A stretch of 51,148 nucleotides of DNA, from assembly GCA_001785965.1 (NCBI GenBank), contig MFVF01000030.1, forward strand, positions 1 to 51,148, in the 5' to 3' direction. Made by a program: the position numbers and the translations under genes. The notes below the pieces were generated by a model. The model searched no databases, was not told the DNA's origin, and saw only the letters and a program-made list of their open reading frames with translations. This DNA comes from Candidatus Nomurabacteria bacterium RIFCSPLOWO2_01_FULL_42_20. Its GTDB lineage: Bacteria > Patescibacteriota > Minisyncoccia > Phycocordibacterales > CAZVEC01. The stretch's first letter is position 1; each line of letters opens with the position of its first letter. This document shows positions 1-51,148 of the stretch, piece after piece.

Positions 1-76
1 GTAAAATACGATTTTTGGTATATTCTACTTGTTTGCTTGCCCTTCGTAGCTTTTAAGCGAAGTAGGGCGTGTGTAG

Positions 77-134
77 CCCCGACGTCATTAGAGTCGGGAT
101 CCCGACTTCCGACATTAAGGTCGGAACGTCGGGA
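77..134 (+). repeat. GC-rich self-folding insert 1 in the D-stem of the outer tRNA
   Basis: Closing helix CCCGACGT (78-85) with ACGTCGGG (126-133), enclosing hairpins GTCGGGA/TCCCGAC (93-106) and TCCGAC/GTCGGA (108-113 with 120-125). The 17-mer at 93-109 is identical to 3519-3535. Confidence 0.6.
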
Positions 135-144
135 TTCAGTGGTA

Positions 145-210
145 CCCGCCCGCCAGCCCGACAGAGTCATTCTGGCGGGTACCGAACGTGGTTCGGCACG
201 TTCGGGCGGG
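145..210 (+). repeat. GC-rich self-folding insert 2 in the D-loop/D-stem of the outer tRNA
   Basis: CCCG (145-148) pairs with CGGG (207-210). Internal helices are CCCGCCAG (149-156) with CTGGCGGG (172-179), and CCGAAC (182-187) with GTTCGG (191-196). Confidence 0.55.
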
Positions 211-287
211 GAACGCTGTCCTGATATCGATTACGATATATTTAGTTCGCTCGTTCATAATGAAAATAAAGCCCTAATTTTTTGCGT

Positions 288-359
288 GCGCGTGTAGTTC
301 AGTGGTAGAACGCTGTCCTGATAAGACAGAGGTCGAAGGTCCGATTCCTTCCACGCGCA
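288..359 (+). tRNA. tRNA-Ile, anticodon GAT (320-322), uninterrupted, no encoded CCA
   Basis: Manual cloverleaf: acceptor GCGCGTG/CACGCGC, D arm GTTC-AGTGGTA-GAAC, anticodon arm CTGTC-CTGATAA-GACAG, T arm GAAGG-TCCGATT-CCTTC. The T-loop has C at the normally invariant U55 position. Flanks extend the acceptor helix to 11 bp (284-294 with 352-362). Confidence 0.85.
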
Positions 360-740
360 CGCAGAACGGTAGGCTTTATTTTCATTAGAACTCGCTGCCA
401 AATATAAGACAGAGGTCGAAGGTTCGATTCCTTCCACACGCACAAAATGGAGCAAAGCGGAATTTTGTGCGTGTGGAACAAGCCAATTGCTTGACTTGCG
501 TAAGGAATCGAAAGCCGCAGCCATGTTTTTTCAGCAGAAAAAACAGGCGAGACAGGGTCGTGAAAATTTTAAAGCGACGGCTTTAAAATTATTCCTGACC
601 GATTCCATCCGCCCGCACAAATTAATTGTATTTTATTTTAATCTTGCTTTTTTCCTTGATTTGATGTAATTTACGACAAAGGATGTCAAGCCATAGCTTG
701 ACTTAATTTGTAAACCAAAAAGAAAAAAGGAGGAAAAATC

Positions 741-1868
741 ATGACAAAAAAAATGACCTATGCCGGCGTCGGCGTGAACTACGACGCGATGGATCCGTTC
801 AAACGCGATGCGCAAGCAGTCGCAGCGACAACGGATCACTTTGTCGAGCGTTTTGGTTTCAAGGTCGTACCATGGAGCCGAGGCGAGAGCGTTTTTCTTA
901 TCGAAACGCCTTGGGGGTATCTGGGATTCGTTGTGGAGGGTCTCGGCACTAAGAATATGGTAGCCGATGACCTCTATCGGCTCGGAAAACAGGTGGAATC
1001 GCTCTTTGGTAAATCGTTCTATGATCAAGTAGCGCAATGCAATGTGGCCATGGTGGTCAATGACACGATCACGCTCGGCACACTTCCTGTTTCTCTCGGC
1101 CAGTACCTGGCCGTTGGCGACTCCGGGTGGTTCAGCGACGAGCGGCGCCGCGCTGACCTGATCGAAGGAACGCGGAAGGCCTGTGTTCTGGCACGATGCG
1201 TATGGGGCGGCGGAGAAACACCAACACTCAAAGGCATCATCATGCCTGGAACTTCAGATCTTTCGGGTGCCGCCATGGGATGGCTTGCAAAGAAGGATCG
1301 TGTTTTAGGGCCACATAAAATCCAACACGACGATGCGATCATTCTCATCGAGAGTTCTGGTATCCACGCGAACGGCCTCACGATGGCGCGGAAGATCGCT
1401 GACAAGCTGCCTGACGGCTATCTTACGCGGCTCGACGATGGGCGAACGTACGGAGAGACTCTGCTCGATCCTACGCACATTTACGTTGCACTCGTTGAGG
1501 ATTGCCTCAATCGCGGAGTGAGTATTCACTACGCGGTGAACATCACGGGCCATGGCTGGCGCAAGCTCATGCGGGCGACGCAATCGTTCGCCTACATCAT
1601 CGAGTATCTGCCAAAGCAGCTTCCGATCTTCGACTTTCTGCAGAAGCACGGCCCGGTGGACGATAAGGAAGCATATGGCAACTTCAACATGGGTGCGGGC
1701 TTCGCACTCTATGTTTCGGAAGCCGATGTGGCTACTGTTCTTGAAGTCGCTGCTTCGCACAAACTCGGCGCGCTTCGTGCCGGATACATTGAGCAAAGCA
1801 ACGAGAAGAAAGTCGTCATCCGACCGAAGGGCCTCGAATACTCCGGCTCAACGCTCCGCCTACGTTAA
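741..1868 (+). CDS. PurM/AIR-synthase family protein
   Basis: 375-aa ORF with a strong SD (AAGGAGG) upstream. PurM-like blocks: YAGVGVNYDA, EGLGTKNMVAD, VAMVVNDTITLG, GGETPTLKG, ESSGIHANGLTMARKI, LLDPTHIYV, FNMGAGFALYV. Visibly GC-richer than its neighbours. Confidence 0.7.
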   Translation: MTKKMTYAGVGVNYDAMDPFKRDAQAVAATTDHFVERFGFKVVPWSRGESVFLIETPWGYLGFVVEGLGTKNMVADDLYRLGKQVESLFGKSFYDQVAQCNVAMVVNDTITLGTLPVSLGQYLAVGDSGWFSDERRRADLIEGTRKACVLARCVWGGGETPTLKGIIMPGTSDLSGAAMGWLAKKDRVLGPHKIQHDDAIILIESSGIHANGLTMARKIADKLPDGYLTRLDDGRTYGETLLDPTHIYVALVEDCLNRGVSIHYAVNITGHGWRKLMRATQSFAYIIEYLPKQLPIFDFLQKHGPVDDKEAYGNFNMGAGFALYVSEADVATVLEVAASHKLGALRAGYIEQSNEKKVVIRPKGLEYSGSTLRLR

Positions 1869-1917
1869 AACTTCGGCGGACAAATCGGTGTCCGATGACT
1901 CGCAATTTCAAATTAAT

Positions 1918-1950
1918 GGGTTCTCTGCCAGAAGGCAGTGAACCCTTTTT
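1918..1950 (+). terminator. Rho-independent terminator after the purM-like gene
   Basis: GGGTTCTCTGCC-AGAA-GGCAGTGAACCC followed by TTTTT. Confidence 0.7.
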
Positions 1951-2138
1951 CTTTTTGTAAAAATACTAAAGAATTTGCCGCCATTGGACTTTGTGATTTT
2001 TGTAGTATAATTAAGTAATTAATAGATAATATCCGCCGTCGCTTGCGAAGCTATGGCGAGACAAAGTAAAAATATATGGCAAAAGGAACAGGAATGAGGA
2101 AAGAGGTAAAAAAGCCGAAGAAAAATAAGAAGAAATAG

Positions 2139-3761
2139 ATGACTCAATTAGAGGCACTGAATGTTTTAAAGACTGGCGCCAATGTATTTCTGACCGGCGA
2201 GCCCGGATCGGGGAAGACTTATGTTGTCAATCAATATGTGAAGTATTTGCGCGAACGAAAAATCGAGCCGGCGATTACCGCTTCGACCGGCATTGCCGCC
2301 ACGCACATCGGCGGATATACCATTCACTCTTGGAGCGGGATCGGCATTAAAAATACGCTGACGAAATATGATCTGGATAAAATTGCGCAGAGCGAATATC
2401 TCACTCGCCGGATCCGCAAAGCCAAAGTCTTGATCATTGACGAGATTTCCATGCTCCGCGCCGAGACGCTTTCCATGATTGACGCGGTTTGCCGAGAGGT
2501 GAGGCAATCAAGCGAAGCATTTGGAAATTTGCAAGTAGTTTTAGTCGGCGACTTTTTCCAGTTGCCGCCCATCAATAAGGAGAAACAGGAGAACATTCAA
2601 GTTTCTTTATTGAGTGAAAAGGAAGCTAATTTCGCGTATGAATCAGGAGCCTGGAAAAATATTAAACCGATAACCTGCTATTTGAGCGAACAGCACCGCC
2701 AGGACGACGGCCAATTCTTGGATCTCCTCTGCGCCATTCGGCGCGATACGGTAAATCAAGATCACCTAGATTGTTTGCGGTCGCGTTTTGTCGAAACTGG
2801 TCAGGAAAATATCACCAAGCTTTATTCGCACAATGCCGATGTTGACCGGGTTAATTTGGAAATGTTGGAAAAAATTGGCGAAGAAACGGTTAATTTTGAA
2901 ATGACTTCGGCCGGAGCGCCGGGACTTGTCGCGGGCTTAAAAAAAGGATGCCTCTCGCCGGAGTCGCTTGCGCTCAAAAAACGGGCGGTCGTCATGTGCA
3001 CAAAAAATAATCCGAAGGAGGGTTTTGTAAATGGCACTTTGGGTGTGGTGGCGGATTTTGACGGCTATACTAAATATCCGATTGTGAAAACTTATTCAGG
3101 GCAAACGATTAAAATCTCGCCGATGGATTGGAGCATTGAAGAGCAAGGTAAAATCAAAGCGAAAATCAGCCAAGTTCCGCTTCGGCTGGCCTGGGCGATG
3201 ACGGTTCATAAAAGCCAGGGGATGAGTTTAGATTCGGCGGTGATGGACTTGTCGGGAGTTTTTGAATACGGGCAGGGCTATGTCGCTCTCTCGCGGGTCT
3301 GCCGGCTGTCGGGACTTCATTTGCTTGGTTTGAACGACCGGGCGCTCAAAGTGCATCCGCAAATTTTTGAGCAAGATAATGTTTTTAAAAACGCTTCGGA
3401 GGAGACGCGGAAAACTTTCGGCGAATTGCCGGCCGAAGAAATGAAAAAAATGCACCGCAATTTCATTTCGGCCTTGGGCGGTAAATGGAAGGAAAAGGAA
3501 GTCCCGATGCCCGGAGGGGTCGGGATCCCGACTTCTCCCCAAAAGGAGAATGTCGGGAAAAAACCAAAAAGCAACTATCTGGAAAAAATTCGCGAAAAGC
3601 ACAAAAACGCCTACGCTCGGTGGAGAAAGGAAGAGGAGAAAGATTTAGTCCAAAATTTCAATGAAGGAAAAACAATAAAAGAAATTTCGATTTTACTCGG
3701 CCGAAAAACCGGCGGCATAAGAGCTAGGCTGGTCAAACTTGGCCTGTTGGAAGAAAATTAA
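2139..3761 (+). CDS. Pif1/RecD-family (SF1B) DNA helicase with C-terminal HTH-like tail
   Basis: Walker A GEPGSGKTY, IDEISML, VLVGDFFQLPP, MTVHKSQGMSLD, YVALSRV. C-terminal tail KTIKEISILLGRKTGGIRARLVKLGL. Confidence 0.8.
   Translation: MTQLEALNVLKTGANVFLTGEPGSGKTYVVNQYVKYLRERKIEPAITASTGIAATHIGGYTIHSWSGIGIKNTLTKYDLDKIAQSEYLTRRIRKAKVLIIDEISMLRAETLSMIDAVCREVRQSSEAFGNLQVVLVGDFFQLPPINKEKQENIQVSLLSEKEANFAYESGAWKNIKPITCYLSEQHRQDDGQFLDLLCAIRRDTVNQDHLDCLRSRFVETGQENITKLYSHNADVDRVNLEMLEKIGEETVNFEMTSAGAPGLVAGLKKGCLSPESLALKKRAVVMCTKNNPKEGFVNGTLGVVADFDGYTKYPIVKTYSGQTIKISPMDWSIEEQGKIKAKISQVPLRLAWAMTVHKSQGMSLDSAVMDLSGVFEYGQGYVALSRVCRLSGLHLLGLNDRALKVHPQIFEQDNVFKNASEETRKTFGELPAEEMKKMHRNFISALGGKWKEKEVPMPGGVGIPTSPQKENVGKKPKSNYLEKIREKHKNAYARWRKEEEKDLVQNFNEGKTIKEISILLGRKTGGIRARLVKLGLLEEN
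3498..3535 (+). repeat. GC-rich palindromic element inside the helicase C-terminal linker (in frame)
   Basis: GAAGTC (3498-3503) pairs with GACTTC (3530-3535). It contains GTCGGGATCCCGACTTC (3519-3535), identical to 93-109 in the tRNA insert. Encodes VPMPGGVGIPTS. Confidence 0.55.
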
Positions 3762-3783
3762 AAAGAGATGTATAATAATTAAA

Positions 3784-3819
3784 CAACATTCTCACATTCT
3801 TGAGAATGTGAGAATGTTG
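3784..3819. repeat. 36-bp palindrome (17-bp arms), variant of the CATTCTAACATTCTA family
   Basis: CAACATTCTCACATTCT-tg-AGAATGTGAGAATGTTG, 23 nt after the helicase stop. Related to the palindromes at 21409-21450 and 25101-25130. Confidence 0.8.
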
Positions 3820-3825
3820 CAAAAG

Positions 3826-4230
3826 ATGACCAAGGAAGAATTTGAAAAATTGGTGGCGGCCGCGTCGGAAGAATTACCCGAACGCATTCGGGCTAAGATT
3901 AAAAATGTCGCTTTTCTCACTGAAGATAAAATCCGCCGGCGCAAGAAAGGCGAGCTTGGACTTAAGTTGGGCGAGAGCTTGCTTGGTCTTTATGAAGGTG
4001 TGCCGAGGACGGAGCGCGGTTCCGGATATTTTGGCGTTTTGCCGGACAGGATCACGATTTTCAAAGAGCCGATTGAAGAAATTTGCGCCAGTGATCCGAA
4101 GAAGATTAGACAGCTTGTTTTTGAGGTCGTCTGGCATGAAGTCGGGCATTACTTCGGCTTTGACGAGCCATCTATCCGCAAACTGGAAAAAGAGCGTTTT
4201 TTTTCAAATAAATTCACTCATGATAAATAA
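3826..4230 (+). CDS. Zincin-like metallopeptidase family protein (DUF1025-type)
   Basis: C-terminal WHEVGHYFGFDE (HExxH) with an LYEGVPRTER block. Start chosen at MTKEEF; alternatives at 3814 or 3739 lie inside or upstream of the palindrome. Confidence 0.6.
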   Translation: MTKEEFEKLVAAASEELPERIRAKIKNVAFLTEDKIRRRKKGELGLKLGESLLGLYEGVPRTERGSGYFGVLPDRITIFKEPIEEICASDPKKIRQLVFEVVWHEVGHYFGFDEPSIRKLEKERFFSNKFTHDK

Positions 4231-4280
4231 AATGATAGAATATGGGGGTCGGATTATTATTAGTTAATTTAAATAAAAAA

Positions 4281-4655
4281 ATGTTTTCACAATTACTTGC
4301 GTATAATGATATCGGTTTGTTTTTATTGCGCTTGGCGGTAGCGGTAATTTTTATTTACCACGCTTGGCCAAAATTAAAAAATTCCAAAGGGATGGCGGCC
4401 ATGGTCGGCATGCCCGCGGGCATGATATTTATGCTCGGCGCCGTAGAATTTTTATCATCTGTCGGACTTATTCTAGGTTTATACACCCAGCTGGCCGCGC
4501 TACTTCTAGCGATTGTCATGTTGGGCGCGATCGGTTTTAAAGTAATGAAGTGGAAGGTCTCCTTTAGCGCAACGGATAAAACCGGCTGGGAATTTGATTT
4601 AATATTGCTCGCCGCCAACATTGCCATTTTATTTTCCGGCGGCGGAGTAATATGA
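4281..4655 (+). CDS. DoxX family membrane protein
   Basis: About four TM segments; N-terminus GLFLLRLAVAVIFIYHAWPKL is typical of DoxX. Start taken at MFSQLL. Confidence 0.6.
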   Translation: MFSQLLAYNDIGLFLLRLAVAVIFIYHAWPKLKNSKGMAAMVGMPAGMIFMLGAVEFLSSVGLILGLYTQLAALLLAIVMLGAIGFKVMKWKVSFSATDKTGWEFDLILLAANIAILFSGGGVI

Positions 4656-4670
4656 TCTATCCGATGAACT

Positions 4671-5030
4671 ATGAATCTAAAAGAATTAACTGCGGAAGAA
4701 AAGAGAGTGATTGAGGAGAAGGGGACGGAAGCGCCTTTTTCGGGCGAGTATGAAAATTTTTGGGAAAAAGGAATTTATGTCTGCAAACACTGCGGCGCGC
4801 CGCTATACCACTCGGAAAATAAATTTGACGCCAAGTGCGGCTGGCCGAGCTTTGATGATGAGATTGCAGATGCCGTGAAAAGAACGCCTGATCCGGATAA
4901 TCAGCGTACGGAAATCACTTGCGCCAAATGCGGGGCGCATTTAGGTCACATTTTCCAAGGCGAGGAATTGACTCCGAAAAACATCCGCCACTGCGTGAAT
5001 TCTATTTCCCTAAAATTCAAACCCAATTAA
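4671..5030 (+). CDS. msrB: Peptide-methionine (R)-S-oxide reductase
   Basis: CKHCGAPLY...KCGWPSF...CAKCGAHLGHIF...RHCVNS (zinc CxxC pairs and catalytic Cys). Confidence 0.9.
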   Translation: MNLKELTAEEKRVIEEKGTEAPFSGEYENFWEKGIYVCKHCGAPLYHSENKFDAKCGWPSFDDEIADAVKRTPDPDNQRTEITCAKCGAHLGHIFQGEELTPKNIRHCVNSISLKFKPN

Positions 5031-5220
5031 ACCACCCAAATAACACCCTTACAAACTCCAGTTTGTTGGTATGTTTTAAATTAGTCTTGTTAGACGGATT
5101 TTGAAAAAATAAGAAGAAGTAGTTTTACTTTGAATAAAACTATTTATATGTTACAATAAGACCGTGCTAAGAAGAAATTTAGTCGAGTTTCTTGGTATAA
5201 AAATAATAAAAAACAATCAC

Positions 5221-5421
5221 ATGAAAGGAACTATTAAAACTCTTGTGGTAGGAAAACCTTTTGGATTCATTTCTCGAGAAGGTGAAACAAAGGATCTTTT
5301 TTTTCACGAGAGTGAACTGAAAAGTGTGACATTGGACGAATTGAAAGTTGGCGATGTTGTCACTTTTGAAGTTGGCCAGGGAGACAAAGGCCCATTTGCC
5401 CAAAACGTATCACGCGCCTAA
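5221..5421 (+). CDS. Cold-shock-domain-like nucleic-acid-binding protein
   Basis: 66 aa: MKGTIKTLVVGKPFGFISREG...DLFFHESEL...VGDVVTFEV. CSD/S1-like OB-fold pattern. Confidence 0.6.
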   Translation: MKGTIKTLVVGKPFGFISREGETKDLFFHESELKSVTLDELKVGDVVTFEVGQGDKGPFAQNVSRA

Positions 5422-5445
5422 GCCGTCTACAGGTGCCTCACGAAG

Positions 5446-5484
5446 AAAAAACCACCCCGAGCGTAGTCGAGGGGTGGTTTTTTC
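5446..5484 (+). terminator. Rho-independent terminator
   Basis: AAAAAACCACCCC (5446-5458) pairs with GGGGTGGTTTTTT (5471-5483); T-tract at the 3' end. Confidence 0.8.
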
Positions 5485-5531
5485 TTTAATAGTGTAGACT
5501 CATCCTTTTTATAATGATAGAGTTATTTCTC

Positions 5532-7010
5532 ATGGCAAAAGATGAAACAATTCTTCGATTCGATAAAGTGTCGTTTGAATATGGCCACAATAAACCCATC
5601 CTAGATGAAGTTAGTTTTCCGCTTCGCCGATGTTCGAAGGTAACCATCATGGGTCAAAATGGCGCAGGAAAAAGCACGATGTTTCAGTTGATCACTGGAA
5701 CGTTAAAACCAGAATTAGGCATTATTAATATTATTCCAGGCATTACAACCGCCCTGTCTCGACAAGTTATTTCGCAGGCAGACATGCAACTTACAGTGCG
5801 TGAATTTTTAGAAAAAAGTTTCTTGAAGAAAGTGTACGATATTGACCCCAAGATTGATAAAGTGCTTGAAGTGGTAAATTTAAAAGGTCACGAAAAGCTT
5901 CATGACCGAATTCTGAAAACATTTTCCGGTGGCCAGCAGGCCCGTATATTGCTGGCTTCGGCCCTAATTGCCGAGCCGGATTTACTATTACTTGATGAGC
6001 CAACCAACAATCTCGACGCGGCTGGCATCGCTCATTTAACTAAATTCCTGATTGAATATAAGAAAACAGTCGTGGTAATTTCTCACGACGCGGATTTCCT
6101 TAATGCCTTTAGCGACAGCGTGCTCTATTTAGATATTTACACGCGCAAAGTTGAACAATATGTAGGGAACTATTCCAATGTGCTCAAAGACATTACCGCT
6201 CGGGTTGAAAAAGAAAACAGTAAAAATGCGCGCTTGGCCAAAGCGGCAATAGAGAAGAAAGAAAAAGCGAACTTCTTTGCCATGAAGGGCGGTCGCATGC
6301 GTTTGCTCGCCAAGCGCATGCGAGAAGACGCGGCCGTTATGGAAGAAGAGCAGGTTGATGTACGCAAGGAAGATAAAACAATCAGGTCTTTTACGATTCC
6401 GTGTCAGACTGACCTCGTCGGAGAAATTATTTCGATTACTTCATTTACGACGATGAACTCAAAAACAGGCAAGGTTATAAAACATAAAGCGGAAATTAAA
6501 CTCAAAAAAAATCAGCATTTACTTTTGAAAGGCCCAAATGGCATCGGCAAGAGCGCTTTACTTGAACACCTGGCAAATAATACAGCTCCCGGGGCAAAAA
6601 TTTTAGAAGGCATTCGCGTCGGGTATTATCGTCAGGATTTCTCGACATTAAACTTTGAAGATACTGTCTATGCTTCACTGGCAAGCGCGATGCTTTCAGG
6701 CGGAATACCATTAAATGAAGAGCGCTTACGAGCAACGGCGGCAAGTTTTCTCATCACCGGAGATGTTATCCACACAAAGATCGGATCTCTTTCGGAAGGA
6801 CAAAAGGGTCTTGTTGCTTTTGCGCGTTTGGTGCTTGAACGTCCAGGGCTGCTCATTTTTGATGAACCAACGAATCATATTAACTTTCGCCATATTCCAG
6901 TCATTGCCGAAGCCCTCAATAAATATCAAGGCGCGCTCGTTCTCGTCTCCCATGTCCCCGAATTCATTAAAAAGATCCGCATTGATGAAGTGCTTGATCT
7001 GGAAAAGTAA
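5532..7010 (+). CDS. ABC-F family ATPase (two ABC domains, no TM domain)
   Basis: Walker A motifs GQNGAGKST and GPNGIGKSA. Signatures FSGGQQARI and LSEGQKGLV. Walker B motifs LLLLDEPTN and LLIFDEPTN. Charged linker between the domains. Confidence 0.85.
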   Translation: MAKDETILRFDKVSFEYGHNKPILDEVSFPLRRCSKVTIMGQNGAGKSTMFQLITGTLKPELGIINIIPGITTALSRQVISQADMQLTVREFLEKSFLKKVYDIDPKIDKVLEVVNLKGHEKLHDRILKTFSGGQQARILLASALIAEPDLLLLDEPTNNLDAAGIAHLTKFLIEYKKTVVVISHDADFLNAFSDSVLYLDIYTRKVEQYVGNYSNVLKDITARVEKENSKNARLAKAAIEKKEKANFFAMKGGRMRLLAKRMREDAAVMEEEQVDVRKEDKTIRSFTIPCQTDLVGEIISITSFTTMNSKTGKVIKHKAEIKLKKNQHLLLKGPNGIGKSALLEHLANNTAPGAKILEGIRVGYYRQDFSTLNFEDTVYASLASAMLSGGIPLNEERLRATAASFLITGDVIHTKIGSLSEGQKGLVAFARLVLERPGLLIFDEPTNHINFRHIPVIAEALNKYQGALVLVSHVPEFIKKIRIDEVLDLEK

Positions 7011-7092
7011 AAACTTTTAGTTGTTTTTAGATTGTTTTTGTGATTTAATTATCATTCTGTTATGGATCCCGTAGTAGAATTTTGATTCGATT

Positions 7093-7359
7093 ATGTTCTA
7101 TACCTATGTTTTACAAAGTAAAATGAATAATCAGCTATATATTGGATATACAGCTGATTTAAAACGCAGATTATCAGAACATAATCAAGGGTTAAATTTT
7201 TCTACAAAGAGATACATGCCTTGGCAATTAATTTATTACGAAGCTTCGGTAGAAGAGAGTGACGCCAAACGAAGAGAGAAGTATCTAAAAACAACTCAAG
7301 GTGGTAGATTACTAAAGCGGAGAATAAAGGATTATTTATATAAAAGTCGAAAAATTTAA
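7093..7359 (+). CDS. GIY-YIG nuclease family protein
   Basis: FYTYVLQS...QLYIGYTADLKRRLSEHNQG...E.KRREKYLK. Confidence 0.8.
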   Translation: MFYTYVLQSKMNNQLYIGYTADLKRRLSEHNQGLNFSTKRYMPWQLIYYEASVEESDAKRREKYLKTTQGGRLLKRRIKDYLYKSRKI

Positions 7360-7382
7360 CCAAATCAAAATTTCACTACAGG

Positions 7383-9230
7383 ATGGAAATCAGAAATATC
7401 GCCATCATTGCTCACGTTGACCATGGTAAGACGACCTTGACCGATGCCTTGCTCAAACAAAGCGGCATGGTGGAGGAAGGTTTTACTATGGACATAAACA
7501 AGCTCGAACAAGAGCGGGGTATTACTATTTACTCAAAAAACACTTCGCTTTTTTATCCCTCGATCCATTCGACTAGCGCTCAGGATGGTGAGCAGGGTCG
7601 AACCACAAGCTCTGAATCTTCGCAAGCTACGACTAAAATTAACATCGTTGATACGCCCGGCCACGCCGACTTCGGTTCGGAAGTCGAGCGCGTTCTGCGG
7701 GCCATAGATTCGGTTCTGCTTGTCGTTGACGCGGGGGAAGGCCCTATGCCGCAGACTCGTTTTGTTCTGAAAAAATCACTCGAGCTCGGGCTTAAACCAA
7801 TTGTTGTAATAAATAAAATAGATAAACCTGCCGCTAGGCCCGAAAAAGTCCACGAAGAAATTCTGGAGCTTTTTCTTGAACTCGGAGCAAATGAGGAACA
7901 GCTTGATTTCAAAACAATATACGCCATCGGTAGACAGGGTATTGCTAAAAGGAACTTAAGCGACCAATCAACTAATTTAAACCCTCTGCTTGATCTTATT
8001 TTAGAACAAGTGCCCTCCGCCTCAACTAAGACAGAAAATGATTTTGTGGCTCAAGTTTTTAACTTGGCTTACGACAATTTCTTGGGCCGGTTGGCGATCG
8101 TCCGCATATACGGCGGCAAGATAAAATCCGGCGAGCAGATTTTTGTTAAAAAAGCTATAACTAATGAAACGCGCAAAGCAAAGATAACAAAACTTTTCAC
8201 TTTCGAAGGGATGTCCAGAAAAGATGTGCCGGAAGTCTCGGCCGGAGATATTGTCATCATCGCCGGTATTCCGGATATCTACATTGGAGAAACTATTACT
8301 AGCAACGAGAATGAAATTGCCTTGCCCTCTATTGCGATTGACGAGCCGACCATCTCTCTTAATTTCTTGGTCAACGATTCTCCCTTTGCCGGTCAAGACG
8401 GAAAATTTGTAACTTCCAGGCAGATCAAAGAAAGATTGGAGAAAGAACTTGAAGTAAATGTGGGTTTGAAAGTAGACTTTTCCGCCTTCGGCGGAAAAGT
8501 CTCCGGCCGAGGCGAGCTTCATATTGCCGTCTTGCTTGAAAACATGCGCAGAGAAGGCTATGAGCTTCAGGTTTCCCAGCCGCAAGTGATCATCAAGGAA
8601 ACAGATGGCAAAAAATTCGAACCATATGAAGAAGTTATTATCGATGTGCCTGAAGAAACATCTGGCGCAGTCATAGAAAAAATTACAAAGCGCCGGGGCG
8701 TTATGCAAGAAATGAATAAAAAAGAGGGAATCATGCATCTGCGCTTTGAAATGCCGACCAGGGGGCTTTTGGGCTACAAGAGCCAGTTTATAATTGATAC
8801 TAAGGGCGAAGGGATACTTTCTTCGCGCGTCATCGGCTTCAAGCCGCATGCCGGCGAGATCAAGAAGAGGGAAGTCGGGTCAATGACTTCAATGGAGAAA
8901 GGAACGGCGGTCGCCTTCGCTTTGGATAATCTCCAGAATCGAGGTATTATTTATATTGAACCGGGCACGGAAGTTTATGAGGGCATGGTCATCGGCAATG
9001 TACTCAAAGGCGACGAGATGGCGGTCAATCCGACAAAAGGTAAACAGCTCACTAATGTCCGCGCTTCCGGCACTGATGAAGCGATATTTCTAAAACCGGC
9101 CTATCTGCTCACAATCGAACGCGGCCTTGAAATCATGGCGGGAGACGAATATCTTGAAGTTACGCCGAAGAATGTGCGCTTGCGCAAAAAATTCCTGACC
9201 GAGCGCGACCGCGCCAAGGCCGTTCGATAA
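7383..9230 (+). CDS. typA: Translational GTPase TypA/BipA
   Basis: AIIAHVDHGKTTLTD, DTPGHADFGSEVER, NKIDK, and a C-terminal BipA-type region. Carries an extra segment of about 23-25 aa between KNT and INIVDTPGH. Confidence 0.9.
   Translation: MEIRNIAIIAHVDHGKTTLTDALLKQSGMVEEGFTMDINKLEQERGITIYSKNTSLFYPSIHSTSAQDGEQGRTTSSESSQATTKINIVDTPGHADFGSEVERVLRAIDSVLLVVDAGEGPMPQTRFVLKKSLELGLKPIVVINKIDKPAARPEKVHEEILELFLELGANEEQLDFKTIYAIGRQGIAKRNLSDQSTNLNPLLDLILEQVPSASTKTENDFVAQVFNLAYDNFLGRLAIVRIYGGKIKSGEQIFVKKAITNETRKAKITKLFTFEGMSRKDVPEVSAGDIVIIAGIPDIYIGETITSNENEIALPSIAIDEPTISLNFLVNDSPFAGQDGKFVTSRQIKERLEKELEVNVGLKVDFSAFGGKVSGRGELHIAVLLENMRREGYELQVSQPQVIIKETDGKKFEPYEEVIIDVPEETSGAVIEKITKRRGVMQEMNKKEGIMHLRFEMPTRGLLGYKSQFIIDTKGEGILSSRVIGFKPHAGEIKKREVGSMTSMEKGTAVAFALDNLQNRGIIYIEPGTEVYEGMVIGNVLKGDEMAVNPTKGKQLTNVRASGTDEAIFLKPAYLLTIERGLEIMAGDEYLEVTPKNVRLRKKFLTERDRAKAVR
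7557..7631 (+). repeat. In-frame insertion in the TypA G domain (approximate limits)
   Basis: Encodes PSIHSTSAQDGEQGRTTSSESSQAT, which has no counterpart in the remembered BipA spacing (8 residues between KNT and INIVD; 31 here). The 5' part CATTCGAC-AGC...GCTCAG resembles the flanks of the hairpin element at 21506-21560. Confidence 0.5.
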
Positions 9231-9294
9231 GGATTAGTTTAAATAATTATGAAAAATGCCTTGAAGCACGAGGAAAAATGATGAAATAAATCTT

Positions 9295-9795
9295 ATGGCG
9301 GAATACGAAGCTACAACAAAAGATAACAAATGTGTTTTCTGCGAAATAGTTGCGGGGAATATTAAAACGCCCGGATTGTTTTGGGAGAATGAAGAATTTA
9401 TGGCTTGGCTTGCCATTGACCCTAATACAAAAGGGTTTACGTGCGTCATTCCAAAGCAACATTTTGGAAGCGATGTTTTGAAAATGCCAGATGATGTTTT
9501 ACAAAGATTTATAATCGCTTCCAAAAAAGTTGCTGGCATACTTGAAAACTATTTTGACGATGTTGGGCGAGTTGGACTGATGATGGAGGGAACAGGAATT
9601 GACCACGCACACATTAAACTTGTTCCGCTCCACGGAACAGAAAACCTAAAGAAAGGTGTTTGGAAGCAAGTTTTGAGTAGTAAAGAATTTTGGTTTGATA
9701 AATACGAGGGTTGGATTTCTTCTGGAAGCGGACCAATGGCTGACCCTGAAGAATTGAAAAAACTTGCTTCCGAACTTATTAATAGCCAGAAATAG
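9295..9795 (+). CDS. HIT family protein
   Basis: N-terminal CVFCEIVAG and the histidine-triad region GIDHAHIKLVP (the third His position is Lys). Confidence 0.7.
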   Translation: MAEYEATTKDNKCVFCEIVAGNIKTPGLFWENEEFMAWLAIDPNTKGFTCVIPKQHFGSDVLKMPDDVLQRFIIASKKVAGILENYFDDVGRVGLMMEGTGIDHAHIKLVPLHGTENLKKGVWKQVLSSKEFWFDKYEGWISSGSGPMADPEELKKLASELINSQK

Positions 9796-9799
9796 AATT

Positions 9800-10435
9800 A
9801 TGAAAATCACAAAATTTGGACATTGTTGCTTGTTGATTGAAGAAAACGGAGTCAGAATTTTGACTGACCCTGGAACTTACTCAATGCAACAGAGCGAAGT
9901 AAAAAATATTGATTTTGTGCTAATCACGCACGAACACGCTGACCATCTTCATATTGAATCACTCCAAGCGCTTTTGAAAAATAATCCCCAAGCAAAAGTT
10001 ATCACTAACAAAAGTGTTGGTGCGCTTTTGGAAAAAGAAAATATTGCTTTCAGCATAGTAGAAGACGGTCAAAATTATGACGCAAATGGAGTTTTGATTG
10101 AGGGATTTGGAAAGGATCATGCCCTCATGCACACTTCCATTCCGCCAATCCAAAATACCGGCTATTTTATCGCTAACAAACTCTTTTACCCCGGTGATGC
10201 TTTCACTAATCCAGGAAAACAAGTTGAGGTTTTGGCTCTGCCTGTTGCGGGACCCTGGATGAGATTGCTAGAGGCGATTGATTATGCGCTTGAAATCAAA
10301 CCGAAAACTTGTTTTCCTGTCCATGAGGGCATTTTGAAACAGCCCGGCTCTACGCACGTTATACCGCCTAAAGTGCTAGAGCCGAATGGGATAAAATTCG
10401 TGGTTCTAGAAATTGATAAGGAACACGAATTTTAA
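9800..10435 (+). CDS. MBL-fold metallo-hydrolase
   Basis: FGHCCLLIE...ILTDPG...ITHEHADH...PGDAF...PVHEG. Confidence 0.8.
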   Translation: MKITKFGHCCLLIEENGVRILTDPGTYSMQQSEVKNIDFVLITHEHADHLHIESLQALLKNNPQAKVITNKSVGALLEKENIAFSIVEDGQNYDANGVLIEGFGKDHALMHTSIPPIQNTGYFIANKLFYPGDAFTNPGKQVEVLALPVAGPWMRLLEAIDYALEIKPKTCFPVHEGILKQPGSTHVIPPKVLEPNGIKFVVLEIDKEHEF

Positions 10436-10482
10436 GCGGTAAAAAAATTTTGGGCCTCCCGTGAGAACTTAAATAAAAAAAA

Positions 10483-10506
10483 CCGTTCCGACCTAGGTCG
10501 GAACGG
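10483..10506. terminator. Hairpin between convergent genes (perfect 11-bp arms)
   Basis: CCGTTCCGACC-ta-GGTCGGAACGG. An A-run lies on the + side, which is a T-run for the minus-strand gene ending at 10509. Confidence 0.7.
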
Positions 10507-10508
10507 GG

Positions 10509-11426
10509 TTAAAATAATTCTATTTGATTTGTTTTCTTTTTCTTCTTTGGCCATGGAAAAGAGCTCATGTAGGGAGCTTTGTCAAAATCGTGATTAAGGC
10601 AGATGAAGTAAACTTGACCGCCGCGAATATATTTGCTCTTAGCGGCAATATTGCTTCGGGCAATTCGCCATACCTTTCTTTTGGGCATGGAAAAATGGAT
10701 TACCATGTCGGCTTTAGTTTCTTTGTCTTCTTCATCTTCCTTTATCACCTTGCTGACAAAAACAATGTCCAACTCTCTGCTTTCCAATTTTCTGAAAATT
10801 TCTGCGTACTCTTCCCGTTCTTTTTTGTTTTTAGGCCGGCCAATCACCGCTTCTGTTTTCAATTTATGGACGTTATTGAAATAACACTTGAAGCTCTCTG
10901 CGGTGCTTTTCTGGTTTACAAATACCACCGTGGCAAAATCTTTCCACATTGGGTACATGGGATCAACAGTTAAAAACAGAAGATCGCGAACCTTGGGATG
11001 GGGGGAGGTATCACAATTAACCAAGTCGCGTATTTTTCTGAACCGTTCATCTTTAAAAAGTTTTTTGGCAGACGATTTTCCTTTCTCTTTTTCCATATCT
11101 ACATAATCAATAAATGCCTCATAACCTTCCACCAAACATAATTCATAAGAGCGATAGATTTTCATGTAGTAGCCATAGTCAAGACCAAATCCATAAGAAC
11201 CGTTATCGAATGAACATTGATTCGCGATGAAGCCAATTTCTTTTTGGGAAAACAAATCTGATTTTGGCGGCTGGCGAAAAAAACCTTTAAGGGGAGTAGC
11301 AGCTTCTTTGATGAGATCTTGAAAGAGTTCATCAATTGTCTTCAAAGTGGGATTAAGCGAAACTATCCGACAATGCTCTCTTTCCCGATCATTTTGGGAC
11401 GAAATGACAGAATTAGGATTAATCAT
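10509..11426 (-). CDS. Hypothetical protein, 305 aa
   Basis: Long ORF that is the only convincing frame here. Its C-terminal third (ELDIVFVSKV...ADMVIHFSMPKRKVWRIARSNIAAKS..GGQVYFIC) loosely resembles a degenerate helicase C-terminal domain. Confidence 0.6.
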   Translation of the reverse strand: MINPNSVISSQNDREREHCRIVSLNPTLKTIDELFQDLIKEAATPLKGFFRQPPKSDLFSQKEIGFIANQCSFDNGSYGFGLDYGYYMKIYRSYELCLVEGYEAFIDYVDMEKEKGKSSAKKLFKDERFRKIRDLVNCDTSPHPKVRDLLFLTVDPMYPMWKDFATVVFVNQKSTAESFKCYFNNVHKLKTEAVIGRPKNKKEREEYAEIFRKLESRELDIVFVSKVIKEDEEDKETKADMVIHFSMPKRKVWRIARSNIAAKSKYIRGGQVYFICLNHDFDKAPYMSSFPWPKKKKKTNQIELF

Positions 11427-11527
11427 AATATTTTGTTTTTTAAAGAAGTTAAGAACTTTACTTTAAACCATTTTTTGCTAAAAGTCAAAACCATCGTTCG
11501 GGGGCCTTTAAAAAAGGGAAAAATTCT

Positions 11528-11604
11528 TTTTTGGGGGTGTCTCGCAGGCCGACGGGCCGAGAGGCAGCGCTCTGCCAGCAGGCAGAGACAGCGACCCCCA
11601 AAAA
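11528..11604. repeat. Intergenic GC-rich imperfect palindrome
   Basis: TTTTTGGGGGT (11528-11538) pairs with ACCCCCAAAAA (11594-11604). Inner hairpin GGCAG-cgct-CTGCC (11563-11576). GC-rich island in an AT-rich spacer. Confidence 0.7.
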
Positions 11605-11668
11605 GAGTTTTTCTCTTTTTTAACAGAAAAATTTCAAACTACTAATAAAATGATATATGGATTACCAT

Positions 11669-11732
11669 ATATCAACTGCGTTCGGATGTTGTGTAAGTGA
11701 TTACACTTCCACACATCCTCACTTGTTGATAT
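11669..11732 (+). promoter_or_regulatory. 64-nt imperfect hairpin with GTGATTACAC apex, overlapping a -10 box
   Basis: ATATCAAC (11669-11676) pairs with GTTGATAT (11725-11732). Apex GTGATTACAC at 11697-11706. TGATATAAT (extended -10) at 11727-11735, with the ATG at 11742. Confidence 0.45.
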
Positions 11733-11741
11733 AATAACAAA

Positions 11742-12086
11742 ATGGGTATTTTGGATTTATTTTTTATAAAAAGGAAGGTTAAGGAGGGAATTCAAAATCC
11801 GGGCGGATTTGTTGTTGAACAAGCCACCGATTTCATCAAAGGATATTTAATTGTCGGCACTGTCATTTCCGCAGTTTTCCTGATACTTATCGGATTATTC
11901 GCCTTCAGCCCTTGGCTCGGCGGGCCGTTTCAAGCAGCCAAATTTATTTTTTGGATATTATTGATCATAGTTATCTCAAGCGAGTTTGTTTTCATTTCTC
12001 TTTTTTTGAGAATCAAAAGAAGTTTTAGAAAGCAAGCAGACAAGGCAGCCTTAAAGATAAAGGCTAAGATTGTAAATAAAAAATAA
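11742..12086 (+). CDS. Small membrane protein (2 TM), hypothetical
   Basis: 114-aa ORF with two long hydrophobic segments and a basic C-terminal tail. Confidence 0.55.
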   Translation: MGILDLFFIKRKVKEGIQNPGGFVVEQATDFIKGYLIVGTVISAVFLILIGLFAFSPWLGGPFQAAKFIFWILLIIVISSEFVFISLFLRIKRSFRKQADKAALKIKAKIVNKK

Positions 12087-12092
12087 TATAAT

Positions 12093-12163
12093 CGGGCCAT
12101 CGGATAGTGGTAGTCTACACGCATGGGGTGTGTGCGGCGGCAGTTCGATTCTGCCTGGCCCGA
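12093..12163 (+). tRNA. tRNA-Pro, anticodon GGG
   Basis: Acceptor CGGGCCA/TGGCCCG, anticodon arm CACGC-ATGGGGT-GTGTG with G37, T arm GGCAG-TTCGATT-CTGCC. Followed by the hairpin AAACTTGAA-ctgc-TTCAAGTTT. Confidence 0.8.
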
Positions 12164-12214
12164 AAACTTGAACTGCTTCAAGTTTTCGCCGGTTCTAAAA
12201 AATAATATAATTTT

Positions 12215-12763
12215 ATGAAAAAAGTTTTAACAATTTTGATTTTATTATTAGCGATAATTGTCATTGCTTTATTTATAATTTCCAAAAAACCGGAAGTTAT
12301 GAAAGAAAGCAGTGTCTTAAGCAATATGAAAATAGAAAGTACGGCATTTCAAAATAATCAATCCATTCCGTCGCTCTACACTTGCGACGGGGCAAACATT
12401 AATCCGCCTTTAACTTTTAGCGATATTCCGGCGGGAGCAAAAAGTCTTGCCTTAATCATGGACGACCCCGACGCGCCGATGGGCACTTGGGATCACTGGA
12501 TTATTTTTAATATTCCACCTGAAACCAAAGAAATAAAAGAGGGGCTTGTGCCAGAGGGCGTTTTAGGTGTAACTTCTTTCCGAAAAACCGGCTATGGCGG
12601 ACCTTGCCCGCCGGACAGGGAACATAGATATTTCTTCAAGCTCTACGCTCTTGATACAATACTTAATCTTCCCGAAGGCTCTTCGAAAAAAGAAGTCGAA
12701 GTCGCCATGTCCGGCCATATTATTGCTCAGGCAGAATTGGTGGGGAAATATAATAGGAAATAA
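12215..12763 (+). CDS. YbhB/YbcL (PEBP) family protein with N-terminal membrane anchor
   Basis: MDDPDAP...WDHW...GYGGPCPP..EHRYFFKLYALD. Confidence 0.85.
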   Translation: MKKVLTILILLLAIIVIALFIISKKPEVMKESSVLSNMKIESTAFQNNQSIPSLYTCDGANINPPLTFSDIPAGAKSLALIMDDPDAPMGTWDHWIIFNIPPETKEIKEGLVPEGVLGVTSFRKTGYGGPCPPDREHRYFFKLYALDTILNLPEGSSKKEVEVAMSGHIIAQAELVGKYNRK

Positions 12764-12780
12764 AGAAATAAAAATAGCCG

Positions 12781-13725
12781 CTATAAAGCGGCTAAATTTT
12801 CTTTGAGTAGCTGTTCCAATTTTAATGATTCCGATAAAATTTTCCCTGCTTCATGCATCTTAGCGCGATAAGATGGATCTTTTTCCATTAGGTTTCTGCA
12901 TCTCTTGATACCATGGAGAACCGTAGCATGAGTTCTTTTGCCAACCAGTTCACCTATTTTAGAAAGTAGGAAAAAATTTTTATCATAAGAACGGCAGAAA
13001 AAATAAAACGCAAATCTCGCTCCCACAATCGCTCCTTCTCGGCTTCTGCTTTTTATTATCTTTTTTGAAATTAAAAATACCCGATCAAAAAATGCCCGAT
13101 CAATTGACAGATAAAGTACTTCAACAAAGATATCCTGATGGACAGAAAATTTTTCTTTGTTTAAATTGTCCAAATTAATCTTGATCTCAGAATAACTTGG
13201 TACAATTTTTTTAGGAGCAATTTTTTCAGCAACACTCTTAATTGAATCAGTCACAGCTTGAGTTGAAACTGGCCACCTTCCATCAATTATTATTTTTGCT
13301 TTTGAATACAAAGAAGAGTACTTGTTGTCAAATCGGCCTTGATAGTTTCTGTGTCGTCTGAATAAATAACCTGCGTAAAAGAGAGGCGAGCGCCGACTTT
13401 TATCAATAAAAAATCTGTCAAGCGAGTGATGGTAGACAAATCGTGGATGTCTGTCCAAAATCAGAGCAATAAGCATTATTCGGCCATATGATAAATTATG
13501 ATTCCAAGTATTTTCTTTGTTGAGAAAAGTCGGTAAATCAAAATTTATAAGTTCTGAAATTACTTGAGCGGCCTGATTTGCTGTCTCGCATACCGTTCCG
13601 AACAATTTTTCGTCCTTAACAATGAATTTTTTTGAAGCCAAGTCAAAGAATGATGTTTCGGATTCATTTTGGTTTTGATGCTGATATTTAGTTTTCATAA
13701 GTGCTATGGATTTAAGAATTTTCAA
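12781..13725 (-). CDS. Protein with a DnaA domain-IV-like C-terminus and no AAA+ module
   Basis: The C-terminal 90 aa or so follow the DnaA DNA-binding domain pattern: SRSREGAIVGARFAFYFFCRSY...LSKIGELVGKRTHATVLHGIKRCRNLMEKD. The N-terminal 220 aa or so are unrecognisable, with no Walker motifs. Confidence 0.6.
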   Translation of the reverse strand: MKILKSIALMKTKYQHQNQNESETSFFDLASKKFIVKDEKLFGTVCETANQAAQVISELINFDLPTFLNKENTWNHNLSYGRIMLIALILDRHPRFVYHHSLDRFFIDKSRRSPLFYAGYLFRRHRNYQGRFDNKYSSLYSKAKIIIDGRWPVSTQAVTDSIKSVAEKIAPKKIVPSYSEIKINLDNLNKEKFSVHQDIFVEVLYLSIDRAFFDRVFLISKKIIKSRSREGAIVGARFAFYFFCRSYDKNFFLLSKIGELVGKRTHATVLHGIKRCRNLMEKDPSYRAKMHEAGKILSESLKLEQLLKENLAAL

Positions 13726-13790
13726 TTCTTAAACTAACATAAAATAAAGAAATTGTCTAACTTATTTTTTTATTTTCCACCTCAACCCTA

Positions 13791-13812
13791 ATTCGTACGA
13801 ATAGGTAAATAG
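13791..13812. promoter_or_regulatory. Operator-like site, upstream copy of a 22-bp inverted repeat
   Basis: ATTCGTACGAATAGGTAAATAG contains the perfect 12-bp palindrome ATTCGTACGAAT. A near-copy, ATTCGTATGAA (13831-13841), overlaps the arsR-like start codon. Confidence 0.55.
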
Positions 13813-13836
13813 GGAAGATAGTGATATGATATTCGT

Positions 13837-14097
13837 ATGAAAGAGCATGAAAAAATATTAAAAGCTCTGGCTAATCGCAGACGATTGCAGATTTTAAAGT
13901 ATCTTAAGGATAAAAAATTGGCGACAGTCACGCTTCTTGCGGAGCATATAAAGCTGTCTTTCAAATCTACATCAAAACATCTTGCCATATTGTTCGGAGC
14001 GGGGATTGTGGACAAAGAACAGAAGAGTCTTTCCATGTTTTATTCTCTGGCCAATCCTTTGCCAAAACTTGCAAAACAAGTGATTGATCTTATTTAA
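13837..14097 (+). CDS. ArsR/SmtB family winged-HTH regulator
   Basis: ALANRRRLQILKYL...VTLLAEHIKLSFKSTSKHLAILFGAGIV. Confidence 0.8.
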   Translation: MKEHEKILKALANRRRLQILKYLKDKKLATVTLLAEHIKLSFKSTSKHLAILFGAGIVDKEQKSLSMFYSLANPLPKLAKQVIDLI

Positions 14098-14117
14098 TTT
14101 AAAAAACTTTATTTATT

Positions 14118-14139
14118 CTATTTACCTATTCGTACGAAT
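14118..14139. promoter_or_regulatory. Operator-like site, downstream inverted copy
   Basis: CTATTTACCTATTCGTACGAAT is the exact reverse complement of 13791-13812. Confidence 0.55.
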
Positions 14140-14244
14140 AAGCCAATAACAATAAAATGCACAATCATGCAGTTTTTTGGTTTGCGCTAAAATAGGAAAT
14201 AAAAAATTTAAGCCGATCCTCAAAAATTATGCTAAAATTGAATC

Positions 14245-14973
14245 ATGTCTAAATTTTATGTAGTGGCGACGCCGATAGGGAACTTGGAGGATATTACTTT
14301 AAGAGCATTGAGGGTGCTTAAAGAGGTTGATTTGATTTTATGCGAAGACACAAGAGTGACAAAAAAATTACTTGACCATTACGCCATCAAAAAGCCGCTT
14401 CTAAGCTATCACGAACATAGCAAGCTCGCCAAAATTGATTCTATTTTGAAAGAACTAAAAACCGGCAAAAATATCGCCTTGGTTTCAGACGCCGGCACGC
14501 CAGCCATTTCTGATCCGGGTTCTTTTTTAATTTCCAAGATTAAGGCTAAATTCAGCAAAACTGAATCGCCCGACCTTTCGACAGAAAGGTTTAGGGAGAA
14601 ATTTGGCGACGATGTTCAAATTATTCCTATCCCGGGGCCAAGCGCCTTGATTACAGCTCTGTCAGCAAGCGGCATTCCGTCATCTGAATTTACCTTCTTG
14701 GGCTTCCTGCCGCACAAGAAGGGCCGGGAAACGCTTTTTAAAGAAATTGCCGAGGCTAAGCGCACGATGGTCTTCTACGAATCCCCGCATAGGATTTTAA
14801 AAACTCTGGAATCCCTCCAAAAATTCGCTCCGAATAAGAAAGTCTGCATCGCCCGCGAGCTCACCAAAATTTATGAAGAATTCAAGACCGGCACACCTTT
14901 GGAGCTTCTTGCTTATTTTTCTTTGAATCCCGATAAAGTCAGAGGAGAATTTACTGTGCTTGTAAGCTCATAA
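14245..14973 (+). CDS. rsmI: 16S rRNA (cytidine1402-2'-O)-methyltransferase
   Basis: YVVATPIGNLEDITLRAL..L..VDLILCEDTR, SDAGTPAISDPG, IPGPSA, FLGFLP.K, ARELTK, and a C-terminal RGEFTVLV. About 20 extra aa lie between DPG and PGPSA. Confidence 0.9.
   Translation: MSKFYVVATPIGNLEDITLRALRVLKEVDLILCEDTRVTKKLLDHYAIKKPLLSYHEHSKLAKIDSILKELKTGKNIALVSDAGTPAISDPGSFLISKIKAKFSKTESPDLSTERFREKFGDDVQIIPIPGPSALITALSASGIPSSEFTFLGFLPHKKGRETLFKEIAEAKRTMVFYESPHRILKTLESLQKFAPNKKVCIARELTKIYEEFKTGTPLELLAYFSLNPDKVRGEFTVLVSS
14546..14594 (+). repeat. Two-hairpin element inside rsmI (in-frame insertion region)
   Basis: CTAAA (14546-14550) pairs with TTTAG (14590-14594), enclosing TTCAG-caaaa-CTGAA (14551-14565) and ACCTTT-cgacag-AAAGGT (14573-14590). 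Confidence 0.5.
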
Positions 14974-15247
14974 AATAAAAAAACTGTTCCCAAAAGATTT
15001 AATGCTTTACTTTTCGGCATATGCTGAAAAACGAAACAGAGACTAAAAACCATGACTTGCCGTGGGCTCAAAAATTTATTATCTCATTATCCAAGCGATC
15101 GCTGAGTTAACGAGACACTTCTTTGGGCTTGCCTGAAGCCCTTTGATTGTTGAACTGGGTTAATAATTACTTGTGTTTTTTTGTCTTTTTGATATATTTA
15201 ATATAAAATGAACATTAACAATTTAGTACATATACATACATAAAACT

Positions 15248-15385
15248 ATGGCCAAAAAACAATCCAGATCATATGGAGATCAAAAAAAGACCACCAACAA
15301 ATGGACCCAAAGGGAGCGTGATCAATTTTTTTTCAAAGCATGTCTTGCTAATGTCTTACGAGATGAACACCTCGCTGATGATTAG
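15248..15385 (+). CDS. Possible 45-aa basic small protein
   Basis: Encodes MAKKQSRSYGDQKKTTNKWTQRERDQFFFKACLANVLRDEHLADD, followed by a GGGGGAC/GTCCTCC hairpin with a T-run (about 15425-15451). No homology can be judged by eye. Confidence 0.25.
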   Translation: MAKKQSRSYGDQKKTTNKWTQRERDQFFFKACLANVLRDEHLADD

Positions 15386-15823
15386 AGAGAAATTATTAAA
15401 AAAAGATTGAGCTCAAAATGATAAGGGGGACAAAATCTGTCCTCCTTTTTTCTTTAAGCTCTGCCACTGTAGCAAGAACCATTCTTGCTATACCAAAATT
15501 TAAGCCGATCCTCTTTTGGAGAGATCGGCTTGGGTTTAATACTTTTTTATTTATATTGTGATCCGAACAAAAGTTCGGAAAGAACAGTCGAGGGCTTGCG
15601 GTATAACGATGAGTATTACTGACCGCAAGCCGGCAAAAATACATTTCTACAGCATGCATTGCTCTGCTCAAGCCATCGTCTCACCTACAATGACTAGGGA
15701 GTTTTATTCAAGGCCTTGGTTTTTGTAGCTTTCTAGCTACAAAAGTAGTTTTTATCTTGCCAAAGCAAACTCAAGTGCAAGTGTAGCATACCAGTAATTT
15801 TTGTCAAGTCTTTGTATGGTGGG

Positions 15824-15868
15824 TTCAACTTGCAAAAAGGCGAATTTGTGATTATTGTCGCGCCGTAG
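15824..15868 (+). pseudogene. Orphan rsmI-like 3' end (relic 1)
   Basis: Reads FNLQKGEFVIIVAP-stop. KGEFVIIV matches the conserved RsmI C-terminal KGE-x-V-hydrophobic motif. Same strand as rsmI and about 0.9 kb downstream of it. Confidence 0.4.
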
Positions 15869-15908
15869 CTGTAGCAAGAACCGTTCTTGCTACACTTGCT
15901 ACACTGAA

Positions 15909-15968
15909 TTCTTTAATAAAAATAAGGAGAAAGTGCGGGGTGAGTTTGTGGTGATAGCTAGCGCCTAG
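15909..15968 (+). pseudogene. Orphan rsmI-like 3' end (relic 2)
   Basis: Reads FFNKNKEKVRGEFVVIASA-stop, against DKVRGEFTVLVSS-stop in the intact gene. The similarity is at protein level, with many synonymous differences. Confidence 0.4.
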
Positions 15969-15978
15969 CATCTAGCTC

Positions 15979-16030
15979 CAACCCCCTCCTTTCTCCTCCC
16001 CCTTAATAAGGGGGAGGATGGTGGGGGTGT
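15979..16030. repeat. Intergenic C/G-tract palindrome
   Basis: TCCTCCCCCTTA (15994-16005) pairs with TAAGGGGGAGGA (16007-16018). Outer CCCCC (15982-15986) pairs with GGGGG (16023-16027). Confidence 0.7.
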
Positions 16031-16068
16031 TAGTTGCATTAGCTGGTAGCTGGTGTAAAATATGAGTC

Positions 16069-16296
16069 ATGTTGAAAGAACGAACAATTTTTATTGCGGG
16101 CATTATTTTGGCCTTTTTGCCATTTTCCGGCTTTCCAATTTTATGGAAAAAAATCCTGATCGCCCTAATCGGGCTGTTTTTAAGCTACATCGCTTATTTG
16201 CAATATAAGGAAAAAAACCTGCTCTCGACCGGCCCTAAAAAGACTGAAACTTATACCGAAAACGAAAGCAATATAAATTCTAAACCGCAACAATGA
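16069..16296 (+). CDS. Small membrane protein (2 TM), hypothetical
   Basis: 75-aa ORF with two hydrophobic helices. Its stop overlaps the next start (ATGA). Confidence 0.5.
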   Translation: MLKERTIFIAGIILAFLPFSGFPILWKKILIALIGLFLSYIAYLQYKEKNLLSTGPKKTETYTENESNINSKPQQ

Positions 16297-17483
16297 TTAA
16301 AAAGGGTAAAGTTAATTTAGGCTTAAAACACATTCTTGTGGCTGCCGTGCCTTTTTTATTTATCTTCGCCGGCCTGGCCGCCACTCCCAAATTTGCTTCC
16401 GTAAATTACCAAGCGCCGGAACTGCCGCCGGAGGTAGCAGAGAATAATTTAGCGGAGTTGCCTTTACTTCCAGAAAAGCCAAAAATAATAATCACGCACA
16501 TCCAAACGCCGGAGGCAGTCAAGGGCGTTTATATGACGAGCTATGCCGCCGGCACTGCTTCTTTTCGAGAGAGGATTTTCGGATTGCTGAAAGAGACGGA
16601 ACTAAATTCCATTATCATCGATATTACCGATTACTCCGGCCGCATTTCGTTCCGAGTGCAAGATCCGCTTCTAGTAAAGTTCGGCGCCTCCGAGAATCGT
16701 ATTCCGGATATTGTCGAATTCATAGCAACCCTGCACGAGATGAATGTCTATGTCATTGGCCGAATCACTGTTTTCCAAAATCCGTATATTGCGAAAGCCA
16801 ATCCGAAATGGGCTGTCAAAAAGAAAACAGATCAGAATCAAATCTGGAAAGATAAAAAAGGCCTTAATTTCATCGATCCGGGCGCGCAAGAATATTGGGA
16901 CTATATTGTCGCCCTAAGCCGCGAGTCCTACGGCCTCGGCTTCGACGAATTTAATTACGACTATATTCGTTTTCCATCGGACGGCGACATGAAAGATATT
17001 TATTATCCGTGGAGCCACGACCGAATCAAGGCTGACGTTCTGGAAGAATTTTTTGCTTACTTAAGTGAACAGCTCCGGCCGGAAGGGATTATCACGTCGG
17101 CCGATCTCTTCGGCATGACGATGACTAATGTTGACGACCTTAATATCGGGCAGATTCTTGAAAGAACCGCGCCTCACTTTGATTTTATTGCGCCGATGGT
17201 CTATCCGTCTCATTGGCCGAAGGGCTGGAACGGTTTCAGTAGTCCGGCTACCATGCCTTATGAAGTTGTTAAAATATCCCTGGAAAAGGGAGCCGAACGC
17301 CTGCGGGCGATGGGCGAGGATCCGCTCAAACTAAGGCCGTGGATCCAAGATTTCAATCTCGGCGCGACTTATACGGCCGCCATGGTTCGAAAGCAAATCG
17401 AGGCTACTTATGACGCTGGCCTGACTTCTTGGATGCTTTGGGATCCTAAAAATATATATACCAAAGCCGCTTTGGAAAATTGA
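16293..17483 (+). CDS. Putative glycoside hydrolase, TIM-barrel (DUF4015/GHL-type), membrane anchored
   Basis: GVYMTSYAAGT, IIIDITDYSGRISF, GRITVFQNPY, FIDPGAQEYWDY, GFDEFNYDYIRFP. Confidence 0.6.
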   Translation: MIKKGKVNLGLKHILVAAVPFLFIFAGLAATPKFASVNYQAPELPPEVAENNLAELPLLPEKPKIIITHIQTPEAVKGVYMTSYAAGTASFRERIFGLLKETELNSIIIDITDYSGRISFRVQDPLLVKFGASENRIPDIVEFIATLHEMNVYVIGRITVFQNPYIAKANPKWAVKKKTDQNQIWKDKKGLNFIDPGAQEYWDYIVALSRESYGLGFDEFNYDYIRFPSDGDMKDIYYPWSHDRIKADVLEEFFAYLSEQLRPEGIITSADLFGMTMTNVDDLNIGQILERTAPHFDFIAPMVYPSHWPKGWNGFSSPATMPYEVVKISLEKGAERLRAMGEDPLKLRPWIQDFNLGATYTAAMVRKQIEATYDAGLTSWMLWDPKNIYTKAALEN

Positions 17484-17515
17484 CTATAAAAAATCTTTGT
17501 GTTAATTTAACTAAA

Positions 17516-18739
17516 ATGACTTCTCAATATAAATTCTCAAAAAAATATCTTATTTTCATAGGGGTCGTACTCGTCGCCACGGCTTTCGCCTTAGGCTTCC
17601 AGCTTGGAGCCCAAAATAATCAGCATACGGCGGCGGCCTACCTCTTGAACAAAAGCGTGCCTCTCGCAATAGAAGAAGGAGGCGTTGATTTCGCCCCATT
17701 TTGGAAGGTCTGGAATATTATAGACGAGAAGTATCCCAACGGCCGGGAAGTGGCCGATCAAGATAGAGTTTGGGGAGCAATTTCCGGACTGGCCGGGTCG
17801 TTAAATGACCCCTACACAACCTTCTTTCCGCCCCAGGAAGCAAAAATGTTTAAAGAAAGCATCAGCGGCGAATTTGGCGGAGTCGGCATGGAAGTCGGCA
17901 TTAAGGACAAGGTTCTAACCGTTATCGCCCCGCTTAAAGACACTCCGGCCTATCGGGCCGGCATCAAGTCCGGAGACAAAATTCTAAAAATAGACGAAAC
18001 GGCGACAAATAATCTTTCTATCGATAAGGCCGTCTCGCTGATTCGCGGAGAGCCGGGCACTAAAGTCAAATTGACAATTTTTAGAGAAGGGGACAGTGAA
18101 CCGAGTGAAATCGAAGTCATTCGCGAGATTATAAAAATTCCGACTTTGGACACGGAGAAAAGACCGGACGGCATATTCGTCATCAGGCTTTATAATTTCT
18201 CAAACCAGTCGCCGCTGCTTTTCCGGGAAGCTTTGCGCGAACTTCTTCGAAGCGGATCGAAAAAATTAATCTTAGATTTGCGCGGCAATCCGGGCGGATT
18301 CCTGGAAGCTTCGATTGATATTGCTTCCTGGTTCTTGCCGATTGGCAAGACTGTAGTTATTGAAGACTTCGGCCAAAAATCACCGGAACATATTTATCGA
18401 AGCAAGGGTTATAACTTAATTGATAATAAGTACAAAGTCATAGTTTTGATTGACGGCGGCTCGGCCTCGGCTTCGGAGATTCTGGCCGGCGCGTTAAAGG
18501 ACAACGCTGTTGCAACGCTTGTCGGTGAAAAGACATTCGGCAAGGGCTCGGTCCAAGAACTTGTTGATGTCACGGCGGAGACATCGCTCAAAATTACTAT
18601 CGCCAAATGGCTGACCCCAAGCAGGATTTCAATTTCCGAACAGGGTCTTGAACCGGACATAGAGGTAAAGATAACCAAAGAAGACATCGAGGCAAAAAAA
18701 GATCCGCAGCTGGAGAAAGCGGTAGAACTATTGAAATAG
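17516..18739 (+). CDS. S41 family C-terminal processing peptidase
   Basis: N-terminal TM segment; PDZ region GGVGMEV...AGIKSGDKILKID; LDLRGNPGG; GGSASASEILAGAL; GEKTFGKGSVQ. Confidence 0.9.
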   Translation: MTSQYKFSKKYLIFIGVVLVATAFALGFQLGAQNNQHTAAAYLLNKSVPLAIEEGGVDFAPFWKVWNIIDEKYPNGREVADQDRVWGAISGLAGSLNDPYTTFFPPQEAKMFKESISGEFGGVGMEVGIKDKVLTVIAPLKDTPAYRAGIKSGDKILKIDETATNNLSIDKAVSLIRGEPGTKVKLTIFREGDSEPSEIEVIREIIKIPTLDTEKRPDGIFVIRLYNFSNQSPLLFREALRELLRSGSKKLILDLRGNPGGFLEASIDIASWFLPIGKTVVIEDFGQKSPEHIYRSKGYNLIDNKYKVIVLIDGGSASASEILAGALKDNAVATLVGEKTFGKGSVQELVDVTAETSLKITIAKWLTPSRISISEQGLEPDIEVKITKEDIEAKKDPQLEKAVELLK

Positions 18740-18741
18740 TT

Positions 18742-19866
18742 ATGTCCGAATATTTAAAAACATGGGTTGAAATTAACAGAAGTGCAATAAAAAAAAATTA
18801 TCGCACTTTTAGAAATATTTTGAGTCCCGGAATCAAGCTAATGGCTGTTGTCAAATCTAACGCTTACGGACATGGATTAGCGCATTTTGCCAAAGAAATC
18901 TCAAAACTTGGCGCAGACTTTTTAGCGGTAGATGATATCGATGAAGCTTTAATTTTAAGGAAAAGCGGAATTAAGAAACCAATTTTAGTTTTCGGCTATG
19001 TGCCGGATTCATTTATTAAAGAAGCAAGCTTGAAAAATATATCGCTCACTATCTCTAATTTTGATTTTTTAAGGAAGATAATCAAAACAAAATTAATAAA
19101 GAAAATAAAAATTCACATTGAAGTCGATACGGGCTTGGGCCGTCAGGGTTTTTTAGGAAAAGATTTGCCTGCTGTATTAGTCTTAATTAAGAAAAGCAAA
19201 AACATCGAAATTGAAGGCTTGTATACGCATTTTGCTATTGCTGAAAATCCAAAGTTTTTTTCTTACACAAAAAAACAAATTGAGAATTTCAAAATCTGGA
19301 TACAAGCTTTTAGACAAAACAGTTTCAAGCCGATTGCTCATTCTTCGGCCAGCGCTGAAACAATGCGAAGCAGCGAATTTCACTTTGATATGGTTCGCGT
19401 AGGCATATCTATGTATGGACTTTTTCCATCCAAAGAAATCAAGAAATATGTTAAAACGAAAATAGAGCTAGAGCCAGTATTGTTCTGGAAAACCATAGTG
19501 AGCGAAATAAAAAAATTACCCAAAGGTCATAATATTGGATATGATCTTACAGAGACTTTAAAAAGGGATTCAATTATCGGTATTTGCCCAATTGGCTATT
19601 GGCATGGTTATCCGAGAGCGCTTTCAGGCAAAGGAGAAGTTTTAGTAAGAGGAAAAAGGGCAAAAGTGCTGGGCAGGGTGTCTATGGATATGATAACTGT
19701 TGATTTAACTGAAATTAAAGGGGCTAAAAGAGGAGATGAGGCAGTTTTAATCGGGCAAAGTAAAAACAAAAGAATAACTGCAGAAGAAGTCGCTAATCAA
19801 GCAGAAACAATTAATTATGAAATTGTGACAAGAATAAATACGGAAATTATGCGAATTTATAAATAA
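18742..19866 (+). CDS. alr: Alanine racemase
   Basis: AVVKSNAYGHG (PLP lysine), DTGLGRQGF, ISMYGL, and a C-terminal GRVSMDMITVD. Confidence 0.9.
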   Translation: MSEYLKTWVEINRSAIKKNYRTFRNILSPGIKLMAVVKSNAYGHGLAHFAKEISKLGADFLAVDDIDEALILRKSGIKKPILVFGYVPDSFIKEASLKNISLTISNFDFLRKIIKTKLIKKIKIHIEVDTGLGRQGFLGKDLPAVLVLIKKSKNIEIEGLYTHFAIAENPKFFSYTKKQIENFKIWIQAFRQNSFKPIAHSSASAETMRSSEFHFDMVRVGISMYGLFPSKEIKKYVKTKIELEPVLFWKTIVSEIKKLPKGHNIGYDLTETLKRDSIIGICPIGYWHGYPRALSGKGEVLVRGKRAKVLGRVSMDMITVDLTEIKGAKRGDEAVLIGQSKNKRITAEEVANQAETINYEIVTRINTEIMRIYK

Positions 19867-19874
19867 ATATTTTT

Positions 19875-20771
19875 ATGATTAATCCTGAAAAATTTGAAGA
19901 AAAGAGCGATCCTATAAAAAAATTTAATGATTTTAAAATAAAACTTGCAGCAAATTCTTTGTATTTGCCAAACTACAAAGAATTGAAGGAAGCTTTTTCA
20001 CTTTTAGATAGTTCTGATATGGAAAAGTATGATATGGAAACGGCATTGTCCCATTTGTTTGTCGGGAAAGATCTCAAAAACACTCCTTTTGAAATTTGGA
20101 CAAAAGAGTATGTTGAACAACTTAGTTATTATTTAATTGAGAGACTAAAGGCACTAAAAGAAAATGATCCAAATACTCAAAATACTGTTCTGGAAGTTGG
20201 CGCAAGGGATGGCAGATTATCCCATTTCTTAAAAAACATTACTAGAAAAATAAATTCTTTTAAAGATTCTGGTTTAGATTTTGTAGCTACTGATAATCCG
20301 GAAAAATACAAAAAAGACTGGACAATTTTACCAAATATACCATTAGAAAAAATTGATTACAAAGATGCGATTGAGAAGTTTAAACCAACATTAGTAATAT
20401 GTTCATGGATGCCAGAAAATGAAGATTGGACTGAATTTTTCAGATCAAAACCATTTATTAAGGAATATATATTGGTTGGTAATATTGATAAATATGGAGA
20501 TTTTGAAAAAACATGGGGAGGGAGAGAAATTGTTAATTTATTAGGCAAGGCATTTTTAACGACTGCCAATAAAAACATTCCCAATGAAGTCATGGATAAA
20601 ATTAAAAAATTACCATTTTATAAAGATGGTTTTGATTTATATAGTCTCAAAAGATTAGAGAGTTATCAAGTTGATCACTCAACTTATTTTTACACAAAGC
20701 CTTTGGATAAAAGCGAGTGGAAATACAGTTATGCCAGAAGTGTTTCATTTAGGCGTCGAGATATTCAATAA
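19875..20771 (+). CDS. Hypothetical protein, possible SAM-methyltransferase-like fold
   Basis: 298-aa ORF. VLEVGARDGRLSHFL resembles SAM-binding motif I. Nothing else is recognisable. Confidence 0.5.
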   Translation: MINPEKFEEKSDPIKKFNDFKIKLAANSLYLPNYKELKEAFSLLDSSDMEKYDMETALSHLFVGKDLKNTPFEIWTKEYVEQLSYYLIERLKALKENDPNTQNTVLEVGARDGRLSHFLKNITRKINSFKDSGLDFVATDNPEKYKKDWTILPNIPLEKIDYKDAIEKFKPTLVICSWMPENEDWTEFFRSKPFIKEYILVGNIDKYGDFEKTWGGREIVNLLGKAFLTTANKNIPNEVMDKIKKLPFYKDGFDLYSLKRLESYQVDHSTYFYTKPLDKSEWKYSYARSVSFRRRDIQ

Positions 20772-20842
20772 TTCTTTCAAATGTCATTACTCTAGTTTTG
20801 GTTGAAGATGCATTAAATTAAAAAATATACTACAATTAAACT

Positions 20843-21364
20843 GTGAAAATAATTTTATTAAAAGACGTGCCGAAATTGGGACGAAAATACGATATCAAAG
20901 AAGCCAGCGACGGCTACGCTTTGAATTTTTTGATTCCCAGAAAATTAGCTGAAAGAGCCACTCCAGAAAAAATCGCCCAAATTGATAAATTAAAAAAAGA
21001 AATGCTGATTGCCAAAGAAGCGGGGGAGCAGGAGCTTTTGAAGGCCTTGGGGGCCATCAAAGGTCTAGAATTGATCATGAAAGCCAAAGTTTCCGACCTG
21101 CCTGCTCGCCTCGCTGACTCGCCTCGCTTCGCGGGCGAAGCGGGAGCTCCGGCGAAGCGGGCCGGCAAGGCAGGAAAAGGCCACCTTTTCTCGAGCATCA
21201 AAAAAGAAGATATAATAGAAAAAATGAAAAAAGATTATAACATAAGTCTCTCCGAGGATTCCATAAAAATGGAAAGCATAAAAGAAACAGGGGAGTTTGA
21301 AATACCGGTCGAAGTCAGCGGCAAAAAATCATCCTTCAAATTGATTGTTGAAAAGATTGATTAA
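20843..21364 (+). CDS. rplI: 50S ribosomal protein L9 (GTG start)
   Basis: MKIILLKDVPKLGRKYDIKEASDGYALNFLIPRKLA, with GHLFSSIKKEDI in the C-domain. Contains a 26-codon GC-rich insert. Confidence 0.9.
   Translation: MKIILLKDVPKLGRKYDIKEASDGYALNFLIPRKLAERATPEKIAQIDKLKKEMLIAKEAGEQELLKALGAIKGLELIMKAKVSDLPARLADSPRFAGEAGAPAKRAGKAGKGHLFSSIKKEDIIEKMKKDYNISLSEDSIKMESIKETGEFEIPVEVSGKKSSFKLIVEKID
21097..21174 (+). repeat. 78-nt GC-rich palindromic element inserted in frame in rplI
   Basis: CCTGCC (21097-21102) pairs with GGCAGG (21169-21174). Internal hairpin CGCTTCG-cggg-CGAAGCG (21125-21142). Encodes roughly DLPARLADSPRFAGEAGAPAKRAGKA between KAKVS and GKGHLF. Confidence 0.7.
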
Positions 21365-21408
21365 CTGCTTGGCTGTGCAGTATCCGATGTTACACATAAT
21401 AATTAAAA

Positions 21409-21450
21409 ATTATTCATTCTAACATTCTATAGAATGTTAGAATGAATAAT
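21409..21450. repeat. Perfect 42-bp palindrome with core CATTCTAACATTCTA|TAGAATGTTAGAATG
   Basis: Arms 21409-21429 and 21430-21450 are exact reverse complements. The 30-bp core is identical to 25101-25130. Confidence 0.9.
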
Positions 21451-21478
21451 CGGGCGAAATAAATAAAATAGTAATAAT

Positions 21479-21637
21479 ATGGAAAATAAATCAGAAACAA
21501 AAACACATTCGACAAGCCCCCACACCTTTTTACAAAAAGGTGTGGGGGCAAGCTCAGTGCAGGCCTGCCAAAACTGCAAGCAAAACTTCACGATCGAACC
21601 GGAATCCCAGCACTACATCAATTTATCGAATGCATAA
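21479..21637 (+). pseudogene. 5' fragment of a third Cys-rich zinc-ribbon paralog, carrying a hairpin element
   Basis: Reads MENKSET...CQNCKQNFTIEPE. All but one of the first 19 nt match the start of the gene at 23416. A perfect 15-bp-stem hairpin, CCCCCACACCTTTTT-ac-AAAAAGGTGTGGGGG (21517-21548), lies in frame. The ORF stops after 52 codons. Confidence 0.55.
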
Positions 21638-21675
21638 ATTGCTGAGTGCGGGATTTCGCTTTCAAAGATAAACAT

Positions 21676-23355
21676 ATGGAACAAAGTGAAAATAGAATAT
21701 GTCAAAACTGCCAGACTTCATTTGAGATAGACGCTCAAGATTTTGATTTTTATAAAAAGATCAATGTCCCGCCGCCGACATTTTGCCCGGAGTGCCGGTT
21801 TCAAAGAAGAATCATGTTTAGAAACGAGCGAACTCTTTATCGTAATTCTTGCGGTTTATGCGAGAAACAGATTATAACTATCTTTGATCCAGCTGGAGGC
21901 AAAAAAGTTTATTGTGGTAAATGTTGGTGGAGTGATGGTTGGGATGGCAGAGATTATGGACTTGGGTATAATCCCAATATAAACTTTTTCAAACAGCTTC
22001 GTGAACTTGTTAATAAAACTCCGTACCAATATCTTATTGTTGATTATTCAACTCTTGTGAATAGTGAGTATGTAAACCATGCCGGCAGTCTTAAAAATTG
22101 CTACTTAGTTTTTAACGCAGACCTTTGTGAAAATACTTATTACTCATCGGTAGTGGTAAAAGTTAATGATTCTGCCGACTGCACCATGATGAATAACACG
22201 GAACTTGCTTACGGCTGTATCGGCGGAGATGGGTCACAATTATATTTCTCTGAAAATTGCCCCAAATCTGTTAATGTTTGGTATTCGAAAGATTGCGTGG
22301 GCTGTACTAATTGTTTTGGCTGTGTAAATTTACGCAATAAAAGCTACCATATCTTTAACAAGCCGGTCACCAAAGAAGAATTTGAGAAAAATATTTCTGA
22401 AATGAGGCTCGACCTGCACTCGACACATGTTGCACTGAAGCCAAAAATATATGATTTCTGGAACAAATTTCCGCGAAAATATATGTACGGGCGAATGAAT
22501 AATAATGCAACAGGAGATTATATTTATGAATCTAAAAATGCTCTTGATTGCTATCAGGCGGTTTTTGTAGAAGATAGCCGGTATTGCCAATTCGTCACCA
22601 TGCCAACCACCAGGGATTGCTATGATTTTACCGAGTGGGGACATGGTGTGGAGCGCTGTATTGAGACGATAACAACAGGCGAAGGGGCCTATGAAGTCAA
22701 ATATTGTTCAGGAGTTTGGAGTAATACAAAAAACGTAGAGTATTCTATTTATTCGCCGGGGTGCAATAACTGCTTTGGCTGTGTAAATCTAATAAAAAAA
22801 GAATATTGCATCTTAAACAAGCAGTATTCTAAAGAAGAATTTTTCAAGCTCAAAGAAAAAATTATTTCGGATATAAAAACTAGGCCATATGAAGATTCAA
22901 AGGGGCGTAAGTTTAGTTATGGAGAATTTCTTCCTTATGATCTGTCACCGTTTGATTATAATGAATCATTTGCCCAACAATATTTTCCTCTAACAAAGGA
23001 GGAGACTATTAATAAAGGCTGGCGATATCATAATATTAAAAAACCGGATTATACTCCGACACTTACCACCGATCAGATTCCGGACAGTATTAATGATGTT
23101 AAAGACGACTTTTTGAAAGAAATAATTCCGTGCGTTGAATGTGAAAAACCATTTCGTGTTGTAAAGGGCGAACTAGAGCTGCTTAGACGTTTTAAGATAC
23201 ATGTCCCTCGTTCATGCCCGGATTGCCGTCATATGGGCCGACTCAAAAGAATGAATAAACCAAAATTTAACCACCGAAAATGCCAATGGCGATCACTGTC
23301 CGAACAAATTCGAAACCAGTTATTCTCCCGACCGGCCGGAAATAGTATACTGTGA
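21676..23355 (+). CDS. Cys-rich zinc-ribbon repeat protein, paralog 1 (apparent frameshift near 23284; conserved end in the next frame stops at 23383)
   Basis: N-terminal CQNC...FY.K.NVPPPTFCPECRFQRR and CGLC...VYCGKCWW. Two NCFGCVNL(R/I)(N/K)K.Y motifs. C-terminal CVEC...CPDCRH. The final ribbon DHCPNKF...DRPEIVYCEKCYQSEVV is readable only in the next reading frame (shifted by one base). Confidence 0.7.
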   Translation: MEQSENRICQNCQTSFEIDAQDFDFYKKINVPPPTFCPECRFQRRIMFRNERTLYRNSCGLCEKQIITIFDPAGGKKVYCGKCWWSDGWDGRDYGLGYNPNINFFKQLRELVNKTPYQYLIVDYSTLVNSEYVNHAGSLKNCYLVFNADLCENTYYSSVVVKVNDSADCTMMNNTELAYGCIGGDGSQLYFSENCPKSVNVWYSKDCVGCTNCFGCVNLRNKSYHIFNKPVTKEEFEKNISEMRLDLHSTHVALKPKIYDFWNKFPRKYMYGRMNNNATGDYIYESKNALDCYQAVFVEDSRYCQFVTMPTTRDCYDFTEWGHGVERCIETITTGEGAYEVKYCSGVWSNTKNVEYSIYSPGCNNCFGCVNLIKKEYCILNKQYSKEEFFKLKEKIISDIKTRPYEDSKGRKFSYGEFLPYDLSPFDYNESFAQQYFPLTKEETINKGWRYHNIKKPDYTPTLTTDQIPDSINDVKDDFLKEIIPCVECEKPFRVVKGELELLRRFKIHVPRSCPDCRHMGRLKRMNKPKFNHRKCQWRSLSEQIRNQLFSRPAGNSIL

Positions 23356-23415
23356 GAAATGTTATCAGTCGGAAGTGGTGTAAGCGCTTCTCTAATTCGC
23401 ACGAATAGGAGAATA

Positions 23416-25095
23416 ATGGAAAATAAATCGGAAAACAGAATATGTCAGAATTGTAAGACTTCTTTCGTAATTGAGATAGATGATTTTTCATTTTATGAAA
23501 AAATGAATGTGCCGGCACCCGTTTTATGTCCCAATTGCCGTTTCAAACGCCGGGCGATTTGGCGCAATGAAACCACTCTTTACACCGGCCGCAAATGCGC
23601 CAAATGCGGCAAATCAATTGTTTCGATGTATAATCCAAAATCACCTTACACGGTTTATTGTCACGAGTGCTATAATTCCGATTCCTGGGACCCGAGAGAC
23701 TACGCAATGGATTACAACGAATCAAAACCGTTCTTTGAACAATTTGGCGAATTGATTAAAAAAGTTCCTAAGATGACTACTTACATCACCACTGGATTGG
23801 GCCCAAATGTTAATAGTGACTATACTAATACCGCCGGCGGCAATAAGAATTGCTATATGGTTTTTAATAGTGGTTTAAATGAAAATGTTCTGTATTCTCG
23901 CGGCGTTACTTCTTGCAGAGACTCTCTTGATATGTATTTTACAACTGAAATAGAACTCGGCTATGAATTAGTAAATACGCACAAAGCAAGCAAAATAATT
24001 TGGAGCAAGAACAACCCCGCTTGTCTGGACTGCGCTTTTCTTTTAAATTGCAGTGGGTGCACTAATTGCTTCGGCTGTGTAAACTTGCGCAATAAATCTT
24101 ATCATTTCTTCAACCAACCATTGAGTAAAGAGGAATATCAAGACAAGGTTAACAAAATCATGGGAAGCTATAGAGAGATGGAAAAATTCCGGAAAGAATT
24201 TGAGGATTTTTCTCTTCAATTTCCGCGTCGGGAAAATAATAATCTTAAAACCGTCAATTGCGTCGGAGATTATATCACCGAAGGCAAGAATCTTTTTAAC
24301 TGTTTTGAGGTGGCGGAAGCCGAAGATTGCAAAAATATGTTTTCCGCCAAAAAAATAAAAGATTCTTATGATGTTATTGGTCACGGTTATTACAGCGAAC
24401 TTCTTTTAGAGTGTAATGGGACAGGTATTTCAAGTCGGGTTATTGGTTCGTCTAATGTTGAAAATGGTAATAATTTAGAATATTGTTATTTTTTGATGCC
24501 TAACAACAAGTATTGTTTTGGTTGTAATTCTCTGCGAAATGCCGAATATTGTATTTTAAACAAGCAATACACTAAAGAATCCTTCGACAAGCTCAGGACG
24601 AAAATTATTTCGGAATTAAAAGAAAAAAATTTATATGGTCTTTTTATGCCGCCGGAATTATCGCCTTTTGCCTATAACGAAACGGTTGCCCAAGACAACA
24701 TGCCTCTCTCCAAAGAAGAAGCTTTAAAACAAGGCTGGCGCTGGGAAGACAACTTGCAAAAAACCGAAGGCAAAGAAACTCTTAAACCGGAGCAAATTCC
24801 TGATCATATTAAGGATGTGCAAGACGGCATTACCAAAGAGATTTTGGTCTGCATTTCCTGCAACAGGAATTACAAAATTGTGCCGGATGAACTTTTGTTT
24901 TACCGTAAAATGAATTTGCCTTTGCCCCGCAAGTGCTTCAGTTGCCGCCATACCGACCGAATTCGCCGCCGCGGGCCGATGAAATTCTGGACTCGCCATT
25001 GTGCTAAATGCAATAAAATTATTACAACAACTTTTGCTCCCGACCGCCCCGAAATAGTATACTGTGAGAAATGCTATCAGTCAGAAGTTGTTTAA
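23416..25095 (+). CDS. Cys-rich zinc-ribbon repeat protein, paralog 2
   Basis: AGGAG SD upstream. Same architecture as paralog 1: CQNC...CPNCRFKRR, CAKC...VYCHECY, NCFGCVNLRNKSYHFFNQP, CFGCNSLRNAEYCILNKQY, CISC...CFSCRH, CAKC...VYCEKCYQSEVV. Confidence 0.8.
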   Translation: MENKSENRICQNCKTSFVIEIDDFSFYEKMNVPAPVLCPNCRFKRRAIWRNETTLYTGRKCAKCGKSIVSMYNPKSPYTVYCHECYNSDSWDPRDYAMDYNESKPFFEQFGELIKKVPKMTTYITTGLGPNVNSDYTNTAGGNKNCYMVFNSGLNENVLYSRGVTSCRDSLDMYFTTEIELGYELVNTHKASKIIWSKNNPACLDCAFLLNCSGCTNCFGCVNLRNKSYHFFNQPLSKEEYQDKVNKIMGSYREMEKFRKEFEDFSLQFPRRENNNLKTVNCVGDYITEGKNLFNCFEVAEAEDCKNMFSAKKIKDSYDVIGHGYYSELLLECNGTGISSRVIGSSNVENGNNLEYCYFLMPNNKYCFGCNSLRNAEYCILNKQYTKESFDKLRTKIISELKEKNLYGLFMPPELSPFAYNETVAQDNMPLSKEEALKQGWRWEDNLQKTEGKETLKPEQIPDHIKDVQDGITKEILVCISCNRNYKIVPDELLFYRKMNLPLPRKCFSCRHTDRIRRRGPMKFWTRHCAKCNKIITTTFAPDRPEIVYCEKCYQSEVV

Positions 25096-25100
25096 TATAG

Positions 25101-25130
25101 CATTCTAACATTCTATAGAATGTTAGAATG
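25101..25130. repeat. Perfect 30-bp palindrome, identical to the core at 21415-21444
   Basis: CATTCTAACATTCTA|TAGAATGTTAGAATG, beginning 6 nt after the paralog 2 stop. Confidence 0.9.
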
Positions 25131-25157
25131 TTATTCAAGCGGAGGTTGTATAATCCA

Positions 25158-25298
25158 ATGAAATTTGATATAGTTAGGCCAATGAAAATTTTGCCCATAT
25201 TTATATTGATTATTTTCGTTTCTATAGCTGTTTTCGGCTTTTTGGCCATGGGCCACCATGATGGCAATTGCACTTTTGATTGCCTGGCTCAATCTTAA
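25158..25298 (+). CDS. Possible 46-aa membrane peptide with His/Cys tail
   Basis: GGAGG lies 12 nt upstream. Encodes MKFDIVRPMKILPIFILIIFVSIAVFGFLAMGHHDGNCTFDCLAQS. Below the 60-aa size of the ORFs listed in the supplied track. Confidence 0.3.
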   Translation: MKFDIVRPMKILPIFILIIFVSIAVFGFLAMGHHDGNCTFDCLAQS

Positions 25299-25494
25299 TA
25301 TGCTCTTCATCCGGAAATCTACACGGCTAAAATAGCAGAAGTTCCTTCATTTTTGGAACCTCAAACCTCTAAAGGCTTTTCTGTTTTTGTCCCTGATCAT
25401 ATCGTCGTGCCCATATAAATTTCTCCTAATAAGTCTTGCTCAAGTCGATGAGTAAGGGTTTTTTATTGTTTATTAAATTAGATTTTAGAAAATT

Positions 25495-26007
25495 ATGAAA
25501 AATAAAAACACAATCATTACAGTTATCGCACTGATAATAATTTTCGGCGGGCTTGTTTATTTCGCCAAGCCGAGCCAGAAACCAAGCGAAAAAGCAAACG
25601 CCGTTTCAGATGAACCTTCTTCTGCGGCGGCTCTTACTGCCGCTGAAACATTCTATAATTTCGGAGAAGTTTCCATGGCGAACGGCAATGTGAATCATGA
25701 ATTCAAGGTTAAAAATAATGCGGCCGGCCCGATTAACGTTGCTAAAATTTACACGTCCTGCATGTGCACAACCGCTTCAATTACAGTAGGAGAGAAAACG
25801 AAAGGACCTTTTGGCATGCCCGGGCACGGCTTGGTGCCAAAAGCCAATATGGAAATTCCGGCTGGAGCGGAAGCTGTAATCACAGCTATATTTGACCCGA
25901 ACGCCCACGGTCCGGCAGGCGTAGGCCGGATTGAAAGGGAAATATATCTTGAAGACGACGCTGGCGCTCAAACAATACTCAAGTTTGAGGCGACGGTCAC
26001 CCCGTAG
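25495..26007 (+). CDS. DUF1573-like membrane-anchored protein
   Basis: N-terminal TM segment; YNFGEVSMANGNVNHEFKVKNNAAGPINVAKIYTSCMCTT matches the DUF1573 pattern. Confidence 0.6.
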   Translation: MKNKNTIITVIALIIIFGGLVYFAKPSQKPSEKANAVSDEPSSAAALTAAETFYNFGEVSMANGNVNHEFKVKNNAAGPINVAKIYTSCMCTTASITVGEKTKGPFGMPGHGLVPKANMEIPAGAEAVITAIFDPNAHGPAGVGRIEREIYLEDDAGAQTILKFEATVTP

Positions 26008-26011
26008 TAAG

Positions 26012-26046
26012 ACGCGGACTTTCGCTGACTAAACGCGGACTTTCGC
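26012..26046 (+). promoter_or_regulatory. Direct repeat ACGCGGACTTTCGC x2, 21 nt apart, upstream of the ccdA-like gene
   Basis: Copies at 26012-26025 and 26033-26046 are identical, between the stop at 26007 and the start at 26057. Confidence 0.4.
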
Positions 26047-26056
26047 AGAAAAAAAT

Positions 26057-26911
26057 ATGGAAAATATGGAAAATGAAAATAAAAATAATTGTTGCCAAAA
26101 CGGAGAACAAAAAGAAAATAATGTGAAAAAATCAAATAAAATATGGTGGCTTATTATTGCCGGCTTGATTGTCGTCGGACTCGCGATTCTTCTTAAATAT
26201 TCCACGGGTTCGTCGCAGGTGATCTGGGATATAAGCGATGGGGGAAAGTGGCTTCTGCCGCTTGTCGGAATTACGGCTTTAGTTGACAGCATCAATCCCT
26301 GCGCCTTCTCAATTTTGCTTTTAACCATCGCCTTTCTCCTGTCGATAGGACGAATGAGATCAAGTATTCTGAAAATCGGAGGAATATATATCTTCGGAGT
26401 TTTCACCGCCTATATTCTGATCGGCCTCGGCATTCTGGGAGCGCTTCACATATTCAACACTCCGCATTTCATGGGCAAATTGGGCGCCGGACTTTTAATT
26501 GCTCTCGGCATTATAAGCTTGATCCAAGAAATATTTCCCAATTCTCCGATCAAGCTTAAAATTCCAAAATGGAGCCACGGCTTGCTCGCGCGCGTAATGG
26601 AAAAAGCTTCTATTCCAGCCGCTTTTGTTCTCGGCATTTTAGTCGGCCTCTGCGAATTTCCTTGCACTGGCGGACCGTACTTGATGATTCTCGGACTTCT
26701 TCACGACAATGTCACCTATATTAAAGGCGTCGGCTATTTGTTCATCTACAATCTTATCTTCATCTTGCCGCTCGTCATCATTCTGGCGATTGCCAGCCGA
26801 AAGTACTTGCTTGATAAAGTTGAAGCGTGGCAGAATAAAGAAAAAAGATTGATGCGTCTTGGCGGCGGAATCGCCATGATTATTCTTGGCATAATTATCT
26901 TCTTGTTATAA
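26057..26911 (+). CDS. ccdA: CcdA/DsbD-type thiol:disulfide electron-transfer membrane protein
   Basis: Polytopic protein; SINPCAFSILL and LCEFPCTGGPYL are cysteine-bearing TM motifs. Confidence 0.65.
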   Translation: MENMENENKNNCCQNGEQKENNVKKSNKIWWLIIAGLIVVGLAILLKYSTGSSQVIWDISDGGKWLLPLVGITALVDSINPCAFSILLLTIAFLLSIGRMRSSILKIGGIYIFGVFTAYILIGLGILGALHIFNTPHFMGKLGAGLLIALGIISLIQEIFPNSPIKLKIPKWSHGLLARVMEKASIPAAFVLGILVGLCEFPCTGGPYLMILGLLHDNVTYIKGVGYLFIYNLIFILPLVIILAIASRKYLLDKVEAWQNKEKRLMRLGGGIAMIILGIIIFLL

Positions 26912-26948
26912 AATAATATTACTATCAGTAGTTAAAATATATAATTAC

Positions 26949-27449
26949 ATGAAAAAAATAATTATCTGGATCTTGGTTGCTATTATCATTGTGGGAGGAT
27001 TTTATTGGCTTTCAAAGATTTCAAAGAAAGAGGAAGGCGTTCGGCCGGGGGAAGCTATTTCAGTTCAGGGCGCTAAACACATTTCCGTTGGAGACTCTCA
27101 TCCGGAATATAATTCCAATCCGCCGACGTCCGGCTGGCATTATGCAGGTCCGGCTGATTGGGGTTTTTATGACGAGGAACTTCCGGACGAACAACTCGTG
27201 CATAGTTTAGAGCACGGCGGTATTTGGATCTCTTATAAAGATATTGATGAAGAAACAAAAGGAAAATTGAAAGAATTGGGCGGTCGTTACCCAAAAAGCG
27301 TTATCACAACGCCGCGGGCGAAAAACGACGCCAAAATTGTCCTGGCGTCATGGGGCCGTTTGCAGAAATTTGATCAATATGACGAGGAAGCCATAAAGAG
27401 CTATATCAAAGCCAATCTAAACAAATCTCCGGAACCGTTGGCCATGTAA
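26949..27449 (+). CDS. DUF3105 domain protein, membrane anchored
   Basis: YNSNPPTSGWHY...LVHSLEHGGIWISY. Confidence 0.65.
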   Translation: MKKIIIWILVAIIIVGGFYWLSKISKKEEGVRPGEAISVQGAKHISVGDSHPEYNSNPPTSGWHYAGPADWGFYDEELPDEQLVHSLEHGGIWISYKDIDEETKGKLKELGGRYPKSVITTPRAKNDAKIVLASWGRLQKFDQYDEEAIKSYIKANLNKSPEPLAM

Positions 27450-27459
27450 TCTTACGATT

Positions 27460-27906
27460 ATGATTATTGCCATTGCTTCAATCTTAATAATTACCTTCGC
27501 GGTTTGGTTGGTGAACAAGCTGTTGTCGTTTAAGATTTGCCCGATATGCGCCGGAGTTTTTCTGACTTGGATTTGGTTATTAATTGGCATGAAACTGAAT
27601 TTACTACTAACTACTAACTACCAACTACTAACTGCCATACTCATGGGAGGAACAGTGGTTGGATCAACATTTAAGCTGGAGCAATTCATCAAGCCAAAAT
27701 TTATCTTGATTTGGAAAACGATATTTGTGATCTTGGGATTTTTGGCCGTTTATGGTTTACTTTCTTCGGCCTGGATTGTATTTATTATTGCTTTAGTTTT
27801 GGCCGTTTTGACCACGCTTGTATTCAAGATCAAAAAGGGCAGCGAGAAAAAACCGGAATCAGAACAAACAAGAATACTTGAAGAAAAGATGAAAAATTGT
27901 TGCTAA
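27460..27906 (+). CDS. CxxC-containing polytopic membrane protein, hypothetical
   Basis: 148-aa ORF with CPICAG at the start of TM2 and four hydrophobic segments. Contains a heptanucleotide tandem repeat. Confidence 0.55.
   Translation: MIIAIASILIITFAVWLVNKLLSFKICPICAGVFLTWIWLLIGMKLNLLLTTNYQLLTAILMGGTVVGSTFKLEQFIKPKFILIWKTIFVILGFLAVYGLLSSAWIVFIIALVLAVLTTLVFKIKKGSEKKPESEQTRILEEKMKNCC
27604..27631 (+). repeat. Tandem heptamer (CTACTAA)x4, third unit CTACCAA, inside a CDS
   Basis: Units at 27604-10, 27611-17, 27618-24 and 27625-31, read directly from the sequence. Confidence 0.9.
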
Positions 27907-27978
27907 ATCCCGAGTAAAATCGAGGGGCTGTTAATTTTGAAAATGATATATGAAGACGTATAATAAAGAGTACTTTGA

Positions 27979-28040
27979 TTCGACGTCGACTCGGACATTG
28001 TGAATGTGATTACACATTCACATGCTCCTCGCTCGTCGAA
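27979..28040 (+). promoter_or_regulatory. 62-nt hairpin with GTGATTACAC apex, second member of the family
   Basis: TTCGACG (27979-27985) pairs with CGTCGAA (28034-28040). Perfect inner stem TGTGAATGTG (27999-28008) with CACATTCACA (28013-28022). Lies 33 nt upstream of the ATG at 28073. Confidence 0.5.
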
Positions 28041-28072
28041 ATAAAAACATTATCAATTAATTATCTAACACT

Positions 28073-28459
28073 ATGACCATGAATAATAAACTTATAGAGT
28101 GGATTCTCCGAATTGCCGTCGCCGGCGAATTTGTCGGCCACGGCGTCTTCGCTCTCTCGGGCAAGGCGCAGTGGGTCGGCTGGTTTGCCAATTTCGGCAT
28201 TACCGACGCTATTTTAGCGACAAAACTTTTGTTTTTTGTCGGCTTGCTTGATTTGCTGGTGGCCCTTATTGTTTTACTCCGGCCGATTCGGTTAGTGCTT
28301 CTTTGGGCGGTTCTCTGGGGTTTTTGGACGGCGCTTATTCGCCCGATTGTCGGCGAACCAATTTGGGATTTTGTAGAACGCTGGGCAAACTGGGGCGCGC
28401 CCCTGGCCCTTCTTATCCTTCTTGGCTGGCCGAAAAATTGGCGAGAGTGGTTTAAATAA
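28073..28459 (+). CDS. Polytopic membrane protein, hypothetical
   Basis: 128-aa ORF with four hydrophobic helices and Trp-rich loops. Confidence 0.55.
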   Translation: MTMNNKLIEWILRIAVAGEFVGHGVFALSGKAQWVGWFANFGITDAILATKLLFFVGLLDLLVALIVLLRPIRLVLLWAVLWGFWTALIRPIVGEPIWDFVERWANWGAPLALLILLGWPKNWREWFK

Positions 28460-28509
28460 AAATGTTTGATTCGAATTGAAAATTAAAAGGCTGATATTAT
28501 TAAAAAAAT

Positions 28510-29496
28510 ATGGAAACAAAAAATAAAAATTTAATACCGCAAATTCTTATCATCGCCGTTTTTGTGGTTGGTTTAGTTTTAATTTACCGAGTTGCTCCCC
28601 CGCTTCGCCAAGGCTTCGCAGGGCAAGCGCCGCTTAGCCCTATTACGACAGAGGCCGTGGAGAATTCAAGTCTTGATGGCTCGACTATACTCACCATCAA
28701 TCCTGAGCAAGGTCGAAGGATTGAAGAAAAAGTATTTCCGGAAGAAATTGTTTTGCCTGTTCGCTGGGGCGACTTGGGTTATCAGATGGCTCAAGCGGGA
28801 GTAATCGATAAACAGAAATTTGAAGAACTTTATGAGAGTCGGGGCGGACTTTCAGTGGAAGAGAAGAAATTGCTCGAAGGCCTGTCTAACGGCAACTTGG
28901 TCATAACTCAAGAAAACTCCGGATATGTCTTGAATCTGCTCTGGGCCTTCGGCTTGGGCAATAAAAATCCCGTTTTAGAAGAAGGGCCAATGGTGACATA
29001 CGATGGAGGGGAAGCGGGCTTGTCCGCCGAAGCCTTGGCGAAGGCGGGGCGCTTTGCTTCTACAGGCGGATGGACCCTAGCGAAGGGCGGCGCCATGGAC
29101 CACTATTCAAAACATTCATTCGTTGTCCTGACGACGCAGCAGCAGGCCAAAGTGGAGCACATGGCCAAAAATATTTACCGCCCCTGCTGCGGCAACTCGA
29201 CATATTTCCCGGACTGCAATCATGGCATGGCCATGCTCGGCCTTCTGGAACTTTTGGCCGCAAACGGCGTCTCGGAAGGGGAGATGTATAAAATCGCCCT
29301 TCAGGTCAATTCTTACTGGTTCCCACAAACTTATCTGACGCTCGCTAAATATTTTGAAATGAAAGGCGTCTCTTGGGACAAAGTTGATGCCAAAGAAGTC
29401 TTGGGTTTTGATTTTTCCAGCGCCTCCGGCTATCAGAAAATATTGACAGAAATAACTCCGGCCAATGTCTCCGGAGGCGGCAGCTGCGGCGCTTAA
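28510..29496 (+). CDS. Membrane-anchored extracytoplasmic protein with a Cys cluster, hypothetical
   Basis: N-terminal TM segment, RPCCGNSTYFPDCNHGMAMLG, and a C-terminal GGGSCGA. Confidence 0.6.
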   Translation: METKNKNLIPQILIIAVFVVGLVLIYRVAPPLRQGFAGQAPLSPITTEAVENSSLDGSTILTINPEQGRRIEEKVFPEEIVLPVRWGDLGYQMAQAGVIDKQKFEELYESRGGLSVEEKKLLEGLSNGNLVITQENSGYVLNLLWAFGLGNKNPVLEEGPMVTYDGGEAGLSAEALAKAGRFASTGGWTLAKGGAMDHYSKHSFVVLTTQQQAKVEHMAKNIYRPCCGNSTYFPDCNHGMAMLGLLELLAANGVSEGEMYKIALQVNSYWFPQTYLTLAKYFEMKGVSWDKVDAKEVLGFDFSSASGYQKILTEITPANVSGGGSCGA

Positions 29497-29561
29497 AGAT
29501 TGCCGTGAATCTAGAAATTTTACATTTCGTAATTCGCGATAAATATGCTAAAATATGAGAC

Positions 29562-30137
29562 ATGAGACAAGTATTTGCTCTGCGAACGCATGAAGAAATC
29601 AAAGAAGTCCTTCTTGACGAGACTGCCGGCGGCCCGGACATTCATTATTATATGATCCGCGGCGGCAGGGAAAAAGGTAATGTCACAGTCTTGGAAAGCG
29701 GTTTGGCTGGCGGGGAATATATAAAAACATACGGGCATTATCATGTCGGTAAAATAGATGAAACATATAAAATCCTTTCCGGCGAAGGGATAATCATCAT
29801 GCAGACAAGGCATCTTGGTAAGAACGGGAAACCCATCGACGATGAAATAGAAACATTCAAAGCCGTAAATGTTAAAACCGGCGACTCGGTCGCCATACCG
29901 GCCGAGGCGGGACATTTGCTTATCAATACGGGGAAAAAGTGGCTGATTACCTTAGACGATAGTCCGGTTAATTTTGATGAGAAAAAGGCCGCCAGCTTTC
30001 CGGGCCACGCCGACTATGAGCCGTTTAAAAAGCTCCGCGGAGCCGCCTATTACATTGTCGAAAAAAACGGCAAGCCCTATTTTATAAAAAATCCGCGGTA
30101 TAAGAGCGCGCCGCCGGCAGAAGAACTTTATGCCTAA
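29562..30137 (+). CDS. Cupin-type glucose-6-phosphate isomerase family protein
   Basis: KTYGHYHVGKIDETYKIL and IPAEAGHLLINTG fit the cupin PGI metal-site pattern (T-x-G-H-x-H ... E-x-Y ... H). Confidence 0.6.
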   Translation: MRQVFALRTHEEIKEVLLDETAGGPDIHYYMIRGGREKGNVTVLESGLAGGEYIKTYGHYHVGKIDETYKILSGEGIIIMQTRHLGKNGKPIDDEIETFKAVNVKTGDSVAIPAEAGHLLINTGKKWLITLDDSPVNFDEKKAASFPGHADYEPFKKLRGAAYYIVEKNGKPYFIKNPRYKSAPPAEELYA

Positions 30138-30197
30138 AAAAAATGTTTTTCTCAAAAAATATTTTAGAGATTTATAAATTATGTTATTGTAAAAGAA

Positions 30198-33100
30198 ATG
30201 AGTATTTCTAAAACATCTTCAATTGCCGATATTTTAAAGAAAAAAACATCTCTTTCTTCTAATCCCGATATTGCCCTTAAATATTTAAAGAAATTTAAAT
30301 TAAAAGCCCGCAATGTCAGAGCGCTCTATGGCGAGCTGATGGCGCTTTGTTCGGGCCTTCGGCATATCACTCATGAGATTGAATCAATTATTGACAACTT
30401 TTTCGCGGTAGAAGCCGCTATTTTTGAAATAGAAAATCATATTAAAAAAAGCGATTTCAAAAATCTTCCGCTTATTGCCGCCGAAAAAAATAAATATGCC
30501 CCTCGCTTGCACTTCATCCTTTCCGGGCTTCTTAAAGAAAATAGTCAGATTATTGATAGAGAAATATTAGAATCTTTTCTTGTCTCGTACCAAAAGCATA
30601 GCCCGCTTTCAATTAGAGAATTATATGCCATTCCTCTTTTACTCCAAGTCGTTCTTGTTGAACATTTTGGAAAACTTATAGAGCAATCCATAAAATTCCT
30701 TAGAGAATACCGCGAGGCTGATATTACATATCAAAACATAAAAGATCAGGTCAATAAAGCATCATTCAGCGAATTTTCAAAAATTACTTCCGATCTTGGA
30801 TCAAAATACCCGCTTATTCCGCTTTCTTTCGGACTTCATCTCTACCAGAAACTTTCCCAAGAAGGCTCTGTCATGAGGCCGGTTATCAAATGGATAAAGC
30901 TTAATTTAGACAAACAGGGGATTAATCTAAAAAATCTTGGAGAAATAGAAAGCAGATTAAAAAGCGAAGATTTCAATACAATATCGCATATTATCGAATC
31001 GCTTCATTGGATAGCTCAAACTCGCTGGGATGATATTGTGCAGGAAATAAATGTTGTTGATACCATACTTTCAAGAGATCCGGCTGGAATATATTCAAAA
31101 ATGGATATTGAAAGCGCCATGGAGTACCGAAAAGCGATTGTGCGCATTGCTGAAAGAGCGGCTATTCATGAAGCGGAAGTTGCAAAAATTGCCGTAAGAT
31201 TGGCCTCCTCTAATGATGCATCTTTAAGCATGGCTAAAAAGCATGTGGGGTATTATCTTGTGGATAAAGGGATAATTGAACTTGAAAAGAAGATCGGGTA
31301 CCGGCTTTCTTGGAAAGACGTCTTGTATCGCTTTATTGTAAAAAACAATCAGGAATTTTATTTTTCTTCAGCTTTTGGTATTAATATTGTTCTAACTCTC
31401 GGCTTGGGCTTTATTTTTTGGAATTACAATGCTTCACTTTTATCCGCTTCTCTGTTTATGGTTGTTGTTTTTTTATTGAACACTGAAATTACGCTTAATA
31501 TTTTGAATGTTATTATTACTCGTTTCTTGCCGGTAAGAAAGCTTCCGAAGCTTGATCTTTTAAGTGTCGTAAGCGAAAAGCAAAGAACTTTTGTCGTTGT
31601 TCCTTCAATGTTCCACGGTGTTGAAACCGTGCATAATCTTATAAGAAAGCTTGAGGTTTGTTATCTAGGCAATCCTCAGGAAAATATTTTATACGCGCTT
31701 CTGCTTGACTTTAAAGATGCGTCAAGCGAGACGATGCCTGAAGATGACGCCCTTATAAAAGCAACTCAGGAAGGAGTAGATAATCTAAACGCCCGCTATT
31801 CCCAAAATGGCCAAAAATTTTTTATCTTGTACCGAAAACGCATCTGGAATGAAAAAGAGGGCGCTTATATGGGCTGGGAGAGAAAAAGAGGAAAGCTTCG
31901 CGAATTTAATATGCTTCTTAGGGGAGCGCGGGAGACATCATACATGAATGGTGATGTTCTTAGAAATATTGGCCATATTTCTTATGTAATTACTCTAGAT
32001 GAAGACACAGAATTGCCAAAAGACGCCGCCTCTGGGCTTATCGGAACCATTGACCACCCTCTTAATAGGCCCGTGCTTTCTTTATCCGGAGACAGAGTTG
32101 AAAGAGGTTATGGAATTATACAGCCGAGGATAGGCATACGGTTGGCGCTAGCTTCAAAATCAATTTTTTCAAGGCTTTTTTCATCTGTTTCCGGTATTGA
32201 TTCATATTCCAGCGCCGTATCGGATGTCTATTATGATCTTTTTGATAACAGTCTTTTTTTTGGAAAAGGAATATATGATATTGATGCCGTAGAAAAAGTG
32301 ATGGATGGAAAAATTCCAGATAATCTTATTTTATCGCATGATTTGCTCGAGGGACTCTACACTAGAGTAGGTTTTGCCAGCACTATTGTTTTATTTGACG
32401 GTTTTCCAAATTTTTACCACGAATTTATGATTCGCCTGGATCGATGGATCAGGGGCGATTGGCAGATTATTGGCTGGATAAAAAGAAAATATCATCCGAA
32501 GGGAGCCAGAGAGCCAACTCTTCATTTTTCTTTCATTGACAGATGGAAAATTATTGACAACCTGCGCAGAAGCCTCATACCGGTATTTTCAATAATGATC
32601 ATAGCTTATGGAATATTTTCCGCTATGCCGCTAGGGCAGATAAGCATATACGCGGTTTTTGTTTTCGGCGCTCCTTTTTTAGCCGCTCTAGCCAGCGATC
32701 TTTTCTCACTTAAAAAGGTGCCTTTTTCTGTAAGATTTTATGATACATTAAGGCAAATAAAATTGACATTTCTGCATATAATTTTGCGCGCCGCCATCAT
32801 TCTGCACCAGGCAATTGTTTCAATCACGGCGATTTTCAGGGCTATCATTAATTTGATAATAAAGAAAAATCTTCTTAGATGGCATAGTTTCTCCGATGTT
32901 AGCAAAAAATTGAGCGGAAAATTGCTTGGGTATTATCAAACAATGTGGACAACGCAATTTGTATCAATTTTTTTAGCCATCTTAGCCTATTTTTTCGCTC
33001 CGATCAATAATTTTTTGTATTTTTGGCTGATTTTTTGGTTATTGTCTCCCTTAGTCGGGTATTTTATCAGCTTGCCTCGGAATAAAAAGAAAATTCTTAA

Positions 33101-36100
33101 TCCTAAGGATACAAGAATGCTGCGATCCATTGCTTATAGGACATCACATTTTTTTACTGATTTTTCACATAAAGAAAACAATTGGCTGGCCCAAGATAAT
33201 TATCAGGAATATCCTAAAATTATAGGGATTTCACATCCTGCAACTTCTCCAACAAATATAGGAATGCTTTTTACCTCGCTTTTTTCTTCGTATGAATTCG
33301 GATTTATACCTCTTGATCATTATATAGATAAAACCCGCAGGGCTTTCGCGAGCGTTTCAAAACTTGATCGTTTTAAGGGCCATCTTTATAATTGGTATGA
33401 TATTACAAAATTGCAGTCCCTTCACCCGAAATACGTATCAAGCATAGATAGCGCAAATTTTGTCGTGGCTCTCATTACTGTGCGCCAAGGACTCAAATCC
33501 ATTGCCCAAAAACCTCTTGTGAGTAGCAGTGTGATTCGGGGGGTAGAAGATGCGCTTTATGTCTTAGATGAAGAGGTTGAACGCGTGATGAATAGAAATT
33601 CGTTTTCCAAAATTTCCCGAAAAATATTGCGGGCAATACGCCTCAAAGTCAAAGTGGTTTATAAAATGGTCAATACTTTCAATGAGCCTGAAACAATTTC
33701 TGAAGCGTATTTGTTTCTTTCCAAGGTTTACGAACATATAGGCCGCATAGAAAAGTCTATTACCAGCCTTAAAGCGCATACCCATTCAAGCGAACTTAGC
33801 TTTCTGTTTGCATATGGCGAAAGATTGATGAATCTTGTTGAAACTCATCTTAGGTTTATAAGATATATTTTCCCTCACTCCACGCCACTGGATACGGCAA
33901 TACGCTCATATGTTTTCAGGGATATTTATTTGTTTGCGGTGTACAAAGATTTTATAAAGTGTATTCAAAAAATCCCAACTTTTTATGAACTTGCTACTTC
34001 ATATTTAGATCAGGCAGAATCTTTGAATTTCAGAAAAGCAATTATATCTTCACATCTGGCCCCCGATACAAAAAAATATATTTTGTCGTGGTATGACATT
34101 ACAGTAGCTGATATACGTCGCGCCCAATCACGGGCTAGAGAATTTCTTTCTGATATTGAATATTGTGAAAATGAATGCGCTAGATTTATTGATGAGCCGG
34201 ATTTTACGTTCTTTTACAATAAAGAGCGGGGACTTTTTCATATAGGATACAATGCGGCTTTTGGGAAAATTGACAGTGCTACGTATAATTTCTTAGCTTC
34301 AGAATCAAATTCTATTTCATTTGTTTCAATACTCAAAAATCAAATTTCTTCAAAAAACTGGTTTTATTTGGGACGCAAGTTTATACGATCAGGCCAAGGA
34401 ATTGCCCTGGTATCATGGGGCGGTTCGCTTTTTGAATATTTGACTCCTCTTCTTTTCTTCAAAACCCACCCGGAAAGTCTGCTGGGAAAAACAGCTTTGA
34501 CGGCTATCCGCACTCACCAAAGCGATGCTCGAAGAGAGGGCACGCCCTGGGGCATGGGCGAATCCGCCTATTATGCTTTTGACTCCGTGAAGCATTATCA
34601 GTATCAAGTTTTTGGAAGCGCCAAACTTGGTCTGAAGCGCGGCCTTTCTGATCATCATGTAATTGCTCCTTACACCAGTATTTTGGCGCTTTCTGTTGCC
34701 CTGCGCAAAGCAGTCGACAATATTAAAAATTTAATTTCTTTGGGCGCGAAAGGGAATTATGGCTTGTATGATGCCATTGATTATATGGATGAAAGGCGAG
34801 TAAGAATTTCCGAACCCCTGCCAATAAAGATATATTATGCCCACCATCAAGGTTTTGTTATGCTTGGCCTCCACAATATTCTCCTCAAAAATACGATTCA
34901 GGAATATTTTCACAATGATCCCCGAGTTGAAGCGCTCGAAATTCTTCTTGAAGAAAAAATGCCGACAAGCATAGACGCGCGGTTCTTGTCAAAGCCAGTA
35001 AGAATGTCTCTGGCGGTCGCTTCTACAAGCAGAGATACCGGCTTTGAAAGTAAAAGATATATTCCCGCCAAGATCCGCATTCCTCGATATGCTCTTATAT
35101 CAAATGGTTCTTATTCCATAGGAATCAGTAATTCCGGCGCCGGATGGTCTAATTATAAAGGTGTTTCCTTAACCCGGTCGAGACACGACGGTATCATAGA
35201 AGAATATGGCTCATATATTTTCGTTAAGGATGAAAAGACCGGCATGGTCTGGTCTCCAACAATTCATCCGCTCTCGCGAGAGGCCCAAAAGCAAAAAATT
35301 ATTTTTTTTGAGAATAAAGCCGAATTTTTTTCCTCCATGGGCAATATTGCTTCCCGGCTGGAAGTAACAGTCGATCCGCAAAATCCTGTCGAGGTGAGGC
35401 AGTTGACCATGACAAATAATGGAAGTGAAAGAGTTAAGCTCCAAGTAGCGAGTTACGGGGAAGTGTCGCTTGCTCTCAATCTGCAGGATGTCCAGCATCC
35501 AAAATATCATAAGCTTTTGGTGGCATCAGAATTTCTAGAGGAATACGATACTCTTATATATTCGCGCCCTCATCCGGAAGATAGATTGAAAAAAATTTAT
35601 TTTTCCCACACCCTTGTTCAGGGGGTGTTTGAAAAAGCGCCAATATTTCCCTGTGTGGAAAGAGAAAAGTTTATTGGCCAGTATGGGTCATTATCAGAGC
35701 CTATCATTTTTAACTCGAATATAACTGATTCAGGCGTGAAAGAATATTCCCTTGACCCCATATTTTCCTTGCGCCACACTATCGATCTTAAAGCCGGGGA
35801 ATCAGTTCATTTTTCTTTTGTAAATTGCGCGAGTGAGAGCAGGGAAGAACTCATAAGGCTGATTAAGCAATATAAAAAACCAAGGATGCTGGCGAATCTT
35901 TTTGCTCGCGCGGAAAAGGAAAGCGCTATGACGACTAAAAAATTAAACATCACTCAGGAAATGGCCGTCGTTTATCAGGAACTTGCGAGCGTGGTGCTGG
36001 GCGGAAAGATGCAAACTACAGTGTCTCATGCGCCTGAAACGCGCCTTCCTTACATTCATTTTTTATGGCACCATGGAATTTCCGGAAATAATCCTCTTGT

Positions 36101-38927
36101 AATGATAGCCATAAAAGACACTGAAGATCTTCAAATGATCCAATATGCCTTGTCATGCCATGCTTATTGGAAACACAAGGGCTTGAATATTGATATTGTT
36201 ATTTTTAATCAAGAACCCGCGAGTTATATAAAGTTTTTAGATGATGAAATAGACTTTCTTATCCGCCAAAAACGCATAGCGGAGGCCGATGGCAAGAAAA
36301 GTGCCGTATATCATGTTAAGTCCGATTTGATGACAAACGAAGAAAGAAAGGCGCTTCTCTTTGCCGCTAAAGTCATAATCGACAGTAAGACCGGCAGTTT
36401 TAAAAAGCAGGTTTCAAACTTCCTCTTTTCAAAAAATTTAAAATTTCCGGAAAAACTTTCAGCCCTTGCTCGTCATTCTAAAATTTCACCAAAAACAGCA
36501 TTAAGGGGGGCGCTGCCAAAAAATTTGCTTTTTACCAATAGTTTTGGCGGATTTGATGAGATAAATTCAGAATACGCAATGCATATTTCCAGCAATAATA
36601 TGCCGCCGGCTCCATGGACAAATATTATTTCAAATGAAAATTTTGGAACTATTATTACTGAGGCCGGTTCAGCGAATACATGGGCCGTCGATAGTTATGA
36701 TAATCGCATTACTTCATGGCAGAATGATTCTCTCGTATTCAAAAGTCCTGAAATTGTTTATATTCGCGATAAGGAAACGGGCGAAATATGGAATCCGACT
36801 CCGTTTCCGGTGCCTACGGACGAACCATTTATTGTCCGCCATGGAAAAGGCTACACCATATTTGAACATAATCATTCTGGCATTGAACACTCATTTGAGA
36901 TTTTTGTGCCCCGATCTGAAAAAATAAAGATATCTCGTCTTAAAATTAAAAATAAAACAAAGATAAAAAGAAATCTATCCGTCACTTCGTATTTGGAAAC
37001 GGTAATGGGTATTAGTATTGACCCTAGTAATAGTCGGGATTTTTTGCAGTTTTCAAAAAACCGTGCTACCGGCGCTCTCTTGATTAGAAACATGTTTAGA
37101 AATAATTTTCACAATAGCATTGCTTTTGCAGATATAAATGGCGGCTCATATAAGGTTTCCACCAATAGGGAGGAATTTTTGGGCCGTTATGGCTCTTATA
37201 GTTCCCCTGAAGCTCTTAGTCGAGTTTCTCTTTCAGATGAGATTACCCATGGCTCCGAAGGGTGCGCGGTATTAGAGAGTGTTATCAAACTCGATCCGGA
37301 TGAGGAAAAAGAAATCATTATCATTCTTGGCGAAACCGAAAGCGAATCAGAAGTTGAGCGAATGATTATCAAGTATCGTTCAATAAAGAATGTTAAAGCA
37401 GAGCGAGAAAAAATTCGTTCATTTTGGTCATCCGTTTCATCAAAAATTCAGATTGAATCTCCCGACAAAAAGCTTGATATTATGTTTAATCAAAATCTTT
37501 TATATCAAGTGCTGTCGTCTCGCTTGATGGCAAAAACCGGATTTGACCAGCCGGGCGGCGCCTATGGTTTCAGAGACCAGCTTCAAGATATTATTTCTTT
37601 GGTTTGGTCGAATCCAGGGCGTGTCCGATCATTTATTCTGAAAGCCGCGATGCATCAATTTAAAGAAGGAGACGCGATGAATTGGTGGCACGACCATAAT
37701 AATTTTGGAATTCGAAACGTGCTTTCCGACCATCAGTTATGGCTTGTATATGCGATTACTGAATATATTTCTATCACAGGAGACAAAGATATTCTTGATG
37801 AATTAATCCCATATCTTGAAGGACACGATGTTAATTTCACTTATCAAAGGGAATGGGCGGGCATCCCGGATCTTTCTAATGAAAAAGACACTCTGTATGA
37901 GCACTCTATCAGAGCGCTTGAAAAAAGCCTGGTTTTTGGAAAACACAATCTGCCTCTTATAGGAATGAGTGACTGGAATGACGGTCTTTCAAGAGTGGGG
38001 ATTTTGGGCAAAGGTGAAAGTGTTTGGTTAGGGTGGTTTCTTATTTATCTTCTGGAAAAAATTATTCCTTACGTGGAAGAAAGAAATGACACTCTGCGTC
38101 TTTCTCGCTACAAGCTCGCAATAGACAATCTTGTGAAAGCCCTTGATAAAAACGCCTGGGATGGGAGGTGGTATAAAAGAGCTTTCCTCGACAATGGTGT
38201 CGCTCTTGGCTCGCACAAACTGAAGGAATTTAAAATAGATTCTCTTTCGCAATCTTGGTCAGTCTTATCAAAAAAAGGCAATCCCGAAAAAGTTTCAAAA
38301 GCTATTCATTCAGGGCTCTCGTATCTGTATAATGGAAAAAGCATGAAGATTATCGCGCCGCCGCTCAAAATGTCTTTATTTGATCCGGGTTATATAAAAG
38401 ATTATCCGCCCGGTGTTCGCGAAAACGGCTCGCAGTATAATCACGCGGCGCTTTTTATGGCTCAAGCCCTTTTTATTCTGGGCGAATCAGATACCGCGAA
38501 AAAGATTATTGATTTAGTAAATCCGATTACCCACTCTGATTCCCATAAAAAAGCTTTAGTCTATCGTGCCCAACCAAATGTCGTCGCTTCAGATATTTAT
38601 ACCAATCCTTCATTTGAAGGCAGGGGCGGATGGACTTGGTATACGGGTTCCGCGGCTACAATGTATAAAACTATTATTCAGTTTATGTTTGGTTTTAATA
38701 AAAAAGGGGATTCTCTTTCTTTCAGCCCTTCTTTACCTTCAGACTGGACTTCGTGCGCCATCACATATCATTATGGAAATTCTTTGTATCATATAAATAT
38801 TGAAAAGCCGGCCGGCATCCACAATACTGTTATGGAAGTGTATGAAAATAACGTAAAAATAAAAGATAAAACAATCAAGCTCGTTGATGACAGTCAAGAA
38901 CATTTTATTAAAGTTGTTCTATCCTAG
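30198..38927 (+). CDS. cgs: Cyclic beta-1,2-glucan synthase-like giant protein (GT84 domain, TM segments, GH94 phosphorylase-like C-terminus)
   Basis: 2909-aa uninterrupted ORF. GT-region motifs ITLDEDTELPKDA, ILSHDLLEG and RWIRGDWQ, flanked by multiple TM helices. C-terminal GH94-like motifs FRDQLQD, GMSDWNDGL and ENGSQYNHAA. Confidence 0.8.
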   Translation: MSISKTSSIADILKKKTSLSSNPDIALKYLKKFKLKARNVRALYGELMALCSGLRHITHEIESIIDNFFAVEAAIFEIENHIKKSDFKNLPLIAAEKNKYAPRLHFILSGLLKENSQIIDREILESFLVSYQKHSPLSIRELYAIPLLLQVVLVEHFGKLIEQSIKFLREYREADITYQNIKDQVNKASFSEFSKITSDLGSKYPLIPLSFGLHLYQKLSQEGSVMRPVIKWIKLNLDKQGINLKNLGEIESRLKSEDFNTISHIIESLHWIAQTRWDDIVQEINVVDTILSRDPAGIYSKMDIESAMEYRKAIVRIAERAAIHEAEVAKIAVRLASSNDASLSMAKKHVGYYLVDKGIIELEKKIGYRLSWKDVLYRFIVKNNQEFYFSSAFGINIVLTLGLGFIFWNYNASLLSASLFMVVVFLLNTEITLNILNVIITRFLPVRKLPKLDLLSVVSEKQRTFVVVPSMFHGVETVHNLIRKLEVCYLGNPQENILYALLLDFKDASSETMPEDDALIKATQEGVDNLNARYSQNGQKFFILYRKRIWNEKEGAYMGWERKRGKLREFNMLLRGARETSYMNGDVLRNIGHISYVITLDEDTELPKDAASGLIGTIDHPLNRPVLSLSGDRVERGYGIIQPRIGIRLALASKSIFSRLFSSVSGIDSYSSAVSDVYYDLFDNSLFFGKGIYDIDAVEKVMDGKIPDNLILSHDLLEGLYTRVGFASTIVLFDGFPNFYHEFMIRLDRWIRGDWQIIGWIKRKYHPKGAREPTLHFSFIDRWKIIDNLRRSLIPVFSIMIIAYGIFSAMPLGQISIYAVFVFGAPFLAALASDLFSLKKVPFSVRFYDTLRQIKLTFLHIILRAAIILHQAIVSITAIFRAIINLIIKKNLLRWHSFSDVSKKLSGKLLGYYQTMWTTQFVSIFLAILAYFFAPINNFLYFWLIFWLLSPLVGYFISLPRNKKKILNPKDTRMLRSIAYRTSHFFTDFSHKENNWLAQDNYQEYPKIIGISHPATSPTNIGMLFTSLFSSYEFGFIPLDHYIDKTRRAFASVSKLDRFKGHLYNWYDITKLQSLHPKYVSSIDSANFVVALITVRQGLKSIAQKPLVSSSVIRGVEDALYVLDEEVERVMNRNSFSKISRKILRAIRLKVKVVYKMVNTFNEPETISEAYLFLSKVYEHIGRIEKSITSLKAHTHSSELSFLFAYGERLMNLVETHLRFIRYIFPHSTPLDTAIRSYVFRDIYLFAVYKDFIKCIQKIPTFYELATSYLDQAESLNFRKAIISSHLAPDTKKYILSWYDITVADIRRAQSRAREFLSDIEYCENECARFIDEPDFTFFYNKERGLFHIGYNAAFGKIDSATYNFLASESNSISFVSILKNQISSKNWFYLGRKFIRSGQGIALVSWGGSLFEYLTPLLFFKTHPESLLGKTALTAIRTHQSDARREGTPWGMGESAYYAFDSVKHYQYQVFGSAKLGLKRGLSDHHVIAPYTSILALSVALRKAVDNIKNLISLGAKGNYGLYDAIDYMDERRVRISEPLPIKIYYAHHQGFVMLGLHNILLKNTIQEYFHNDPRVEALEILLEEKMPTSIDARFLSKPVRMSLAVASTSRDTGFESKRYIPAKIRIPRYALISNGSYSIGISNSGAGWSNYKGVSLTRSRHDGIIEEYGSYIFVKDEKTGMVWSPTIHPLSREAQKQKIIFFENKAEFFSSMGNIASRLEVTVDPQNPVEVRQLTMTNNGSERVKLQVASYGEVSLALNLQDVQHPKYHKLLVASEFLEEYDTLIYSRPHPEDRLKKIYFSHTLVQGVFEKAPIFPCVEREKFIGQYGSLSEPIIFNSNITDSGVKEYSLDPIFSLRHTIDLKAGESVHFSFVNCASESREELIRLIKQYKKPRMLANLFARAEKESAMTTKKLNITQEMAVVYQELASVVLGGKMQTTVSHAPETRLPYIHFLWHHGISGNNPLVMIAIKDTEDLQMIQYALSCHAYWKHKGLNIDIVIFNQEPASYIKFLDDEIDFLIRQKRIAEADGKKSAVYHVKSDLMTNEERKALLFAAKVIIDSKTGSFKKQVSNFLFSKNLKFPEKLSALARHSKISPKTALRGALPKNLLFTNSFGGFDEINSEYAMHISSNNMPPAPWTNIISNENFGTIITEAGSANTWAVDSYDNRITSWQNDSLVFKSPEIVYIRDKETGEIWNPTPFPVPTDEPFIVRHGKGYTIFEHNHSGIEHSFEIFVPRSEKIKISRLKIKNKTKIKRNLSVTSYLETVMGISIDPSNSRDFLQFSKNRATGALLIRNMFRNNFHNSIAFADINGGSYKVSTNREEFLGRYGSYSSPEALSRVSLSDEITHGSEGCAVLESVIKLDPDEEKEIIIILGETESESEVERMIIKYRSIKNVKAEREKIRSFWSSVSSKIQIESPDKKLDIMFNQNLLYQVLSSRLMAKTGFDQPGGAYGFRDQLQDIISLVWSNPGRVRSFILKAAMHQFKEGDAMNWWHDHNNFGIRNVLSDHQLWLVYAITEYISITGDKDILDELIPYLEGHDVNFTYQREWAGIPDLSNEKDTLYEHSIRALEKSLVFGKHNLPLIGMSDWNDGLSRVGILGKGESVWLGWFLIYLLEKIIPYVEERNDTLRLSRYKLAIDNLVKALDKNAWDGRWYKRAFLDNGVALGSHKLKEFKIDSLSQSWSVLSKKGNPEKVSKAIHSGLSYLYNGKSMKIIAPPLKMSLFDPGYIKDYPPGVRENGSQYNHAALFMAQALFILGESDTAKKIIDLVNPITHSDSHKKALVYRAQPNVVASDIYTNPSFEGRGGWTWYTGSAATMYKTIIQFMFGFNKKGDSLSFSPSLPSDWTSCAITYHYGNSLYHINIEKPAGIHNTVMEVYENNVKIKDKTIKLVDDSQEHFIKVVLS

Positions 38928-39009
38928 TTTATTATAGTCTCTTACGGTTCGGGTCCGATTCACAGCAGCCCGATAAAAAGATATAATAATTAGAGAGAAA
39001 CATGTATAG

Positions 39010-39822
39010 ATGAAAAACAAACCATTAAAAGATTTAAAACAGGAGTTTATTCGCCAAAATATTAAGGCCGTTACTTTTGATATTGACGGCGTGATTATCC
39101 CGGTTGGAACTTTCTTGCGCGAAAATATTGATGGAACGGAACTGACTATCAAAACGCATAAATTAAGCGCGAAAATGCTTGAAATGATTCTTGAGCTTAA
39201 AAAACATTTCTGGGTTAATTTTTCAAGCGGGCGATCGCTCTTGTATTTGCAAAGCATGCTTAATGACATTTTGTGGGACAGGGTATCATTAACCGCCGAG
39301 AATGGTAATTTTATTTTAATGAACGGCGAAGTCAGGCAATTGGCTAAATACGACCAAAATTATTTTCAAAAATTAACTAATATCAGGAATGATTTAAAAA
39401 AGCTAAAAGCAAAGAAGCCGGAGATGGTTTACGGCTTTGAGCCGAAGCATGTCATTCTCACCGTTCATACGGCAAGCCAAATGCCTGAAGTGAAAGAAAT
39501 TGTAAAAAAGCATGACAAGGAAAAAGAACTTTATTGCCTCTGGACGAGCGAAGGATATGACATTGGACACAAGAAAACAAACAAAAATACCGCTCTCCAA
39601 TATCTGGTTAAAAAATTAAAAATCAAACCAAAGCAGATGATTACAACCGGCAATAATCAAAACGACAAGGAAATGCTTGACTTTGGAATTGGCGTCAGTG
39701 TTGATCCGGCACAAGTAAGCGCGCCGTATGCCATCCAAAAGAAAGAAGGCGAGCTCGGCGGAGAAATCCTCGCTGAATATCTTCTCTCTGCAAAGAAGAA
39801 ATATAGAAAACATATGTACTAG
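39010..39822 (+). CDS. HAD-IIB (Cof-type) phosphatase
   Basis: FDIDGVI (motif I), FSSGRS (motif II), GNNQNDKEM (motif IV). Confidence 0.75.
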   Translation: MKNKPLKDLKQEFIRQNIKAVTFDIDGVIIPVGTFLRENIDGTELTIKTHKLSAKMLEMILELKKHFWVNFSSGRSLLYLQSMLNDILWDRVSLTAENGNFILMNGEVRQLAKYDQNYFQKLTNIRNDLKKLKAKKPEMVYGFEPKHVILTVHTASQMPEVKEIVKKHDKEKELYCLWTSEGYDIGHKKTNKNTALQYLVKKLKIKPKQMITTGNNQNDKEMLDFGIGVSVDPAQVSAPYAIQKKEGELGGEILAEYLLSAKKKYRKHMY

Positions 39823-39930
39823 AAGTGTTGCACTTACTTATTGAACTTGCGTTTTTTTGAATTGACATTTTTTATGGAATATGTTTATATATTTAGTAGA
39901 TGAACACAGAAAACCCTAAATTTTTTAGCC

Positions 39931-40989
39931 ATGAAAAACATAATATTGATCTTTGTATTCTTTACTTTGGGGTTTAATGCCAATGCACAAGAAGGTGATA
40001 CCTCGTGTGCTCCTGAAGTGCCGAGGTACAATTACTTCGGCAAGGGCAACACCAAAACTGACGGAAAACCCGGCAGGCTCGGCGGCTTTTATGAAGGAGC
40101 GGAAACAAGAATAAGCGACTATGAAAAGGGAAGATTGTCCGGGTATAAACAGGGCAATCTGACGCTTAAATTGGATTCGATTCTCTCGGTTGTCTTGGGG
40201 TATTACGGAATATCCTATAACGACGGCGCTAAAGAGCGCTTATCGGACAAGCTAAAATCTTTCAACCTCTCGGAAGATCAGCAAGAAGGCCTAACGCTTT
40301 TCATGGATTCTATCATTACGACACTCCTCGAATATCACGGGGTGCCGTATGAAAACGCCTCTTCGCTTGAAGATCGCTTAGCAGGTAAGCTAAAAGCTTA
40401 CCAGATCTACAAGTTCAATAAGGGAGTAGCTCTGACCAATAGGGGCCAGGGGTACGACCTTATTGTAGGACCTAAAACGAGAGAGGAACTGCTGAAGGAC
40501 AAAGACATTGTCTGCCGTGAAGAGATTGGAGAAAATGTTGCAAAAAGTAGCAGCGGTGACAATCTTGCCGAAGGTTGGGTTAAGATAACTCCCGAAAAGA
40601 AAGATAGCTTAATCAGAATCAGAAAAGACATCCGCTTCTTTTTTGTTCAATTTCTCTACGGATTCGGAGAGGTGCTGGATTCCCGCCGACTCGAATACAC
40701 CGAGGGCGCTATTGGATTTCGAATAGCGCATAATCTGTATCTTGGAGGAAGCGTGATGTACGAAAACGTACACTCGCGCGGAAAAGAAATAAGGTACGGA
40801 GCGATGCTGGTCTATGATTTTAGAGGTCGCAACACTCTTCCGATCACCTTCGGATACCAAATTAGCTTCGGGGAAATTGTTTACCACTCTGTTGTTGCCT
40901 CGGCTGAAATAGTGAGGCACATCGGCATAGTGGGTAAATACAACTTTAACAATCCCTCCATGGGCATCGGAGTCAGGATAACCCTATAG
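39931..40989 (+). CDS. Secreted protein, hypothetical
   Basis: Signal-peptide-like N-terminus MKNIILIFVFFTLGFNANAQ. The C-terminal 110 aa or so alternate hydrophobic and polar residues. Confidence 0.6.
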   Translation: MKNIILIFVFFTLGFNANAQEGDTSCAPEVPRYNYFGKGNTKTDGKPGRLGGFYEGAETRISDYEKGRLSGYKQGNLTLKLDSILSVVLGYYGISYNDGAKERLSDKLKSFNLSEDQQEGLTLFMDSIITTLLEYHGVPYENASSLEDRLAGKLKAYQIYKFNKGVALTNRGQGYDLIVGPKTREELLKDKDIVCREEIGENVAKSSSGDNLAEGWVKITPEKKDSLIRIRKDIRFFFVQFLYGFGEVLDSRRLEYTEGAIGFRIAHNLYLGGSVMYENVHSRGKEIRYGAMLVYDFRGRNTLPITFGYQISFGEIVYHSVVASAEIVRHIGIVGKYNFNNPSMGIGVRITL

Positions 40990-41034
40990 CCATCGACACA
41001 TTTGTTTGATGGCTTTTTTTATATCCGTGCGATT

Positions 41035-41316
41035 TCACCCGAATAATTTTTTTAATTCAATTTTAGCTTCTTCAAGAATTCTTTTTCGCTCTGCCAGCAG
41101 GTTTTTGCCGGCCCGGTTGATGTAGAAGTTAAGCATGGACATGGCTGATTGATAGGGATTTGCTTTGCGGCGGGAACTTTCCTCTGCCGATTGTTTGAGC
41201 GATAAGGCGATTTTTCTCGGGTCATTCCATGTAAATACTCCCTTTTCCAGATCAAGGGCATTGCTTTCTTTCGTTACTCGGCCGGACCAGTATTTTGACA
41301 ATTTCTTTTTTGCCAT
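41035..41316 (-). CDS. DUF3175 family protein
   Basis: KYWSGRVTKESNALDLEKGVFTW.DP.KIA.SLK.SAE.S.RRK..PYQSAMSML.FYINRAGKNL. Confidence 0.7.
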   Translation of the reverse strand: MAKKKLSKYWSGRVTKESNALDLEKGVFTWNDPRKIALSLKQSAEESSRRKANPYQSAMSMLNFYINRAGKNLLAERKRILEEAKIELKKLFG

Positions 41317-41336
41317 ATAATAATAAATGATAACAT

Positions 41337-41960
41337 ATGGAAGTAGAGATAAAAATAAATGACGAGGGCATTAAAGGCATATTGGAAGTGCCGAAAGAAG
41401 CCAAGGGAATCGTGATTTTCTCCCACGGTTCGGGCAGCGGCCGACTCTCTCCGCGGAATAACTTCGTGGCTAAAGTTTTGCAAAAAGCCGGCATCGCCAC
41501 TCTTCTGATTGACCTCCTGACGCCCGAAGAAGAGCTTGATCGGAGAAATGTTTTTGATATTCCCTTACTCACAGAACGGCTTAAATTGGCGACTGAGTTT
41601 ATTCAAAAAAAACCACTTACGAAAAAATTTGCTATTGGATATTTCGGCGCCTCAACCGGCGCCGCCTCGGCCCTCCGAGCCTCGGCCGCACTGGGCAGTC
41701 AAATCAAAGCCGTTGTTTCTCGCGGCGGCCGGCCGGATATGGCCATGGAGGATTTGCCTCAAGTGAAAAGCCCCACTCTTCTTATTGTCGGCAGTTTGGA
41801 TGACGTGGTCATCGGACTTAACAGGGAAGCTTACGAAAAATTAAATTGTGAAAAAGAATTGAAAATAATTCCCGGCGCGAGCCACCTTTTTGAAGAACCG
41901 GGCAAATTGGAAGAAGTGGCCAATCTTGCCGCAGAGTGGTTTTTGAAATACCTGGGATAA
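41337..41960 (+). CDS. Dienelactone-hydrolase-like alpha/beta hydrolase
   Basis: VIFSHGSGSGRLSPRN, nucleophile elbow GYFGASTGAA, and IPGASHLFEEPG. Confidence 0.7.
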   Translation: MEVEIKINDEGIKGILEVPKEAKGIVIFSHGSGSGRLSPRNNFVAKVLQKAGIATLLIDLLTPEEELDRRNVFDIPLLTERLKLATEFIQKKPLTKKFAIGYFGASTGAASALRASAALGSQIKAVVSRGGRPDMAMEDLPQVKSPTLLIVGSLDDVVIGLNREAYEKLNCEKELKIIPGASHLFEEPGKLEEVANLAAEWFLKYLG

Positions 41961-42148
41961 ATAAATTTTTTTAAAAAATCCTAAAATCTCTGGTTGAAAA
42001 AAGTCCTTGAAAATTAGGACAAAATTATTGAGAAAATATCTTGAATATGTTATTTTATTTAGATAGGGGGTGAACATAAATAATGTGCTATAATACGCGA
42101 AGCGGGTTTCCCTGTGGTCTTGCCACGGGAACATTGTAGAATAAAACT

Positions 42149-42622
42149 ATGACAAAATTTGAAAAAATATCTTTGTTTTTGCTCCGAGTCGGTTTAGGCT
42201 GGTTTTTCTTTTATGCTGGCATTACTAAAGTTTTAGACCCGAGCTGGTCAGCGGCGGGGTATCTTCAAAACGCCAAAACTTTTTCCGGCTTCTTTGCCTG
42301 GTTCGCCAGCCCGGGTATTTTGCCGGTCACTAATTTTCTGAACGAATGGGGGCTGACCATTCTTGGCGCTTCGCTTATTTTGGGAATTTTCGTACGATTT
42401 TCTTCCGGCCTTGGAATTATTTTGATGCTTCTTTATTATTTTTCCGGCGCCGAGTTTCCATTTGTTGAACACGGATTTTTGGTTGACGATCATATTATCT
42501 ACGCTCTCATTCTTCTTTACTTTGCCGCGATCCGCGCCGGCCGCGTTTACGGCCTTGAAAACTGGTGTTCCAATTTGCCGATCTGTTCTCGTTTCCCCAA
42601 ATTGCGAAATTGGCTAGGCTAG
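42149..42622 (+). CDS. DoxX/DoxD-like membrane protein
   Basis: LFLLRVGLGWFFFYAGITKV plus four TM segments. Extended -10 TGCTATAAT at about 42085-42093. Confidence 0.65.
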   Translation: MTKFEKISLFLLRVGLGWFFFYAGITKVLDPSWSAAGYLQNAKTFSGFFAWFASPGILPVTNFLNEWGLTILGASLILGIFVRFSSGLGIILMLLYYFSGAEFPFVEHGFLVDDHIIYALILLYFAAIRAGRVYGLENWCSNLPICSRFPKLRNWLG

Positions 42623-42810
42623 ATTATTAATCTGTATTAATTATATTGATGAAAAAAATTATACGGCTAGCCTCTTACGGGTTCTTGCATGTACTTACAT
42701 TATCGCTTGGCCTGTCACTTGGTTTTGCAATAAGTTTTGATATTCAAGGAGGCCAATTTGCCCAAGCAAAAAACTTGTCGCCGCGACGAGTTTATGGCGA
42801 ATTAGTTAAA

Positions 42811-43158
42811 TTAATTCAAGCCTTTTTTAATTCTCAAAAGAATTTCTTTTAACTCTGGTAAGTCCTTTTTTATAGTATCCCAAACAACCTTTTCATCAAT
42901 GCCCCAATACTCATGCACTAACATATTCCGCATGTCCATAATTTCTTTCCATTCGACTTTAGGATATTTCTCACGAACTTGTTCATAAATATTCTTGATT
43001 GCTTCCCCGATAATAATAAAATTCATCATCACTGCCTCATAAGTTTTTTTATCGTTTTTTAATTCGCCACCATCTTTATGAACTAAAACATAGCTATTAA
43101 TTTTATCTATAGCGTCAAAAATGTCTTCAATGTATAAATTTACATCTCTTTCGATCAT
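42811..43158 (-). CDS. hepT: HepT (DUF86) toxin of a type VII TA pair
   Basis: RNMLVHEYWGID contains the R-x4-H-x-Y motif. 115 aa. The antitoxin gene's 3' end overlaps this gene's start by 4 nt. Confidence 0.85.
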   Translation of the reverse strand: MIERDVNLYIEDIFDAIDKINSYVLVHKDGGELKNDKKTYEAVMMNFIIIGEAIKNIYEQVREKYPKVEWKEIMDMRNMLVHEYWGIDEKVVWDTIKKDLPELKEILLRIKKGLN

Positions 43159-43451
43159 ACAATCTCTAGCTGACTTAAAATTTTATCGCGAATAAGTGGC
43201 TTAATTCCACTTTTAGTAACAAGATCAACTTCTCGTCCTAATAAATCTTTTAAATAAAATTTAAGACGGGCAAACTCAAAAAGACCTACTGGAACTTTGT
43301 GACTTAATTCAACAGCAATATCAATGTCGCTATCCGCGCCATGTTCGTCTCGGACAACTGAACCGAAAACGCCTATCTCTTCCACGCCGTAAGTTTCCTT
43401 AAGATAATCTTTCTTTTGAGCGATTTTTTCTTTGATTTCATTTAGATTCAT
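43155..43451 (-). CDS. mntA: MntA nucleotidyltransferase antitoxin
   Basis: GVFGSVVRDEHGADSDIDIAV (G-S-x10-D-x-D), 98 aa. Confidence 0.85.
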   Translation of the reverse strand: MNLNEIKEKIAQKKDYLKETYGVEEIGVFGSVVRDEHGADSDIDIAVELSHKVPVGLFEFARLKFYLKDLLGREVDLVTKSGIKPLIRDKILSQLEIV

Positions 43452-43675
43452 AAATTTAATATATCAAAAACAAGCCGAAAAAGCAAACTCCGTTGAATGT
43501 TGAAGTTAGGCTTCAACAGGAAGGTTTTACAGAAGCTAGACCAGTTTGACGAAGCGGCTATCCTCGATTTCATCAAATCAGCCAGAGGCAAGTCGCCGGA
43601 ACCCCTCGCGCCGTAAAACTAGCAAGAATGATTTTTGTTAATTTCCACTCTGTGGATAATTTATCCTTGACACCA

Positions 43676-43694
43676 TATACCCCCCTAGGGTATA
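43676..43694. promoter_or_regulatory. CsoR-type operator between -35 and -10
   Basis: TATACCC-cccta-GGGTATA sits between TTGACA (43667-43672) and TATACT (43691-43696). The ATG at 43704 is 7 nt after the -10. Confidence 0.6.
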
Positions 43695-43703
43695 CTTAAT
43701 TGT

Positions 43704-43985
43704 ATGCATGCGCATCGCGATTCTAAGTATAAAAAACAACTCATCAGGCGGCTTTCCATCGCTTCCGGGCAGATTAAGGGGCTTATGAAGATGATTGAGG
43801 AAGACAAATACTGCATTGATATCTTGCATCAGTCGCTTGCCGTCAAGCAGGCTCTTTCGGGTTGTGAAGATTTGATTTTGGAAAATCATCTCTCCACTCA
43901 CGTCATTGAGCAGATAAAATCAGGAAAGGAATCAAAATCAACCAAAGAAATTTTGGATATTTATAAGTTGTCAAAAAGAAAATAA
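43704..43985 (+). CDS. csoR: CsoR/RcnR family metal-sensing repressor
   Basis: IRRLSIASGQIKGLMKMIEEDKYCIDILHQSLAVKQAL..C.. is the DUF156 pattern with Cys/His/Cys ligand positions. Confidence 0.85.
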   Translation: MHAHRDSKYKKQLIRRLSIASGQIKGLMKMIEEDKYCIDILHQSLAVKQALSGCEDLILENHLSTHVIEQIKSGKESKSTKEILDIYKLSKRK

Positions 43986-43987
43986 TA

Positions 43988-44872
43988 ATGGAACTTCTTT
44001 TAAGCGCATCAATAATAGCCGCATTTATCGCTGGAGTAGCCGCTCTTTTTGCGCCATGCTGCATTACCGTGCTTTTGCCGTCGTATTTTGCTTCTATTTT
44101 CCGCGAAAAGCGCAAAGTTTTTTTAATGACTTTTATTTTCTTTCTGGGAATTCTGGCGGTTTTCCTGCCGATTGGATTGGGGGCGGCGACGCTCGGAAAG
44201 TTCTTCAGCCAATATCACAATATTATTTTCGGCATCGGCGGCACATTTCTCGCTATTCTCGGAATCATTCTTCTCACTGGCATTCATTTTTCTTTGCCAA
44301 TGAGAGCAAGCCCCGCTCTCAAAAATCATAATGCGGTTTCCGTGTTTGTATTGGGCGTATTTTCAGCGATTGCCACGACCTGTTGCGCGCCGGTGCTGGC
44401 CGGAGTGCTCGCCCTCTCCGCGCTTCCCGGGTCAATATTCTGGGGCGGTATCTATACTCTGGCTTATGTCTTCGGGATGGTCGCGCCATTGTTCTTGATC
44501 TCGCTTTTCCTTGATAAGGTCAACTTCGAACAAAAATTCCAAAAGACTTTTAGCAGACCGATCCGATACCGATTGCTTGGCAAGGAAGTCAGCATTGCTG
44601 TTTCTGAAGCGGTTTCAGGCGTTACTTTTCTGGCTATGGGCGTTTTGATTCTTTATTTCGCCCTTACTAATAAGCTCTTTATGCAAGCCGGAGGTTATCA
44701 GACAGACATCAATATTTTTCTTACTAAAATTCTGCAATCCATAAACGGCTTTATAAAAATTGTTCCCGAATATGTCTGGGCGATTATCCTTATTGTATTA
44801 GTAGTATTAATAGTTAAGTGGTCGATTAAACAATTTATTAGAGAAAATAAGAATAATAAAAATTATGAATAA
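43988..44872 (+). CDS. DsbD_2/CcdA-like membrane protein with CC motifs
   Basis: FAPCCITVLLPSYF and TTCCAPVLAG lie in TM helices; about 7 TM segments. Confidence 0.6.
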   Translation: MELLLSASIIAAFIAGVAALFAPCCITVLLPSYFASIFREKRKVFLMTFIFFLGILAVFLPIGLGAATLGKFFSQYHNIIFGIGGTFLAILGIILLTGIHFSLPMRASPALKNHNAVSVFVLGVFSAIATTCCAPVLAGVLALSALPGSIFWGGIYTLAYVFGMVAPLFLISLFLDKVNFEQKFQKTFSRPIRYRLLGKEVSIAVSEAVSGVTFLAMGVLILYFALTNKLFMQAGGYQTDINIFLTKILQSINGFIKIVPEYVWAIILIVLVVLIVKWSIKQFIRENKNNKNYE

Positions 44873-45497
44873 AAATAATATTTTAACCGTTGCAATAATA
44901 GTTATATTTATAGTTGGCGTTGGCGCATTGATATACAGCGGAAAAAATAATGGTAATAATAAAACTGAAACAGTCGCAGTCGATGAACACGGGCATTCCT
45001 TGCCTGCTAACGCCGCAGTTTCATCCATTGCAGACATGGTTGACAAGCCGGCGCCAGATTTTTCACTCTCTGACCGAGACGGGAAAGTGTATTCATTGAG
45101 CGAATTGCGGGGTAAAAACATCATTCTCTTTTTTAACGAAGGATTGATGTGCTATCCAGCCTGTTGGAGCCAAATAGCTTCTTTCCCCAAAGATGAACGA
45201 TTTAGTAATACTGGCACAGTGGTACTCTCGATTGTAGTTGATTCCGCGGATGATTGGCAAAGCGCGATTGAAAAAATGCCGGAGCTTGCTACGGCCACCG
45301 TTGTTTTTGACAAAGGCGCCACAGTATCAAAACAGTTTGACATGCTTAAATCCGCATCCTCAATGCATTACGGGTCCCTGCCAGGGCACACTTATGTGCT
45401 TATAGATAAAGAAGGAATTGTCCGCCATGTTTTTGACGATCCGAATATGGCTATCCACAACGATCAATTGATAGCGGAGCTTGATAAAGTAAGTTAA
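44865..45497 (+). CDS. Redoxin/AhpC-TSA-like thioredoxin-fold protein, membrane anchored
   Basis: PAPDFSLSDRDGKVYSLSELRGKNIILFFNEGLMCYPACW. Confidence 0.7.
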   Translation: MNKNNILTVAIIVIFIVGVGALIYSGKNNGNNKTETVAVDEHGHSLPANAAVSSIADMVDKPAPDFSLSDRDGKVYSLSELRGKNIILFFNEGLMCYPACWSQIASFPKDERFSNTGTVVLSIVVDSADDWQSAIEKMPELATATVVFDKGATVSKQFDMLKSASSMHYGSLPGHTYVLIDKEGIVRHVFDDPNMAIHNDQLIAELDKVS

Positions 45498-45504
45498 AAC
45501 TAAC

Positions 45505-46647
45505 ATGGAGGCCTTTTCTCATTCTTTGCATACACATGAAAACGACAGCGGCTGGAAGCCAAACAAATATATTGCCGCTTTTATTCTGGCCATATCGATA
45601 CTGGCTGTTTTTCTGGCCATGTCCGGATCGCCAAATCAAGATATAATTAAAGGAGAAGTTAAGCAGATAAAAGCCGAGAGAATTGTGGATTCGGTGGCGG
45701 GCATGAAAGTGAAAGAACAAGATTTATCTGTTGAGGTAATGGTTGATAGAGAGAAGAAAGAAATTGCGGTCATGAATGATTTTACACCCATTAGAGTAGG
45801 GGACAAGATATTTTTGCAGGGTTCGCTTTTTGGCGATGAAGAGGCGTTTGAAATCAAGGATATAAGCAGAGAAAAAGGTGTTTTTGTACTGACGGCCTTA
45901 TTTATTATTCTTGTTTTTGCCACGAGCGGTTGGAGGGGTTTTTATTCGCTGATCGGCCTTATATTCAGTTTGAGCGTCATCTTTGTTTTTATCGTGCCGC
46001 TTATATTAAAAGGATTAAATCCTATCTTTGTCGGCATAGCTGGCTCTTTTCTGATTTTACTCGTGACCCTTTATCTTTCCCACGGTTTGACTAAAAAATC
46101 CATTTCAGCTTTTATTGGCATTATTCTTTCGCTTTTATTTACCGGCATTCTTGCGAATTTAGCAGTTCAAGCTATGCGCTTTACCGGCTTTAGCAATGAA
46201 GGGGCGCTGTATTTAAATATGGAGACAGGCAGTCCTTTTAACCTTGTCGGTCTTTTAACAGCCGGCATTATTATTGCGGCGATTGGAATTTTGGACGATG
46301 TGGCGGTTACCCAATCATCGACGGTTTTCAGTATTGCTTCGGCCAATTCTTCTCTCAAAGGGATGCCGCTTTATAAAAAAGCGATGAGCGTCGGCAAAGA
46401 TCATATTTCGGCGGTAATCAACACGCTTGTCTTGGCTTACACCGGCGCGGCTTTGCCGCTCGTGCTTCTTCTGACCCTACGAAATACGCCCGTTGATTTT
46501 TTCCTTAGCTTTGAAATGGTTTCAGAAGAGATCGTGAGAACCCTTATCGCTTCTTCCGGCTTATTGCTGGCCGTTCCGATTACAACCGCGATTGCGGTAT
46601 TCTTCCGCCAATATAAATTTAAAAGGTCGAAATTATTAGTTAATTAA
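45505..46647 (+). CDS. YibE/F-like polytopic membrane protein
   Basis: His-rich N-terminus (HSLHTHE), one TM segment plus an extracytoplasmic domain, then about 6 TM segments in the YibE/F arrangement. Confidence 0.5.
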   Translation: MEAFSHSLHTHENDSGWKPNKYIAAFILAISILAVFLAMSGSPNQDIIKGEVKQIKAERIVDSVAGMKVKEQDLSVEVMVDREKKEIAVMNDFTPIRVGDKIFLQGSLFGDEEAFEIKDISREKGVFVLTALFIILVFATSGWRGFYSLIGLIFSLSVIFVFIVPLILKGLNPIFVGIAGSFLILLVTLYLSHGLTKKSISAFIGIILSLLFTGILANLAVQAMRFTGFSNEGALYLNMETGSPFNLVGLLTAGIIIAAIGILDDVAVTQSSTVFSIASANSSLKGMPLYKKAMSVGKDHISAVINTLVLAYTGAALPLVLLLTLRNTPVDFFLSFEMVSEEIVRTLIASSGLLLAVPITTAIAVFFRQYKFKRSKLLVN

Positions 46648-46666
46648 ACCCTCCTTCGCTAAAGCT

Positions 46667-46888
46667 ATGGAGGGCAAAGAAAAAATTATGACGCAAAATT
46701 TAGGAAAATTAGACAGAATCTTTCGTTTTATTTTGGGGATATTATGGCTTAGTCCGATGGCTCCGCAATTTGGCGCTCCCTGGCTTAACACGGTTGTCTT
46801 TATCGTAGCCTTAATTGCGCTTGTTGAAAGTTTTATCGGCTGGTGCGGTCTGCACAGTGTGTTCAAAATAAATAATTGCAATCAATAA
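46667..46888 (+). CDS. DUF2892 (YgaP-like) small membrane protein
   Basis: LGKLDRIFRFILGI...ALVESFIGWCGLHSVF. Confidence 0.65.
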   Translation: MEGKEKIMTQNLGKLDRIFRFILGILWLSPMAPQFGAPWLNTVVFIVALIALVESFIGWCGLHSVFKINNCNQ

Positions 46889-46929
46889 AAAAGTCGAAAA
46901 TTATTAGTTTAACTTTAATAAATAAATAT

Positions 46930-47211
46930 ATGGAACTACAAAAAAATAAGTTTGCTTTAGCGGCTGGCGGAGTCATGGGAATCGTTTATGTCGTTTGCGC
47001 GATTTTTGTCGCCCTTTGGCCGAACTTTGCAATGCAGCTTTTCGGTTGGTTGATTCATCTGGTCAATGTTGATAAATTTGCCGGTGATGTGCAAATTACT
47101 GCCAGCGGCTTCATTATTGGCCTCTTGCAGGCAGTCATCTACACCTATATTGTCGCTTACCTTTTTGCCTCACTGCACAATCGCTTCATGAGCGGAAATA
47201 AGCAGCAATAA
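46930..47211 (+). CDS. Small membrane protein (DUF5676-like)
   Basis: MELQKNKFALAAGGVMGIVYVVCAIFVALWP...; 93 aa with 2-3 TM segments. Confidence 0.5.
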   Translation: MELQKNKFALAAGGVMGIVYVVCAIFVALWPNFAMQLFGWLIHLVNVDKFAGDVQITASGFIIGLLQAVIYTYIVAYLFASLHNRFMSGNKQQ

Positions 47212-47215
47212 AATC

Positions 47216-47386
47216 ATGTTTAACTTCTTCAAAGAAAAATGTCCGGTTTGCAAAATGGTCCTGGAAAAAGATAAAAATTACCCCGAAGGATTCGGCAAGA
47301 AATTCTGTTCTGAAAATTGCAAAGAAGAATTCGGGAAGAACACAGTAAAAGAACAACCTCATAAGAGCCACGGCTGTTGTCATTAA
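47216..47386 (+). CDS. 56-aa TRASH/YHS-like metal-binding protein (shorter than any ORF in the supplied track)
   Basis: Encodes MFNFFKEKCPVCKMVLEKDKNYPEGFGKKFCSENCKEEFGKNTVKEQPHKSHGCCH. Has a CxxC...FCSxxC pattern and a C-terminal HGCCH. Confidence 0.55.
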   Translation: MFNFFKEKCPVCKMVLEKDKNYPEGFGKKFCSENCKEEFGKNTVKEQPHKSHGCCH

Positions 47387-47388
47387 TA

Positions 47389-47817
47389 ATGATTACTAAA
47401 TCCACAATATACGGATTTATAGGAATGACGATATTGCTCGCTGTGTATTTTTCTGTTGTCAGCTTAATTTCCGGCTGGTCGTTTGCCGTTAGCCAATTCA
47501 GTCAGTTTTGGTATTTCATTGTCAGCTTGGCAGTCGGATTCGGAATTCAAATCGGGCTTTACGCATATCTGAAAAGCGCCATTCACAGGAAAAATGCCGG
47601 CGGCGGAGCTTTAGCTGTCTCGGGCGCAACTTCCACTGTGGCGATGCTCTCTTGCTGTGCTCATTATCTCGTTAACATTTTGCCGATTATCGGGGCAGCG
47701 GGAATTATCAGTTTAATAGGGCAATATCAGATTCAATTATTCTGGGTTGGGCTGATTTTCAATATCGCCGGCATAATTTATATTGCCCGGAAAATTATCA
47801 TCTTCCAGACTAAATAA
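47389..47817 (+). CDS. Polytopic membrane protein with an SCCAHY motif, hypothetical
   Basis: 142 aa, 4 TM segments, LSCCAHYLVNILP within a TM helix. Confidence 0.55.
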   Translation: MITKSTIYGFIGMTILLAVYFSVVSLISGWSFAVSQFSQFWYFIVSLAVGFGIQIGLYAYLKSAIHRKNAGGGALAVSGATSTVAMLSCCAHYLVNILPIIGAAGIISLIGQYQIQLFWVGLIFNIAGIIYIARKIIIFQTK

Positions 47818-47821
47818 TAAT

Positions 47822-48532
47822 ATGCAATACGCTTGGTTAATTTGGAGTTCTGTATTGGTCGTGATATGGCTGGCCGTGTATTTTTCTTTGAAAAATAAAG
47901 AAAGCAAAAGAGAAATGCTTTTGGTAAGTTTATGGACTTCGCTACTTGGATTTACCGAACCGCTCTTTGTGCCGGAATACTGGAATCCGCCGTCGCTTTT
48001 TAATTTGGCGGCAAGAACAGGTTTTGATATAGAAAGTTTTATTTTCGCCTTCGGCGTTGGAGGGCTTGCTGTAATCATCTATGAAAGAATTTTCCAGATC
48101 AGACATGAGCAAATAAGCACGGAAGAAAAACACCTCCCGCGGCACAGATATCATTTATTCGCGCTTCTTTCGGCGCCGATTATTTTTATTTTACTTTCAA
48201 TTTTTACTAATTTAAATCCTATTTATTCGGCTACTATTGCGCTTATCGGTGGCGGATTATTTACTTGGTATTGCCGCCCCAACCTTAAAAAGAAAATGAT
48301 TGCAAGCGCATTTATATTCTTAGGGTTTTATTCCTTGTACTTTTTAATACTAACTACTCTGTATTCTGATTATGTTCGGCAAGTATGGAATCTTGCGGCA
48401 GTCTCTGGAATTTTGATTTTAGGCATTCCATTGGAAGAATTAATGTTTGCTTTCGGATTGGGATTTCTGTGGTCAAGCGTGCATGAACATTTGAAATGGT
48501 ATAAGATTAAAAATTTTGATATTATCAAGTAA
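47822..48532 (+). CDS. Lycopene-cyclase-domain-like membrane protein
   Basis: 236 aa, about 7 TM segments, GIPLEELMFAFGLGFLW (h-P-h-E-E motif). Confidence 0.45.
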   Translation: MQYAWLIWSSVLVVIWLAVYFSLKNKESKREMLLVSLWTSLLGFTEPLFVPEYWNPPSLFNLAARTGFDIESFIFAFGVGGLAVIIYERIFQIRHEQISTEEKHLPRHRYHLFALLSAPIIFILLSIFTNLNPIYSATIALIGGGLFTWYCRPNLKKKMIASAFIFLGFYSLYFLILTTLYSDYVRQVWNLAAVSGILILGIPLEELMFAFGLGFLWSSVHEHLKWYKIKNFDIIK

Positions 48533-48667
48533 AATACTATGGAGCAGAAAGAAACAACAACCCCAGCACCAGAAATCAATAACGAATGCTTATTGATTTC
48601 GGTGCGAGGCGAGAAGCGGTTAGATAAGGCAAGTATTGCAAAACAAATTTAATTTTTTATAGTAATT

Positions 48668-51115
48668 ATGGCTAATAAAACAACAAAATCGCAGTTTCCG
48701 GTTATAGGTATGCATTGTGCCAGTTGCGCTTTGACGATCGAGCGGGCGCTCAAGAAAGTGCCGGGAGTGAAAGGCGCCAGCGTGAATTTCGCGACCGAAA
48801 AAGCGACTGTTGAATCCGAAGAGGAGATTGATTCAAAAGTTCTCAAAAAAGCCGTAGCAGATACTGGCTACAATCTTATCGTCCAATCAGACGGGGTTTC
48901 ATCAGAGGGAGTTCATACGGAACATAAAATGGAGGGAATGGAAGAGAAGCCGGCGGACATGCATGACCATCACCGGATGCTCAAAGAAGCGGAAATAAAA
49001 AAACTGCGGAATAAATTCGTAATCGGCGCCATATTGTCTGTCTTAGTTATCCTCTTAAGTTTCCCGGATTATTTCAAAGTTTTTAATCTTGAATCATTCT
49101 TGCCAACTTCCTGGCGTTTTATTCTGCTTTTTATTCTCACTCTGCCTGTTGAATTCTGGGTCGGCTACCAATTTTGGCGCGGAGCCTGGTTTGGGCTCAA
49201 GGGTTTCCGGGCAAATATGGATACGCTCGTCGCCTTAGGCACCGGCACCGCTTTCATATTCAGTACAATTGTTACGATTTTAGAAATCGTCGCGCCAGTC
49301 GACGGGCTTGATGTTTATTTTGACGTGGCGGCTGTTGTTACCACTCTCGTTATTTTAGGCAAATTCCTGGAAGCGCGGGCTAAAGGCGCCGCTTCGGAGG
49401 CGATTAAAAAACTTCTGCGCCTTCAGGCGAAAGTCGCTCATATTGTCCATGAGGGAGGCCACATAATGGATATTTCCGTTGAAGAAATAAAGGCCGGCGA
49501 CATTCTTTTGGTTAAGCCTGGAGAAAAAGTTCCGACCGACGGGCTCATTATAGAAGGGGAGTCGTCTCTGGACGAATCAATGGTTACCGGCGAGTCCATG
49601 CCGGTTGATAAAAAAGTTGGCAATGAAGTCATCGGCGCGACGATCAATAAGACCGGGGCTTTCAAAATGCGAGCGACTAAAGTTGGCAAGGACACTTTTC
49701 TTTCGCACATCATTAAACTCGTTGAAGAAGCCCAGGCTTCCAAGGCGCCGATTCAGAAATTGGCCGACCAAATCACCGGTTTTTTTGTGCCGATTGTTTT
49801 GGCTATTTCTATAATTTCATTTGTTATTTGGATTTTTGCCGGGCCGGAACCTTCTTTACGTTTTGCTTTGATCAACGCGGTGGCGGTGCTGGTTGTAGCC
49901 TGTCCTTGCGCACTTGGATTAGCTACCCCAACGGCCATCATGGTTGGCACGGGCAAAGCCGCCGAGAGGGGGATTATCATCCGCGACGCCGAGGCGCTTG
50001 AGCTGGCCGGCAAGATTGATACAGTCATTTTAGACAAAACGGGCACGCTGACCAAAGGGGAGCCAATTGTTACAGATATCAAAGCCGGGCTTCAGAAGTC
50101 AGACTTCAAGGGCAGCCCGAAGTCTGACTTCGGGGAGCCCGAAGCCCGGCTTTTGCAAATCGCCGGAAGCTTGGCCCGCCTTGATAATCATCCTCTTGAT
50201 ATCGCCGTGGCAAAAAAAGCAAGCAATGAAAAACTGCTTGAAGTGAAAAATTTCAAAAACACGCCCGGCAAAGGTATCAGTGGGGAAATTGGCGGAAAGA
50301 AATATTTTCTGGGCAATCAAAATTGGCTCTCTGAATTTAATATTTTAGTTACAGAAGAAAATAATAAAAAAGTAATAGAACTTGAACAAGGCGGCAAAAC
50401 AGTTATTTTTCTTTTTTCCCTCGGCTATAGCCTTACGGGCGAGGCCCAAGATGAAGTTTTAGGCCTAAACCAATCCAAAGAATTGGTCGGCCCTAGAGCG
50501 ACCACGCACGGGCTAGCTCGAACTTCGCACGGCGAAGTTTTAGGCCTGATTGCCTTGGCTGATGAAATAAAAGAATCGGCTTTGCTGGCCGTTCAAAAAC
50601 TCTCAAGTCTTGGTTTGGAAATTTGGCTTTTGACGGGGGACAATGAAAGAACGGCGCAAGCTGTGAGCCGTAAATTAGGCATAACGAATATTATGTCAAG
50701 AGTTATGCCGGAAAATAAATCAGAAAAGGTGAAAGAATTACAAGCAAAAGGAAAGAAAGTAGCCATGGTCGGCGACGGCATCAATGACGCGCCGGCGCTT
50801 ACGCAGGCCGATATCGGCATCGCCATCGGCACGGGAACCGATATTGCGATTGAAGCGGGGGATATTACGCTTATCTCCGGCGACCCGATGCACGTCTACG
50901 AAGCAATCAAATTAAGCCGGCAGACCTTGCGGAACATAAAACAAAACCTCTTTTGGGCTTACATATATAATATAGTTTTGATTCCAGTGGCAGGCGGCGT
51001 TCTTTGGCCGCTTTTCGGAATCTTGCTCAACCCGATCTTAGCCGGCGGAGCTATGGCCTTTAGCTCGGTTTCCGTGGTATTAAACTCATTACGTTTGAAA
51101 AGAGTAAAGTTATAA
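48668..51115 (+). CDS. copA: Copper-translocating P1B-type ATPase
   Basis: HMA domain [32 protein letters not shown]. Two extra in-frame segments are present. Confidence 0.95.
50084..50150 (+). repeat. Nested palindromic element in frame in copA (after DKTGT..VTDI)
   Basis: GCCGGGCTTC (50084-50093) pairs with GAAGCCCGGC (50141-50150). GAAGTCAGACTTC (50095-50107) pairs with GAAGTCTGACTTC (50119-50131). Confidence 0.75.
50453..50547 (+). repeat. In-frame 81-nt insertion in copA bounded by a 14-nt direct repeat
   Basis: GAAGTTTTAGGCCT occurs at 50453-50466 and again at 50534-50547, exactly 81 nt apart (27 codons). EVLGL is encoded twice. Confidence 0.7.
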
Positions 51116-51148
51116 TTGAAATACTTCTCGCCCCGTACTCAAAAATTT

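Follow-up and report, generated by a model that had tools for sequence, protein, structure and literature searches.

We analysed a stretch of 51,148 nucleotides (the window), a contig of Candidatus Nomurabacteria. In its middle, on the forward strand, lies an ORF spanning positions 30198 to 38927 without interruption, from an ATG at 30198 to a stop codon at 38925-38927, and encoding 2909 aa. The stop-to-stop frame begins at 30168, merely 10 codons 5' of this ATG, so the start of the gene is well defined. At 39 % G+C, 2909 open codons cannot be a product of chance, a conclusion independently backed by Pfam matches (E-values of 7e-122 and 1e-93) and by a match of 1538 bits to the structure of the A. 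tumefaciens synthase of cyclic beta-1,2-glucan (Cgs; PDB 8RF0/8RF9). The protein is deposited at NCBI as “hypothetical protein A3A09_01910” (OGI91375.1). The gene, which we call cgs, its predicted domains and its two immediate neighbours are as follows:

29562 to 30137, + strand: cupin-type glucose-6-phosphate isomerase, 60 nt 5' of cgs (PF06560, E-value 6.5e-17)
30198 to 38927, + strand: cgs, predicted synthase of cyclic beta-1,2-glucan, 2909 aa (Pfam, 8RF0 alignment)
30198 to 31352, + strand: N-terminal domain (NTD), a cytoplasmic scaffold, aa 1-385 (alignment with the NTD of A. tumefaciens Cgs starting at aa 55)
31353 to 31532, + strand: TM helices 1-2, aa ~386-445 (hydropathy peaks at 389-407 and 414-440)
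31533 to 32567, + strand: GT84 glycosyltransferase domain, aa 446-790 (residue-by-residue 8RF0 alignment)
32568 to 33077, + strand: TM helices 3-6 with the TM4-TM5 interface helix/loop, aa 791-960 (hydropathy peaks, amphipathic segment)
33078 to 34997, + strand: GH189 cyclase (CY) domain, aa 961-1600 (PDB 8WY1, E-value 7e-100; PF10091, aa 1400-1574)
33618 to 34202, + strand: poorly conserved helical insertion within CY, aa 1141-1335 (unaligned to 8RF0 or 8WY1)
34998 to 38924, + strand: GH94-type phosphorylase half (GP1, GP2-3), aa 1601-2909 (PF06165, PF17167, 8RF0 alignment)
39010 to 39822, + strand: HAD-IIB (Cof/YidA-like) phosphatase-type protein, 82 nt 3' of cgs (TIGR01484, TIGR00099, PF08282, PF05116)

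The match to 8RF0/8RF9 extends over two collinear blocks (query 55-1143 and 1333-2874), with the domains in the same order as in A. tumefaciens: NTD, TM1-2, GT84, TM3-6, GH189 cyclase and GH94 phosphorylase. The scaffold role of the NTD is taken from the A. tumefaciens enzyme (PMC10901819). Pfam recognised the C-terminal half with PF06165 (E-value 7e-122, in two stretches) and PF17167 (E-value 1e-93, aa 2409-2832), and a Rossmann-like insert lies in this half at approximately aa 1915-2080. No Pfam model matched the GT84 part, whose assignment rests on the 8RF0 alignment, and no NCBIfam model recognised the protein, the only two matches being weak and spurious. Hydrophobic segments were found at aa 389-407 and 414-440 before the GT region and at 792-810, 815-838, 916-940 and 939-957 after it, with an amphipathic segment at aa 856-884. 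This profile, calculated as Kyte-Doolittle hydropathy rather than with a topology predictor, fits six putative TM helices, of which the first two precede the GT domain and the other four follow it; the TM4-5 stretch of A. tumefaciens Cgs has 76 residues (PMC10901819).

A preliminary description, made from the letters of the window, had named the 8.7-kb ORF as Cgs-like, with a GT domain embedded among TM helices and a GH94 C-terminus, and the length, structural match, domain order and hydrophobic segments bear this out, no family other than GH94 being assigned to the C-terminus. The six motifs that it quoted are all present in the product: ITLDEDTELP (aa 598), SHDLLEG (713), RWIRGDWQ (749), FRDQLQD (2458), GMSDWNDGL (2589) and ENGSQYNHAA (2742). 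Substitution of the D-x-D motif or of the DWND Asp would have spoken against its assignment, and both D601/D603 and D2595 are intact.

All 17 catalytic, substrate-site or primer residues that had been defined experimentally by mutagenesis or structure, and that we could map, are kept in the window protein. Fifteen of them are invariant across 52 homologues, and D504 and D603 are nearly so. For GT84, the A. tumefaciens set of D527, D624, D626 (UDP-coordinating), the catalytic base D739, the RW-motif residue R773, R586 and R776 is matched by D504, D601, D603 (forming D601-x-D603), D715, R749, R562 and R752, respectively, with R749 and R752 lying in RWxRGDWQ. In the 8RF0 alignment, Y670 (GIDSY) pairs with the A. 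tumefaciens primer tyrosine Y694 (GIDPY) in the IF1-homology loop, and it is invariant in both the 52-sequence set and a set of 30 sequences. The CY residues, mapped against PMC10834661 and PMC10901819, are S1081, D1084 (A. tumefaciens D1104), the acid/base E1369 (T. italicus E1356, A. tumefaciens E1300), E1413 (T. italicus E1400), the nucleophile E1455 (T. italicus E1442) and H1549/H1550 (T. italicus H1536/H1537), and are invariant across the 52 homologues. In GH94, the catalytic acid D2528 of A. tumefaciens corresponds to D2595 and its D2393 to D2460, and R2459, D2460, D2592-W-N-D2595, R2741, E2742, N2743 and H2749 are all invariant in the same 52 homologues. Judged from these alignments, the predicted enzyme is catalytically indistinguishable in its make-up from proteobacterial Cgs.

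The middle of the protein had been suggested to differ from known enzymes. This holds for the helical insertion at aa 1141-1335 only; the catalytic core around it is a conserved GH189 cyclase, which matched 8WY1 with an E-value of 7e-100 in one search and 1.8e-95 in another, and its catalytic residues are complete. In 27 of 27 CPR sequences the insertion is 194-196 aa long; the other homologues have 89-198 aa there, and identity between the two groups is 13 %. Its A. tumefaciens counterpart, approximately 100 aa between aligned blocks, is a 4-helix dimerisation motif of approximately 120 residues (PMC10901819). Characterised members had also been described as proteobacterial, which is not exclusively so, the cyclase domain having been characterised from Thermoanaerobacter italicus (PMC10834661).

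To place the gene, we built distance-based (NJ) trees, which are in effect unrooted. The window protein fell into a CPR-only clade of 27 clusters with a bootstrap of 100, all members of which are intact, approximately 2900 aa long and 34-60 % identical to it. This clade makes up about 12 of the 3,445 representatives of the Cgs family (E-value ≤ 1e-30); a count of 13, using a score gap (789 versus 742 bits) as the edge, was abandoned when the tree placed one of them (P0191) outside. The relatives are found on contigs reaching 549 kb in length, and several of these genes sit beside ribosomal or translation genes. The window's cgs recurs with the same neighbours in two sister MAGs as well as in independent assemblies from JGI, ENA and Logan. 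The window contig itself (51 kb, with cgs in mid-contig) also carries BipA, ribosomal protein L9, Alr and tRNAs, and is labelled Nomurabacteria in two MAGs. Because cgs belongs to a CPR-only clade with full bootstrap support at 34-60 % identity, it is neither a recent transfer nor a binning artefact. The surmise of a reduced, host-attached genome was right in kind (Nomurabacteria, Parcubacteria, Patescibacteria/CPR), host attachment of this particular lineage being presumptive.

That cgs might be foreign to the CPR organism, through mis-binning or a very recent horizontal gain, or a decaying relic, is highly improbable and already largely ruled out. What speaks for it is the very wide occurrence of Cgs in other phyla and the third-position G+C of cgs (0.36), which is below that of several neighbour genes (~0.50); similar values to that of cgs are, however, seen in Alr, the zinc-finger genes and the HAD gene. 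As a test of horizontal origin this composition is not diagnostic, since 0.36 falls within the spread of genes on the contig (0.30-0.53); the overall G+C of cgs is 38.9 % versus 41.1 % for the window. Against a foreign origin stand the mid-contig position among BipA, L9, Alr and tRNAs and the CPR-only clade with its long contigs and ribosomal or translation neighbours, and against a relic the full length and invariant catalytic residues of all clade members. A dN/dS comparison with a near-identical JGI contig (L003) was uninformative, with 7 nucleotide differences (4 non-synonymous and 2 synonymous codons).

We then inspected the genes adjoining cgs. The ORF at 29562-30137 scored 61.8 bits against PF06560 (cut-off 20.7) and, aligned to PDB 1J3P, shows GHYH, E-x-Y and P-x4-H-x3-N, with the metal site GHYH...E...H kept. 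A glucose-6-phosphate isomerase adjoins cgs in 8 of 12 CPR loci, being of the cupin type in 7 (orthologues occur in L001/L004, L002, L007, L008, L011 and on the P0013 contig) and a non-homologous classical PGI in the eighth, and isomerase identity broadly tracks Cgs identity, the two rising and falling together. An alpha-phosphoglucomutase (alpha-PGM)-type HAD protein adjoins cgs in 6 of 11 CPR loci (L004, L005, L007, L008, L011 and L012); the one in L007 aligns over its full length with the Lactococcus lactis alpha-PGM (PDB 4BND, E-value 4e-38). This linked gene set, PGI and alpha-PGM beside CPR cgs, is a new observation.

The HAD protein of the window (39010-39822) has the DxD, K and GDxxND motifs, shares only 20-23 % identity with the alpha-PGM-type proteins encoded beside cgs in other CPR loci, and matched solely YidA-type phosphatases in the PDB (best hit YidA, E-value 3.5e-5). 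PF03332 (alpha-PGM/PMM) did not match it, and a tblastn search for alpha-PGM across the 51-kb window returned nothing. As alpha-PGM is missing and the adjacent HAD-IIB protein belongs to a different, phosphatase-like subfamily, the feed module is incomplete in the window itself, and a functional link of this HAD protein to cgs is uncertain. UDP-glucose pyrophosphorylase (GalU) was found neither in the window nor, for 11 relatives, within flanks of 8-10 kb. A scan for promoters and terminators around cgs gave chance-level counts (35 versus 32 and 19 versus 14 expected).

We consider it very likely that the locus is best explained by a Cgs of the CPR clade with linked hexose-phosphate enzymes. 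From homology to the enzymes of A. tumefaciens and T. italicus we infer the following activity, with all catalytic domains facing the cytoplasm. GT84 (D504, D601/D603, D715, R749) would glucosylate Tyr670, giving a short protein-bound primer, and would lengthen it with beta-1,2-linked glucose from UDP-glucose. GH94 (D2595) would trim the non-reducing end by phosphorolysis, releasing alpha-glucose-1-phosphate, and GH189 (nucleophile E1455, acid/base E1369) would close a ring of probably ~17-25 glucoses by intramolecular transglycosylation, regenerating the primer. The PGI and HAD alpha-PGM that usually flank cgs in the CPR clade may act as a feed-and-recycle module (F6P <-> G6P <-> G1P -> UDP-Glc), into which the G1P from GH94 trimming would re-enter. 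The isomerase/mutase linkage itself gives no direction to this flux, and a catabolic reading fits equally.

To look for a route out of the cell, we searched for an exporter of the ChvA/NdvA/Cgt type and found none in the 51-kb window or in the flanks of 11 relatives. Several candidates were rejected. An ABC pair located 3 kb 3' of cgs in one relative (L006), the only ABC exporters nearby, scored 243-246 bits on the glucan-exporter model NF010178, well under its cut-off of 733, and fits generic MsbA better. In the window, two ORFs of ~570 aa (21646-23355 and 23359-25095), of a size suggesting a ChvA-type pair, have only treble-clef zinc fingers in Pfam and no ABC domains. The protein encoded at 5514-7010 is of the ABC-F type, combining two nucleotide-binding domains without any membrane domain, and is hence no exporter. 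The ORF at 39931-40989, which carries a UniRef label of outer membrane beta-barrel, had no Pfam match at E-value ≤ 1 and no homologues beyond the cluster to which it belongs, and its AlphaFold model, made from the single sequence, reached a pLDDT of 30.

These results bear on the fate of the glucan. The preliminary description had suggested a surface or periplasm-like glucan, and one MAG survey already lists Cgs in a Patescibacteria MAG with an osmoregulated periplasmic role (PMC10876117). Such a glucan, protecting the cell in dilute groundwater as in Rhizobiales, would agree with the groundwater or sediment source, with a catalytic make-up equal to that of the proteobacterial enzymes and with hypo-osmotic protection being an assayed phenotype in A. 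tumefaciens (PMC10901819). This role is nevertheless doubtful and in our view unlikely here: the envelope described for Patescibacteria is monoderm (PMC11665869), with no known outer membrane to hold a ~3-kDa solute, and the exporter search in the window and the flanks of 11 relatives was negative; nor is the beta-barrel label of the ORF at 39931-40989 substantiated.

The negative exporter search is also what would be expected if the glucan, or a protein-bound linear beta-1,2 chain, never left the cytoplasm and served there as a compatible solute or a small store of carbon, with GH94, alpha-PGM and PGI returning glucose as G1P, G6P and then F6P. The neighbours that are conserved are precisely the pair of enzymes joining G1P to glycolysis, larger glucans reportedly stay in the cytoplasm when GP activity is lost, and the catalytic domains are all cytoplasmic in the homologous structure (PMC10901819). 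Yet a ring offers the phosphorylase no non-reducing end and would be a poor reserve, while the cyclase residues are invariant; moreover, no beta-1,2-glucanase was seen beside cgs, and generic ABC exporters, which are common in CPR genomes, could provide a way out. Cytoplasmic retention is the main alternative, of fairly low probability. Given a presumably monoderm cell and an exporter search that yielded nothing in the window and the flanks of relatives, we judge the most likely fate, with about even confidence, to be release, whether to the cell surface or to a partner organism. A bolder version by analogy with cyclodextrins, in which glucan released at the contact site would complex hydrophobic molecules such as lysolipids, fatty acids or hopanoid-like lipids and shuttle them from the partner membrane, or loosen that membrane, is a long shot. 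It would join the implication of cyclic beta-1,2-glucans in lipid-raft remodelling (PMC10901819) to the lipid need of Patescibacteria, in which lipid synthesis is lacking and the mechanism of lipid uptake has not been identified (PMC11665869).

CPR/Patescibacteria account for a large share of bacterial diversity, and their dealings with partners and environment are mostly unknown. Cyclic beta-1,2-glucan is well studied in host interaction and osmoadaptation, and to our knowledge has so far been discussed almost only for Gram-negatives, whose periplasm it fills. In some Parcubacteria a complete 8.7-kb gene for a predicted synthase has been kept through deep divergence, beside two enzymes linking to the hexose-phosphate pool, which raises the question of the glucan's job in a cell presumably without a periplasm. 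The CPR cgs set offers a concrete, clonable handle on a putative surface or secreted carbohydrate of organisms that cannot be grown, and a clade with approximately one-third identity and invariant catalytic and primer residues helps to tell essential from lineage-specific positions. The finding likewise sets right the names used in databases, “hypothetical protein”, “carbohydrate binding domain-containing protein”, “cellobiose phosphorylase” and “glucoamylase family protein”, the last two of which, given to CPR homologues, cover just part of the protein.

Compared with known systems, the window protein shares with A. tumefaciens Cgs the domain order within one polypeptide of ~2,800-2,900 aa, a predicted six TM helices, and the conserved GT84 motifs, primer tyrosine, CY acidic residues and GH94 catalytic Asp. 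It differs in being only about one-third identical to proteobacterial Cgs (31-33 %) and in an unalignable CY insertion of 195 aa versus ~100 aa. Unlike the Rhizobiales Cgs-Cgt system, it belongs to a presumably monoderm CPR bacterium and has sugar-phosphate enzymes as neighbours instead of a chvA/cgt-type exporter, which was found neither in the window nor in the flanks of the 11 relatives. The T. italicus CGS cyclization domain, founding member of GH189 (PDB 8WY1; PMC10834661), matches with an E-value of 7e-100 and with the nucleophile, acid/base, E1413 equivalent and both His kept, but was characterised as an isolated domain and has an insertion of ~126 aa, versus ~182 aa in the window protein when counted between aligned blocks. 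The last 800 aa, at the C-terminus, can be aligned from end to end with cellobiose phosphorylases (E-value 4e-72) and have the catalytic Asp in common with stand-alone GH94 enzymes (cellobiose, chitobiose and 1,2-beta-oligoglucan phosphorylases), which are soluble proteins of ~800-1,100 aa without GT84, TM helices or cyclase. Finally, the adjacent HAD protein at 39010-39822 differs from the L. lactis alpha-PGM 4BND in being YidA-like and without a PF03332 match.

The cgs reading frame (30198-38927, +) runs uninterrupted for 2909 aa and opens just ten codons 5' of its ATG. The preliminary description had proposed it as a synthase (Cgs) of cyclic beta-1,2-glucan, and we located the six hallmark motifs quoted there at aa 598, 713, 749, 2458, 2589 and 2742. 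Pfam searches returned two GH94 supersandwich domains (E 7e-122), a GH94 catalytic domain (aa 2409-2832, E 1e-93) and a match to the PF10091 'glucoamylase' family (aa 1400-1574), and no NCBIfam model recognised the protein. It aligned to A. tumefaciens Cgs (Atu; PDB 8RF0) in two collinear blocks, aa 55-1143 and 1333-2874. The structure match ranked next was the crystallised cyclization domain from Thermoanaerobacter italicus (Ti; 8WY1, E 7e-100), followed by stand-alone GH94 phosphorylases. By hydropathy, two hydrophobic segments lie ahead of the GT domain and four behind it, with TM4 and TM5 separated by an amphipathic segment; the solved enzyme likewise has a six-TM topology and a TM4-5 interface motif. 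Experimentally defined residues from PMC10901819 and PMC10834661 were mapped using residue-level alignments, with numbering checked by script; all were retained in the window Cgs and were invariant or nearly so in an alignment of 52 homologues.

Residues mapped in the window Cgs, with their reference counterparts
GT84, UDP-coordinating Asp residues: D504 (Atu D527), D601/D603 (Atu D624/D626)
GT84: R562 (Atu R586)
GT84, primer tyrosine: Y670 (Atu Y694), GIDSY versus GIDPY
GT84, catalytic base: D715 (Atu D739)
GT84: R749/R752 (Atu R773/R776)
GH189: S1081/D1084 (Atu S1101/D1104)
GH189, acid/base: E1369 (Atu E1300, Ti E1356)
GH189: E1413 (Ti E1400)
GH189, nucleophile: E1455 (Ti E1442)
GH189: H1549/H1550 (Ti H1536/H1537)
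GH94: D2460 (Atu D2393)
GH94, catalytic acid: D2595 (Atu D2528)

A C-terminus assigned to another family or a substituted catalytic residue would have spoken against the proposal; both were looked for and neither arose. The Cgs/ChvB/NdvB identification is correct, borne out by every sequence-level test of membership. The protein is a Cgs by sequence, with an activity, product and cellular destination that are putative.

In NCBI the protein is OGI91375.1, 'hypothetical protein A3A09_01910', and in UniProt 'Carbohydrate binding domain-containing protein'. In NCBI taxonomy, Nomurabacteria fall under the Parcubacteria group, itself within the Patescibacteria group (CPR). The contig also encodes BipA, ribosomal protein L9, alanine racemase, a CtpA-like protease and two tRNAs, so cgs does not lie on a stray fragment; eight other window proteins have exact-sequence NCBI entries under Candidatus Nomurabacteria bacterium RIFCSPLOWO2_01_FULL_42_20 and recur in the sister MAG RIFCSPHIGHO2_01_FULL_42_16, and a three-gene stretch around cgs recurs on an independent JGI metagenome contig. 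Third-position G+C divides the window genes into two classes, about 0.30-0.43 (Alr, a zinc-finger pair, cgs, HAD) and about 0.50 (BipA, CtpA, DUF4015, Pif1, the cupin isomerase, the P-type ATPase), and differs between the adjoining isomerase (0.50) and cgs (0.36).

The best 27 database matches (34-60 % identity, each about 2,900 aa) were from Paceibacterota or Patescibacteria in every case bearing a label, and the next (31-34 %) from Acidobacteria, Bacteroidota, Proteobacteria, Chlamydiales, Spirochaetia and Actinobacteria. A neighbour-joining tree (2,716 columns, 100 bootstraps) united the 27 CPR sequences in a single clade (100 % bootstrap) containing a subclade of the window Cgs and six relatives (100 % bootstrap). 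An exhaustive search of 1.84 billion representatives with the Cgs-specific query aa 446-1600 (E<=1e-30) recovered 3,445 proteins, of which 12 fell inside the CPR clade of a second tree (bootstrap 100). The Cgs family is therefore very large and widespread, and the CPR clade a small, deep, coherent branch of it. The thirteenth-best representative, considered as a further member, was placed outside the clade by the second tree. The preliminary description had called for a phylogeny to examine horizontal origin, and the CPR-only clade, with its bootstrap of 100, speaks against recent transfer. That the clade diverges deeply, that all its members are of intact length and that the catalytic residues are invariant argues for long residence under selection and against contamination, recent transfer or decay of cgs. 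Being distance-based and effectively unrooted, the trees are uninformative on any donor. Within the species-representative collection, the nearest relatives of cgs lie in L001 (identical in sequence to the ENA contig L004) and L002, which are labelled 'uncultured Candidatus Saccharibacteria bacterium', all remaining labelled clade members being Paceibacterota, Parcubacteria or Patescibacteria; either these two labels are loose or the clade extends past Parcubacteria.

We compared the neighbourhood of cgs in the window with that in 11 further CPR loci. The following genes enter the comparison:
29562-30137 (+), window: cupin-type glucose-6-phosphate isomerase, 60-nt gap upstream of cgs
18778-20043, locus L005: classical, non-homologous PGI (PF00342; NCBIfam glucose-6-phosphate isomerase)
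7940-9187 (-), locus L007: membrane GT2 polysaccharide synthase, PgaC/IcaA-like (E 3e-48)
5898-7148 (-), locus L008: membrane GT2 polysaccharide synthase
4677-6221 (+), locus L012: membrane GT2 polysaccharide synthase

The window isomerase matches PF06560 (E 6.5e-17), and its metal site (GHYH...E...H) is retained in an alignment to 1J3P. A cupin isomerase also adjoins cgs in L001/L004, L002, L007, L008, L011 and the P0013 contig, and in L005 the classical PGI occupies its position; the cupin type stands beside cgs in seven CPR loci and an isomerase of any type in 8 of the 12, the window counted. This swap of type at one position is good evidence for a linkage of cgs to the activity and not to one particular gene. 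Isomerase identity broadly follows Cgs identity from locus to locus. A PMM-type HAD-IIB protein, closest among solved structures to the alpha-phosphoglucomutase (alpha-PGM) of Lactococcus lactis, 4BND (E 4e-38, full length), adjoins cgs in 6 of the 11 loci with the upstream side present (L004, L005, L007, L008, L011, L012). The window is the exception to this pairing, with no alpha-PGM in its 51 kb. Its own HAD-IIB protein, downstream of cgs across an 82-nt gap, was rejected as a candidate, as it belongs to a distinct YidA/Cof-like subfamily (20-23 % identity to the PMM-type neighbours).

Isomerase and mutase could form a feed-and-recycle module beside cgs, in which the former would interconvert F6P and G6P and the latter G6P and alpha-G1P, G1P serving as UDP-glucose precursor and also arising as the predicted product of GH94 trimming. 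GalU, for the step from G1P to UDP-glucose, was seen in no flank of the examined loci, and the linkage is silent on which way the flux runs. The three GT2 synthases lie beside the alpha-PGM/cgs pair; in these organisms the same pool of precursors may supply a second polymer based on glucose or GlcNAc.

Further genes of the window were recorded as follows:
12781-13725 (-): 314-aa protein, sole match the DnaA C-terminal DNA-binding helix-turn-helix (E 1e-9), without the AAA+ part
21646-23355 and 23359-25095 (+): adjacent proteins of about 570 aa, sole recognisable features treble-clef zinc-finger motifs near their ends
25495-27449: second DsbD-like/DUF1573/DUF3105 cluster
28510-29496 (+): 328-aa protein immediately upstream of the isomerase, with a membrane anchor at the N-terminus and a motif rich in cysteine (CCGNSTYFPDCNHG ... 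GGGSCGA)
39931-40989 (+): 352-aa ORF two genes downstream of cgs, with a classic Sec signal peptide (MKNIILIFVFFTLGFNANA|Q)
42811-43451 (-): HepT-like RNase and MNT-type nucleotidyltransferase in overlapping frames, a typical toxin-antitoxin pair
43704-51115 (+): metal/thiol-redox run of a CsoR-type metal-sensing repressor, DsbD-like membrane protein, AhpC/TSA redoxin, YibE/F, DUF5676, lycopene-cyclase-domain protein and P-type ATPase with a heavy-metal-binding domain

When the two sister MAGs and related contigs are compared, the zinc-finger proteins vary in length (569/588/598 aa and 578/559 aa), suggesting a fast-changing pair of genes. L004 likewise has a YibE/F gene near cgs. The 328-aa protein had no family match even at E<=1 and keeps the same gene neighbours in the sister MAG and the JGI contig.

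In Rhizobiales, cytoplasmic synthesis of the glucan is followed by its export through the ABC transporter Cgt/ChvA and its accumulation in the periplasm (PMC10901819 among sources). We found no Cgt/ChvA-type exporter in the 51-kb window, and the sole ABC exporters near any examined CPR cgs were generic MsbA-like ones in L006. Patescibacteria are described as monoderm, with no lipid synthesis and no known lipid-uptake route (PMC11665869). Because of this envelope and the exporter result, the classical role of an osmoregulated periplasmic glucan, assumed in the preliminary description and in PMC10876117, does not transfer easily to CPR; the glucan may alternatively be released to the surface or a partner, or be kept in the cytoplasm. 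The product of 39931-40989 carries the UniRef name 'Outer membrane protein beta-barrel domain-containing protein', which would be odd for a monoderm CPR bacterium. Hydrophobic residues alternate in its C-terminal ~110 aa; it had no Pfam match even at E<=1, a comparison with 5.8 billion proteins gave homologues solely within its own 90 % cluster, and its single-sequence AlphaFold model had a pLDDT of 30.

In the searched literature, GT84, GH94, ndvB, chvB or cyclic beta-1,2-glucan were not tied to CPR except in one sentence of a glacier-MAG survey, which places Cgs in a Patescibacteria MAG from automatic annotation (PMC10876117); in another paper the CAZy combination GT84;GH94 is merely a table entry. 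Cgs in Patescibacteria has thus had a single passing mention, and that literature describes neither the CPR clade nor the residues conserved in it nor its gene linkage. Two findings are new, if modest: a clade specific to CPR and the conserved linkage of isomerase and mutase. They come from an interesting organism and are worth a specialist's look, yet of little surprise because the family is so widespread. Cgs papers present cyclic glucans as Gram-negative products (PMC10901819).

The suggestion that the middle region may differ from known enzymes did not hold for the region overall, whose two conserved halves make up the GH189 cyclase (aa 961-1600), and stood for an insertion between them (aa 1141-1335) that was unaligned to both 8RF0 and 8WY1. 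This is the least conserved region family-wide, CPR and non-CPR sequences sharing 13 % identity here versus 39-44 % in the catalytic cores, and measures 194-196 aa throughout the CPR clade and 89-198 aa elsewhere. Its counterpart in A. tumefaciens, only about 100 aa long, is a protruding 4-helix motif that takes part in dimer formation (PMC10901819).

What the first reader, a model, noticed from the sequence alone, without database searches (positions are those of the whole stretch)
50084..50150. Nested perfect inverted repeats encode an in-frame KSDF..KSDF segment in CopA
A perfect 10-bp outer stem (GCCGGGCTTC with GAAGCCCGGC) encloses a perfect 13-bp pair (GAAGTCAGACTTC with GAAGTCTGACTTC). 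The element sits directly after the DKTGTLT..VTDI phosphorylation region. It translates as [20 protein letters not shown], where P1B ATPases normally continue straight into the N-domain. The symmetry is at DNA or RNA level, so protein selection does not explain it.
Basis: partly seen in the sequence, partly recalled or inferred. Interest (0 to 1): 0.62.

Follow-up and report, generated by a model that had tools for sequence, protein, structure and literature searches.

The report
Nested mobile hairpins inside copper-pump gene
The odd symmetric stretch in this copper-pump gene is two tiny hairpin-forming pieces of selfish DNA, one sitting inside the other; they are read through as a floppy 24-residue loop, and they belong to a hairpin family that in related ultra-small bacteria flanks its own transposase gene.

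Summary
The outer stem is 13 bp (50081-50093 / 50141-50153) and the inner stem is 13 bp (50095-50107 / 50119-50131). The fold is -50 kcal/mol (z -7.7), and the sequence is identical in five independent assemblies.

The inner 37 nt (50095-50131) is one copy of a dispersed hairpin repeat, GAAGTCwGACTTC-loop-GAAGTCwGACTTC.
- 107 stretches in species-representative genomes carry it, against about 0.01 expected by chance. Most are Patescibacteria and most lie in open frames.
- The identical 37-mer sits in a DNA ligase gene and an alanyl-tRNA-synthetase-like gene of other species.
- In groundwater metagenomes, contig depth rises 10-50-fold exactly over 50095-50131.
- The closest CopA homologues lack the insert.

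In other Patescibacteria the same 13-mer brackets a REP-associated tyrosine transposase (RAYT) gene. Sister RAYT genes are bracketed by variant 13-mers, including GAAGCCwGGCTTC, which is the type of the window's outer arm. I therefore read the structure as a REP-like hairpin nested in the loop of an older, related hairpin. Together they form a 24-residue low-confidence loop at the hinge between the P and N domains.

I class it as a new variant of REP/RAYT and RPE-like elements.

The parts
48668..51115 (+). CopA-type heavy-metal P1B ATPase gene (815 aa) that hosts the element
   Evidence: ORF. Pfam HMA, E1-E2_ATPase and Hydrolase. Best solved matches are CopA 3j09 and 3rfu. The CPC, DKTGT, TGDN and GDGxNDxP motifs are intact in alignment A1.
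50081..50153 (+). The whole nested palindrome (73 nt). It encodes the 24-residue linker [24 protein letters not shown] (residues 472-495).
   Evidence: pLDDT is below 50 at residues 476-488, between confidently folded P- and N-domain elements.
50095..50131 (+). Inner hairpin element, the multi-copy repeat unit (37 nt): arm GAAGTCAGACTTC, loop AAGGGCAGCCC, arm GAAGTCTGACTTC. It reads [12 protein letters not shown].
   Evidence: Summed contig depth jumps at 50094/95 and falls at 50131/32 in four metagenome runs, and 17-24 contigs in each of runs X1 and X2 (6 in X3, 2 in X7) carry it with unlike flanks. The identical 37-mer is in L132 (DNA ligase) and L146 (AlaRS-like). 107 genome stretches carry the arm pair.
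50081..50093 (+). Left outer arm AAAGCCGGGCTTC, a variant of the family's 13-mer of the GAAGCCsGGCTTC type
   Evidence: Perfect complement of 50141-50153. It is single-copy in the metagenomes. The same arm type brackets RAYT genes in L411 and L431 and forms an in-frame 36-nt element in L195.
50094..50094 (+). Unpaired A, read as the first base of the outer element's loop
   Evidence: It is a bulge in the predicted fold. The assignment to the loop is inference.
50132..50140 (+). GGGGAGCCC, read as the rest of the outer element's loop. It resembles the inner loop GGGCAGCCC at 8 of 9 positions.
   Evidence: direct-repeat family D1. It forms a small side hairpin in the fold. The assignment is inference.
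50141..50153 (+). Right outer arm GAAGCCCGGCTTT

Best explanation
The inner 37 nt (50095-50131) is a copy of a small REP-like hairpin element. Its 13-nt arm, GAAGTCwGACTTC, is the cognate hairpin of a clade of REP-associated tyrosine (HUH Y1, RAYT) transposases in Patescibacteria. By analogy with REP/RAYT and IS200/IS605 chemistry, such hairpins are recognised as folded single-stranded DNA, cut, and pasted elsewhere. This copy landed in the loop of an older hairpin of a sister type (arms AAGCCsGGCTT, 13+10+13 = 36 nt). That older hairpin already formed the variable linker between the phosphorylation (P) and nucleotide-binding (N) domains of CopA. Each element adds a whole number of codons without a stop, so both are translated. 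Together they give a 24-residue, probably disordered, surface loop at a hinge that tolerates length changes. The symmetry therefore reflects the element's own biology, not a function in CopA. What is shown: repeat-family membership, the boundaries of the repeat unit, absence from homologues, the RAYT association in other genomes, and a strand polarity of the family. What is inferred: movement by RAYT, the order of the two insertions, the identity of the outer stem as an older element, and neutrality for the pump.
For: 1. Dispersal. The pattern GAAGTCWGACTTC N5-30 GAAGTCWGACTTC matches 107 stretches in the species-representative genomes, against about 0.014 expected (my arithmetic). About 62 are in named Patescibacteria.
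2. True hairpins. Going by the listing, my hand count gives the centre bases of the two arms as complementary in about 96 of 110 pairs. Single, unpaired 13-mers are rare, 8 of 242.
3. Identical copies elsewhere. L132 (NAD-dependent DNA ligase) and L146 (AlaRS-like protein) hold the identical 37-mer, read as [12 protein letters not shown].
4. Boundaries. In runs X1, X2, X3 and X7, depth rises from about 3-24 to 8-686 exactly over 50095-50131. In X1 and X2, 17-24 contigs per run diverge at those two edges.
5. Presence and absence. P0002 and P0003 (72% identical by BLASTP) and 15 further homologues lack the segment. A contig with about 94% identical flanks has 56 nt in place of 110 nt. A 97.6% identical contig carries the element unchanged.
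6. A second hit in the same gene family. The CopA relative L087 carries its own cluster of the same arms at a different site.
7. Transposase link. Genes of 196-256 aa in L128, L172, L192 and L121 are bracketed by this hairpin. They match Pfam Y1_Tnp above its cut-off and NCBIfam REP_Tyr_transpos (L121 scores 88 bits against a cut-off of 80).
8. Co-varying hairpins. Of 48 relatives of that gene, 32 are bracketed on both sides by one 13-nt odd palindrome whose type differs between loci. Ten carry GAAGTCnGACTTC, and L411 and L431 carry GAAGCCwGGCTTC, the window's outer-arm type.
9. Outer versus inner element. They agree at 27 of 37 positions, and their loops agree at 9 of 11. L195 holds an in-frame 36-nt element of the outer type with the same 13+10+13 build.
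10. Polarity. The sense-strand loop starts with AA in 33 coding copies and ends with TT (the reverse orientation) in 2 (p = 4e-8), although the reverse orientation would be open in 32 of 33. This fits strand-specific, single-strand insertion.
11. Structure. pLDDT is below 50 at residues 476-488, between P and N domain elements at 80-88.
Against: No second copy of either arm type exists in the 51-kb window or in the 3 kb downstream. No RAYT-like ORF is found there either. The extra depth in the metagenomes may come wholly from other organisms; one set of flanks is that of a different Nomurabacteria genome (L167). The scan for the outer-arm type was dominated by Planctomycetes hairpins and terminator-like hairpins of many phyla, so that arm sequence is not specific to the family. 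About 38% of family copies have locus-specific stems abutting the arms. The outer stem here could be that unexplained phenomenon and not an older element. The empty site in the near relative is 54 nt shorter, not 72, so the outer element cannot be a clean insertion into a linker of the relative's length. Hairpin type follows the RAYT tree only weakly (23 changes, against 26-29 in the ten shuffles printed). Transposition itself was not observed.
Confidence: 0.75

Rival explanations
1. Only the inner hairpin is a mobile element. On this view the outer 13-bp stem was made on the spot after the insertion. A nascent strand that ends in a strong hairpin snaps back and copies its own upstream flank, so the palindrome grows outwards (template switching of the quasipalindrome type).
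For: 44 of 117 family copies have a perfect, locus-specific inverted repeat of 3-14 bp directly abutting the arms, against 1.6% expected by chance, and these stems are unlike one another. The outer stem here is single-copy in the metagenomes. The near relative's site is 54 nt shorter, not 72.
Against: Each outer arm is itself an 11-nt odd palindrome of the family's shape, AAGCC-s-GGCTT (chance about 0.001). It differs from the inner arm by a compensated T:A to C:G change. The 9 nt between the inner element and the right outer arm resemble the inner loop at 8 of 9 positions. That arm type is the cognate hairpin of sister RAYT genes. A simple snap-back predicts none of these features.
Confidence: 0.18
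2. The whole structure arose locally in CopA by tandem or inverted duplication of a short palindromic unit, with no mobile element involved.
For: Three roughly 22-24-nt direct-repeat units can be drawn across the region, with 67-81% identity (family D1).
Against: The identical 37-mer occurs in unrelated genes of other species. 107 genome stretches carry the arm pair. Dozens of metagenome contigs with unlike flanks carry the element.
Confidence: 0.02
3. The hairpin is kept in CopA because it does something there. It could be an RNA structure that slows ribosomes at the boundary between the P and N domains, or that controls the stability or premature termination of the message. Alternatively the KSDF..KSDF peptide could itself be a functional motif.
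For: The structure is very stable (-50 kcal/mol), sits exactly at a domain boundary, and is unchanged in a 97.6% identical relative. The family has a fixed polarity relative to the sense strand.
Against: The closest CopA homologues do without it. The same element sits in unrelated proteins and between genes, and it is read in every open frame (SxTS, KSDF, EVRL), so no one peptide is conserved. No Rfam family matches and no terminator is called. No RNA data exist to test it.
Confidence: 0.04
4. The palindrome is an assembly or amplification artefact.
For: The site lies 1 kb from the end of the window's contig. Logan unitigs break inside the hairpin.
Against: The sequence is identical in five assemblies from different samples and pipelines, with contigs that continue 3 kb past the gene. 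The unitig breaks are what a repeat produces in a metagenome.
Confidence: 0.01

Closest known systems
REP / REPIN elements and their RAYT (TnpA-REP, HUH Y1) transposases, the 'REPtrons' of Proteobacteria (Bertels and Rainey 2011, PMC3116915; Di Nocera et al. 2013, PMC3733652)
   Same: Both are short (about 20-40 nt) hairpin-forming repeats dispersed in many copies. The same hairpin brackets a Y1 transposase gene on both sides, and each transposase lineage has its own hairpin variant. The protein matches Pfam Y1_Tnp and NCBIfam REP_Tyr_transpos, with an HUH motif (NHFH) and a conserved downstream tyrosine.
   Different: Most copies here lie inside genes and are translated in frame, whereas classical REPs are extragenic. 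The classical GTAG or CGTC tag is absent from the 37-mer. Each arm is itself an odd palindrome. Copy number per genome looks low, at most nine loci from any one assembly (nine in one Chloroflexota assembly, about five in the richest Patescibacteria assemblies) and one copy in this 51-kb window. The host phylum is Patescibacteria, for which I found no published description.
Rickettsia palindromic elements (RPEs; Ogata et al. 2000, as summarised in PMC10969869)
   Same: Both are palindromic selfish repeats that sit in frame inside unrelated housekeeping genes of a reduced genome. Both add a peptide segment that the protein fold tolerates.
   Different: RPEs are about 100-150 bp, each encodes one conserved peptide, are confined to Rickettsia, and have no known transposase. 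This element is 37 nt, is read in several frames, and has a candidate transposase.
Small dispersed repeats (SDRs, 21-27 nt) of Nostoc and related cyanobacteria (Elhai et al. 2008; from my own knowledge, mentioned in PMC3116915)
   Same: Both are very small, hairpin-prone mobile repeats that are often found nested in one another.
   Different: The sequences were not compared here. The three Nostoc hits to the arm pair (L093, L155, L166) are one orthologous intergenic site.

Membership tests
REP/REPIN-RAYT system | Short (about 20-40 nt) imperfect palindrome able to form a hairpin | tested here: met
   The unit is 37 nt with a 13-bp stem and an 11-nt loop.
REP/REPIN-RAYT system | Many dispersed copies in different sequence contexts | tested here: inconclusive
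   Met across genomes (107 stretches) and in the source metagenomes. Only one copy was seen in the 51-kb window plus 3 kb.
REP/REPIN-RAYT system | A cognate RAYT (Y1 HUH) gene flanked by the same hairpin | tested here: inconclusive
   Met in other genomes. L128, L172, L192 and L121 are bracketed by the same 13-mer. Ten of 48 relatives carry GAAGTCnGACTTC and two carry the outer-arm type. No RAYT-like ORF is present in the window, and the rest of the genome was not searchable.
REP/REPIN-RAYT system | Extragenic location | tested here: not met
   This copy is inside CopA, and 71 of 116 family copies lie in open frames of at least 150 aa.
REP/REPIN-RAYT system | Conserved GTAG or CGTC tetranucleotide at one end (the two classical REP superfamilies, PMC3733652) | tested here: not met
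   Neither tetranucleotide occurs in or directly beside 50081-50153.
REP/REPIN-RAYT system | Cleavage and strand transfer of the hairpin by the RAYT | not testable with these tools
   This needs biochemistry.
Rickettsia palindromic elements (RPE) | Palindromic repeat inserted in frame in protein-coding genes | tested here: met
Rickettsia palindromic elements (RPE) | Length of about 100-150 bp with an RPE family consensus, in Rickettsia | tested here: not met
   The unit is 37 nt and the host is a Patescibacteria organism. RPE sizes are taken from PMC10969869.
MITE | Terminal inverted repeats of a parent insertion sequence plus a direct target-site duplication | tested here: not met
   No direct duplication flanks 50095-50131. 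The flanks are inverted, not direct: all three asymmetric positions of the outer arms are flipped.
Intrinsic terminator or a known structured RNA | Hairpin followed by a U tract, or a match to an Rfam model | tested here: not met
   No terminator is called at the site. Only chance-level Rfam hits were found, at most 20 bits against gathering scores of 100 or more for the hits on the palindrome itself (38-249 across all 16 hits).

The most novel reading that the evidence does not exclude
Patescibacteria may carry a radiation-wide, still active RAYT-hairpin system with three properties. Its hairpins are written mainly into coding DNA, with a fixed polarity relative to the sense strand. They insert preferentially into the loops of earlier hairpins. 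After insertion the stems grow outwards using local sequence. Such a system would be a steady source of new linker and loop segments in essential proteins of these minimal genomes. It would also offer dozens of natural enzyme/hairpin pairs (GAAGTC, CAAGTC, AAGGTC, GAAGCC and others) for working out how a Y1 transposase reads its hairpin.
Probability: 0.35. Interest if true: 0.75.

Novelty: new variant of a known kind. Interest (0 to 1): 0.58.

Why it matters
Two ideas that are usually kept apart meet here. One is the REP hairpins moved by RAYT transposases, known from Proteobacteria and regarded as extragenic. The other is the in-frame palindromic elements of Rickettsia, for which no enzyme is known. 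In these ultra-small bacteria one family shows both traits. If that holds, it names a candidate enzyme for in-frame palindromic insertions. It explains part of the many lineage-specific loops in Patescibacteria proteins. It also warns annotators and structure predictors that such loops are selfish DNA, not adaptive inserts. For CopA itself the practical message is modest: the pump's motifs are intact and the insert is most likely a tolerated passenger.

Tried and rejected
1. Whole-genome search for further copies and for a transposase.
3. I tried to read the empty-site letters of the near relative by laying contigs on one flank at a time. Records that run over the end of the stretch are not printed, so no letters were obtained.
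4. A protein search with a 139-aa piece, meant to catch gene fragments from short contigs, found no close fragment.
5. A scan for the outer-arm type was dominated by Planctomycetes hairpins with 5-nt loops and by terminator-like hairpins of many phyla. I rejected it as specific support and relied on L195, L123, L411 and L431 instead.
6. RNA evidence: only three tiny SOLiD metatranscriptomes exist, and they hold none of the sampled words.
7. Rfam and the terminator scan found nothing.
8. Solved-structure alignments for the ligase and the AlaRS-like host proteins did not give clean insertion boundaries. The ligase loop differs by 6 residues from E. coli LigA, and the AlaRS alignment is poor.
9. 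Uptake-signal idea (like DUS/USS): rejected, because single 13-mers are rare and density is low.
10. General excess of odd palindromes in the window: only slight, 95 against 76 +/- 6, and none of the others has the family's shape.
11. ORFs lying between paired copies in several loci showed nothing recognisable as a transposase by eye. The transposase appeared only after I clustered the neighbouring ORFs.
Full report
THE OBSERVATION. The stretch 50081-50153 reads AAAGCCGGGCTTC-A-GAAGTCAGACTTC-AAGGGCAGCCC-GAAGTCTGACTTC-GGGGAGCCC-GAAGCCCGGCTTT. Both inverted pairs are perfect, and both are 13 nt long. As a single strand the stretch folds to -50.1 kcal/mol, with z = -7.7 against shuffles. It forms a long stem with one bulged A and a small side hairpin. 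Each of the four arms is itself an odd palindrome. The 13-mers occur nowhere else in the window.

The host gene (48668-51115, +) is an 815-residue copper-type P1B ATPase with all its motifs. The segment reads [24 protein letters not shown], residues 472-495. The gene is identical to the base in five assemblies from different samples, and in those the contig runs on for 3 kb. It is therefore not an artefact.

IS IT EXTRA? The organism is a member of the Patescibacteria (CPR); the best named relatives of the pump are Azambacteria, Harrisonbacteria and the like. In an alignment of 18 homologues, the two closest (P0002 and P0003, 72% identical by BLASTP) pass from VTD(I/V) to L(Q/E)IAGSL in 6 and 12 residues. 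The window needs 24. Against the solved CopA structures 3j09 and 3rfu the surplus is 14 residues. It falls in the hinge between the P domain and the first helix of the N domain.

An AlphaFold model is mediocre overall (mean pLDDT 60, from a shallow alignment). It still places residues 476-488 below pLDDT 50, between P- and N-domain elements at 80-88. That fits a floppy loop, although missing alignment depth in those columns contributes to the low score.

THE INNER HAIRPIN IS A DISPERSED REPEAT. A scan of one genome per species for GAAGTCWGACTTC, 5-30 bases, GAAGTCWGACTTC found 107 stretches, where about 0.014 are expected by my arithmetic. None was found in viral contigs.
- By record title, about 62 stretches are named Patescibacteria (Kaiser-, Nomura-, Taylor-, Nealson-, Portnoy-, Campbell-, Liptonbacteria, Paceibacterota and others).
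- 17 are unnamed "bacterium" bins that share orthologous copies with those lineages.
- 16 are Chloroflexota, all with 5-nt loops.
- 5 are Ignavibacteria and 3 are Nostoc; the three Nostoc hits are one orthologous site.

The centre bases of the two arms are complementary in about 96 of 110 pairs by my hand count of the listing, so these are true hairpins. Lone 13-mers are rare, 8 of 242. L132 and L146 hold the very same 37-mer as the window. In L132 it lies in an NAD-dependent DNA ligase gene, and in L146 in an alanyl-tRNA-synthetase-like gene. In both it reads [12 protein letters not shown].

Of 116 copies, 71 lie in open frames of at least 150 residues. All stop-free frames are in use: SxTS/SxTS 22, KSDF/KSDF 14, the rest mixed. 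No one peptide is being selected. The share of copies in genes is no higher than the coding density of such genomes, so I do not claim a preference for genes.

BOUNDARIES AND RECENCY FROM METAGENOME CONTIGS. Twenty groundwater, soil and sediment runs hold the region. When contigs of four runs are laid on it, summed depth jumps at 50094/95 and drops at 50131/32. In X1 it goes from about 19 to 243 and back to 11; in X2 from about 24 to 686 and back to 13. In each of X1 and X2, 17-24 contigs carry the 37-mer at 90% likeness or more, with flanks that disagree with one another; X3 has 6 and X7 has 2.

The repeat unit is therefore exactly the inner hairpin, and the outer stem is single-copy. One contig in X1 and one in X12 have flanks about 94% identical to the window, with 56 nt where the window has 110. 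That is an empty site 54 nt shorter. A 97.6% identical contig in X7 carries 50084-50142 unchanged. I could not obtain the letters of the empty site. One X2 contig holds two copies of the element 27 nt apart.

THE SAME GENE WAS HIT TWICE IN EVOLUTION. L087, the locus of homologue P0003, has no insert at the hinge. It carries its own cluster of the same arms at L087:4485-4551: GAAGTCAGACTTC, GAAGTCAGGCTTC, GAAGTCTGACTTC, reading KSDFNKLLKSGFGQDKLLKSDF. That is a different site in the N domain.

A TRANSPOSASE GOES WITH THIS HAIRPIN. Notes from earlier agents of this scan suggested that Patescibacteria hairpins pair with RAYT-like genes. I tested that for this family. I clustered all ORFs within 400 nt of a hairpin copy. 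This gave one family of 196-256 residues in L128, L172 and L192 (Patescibacteria) and L121 (Ignavibacteriales).

In each locus a hairpin pair stands just upstream of the start codon. Directly after the stop codon there is either a single 13-mer at the tip of a local hairpin, or a second pair. The proteins match Pfam Y1_Tnp at 27-39.5 bits (cut-off 23) and NCBIfam "REP-associated tyrosine transposase"; L121 scores 88 bits against a cut-off of 80, the others fall below it. They carry an HUH motif (NHFH or NHYH) and a conserved downstream tyrosine.

A scan with their alignment found 48 relatives, nearly all in Patescibacteria. Thirty-two of them are bracketed on both sides by one 13-nt odd palindrome, and the type differs from locus to locus:
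- GAAGTCnGACTTC in 10 loci
- AAGGTCnGACCTT in 8
- CAAGTCwGACTTG in 5
- AAGGTTwAACCTT in 3
- AATGTTwAACATT in 2
- GAAGCCwGGCTTC in L411 and L431
- several single types

Close pairs of genes share a hairpin type. Deeper in the tree the type changes often: 23 changes, against 26-29 in the ten shuffles printed. This is the layout of a REPtron. None of it is shown in the window's own genome.

THE OUTER STEM. The outer arms (AAAGCCGGGCTTC / GAAGCCCGGCTTT) have the family's shape. They differ from the inner arm mainly by a T:A to C:G change, which is compensated within the arm and again in the partner arm. If the inner 36-37 nt are removed, what remains is AAAGCCGGGCTTC-AGGGGAGCCC-GAAGCCCGGCTTT. That is 13+10+13 = 36 nt, or 12 codons, reading KAGLQGEPEARL. 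It agrees with the inner element at 27 of 37 positions and in 9 of 11 loop positions.

An element of just this build sits in frame in a Patescibacteria gene in L195: GAAGCCAGGCTTC-AAGGTGGACA-GAAGCCTGGCTTC, reading EARLQGGQKPGF. The same arm type forms a perfect hairpin in L123. It brackets the RAYT genes of L411 and L431.

I therefore read the structure as a younger hairpin nested in the loop of an older sister hairpin, at about 55-60% likelihood. The main rival rests on a general and unexplained trait of the family. In 44 of 117 copies a locus-specific perfect stem of 3-14 bp abuts the arms, against 1.6% expected by chance. Such stems may grow by snap-back copying after insertion, or may mark insertion into pre-existing hairpins.

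Two facts count against a simple nesting story. The empty site is only 54 nt shorter, not 72. And the genome scan for the outer-arm type is swamped by Planctomycetes repeats and terminator-like hairpins.

POLARITY. Among coding copies with loops of at least 9 nt, the loop on the sense strand begins with AA in 33 and ends with TT, the reverse orientation, in 2 (p = 4e-8). Some copies are orthologous, which inflates the count. The reverse orientation would also be stop-free in 32 of the 33. The window's inner and outer loops have the common polarity.

Y1 HUH transposases act on one strand of single-stranded DNA and show a replication-linked orientation bias (established for IS608; from my own knowledge). 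Genes in these genomes mostly run with replication. A strand-specific mechanism is therefore a natural reading, but selection on the RNA or the peptide is not excluded.

WHAT IT IS NOT. It is not a known RNA family and not a called terminator. It is not a MITE, because there is no direct target duplication. It is not an RPE by size or host. The 13-mers appear in no paper in the library except as part of an unrelated sequence in one methods paper. Three searches found no description of in-frame hairpin repeats in Patescibacteria. Other agents of this scan have met the same or sister families in other genomes. The phenomenon is thus recurrent in this scan, but I found no published description of it.

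VERDICT. The segment is a nested pair of REP-like hairpins, translated as a hinge loop. The inner one is a proven member of a dispersed family whose cognate RAYT transposase I could show in other genomes. Three things remain open: movement by that enzyme, the history of the outer stem, and the copy number in this genome.

Noticed in passing
window 50420-50547: There is a second insert in CopA that only the window has: about 38 residues, [38 protein letters not shown]. It contains a perfect 14-nt direct repeat, GAAGTTTTAGGCCT, at 50453 and 50534. It lies where the chain returns from the N domain to the P domain. A 97.6% identical metagenome contig lacks it (172 nt replaced by 64). It is not strongly structured (z -1.6) and has no match in the fetched loci, but parts of it show raised depth in run X1.
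   Followed up: partly
L087:4485-4551 and L087:4279-4295: The CopA relative P0003 carries its own cluster of three family arms (one is a half-and-half hybrid, GAAGTCAGGCTTC) at a different site in the N domain. It also has a 17-nt odd palindrome, CCAACACCGGGTGTTGG, in the hinge where the window has its insert. This protein also lacks 39 residues of the membrane part and may be decaying.
   Followed up: partly
L088-L194, flanks of the hairpin pairs: About 38% of family copies have a perfect, locus-specific inverted repeat of 3-14 bp directly abutting the conserved arms. Some loci form perfect palindromes of more than 50 nt inside genes, for example L091 and L128. The cause is unknown.
   Followed up: partly
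window 21409-21450, 25097-25134, 3784-3819: Perfect palindromes built on CATTCTAACATTCT / AGAATGTTAGAATG recur three times in the window, apparently at gene ends.
   Followed up: no
window 21097-21174, 3513-3538, 21516-21549: Other GC-rich hairpin inserts of unrelated sequence lie inside genes of the same window. Earlier notes of this scan describe them, including the ribosomal protein L9 gene.
   Followed up: no
L196-L274 (Planctomycetes loci), L269:3377-3961: AAGCCCGGCTTC-N5-GAAGCCGGGCTT hairpins occur in very high copy number in some Planctomycetes bins; one bin gave more than 25 loci. In L269 a RAYT-like ORF lies directly beside one of them.
   Followed up: partly
L088, L101, L127, L130, L135, L147, L173, L177, L190: One Chloroflexota bin carries at least nine copies of the GAAGTCwGACTTC hairpin with 5-nt loops. 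The same arm therefore serves as a repeat outside Patescibacteria.
   Followed up: no
alignment A1, rows P0010, P0072, P0030: Other Patescibacteria CopA homologues carry their own lineage-specific inserts, for example GSTRLTTGGSTRLTTGGSTGSPQ, and a 40-residue KLQTNSKLQISNSKQF... segment. These look like translated repeats.
   Followed up: no

What the first reader, a model, noticed from the sequence alone, without database searches (positions are those of the whole stretch)
50453..50547. An 81-nt in-frame insertion in CopA is flanked by a 14-nt direct repeat resembling a target-site duplication
GAAGTTTTAGGCCT occurs at 50453-50466 and 50534-50547, exactly 27 codons apart, so EVLGL is encoded twice (DEVLGL...[12 protein letters not shown]). 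The 67 nt between the copies are GC-richer and encode [22 protein letters not shown], which has no counterpart in the expected G-x-hydrophobic-GLIALAD stretch of P1B ATPases. Beyond the 14-mer the two 81-nt units share no similarity, so this looks like an insertion with duplication of its target and not a tandem duplication. A further small palindrome, GGCTATAGCC, lies just upstream at about 50422-50431.
Basis: seen in the sequence. Interest (0 to 1): 0.66.

Follow-up and report, generated by a model that had tools for sequence, protein, structure and literature searches.

The report
Repeat-flanked loop insertion in copper pump
A copper-export pump gene of an uncultivated groundwater bacterium carries an extra in-frame stretch of about 36 codons that includes a 14-base copy of the adjacent gene sequence and forms a floppy surface loop; it is a real but fairly ordinary one-off insertion, with no sign that a jumping element made it.

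Summary
GAAGTTTTAGGCCT occurs exactly twice, at 50453-50466 and 50534-50547, 27 codons apart, inside an intact 815-aa P1B copper ATPase gene of a Patescibacteria (CPR) bacterium. None of 119 homologs has this stretch. The gene DNA is identical in five independent assemblies, so it is not an assembly artefact.

- The extra material is about 108 nt (36 aa, 50420-50527), not 81 nt. The first repeat copy lies inside it.
- The second copy encodes the canonical beta-strand.
- The insert has no terminal inverted repeats and no second copy anywhere I could search.
- The window encodes no transposase, integrase or Cas1.
- No empty site was found. The nearest relative is only 72% identical.
- GC content is not an outlier.

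Both insert ends carry inverted copies of the adjacent target, including an 8-bp hairpin across the 3' junction (p about 0.002). I therefore favour a replication or repair template-switch error that was tolerated because it sits at a surface beta-turn (AlphaFold pLDDT below 50).

The same gene holds a perfect nested 73-nt palindrome, and the L9 gene holds a GC-rich in-frame hairpin.

Interest is low to moderate.

The parts
48668..51115 (+). Intact copA-type P1B heavy-metal ATPase gene (815 aa) that hosts the insertion
   Evidence: ORF. Pfam HMA, E1-E2_ATPase and Hydrolase domains, and hits named 'heavy metal translocating P-type ATPase' in Patescibacteria. All invariant family columns are present, including the CPC, DKTGT, TGD and GDGxND motifs.
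50420..50527 (+). Whole extra stretch (108 nt, aa 585-620, [36 protein letters not shown]) that is absent from homologs. The exact boundaries can slide by a few codons.
   Evidence: Fewer than 10% of 119 homologs have residues in these columns, and none at aa 591-618. CopB structure 3SKY has one residue where the window has 37. AlphaFold shows loop 585-622 between strands 578-584 and 623-631, with pLDDT below 50 at 603-619.
50453..50466 (+). Direct-repeat copy 1 (GAAGTTTTAGGCCT; EVLGL aa 596-600), lying inside the extra loop
50467..50533 (+). 67-nt unique core between the repeat copies ([22 protein letters not shown])
   Evidence: No second copy found. It does not fold better than shuffles on its own (z = 0.09). 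No Rfam match comes near a family threshold.
50534..50547 (+). Direct-repeat copy 2, the orthologous copy. It continues into the conserved LIALADE and forms the canonical beta-strand 623-631.
   Evidence: Collinear 13-mers with ortholog L006 resume at 50547. L006 reads GAAGTTCTCGGTTTGATTGCC at the same place. AlphaFold strands. Aligns to NGEVSGVIALAD of 3SKY.
50521..50539 (+). 8-bp perfect hairpin AACTTCGC-ACG-GCGAAGTT spanning the 3' junction. The left arm is an inverted copy of the target.
   Evidence: I3. Shuffle p = 0.0024.
50458..50469 (+). 12-nt palindrome TTTAGG/CCTAAA across the 5' junction. The insert begins by extending the target's own AGGCCT palindrome.
   Evidence: I7, I1. Shuffle p = 0.03.
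50423..50432 (+). Small palindrome GGCTATAGCC within the upstream part of the extra stretch
   Evidence: I5.
50081..50153 (+). Second, separate in-frame oddity in the same gene: a perfect nested palindrome (outer and inner arms of 13 nt each) encoding [24 protein letters not shown]
   Evidence: I4, I6. MFE -50.1 kcal/mol, z -7.7. It is the strongest hairpin island in the window. It falls in a variable loop and is partly absent from homologs, with low pLDDT.

Best explanation
A lineage-specific, fixed, in-frame insertion of about 108 nt sits at the tight beta-turn between the last strand of the nucleotide-binding domain (TVIFLFS) and the hinge strand ([10 protein letters not shown]) of a copper P1B ATPase. 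It most likely arose from a replication or repair template-switch error and not from transposition.

Proposed mechanism (inferred):
- The nascent strand left its template and copied short pieces of the adjacent sequence, once directly (the 14-mer) and in part inverted (AGGCCTAAA ... ACTTCGC, which is the reverse complement of GCGAAGTTTTAGGCCT split in two).
- It also copied sequence of unknown origin.
- It then resumed upstream of its departure point, which left the direct repeat.

Consequences:
- The product is a loop of about 38 residues, mostly disordered, on the protein surface.
- The second repeat copy still supplies the canonical strand and all catalytic motifs are intact, so the pump probably works and the insertion is probably neutral.
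- The 14-nt repeats also make the 81-nt unit prone to precise loss by slippage.

Shown here: the insertion is real, unique and fixed; it lies in a surface loop; it lacks transposon features; and the junctions carry inverted repeats. Inferred: the template-switch mechanism and the neutrality.
For: - Absent from 119 of 119 homologs, and the extra stretch is longer than the 81-nt unit.
- One residue occupies this turn in solved CopB 3SKY.
- AlphaFold gives strand, low-confidence loop, strand, with the second EVLGL in the strand.
- DNA is identical in five assemblies from ENA, NCBI and JGI.
- An 8-bp hairpin spans the 3' junction (p = 0.0024) and a palindrome spans the 5' junction (p = 0.03).
- No terminal inverted repeats, no other copy, and no mobile-element genes in the window.
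- The same two loops in other CPR orthologs carry insertions made by local replication errors: 7-nt tandem repeats in L010 and L008, and palindromes in L006.
- The same gene has a nested perfect palindrome in another loop.
- The gene lies downstream of a CsoR-type repressor in a metal/redox cluster and keeps all invariant motifs.
Against: - The origin of about 85 nt of the insert (33 nt upstream of copy 1 and about 52 nt of the core) is unknown. Nothing in the 51-kb window or the related loci templates it.
- The split inverted copy does not reach significance as an alignment, and I noticed it after the fact.
- Only the junction hairpin is formally significant.
- The rest of the genome could not be searched, so other copies cannot be excluded.
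- No intermediate or empty-site relative exists in the data, so one event cannot be told from two.
Confidence: 0.5

Rival explanations
1. A small non-autonomous mobile element (MITE-like, or placed by an integrase that makes long staggered cuts, such as a casposase or Cas1-type enzyme) inserted 67 nt and duplicated 14 nt of target.
For: - An exact 14-nt direct repeat brackets unique sequence.
- Casposase integration gives duplications of 14-15 bp (PMC5137440).
- The genome does contain short GC-rich hairpin motifs that recur at unrelated sites: a 15-mer shared by the PIF1-like ORF and intergenic 95-109, and palindrome 15-mers at non-orthologous positions in two copA orthologs.
- In-frame insertion of palindromic elements is known from Rickettsia (PMC10969869).
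Against: - No terminal inverted repeats.
- The core does not fold better than shuffles (z = 0.09).
- No second copy was found in any searchable data.
- No transposase, integrase or Cas1 in the window.
- The repeat does not bound the whole extra stretch, so a further insertion of 27-33 nt must be assumed.
- No similarity to the other hairpin islands of the window.
Confidence: 0.15
2. An old tandem duplication of an 81-nt segment including EVLGL, or stepwise loop growth, followed by divergence of everything except the 14-mer.
For: - The spacing is an exact multiple of three.
- A faint match AAAGAATTGG / AAAGAATCGG lies in the same frame downstream of each copy.
- Internal tandem duplications are common in this protein family, for example the 19-aa duplication around the HP motif.
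Against: - The alignment of the two units is not better than shuffles (p = 0.11 and worse).
- Fourteen of 14 identical bases, including four synonymous third positions, is not compatible with divergence that erased the other 67 nt.
- The first copy sits in a disordered loop, where nothing would conserve it.
Confidence: 0.07
3. The 81-nt unit is removed or skipped during expression. Either ribosomes hop from the first 14-mer to the second, as in phage T4 gene 60 or mitochondrial 'byp' elements, or RNA is processed at the stem formed by the repeat-derived segments. The mature protein would then lack the 27 residues.
For: - Identical 'take-off' and 'landing' sequences lie 81 nt apart.
- The 95-nt RNA spanning both copies folds better than shuffles, with the repeat-derived segments paired (z -3.3).
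Against: - The insert is in frame and has no stop codon, so ordinary translation reads through and nothing forces a bypass.
- There is no stop codon after the take-off site.
- There is no conservation to test, because no homolog has the insert.
- About 9 extra residues upstream would remain in any case.
Confidence: 0.02
4. Assembly or sequencing artefact, or a chance repeat with no link to the insertion.
For: A 14-nt repeat within 100 nt arises in about 3% of simulated windows. EVLG with the same codons also occurs in the GluRS gene through codon usage.
Against: The DNA is identical in five assemblies from different samples and pipelines. The repeat is far shorter than the assembly k-mers. It coincides with the only large private insertion of the protein, for which my estimate of chance is about 1e-5.
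Confidence: 0.03

Closest known systems
Short-range template-switch or quasipalindrome-associated mutations, and microhomology-mediated replication restart (FoSTeS/MMBIR-type insertions)
   Same: The insertion contains direct and inverted copies of the immediately adjacent sequence. A hairpin spans the junction. A direct repeat is left where synthesis resumed upstream of the departure point. No element features are present. The general mechanism is described in PMC7954356 and PMC8604942 (found; I read the abstracts only).
   Different: Most of the inserted sequence (about 85 nt) has no identifiable local template. The process has not been described in Patescibacteria. The mechanism is inferred from one locus.
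Rickettsia palindromic elements (RPEs) and in-frame intragenic MITEs
   Same: Short sequence inserted in frame into a conserved gene at a position compatible with the protein fold, giving an extra surface peptide (PMC10969869).
   Different: RPEs are multi-copy families of about 150 bp with a palindromic structure and a conserved encoded peptide. This insert is single-copy in all the data I could search, is not palindromic as a whole, and has no terminal inverted repeats.
Casposon or Cas1-type integration (14-15-bp target duplications)
   Same: The length of the direct repeat (PMC5137440).
   Different: Casposons are large, carry terminal inverted repeats and encode a Cas1 integrase. None of these features is present here.
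[quoted passage not shown]
   Same: Relevant to the neighbouring 73-nt nested palindrome, not to the finding itself: perfect inverted repeats embedded in a translated gene (PMC6649704).
   Different: There both arms encode conserved protein regions. Here the palindrome lies in a variable surface loop and looks like an insertion.
Programmed translational bypassing (T4 gene 60; mitochondrial byp elements; named from my own knowledge)
   Same: A short insert in a coding gene, somewhat GC-richer than its surroundings, with matching sequences at its two ends.
   Different: Bypassed gaps are not readable in frame and are followed by a stop codon at the take-off site. This insert is an open, in-frame sequence.

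Membership tests
MITE / IS-derived element | Terminal inverted repeats | tested here: not met
   0-6 of 15 terminal bases are complementary for the core, both 81-nt registers and the 108/114-nt stretch.
MITE / IS-derived element | Target-site duplication that directly flanks the whole inserted sequence | tested here: inconclusive
   An exact 14-nt repeat flanks the 67 nt. The extra stretch relative to homologs is 108 nt and contains the first copy.
MITE / IS-derived element | Multiple copies in the genome | tested here: inconclusive
   No other copy in the 51-kb window, loci L001-L007, phages, plasmids or viral contigs. The rest of the genome was not available, and the large collections did not return even the source locus.
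MITE / IS-derived element | A cognate transposase in the genome | tested here: inconclusive
   None among the 40 largest of the window's 45 ORFs of 90 aa or more. The rest of the genome was not examined.
Rickettsia palindromic element-like in-frame repeat | Palindromic or hairpin-forming element | tested here: not met
   Core z = 0.09. The 146-nt region has z = -1.6. Only the version that includes both repeat copies reaches z = -3.3.
Rickettsia palindromic element-like in-frame repeat | The same peptide inserted into unrelated proteins | tested here: not met
   A peptide search of the 5.8-billion-cluster collection found no candidate. Caveat: it did not report the parent protein either, so its sensitivity is uncertain.
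Rickettsia palindromic element-like in-frame repeat | In-frame insertion at a surface position of a conserved protein | tested here: met
Tandem duplication | Adjacent units are alike along their length | tested here: not met
   Smith-Waterman against shuffles gives p of 0.1 or worse for all comparisons.
Casposon / Cas1-type integration | Terminal inverted repeats and a Cas1-family integrase | tested here: not met
   No TIRs. No Cas1 in the window. Only the repeat length fits.
Programmed translational bypass element | A coding gap that cannot be read through (stop codon or frame break after the take-off codon) | tested here: not met
   The insert is in frame and has no stop codon.
Self-splicing intron, intein or known RNA family | Match to a known RNA family, or size and motifs of an intein | tested here: not met
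   No Rfam match comes near a family threshold in 50000-50650. At 27-36 aa the insert is far below intein size (my own knowledge).
Template-switch / foldback-type insertion | Inverted and direct copies of the flanking sequence at the junctions | tested here: met
   8-bp junction hairpin, p = 0.0024. 5' junction palindrome, p = 0.03. 14-nt direct copy.
Template-switch / foldback-type insertion | All inserted sequence traceable to a nearby template | tested here: not met
   About 85 nt have no template in the window or the related loci.
P1B copper ATPase (CopA) | HMA CxxC domain and the CPC, DKTGT, HP, TGD and GDGxND motifs | tested here: met
   Pfam domains and invariant columns. Sequence.

The most novel reading that the evidence does not exclude
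The 81-nt unit, the nested 73-nt palindrome in the same gene, the GC-rich hairpin inside the L9 gene and the hairpins in the PIF1-like gene could all be footprints of one uncharacterised process in Patescibacteria. That process would place short, relatively GC-rich, hairpin-associated sequences in frame into surface loops of conserved genes, as a CPR counterpart of Rickettsia palindromic elements. The 14-nt repeat would be its target duplication, and CTTCG/CGAAG-type motifs would be a shared signature.
Probability: 0.1. Interest if true: 0.6.

Novelty: new member of a known kind. Interest (0 to 1): 0.27.

Why it matters
Taken alone, this is one more lineage-specific indel in a tolerant surface loop of a well-known enzyme, and it says little about copper transport. 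Its modest value is as a clean, well-bounded example of how coding sequence grows in reduced CPR genomes. The insertion carries direct and inverted copies of its own target, which points to replication template switching as the source of the new peptide loop. It also sits beside other in-frame hairpin insertions (CopA palindrome, L9, PIF1-like helicase) in the same 51 kb. If those prove to be related, that would indicate a genome-wide process shaping CPR proteins, and that question would be worth a dedicated study.

Tried and rejected
- **Empty-site search.** One gapped pattern covered both possible empty configurations. It gave 0 hits in genome contigs and metagenome contigs.
- **Core searches in the same collections.** These also gave 0 hits.
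- **Viral contigs.** 0 hits for the core and for the palindrome pattern.
- **Phage and plasmid blastn.** No match.
- **Peptide search with the insert.** No candidate. A chimeric query of palindrome-encoded peptides also found nothing.
- **Rfam at a permissive threshold.** Only noise.
- **Residual similarity to the flanks or the rest of the gene, both strands.** Not significant, so tandem duplication was rejected.
- **GC content as evidence of foreign origin.** Rejected: GC-rich islands are common in ORFs of this genome.
- **Intrinsic terminator or promoter at either insert.** None flagged.
- **Integron attC-like reading** (GCCTAAAC ... GTTTTAGGC against RYYYAAC / GTTRRRY, consensus recalled from my own knowledge). 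The boxes do not fit the consensus and no model was available, so I did not pursue it.
- **The 13-nt inverted match to the repeat in L001 8265-8277.** It is the same E-V-L-G codons in the GluRS gene, so it reflects codon usage and is not a donor.
- **Shared CTTCGC/GCGAAG stem between the L9 hairpin and the junction hairpin.** Post hoc and about 5% likely by chance on my rough count, so I treat it as a lead only.
Full report
**1. Observation**

The 14-mer GAAGTTTTAGGCCT is present exactly at 50453-50466 and 50534-50547. These are its only two occurrences in the window, even with two mismatches allowed. Both copies lie in frame in a single + strand ORF, 48668..51115, of 815 aa. EVLGL is therefore encoded twice, 27 codons apart, with [22 protein letters not shown] between the copies.

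In 300 first-order Markov simulations of the window, an exact direct repeat of 14 nt or more with spacing of 100 nt or less appeared in 3.3% of runs, and with spacing of 300 nt or less in 13%. Taken alone the repeat is only mildly unusual.

The 'GC-richer' claim is weak. The core is 58% GC and the gene 47%, but 14% of the 67-nt windows in the gene are at least as GC-rich. GC-rich islands are common inside ORFs of this 41% GC genome.

**2. The gene and the organism**

The ORF is a P1B heavy-metal (copper-type) ATPase with HMA, E1-E2_ATPase and Hydrolase domains. The named hits are Patescibacteria (Azambacteria, Harrisonbacteria, Niyogibacteria), and the best relatives are only 72% identical. 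All invariant family columns are present, including CPC, DKTGT, TGD and GDGxND. The gene lies downstream of a CsoR-type metal repressor (43704-43985), a DsbD-like protein, a peroxiredoxin and a YibE/F protein. It therefore looks like a working copper pump.

**3. Is it an insertion, and how large?**

In a MAFFT alignment of the 120 best proteins, none of the 119 homologs has residues at window aa 591-618. The private stretch is aa 585-620, [36 protein letters not shown], which corresponds to nt 50420-50527. The segment from GKT to the conserved AD is 20-21 residues long in 107 homologs and 57 residues here.

The nearest relatives read [17 protein letters not shown] (P0003) and FLFTEEKIIGLIALADK (P0002), each with a single copy. 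In the solved CopB ATP-binding domain 3SKY, one residue separates GKTVVFIL from NGEVSGVIALAD, whereas the window has 37.

The extra material is therefore about 108 nt, not 81. The first 14-mer copy lies inside it. The second copy is the orthologous one, because collinear matches to ortholog L006 resume at 50547. Whether the 108 nt arose in one event, or as an 81-nt event plus a 27-33-nt event, cannot be decided from these data.

**4. Not an artefact**

The identical 815-aa protein is on nine contigs. Five loci from different sources were fetched: three ENA assemblies, NCBI GCA_001785415.1 and JGI 3300002502. All are base-for-base identical to the window across the gene, and one of them differs at two upstream positions, so it is a slightly different strain. 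A 14-nt repeat is also far shorter than the assembly k-mers.

**5. Structure**

An AlphaFold2 model built with a 56-sequence alignment (mean pLDDT 82.9) gives strand 578-584 (TVIFLFS). A loop 585-622 follows, with a short helix at 593-599 and pLDDT below 50 at 603-619. Then comes strand 623-631 (EVLGLIALA). The insert is thus an extra, mostly disordered loop at what is normally a tight beta-turn, and the second EVLGL supplies the canonical strand. From general knowledge of P-type ATPases, this hairpin is at the hinge between the nucleotide-binding and phosphorylation domains.

**6. Tests of the mobile-element reading**

- *Terminal inverted repeats.* None for any plausible boundary: 0-6 of 15 bases.
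- *Other copies.* None in the window, in the related loci, in phage or plasmid collections or in viral contigs.
- *Peptide search.* It found no other protein with the insert, although the tool's failure to list the parent protein makes this a weak negative.
- *Large DNA collections.* They returned nothing even for the source locus, so they are uninformative. The empty-site pattern also returned nothing.
- *Known RNA families.* None match.
- *Mobile-element genes.* No transposase, integrase or Cas1 among the 40 ORFs scanned in the window.
- *Repeat length.* Casposase-type integration does give duplications of 14-15 bp, but it needs terminal inverted repeats and a Cas1 integrase (PMC5137440).
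- *Tandem duplication.* Not supported either, since alignments of the insert to its flanks and to the rest of the gene, on both strands, are no better than shuffles.

**7. What the junctions show**

An 8-bp perfect hairpin, AACTTCGC-ACG-GCGAAGTT (50521-50539), spans the 3' junction. Its right arm is the start of repeat copy 2 plus the two preceding bases (shuffle p = 0.0024). At the 5' junction the insert begins with AAA, which extends the target's own AGGCCT palindrome to TTTAGG/CCTAAA (p = 0.03).

Read together, AGGCCTAAA (50461-50469) and ACTTCGC (50522-50528) are the two halves of the reverse complement of GCGAAGTTTTAGGCCT, separated by 52 nt. The arrangement is therefore a direct copy, then a split inverted copy, then the original.

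This pattern is what short-range template switching or foldback priming leaves behind (general mechanism in PMC7954356 and PMC8604942, found). It is not what transposition leaves. The caveat is that I noticed the split inverted copy after the fact and it does not reach significance as an alignment. Only the junction hairpin does.

By my own calculation, the chance that a 14-mer inside a 108-nt insert matches the sequence within about 30 nt of its boundary is about 1e-5. The repeat is therefore a by-product of the insertion event, whatever the mechanism was.

**8. Context: these loops collect insertions made by local errors**

Other CPR orthologs have private insertions in the same two loops:
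- 7-nt tandem repeats: AATTTCC copies in L010 and GACAAGC x3 in L008.
- Small additions at the same turn: RTYLKDTSAQK in P0010 and NNPLASQA in P0041.
- Palindromes in L006.

In the window's own gene, 50081-50153 is a perfect nested palindrome with 13-nt outer arms and 13-nt inner arms. Its MFE is -50.1 kcal/mol (z -7.7), and it is the strongest hairpin island in the window. It encodes [24 protein letters not shown] in another low-confidence loop.

Its two 15-mers, GAAGTCAGACTTCAA and GAAGTCTGACTTCGG, recur in the L006 ortholog about 200 nt out of register. Apart from one stray 13-mer, they are the only shared 13-mers or longer that are not collinear between the two genes. KSDF occurs only in P0001 and P0003 among the 120 proteins.

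Elsewhere in the window:
- The L9 gene carries an in-frame hairpin of 68% GC (about 21090-21180, -56.7 kcal/mol). It is an insertion of about 27-29 aa relative to solved L9 structures.
- A PIF1-like helicase ORF has hairpins that share a 15-mer with intergenic 95-109.
- None of these islands shares significant sequence with the insert under review.

**9. Verdict**

It is a real, fixed, in-frame insertion and not a tandem duplication, but the evidence does not support an 81-nt element with a target-site duplication.
- My best explanation, at confidence about 0.5, is a one-off replication or repair template-switch insertion, tolerated because it lies in a surface turn.
- A small mobile element remains possible, at about 0.15, mainly because the rest of the genome could not be searched.
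- Expression-level skipping is very unlikely, because the insert reads through in frame.
- The finding is a new example of a known kind of event, and interest is low to moderate.
- The more interesting lead is the set of in-frame hairpin insertions in several conserved genes of this genome.

Noticed in passing
window 50081-50153: Perfect nested palindrome inside copA (arms 50081-50093/50141-50153 and 50095-50107/50119-50131). MFE -50.1 kcal/mol, z -7.7, the strongest hairpin island in the window. It is translated in frame as [24 protein letters not shown] in a variable, low-pLDDT loop just after the DKTGT linker.
   Followed up: partly
L006 8590-8675 (copA ortholog, 72% identical): A long hairpin (z -5.5) encoding KSKSDFNKLLKSGFGQDKLLKSDFG replaces part of the N-domain. 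It shares the 15-mers GAAGTCAGACTTCAA and GAAGTCTGACTTCGG with the window's palindrome, but about 200 nt out of register. This suggests a recurrent or mobile palindromic unit in this sub-lineage. L006 also has a small palindrome, CCAACACCGGGTGTTGG, in the loop where the window has its palindrome.
   Followed up: partly
window 21090-21180 (ribosomal protein L9 gene 20843-21364): In-frame stretch of 68% GC that folds into a long imperfect hairpin (-56.7 kcal/mol) and encodes SDLPARLADSPRFAGEAGAPAKRAGKAGK. Relative to solved L9 structures it is an insertion of about 27-29 aa. It contains direct repeats CTCGCCTCGCT x2 and GGCGAAGCGGG x2, and a central hairpin CGCTTCGC-GG-GCGAAGCG.
   Followed up: partly
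window 3498-3558 (PIF1-like helicase ORF 2139-3761) and 95-231 (intergenic, upstream of tRNA-Ile): Paired hairpins inside the helicase ORF share an exact 15-mer, CGGGATCCCGACTTC, with a strongly folding intergenic island (95-231, -75 kcal/mol, z -5.9). This looks like a small dispersed hairpin motif found in both coding and non-coding DNA.
   Followed up: partly
window 211-226, 288-360, 404-437: tRNA-Ile(GAT) at 288-360 is followed 83 nt later by a partial copy of its 3' half (321-354 repeated at 404-437). It is preceded by a 16-nt fragment of its D/anticodon region (211-226 = 308-323). This could be the remnant of an integration site or a partial tRNA duplication.
   Followed up: no
L010 about 940-1070 and L008 about 2550-2580 (copA orthologs), loop after DKTGT: Private loop insertions made of 7-nt tandem repeats (AATTTCC copies giving ISNFQFPN...ITNFQI, and GACAAGC x3 giving DKRQATS). 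The same surface loop grows by microsatellite-like slippage in other CPR lineages.
   Followed up: partly
proteins P0004-P0067 and others (alignment): Many CPR CopA homologs carry a tandem duplication of about 19 aa around the HP nucleotide-binding motif (IAASLEKFSEHPIAKAVV-AYAASLGKQSSHPLDTAV). The window's protein and its two closest relatives lack it.
   Followed up: no
window 26012-26046: The 14-mer ACGCGGACTTTCGC is repeated with 21-nt spacing, straddling the stop of ORF 25495-26007 and running into the gap before ORF 26057-26911.
   Followed up: no
window 15400-16060 and 11515-11620: Intergenic regions packed with strong hairpins, for example 15981-16060 (z about -6) and 11522-11610 (73% GC, z -6.9, flanked by A/T runs like a bidirectional terminator). 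The hairpin 'TGTAGCAAGAACC(A/G)TTCTTGCTA' occurs twice (15470 and 15869).
   Followed up: no
window 30198-38927; 42811-43451: A 2909-aa protein with GH94 (cellobiose/chitobiose phosphorylase-like) and glucoamylase domains, unusually large for a CPR genome. Also a HepT/MNT-type toxin-antitoxin pair on the minus strand.
   Followed up: no
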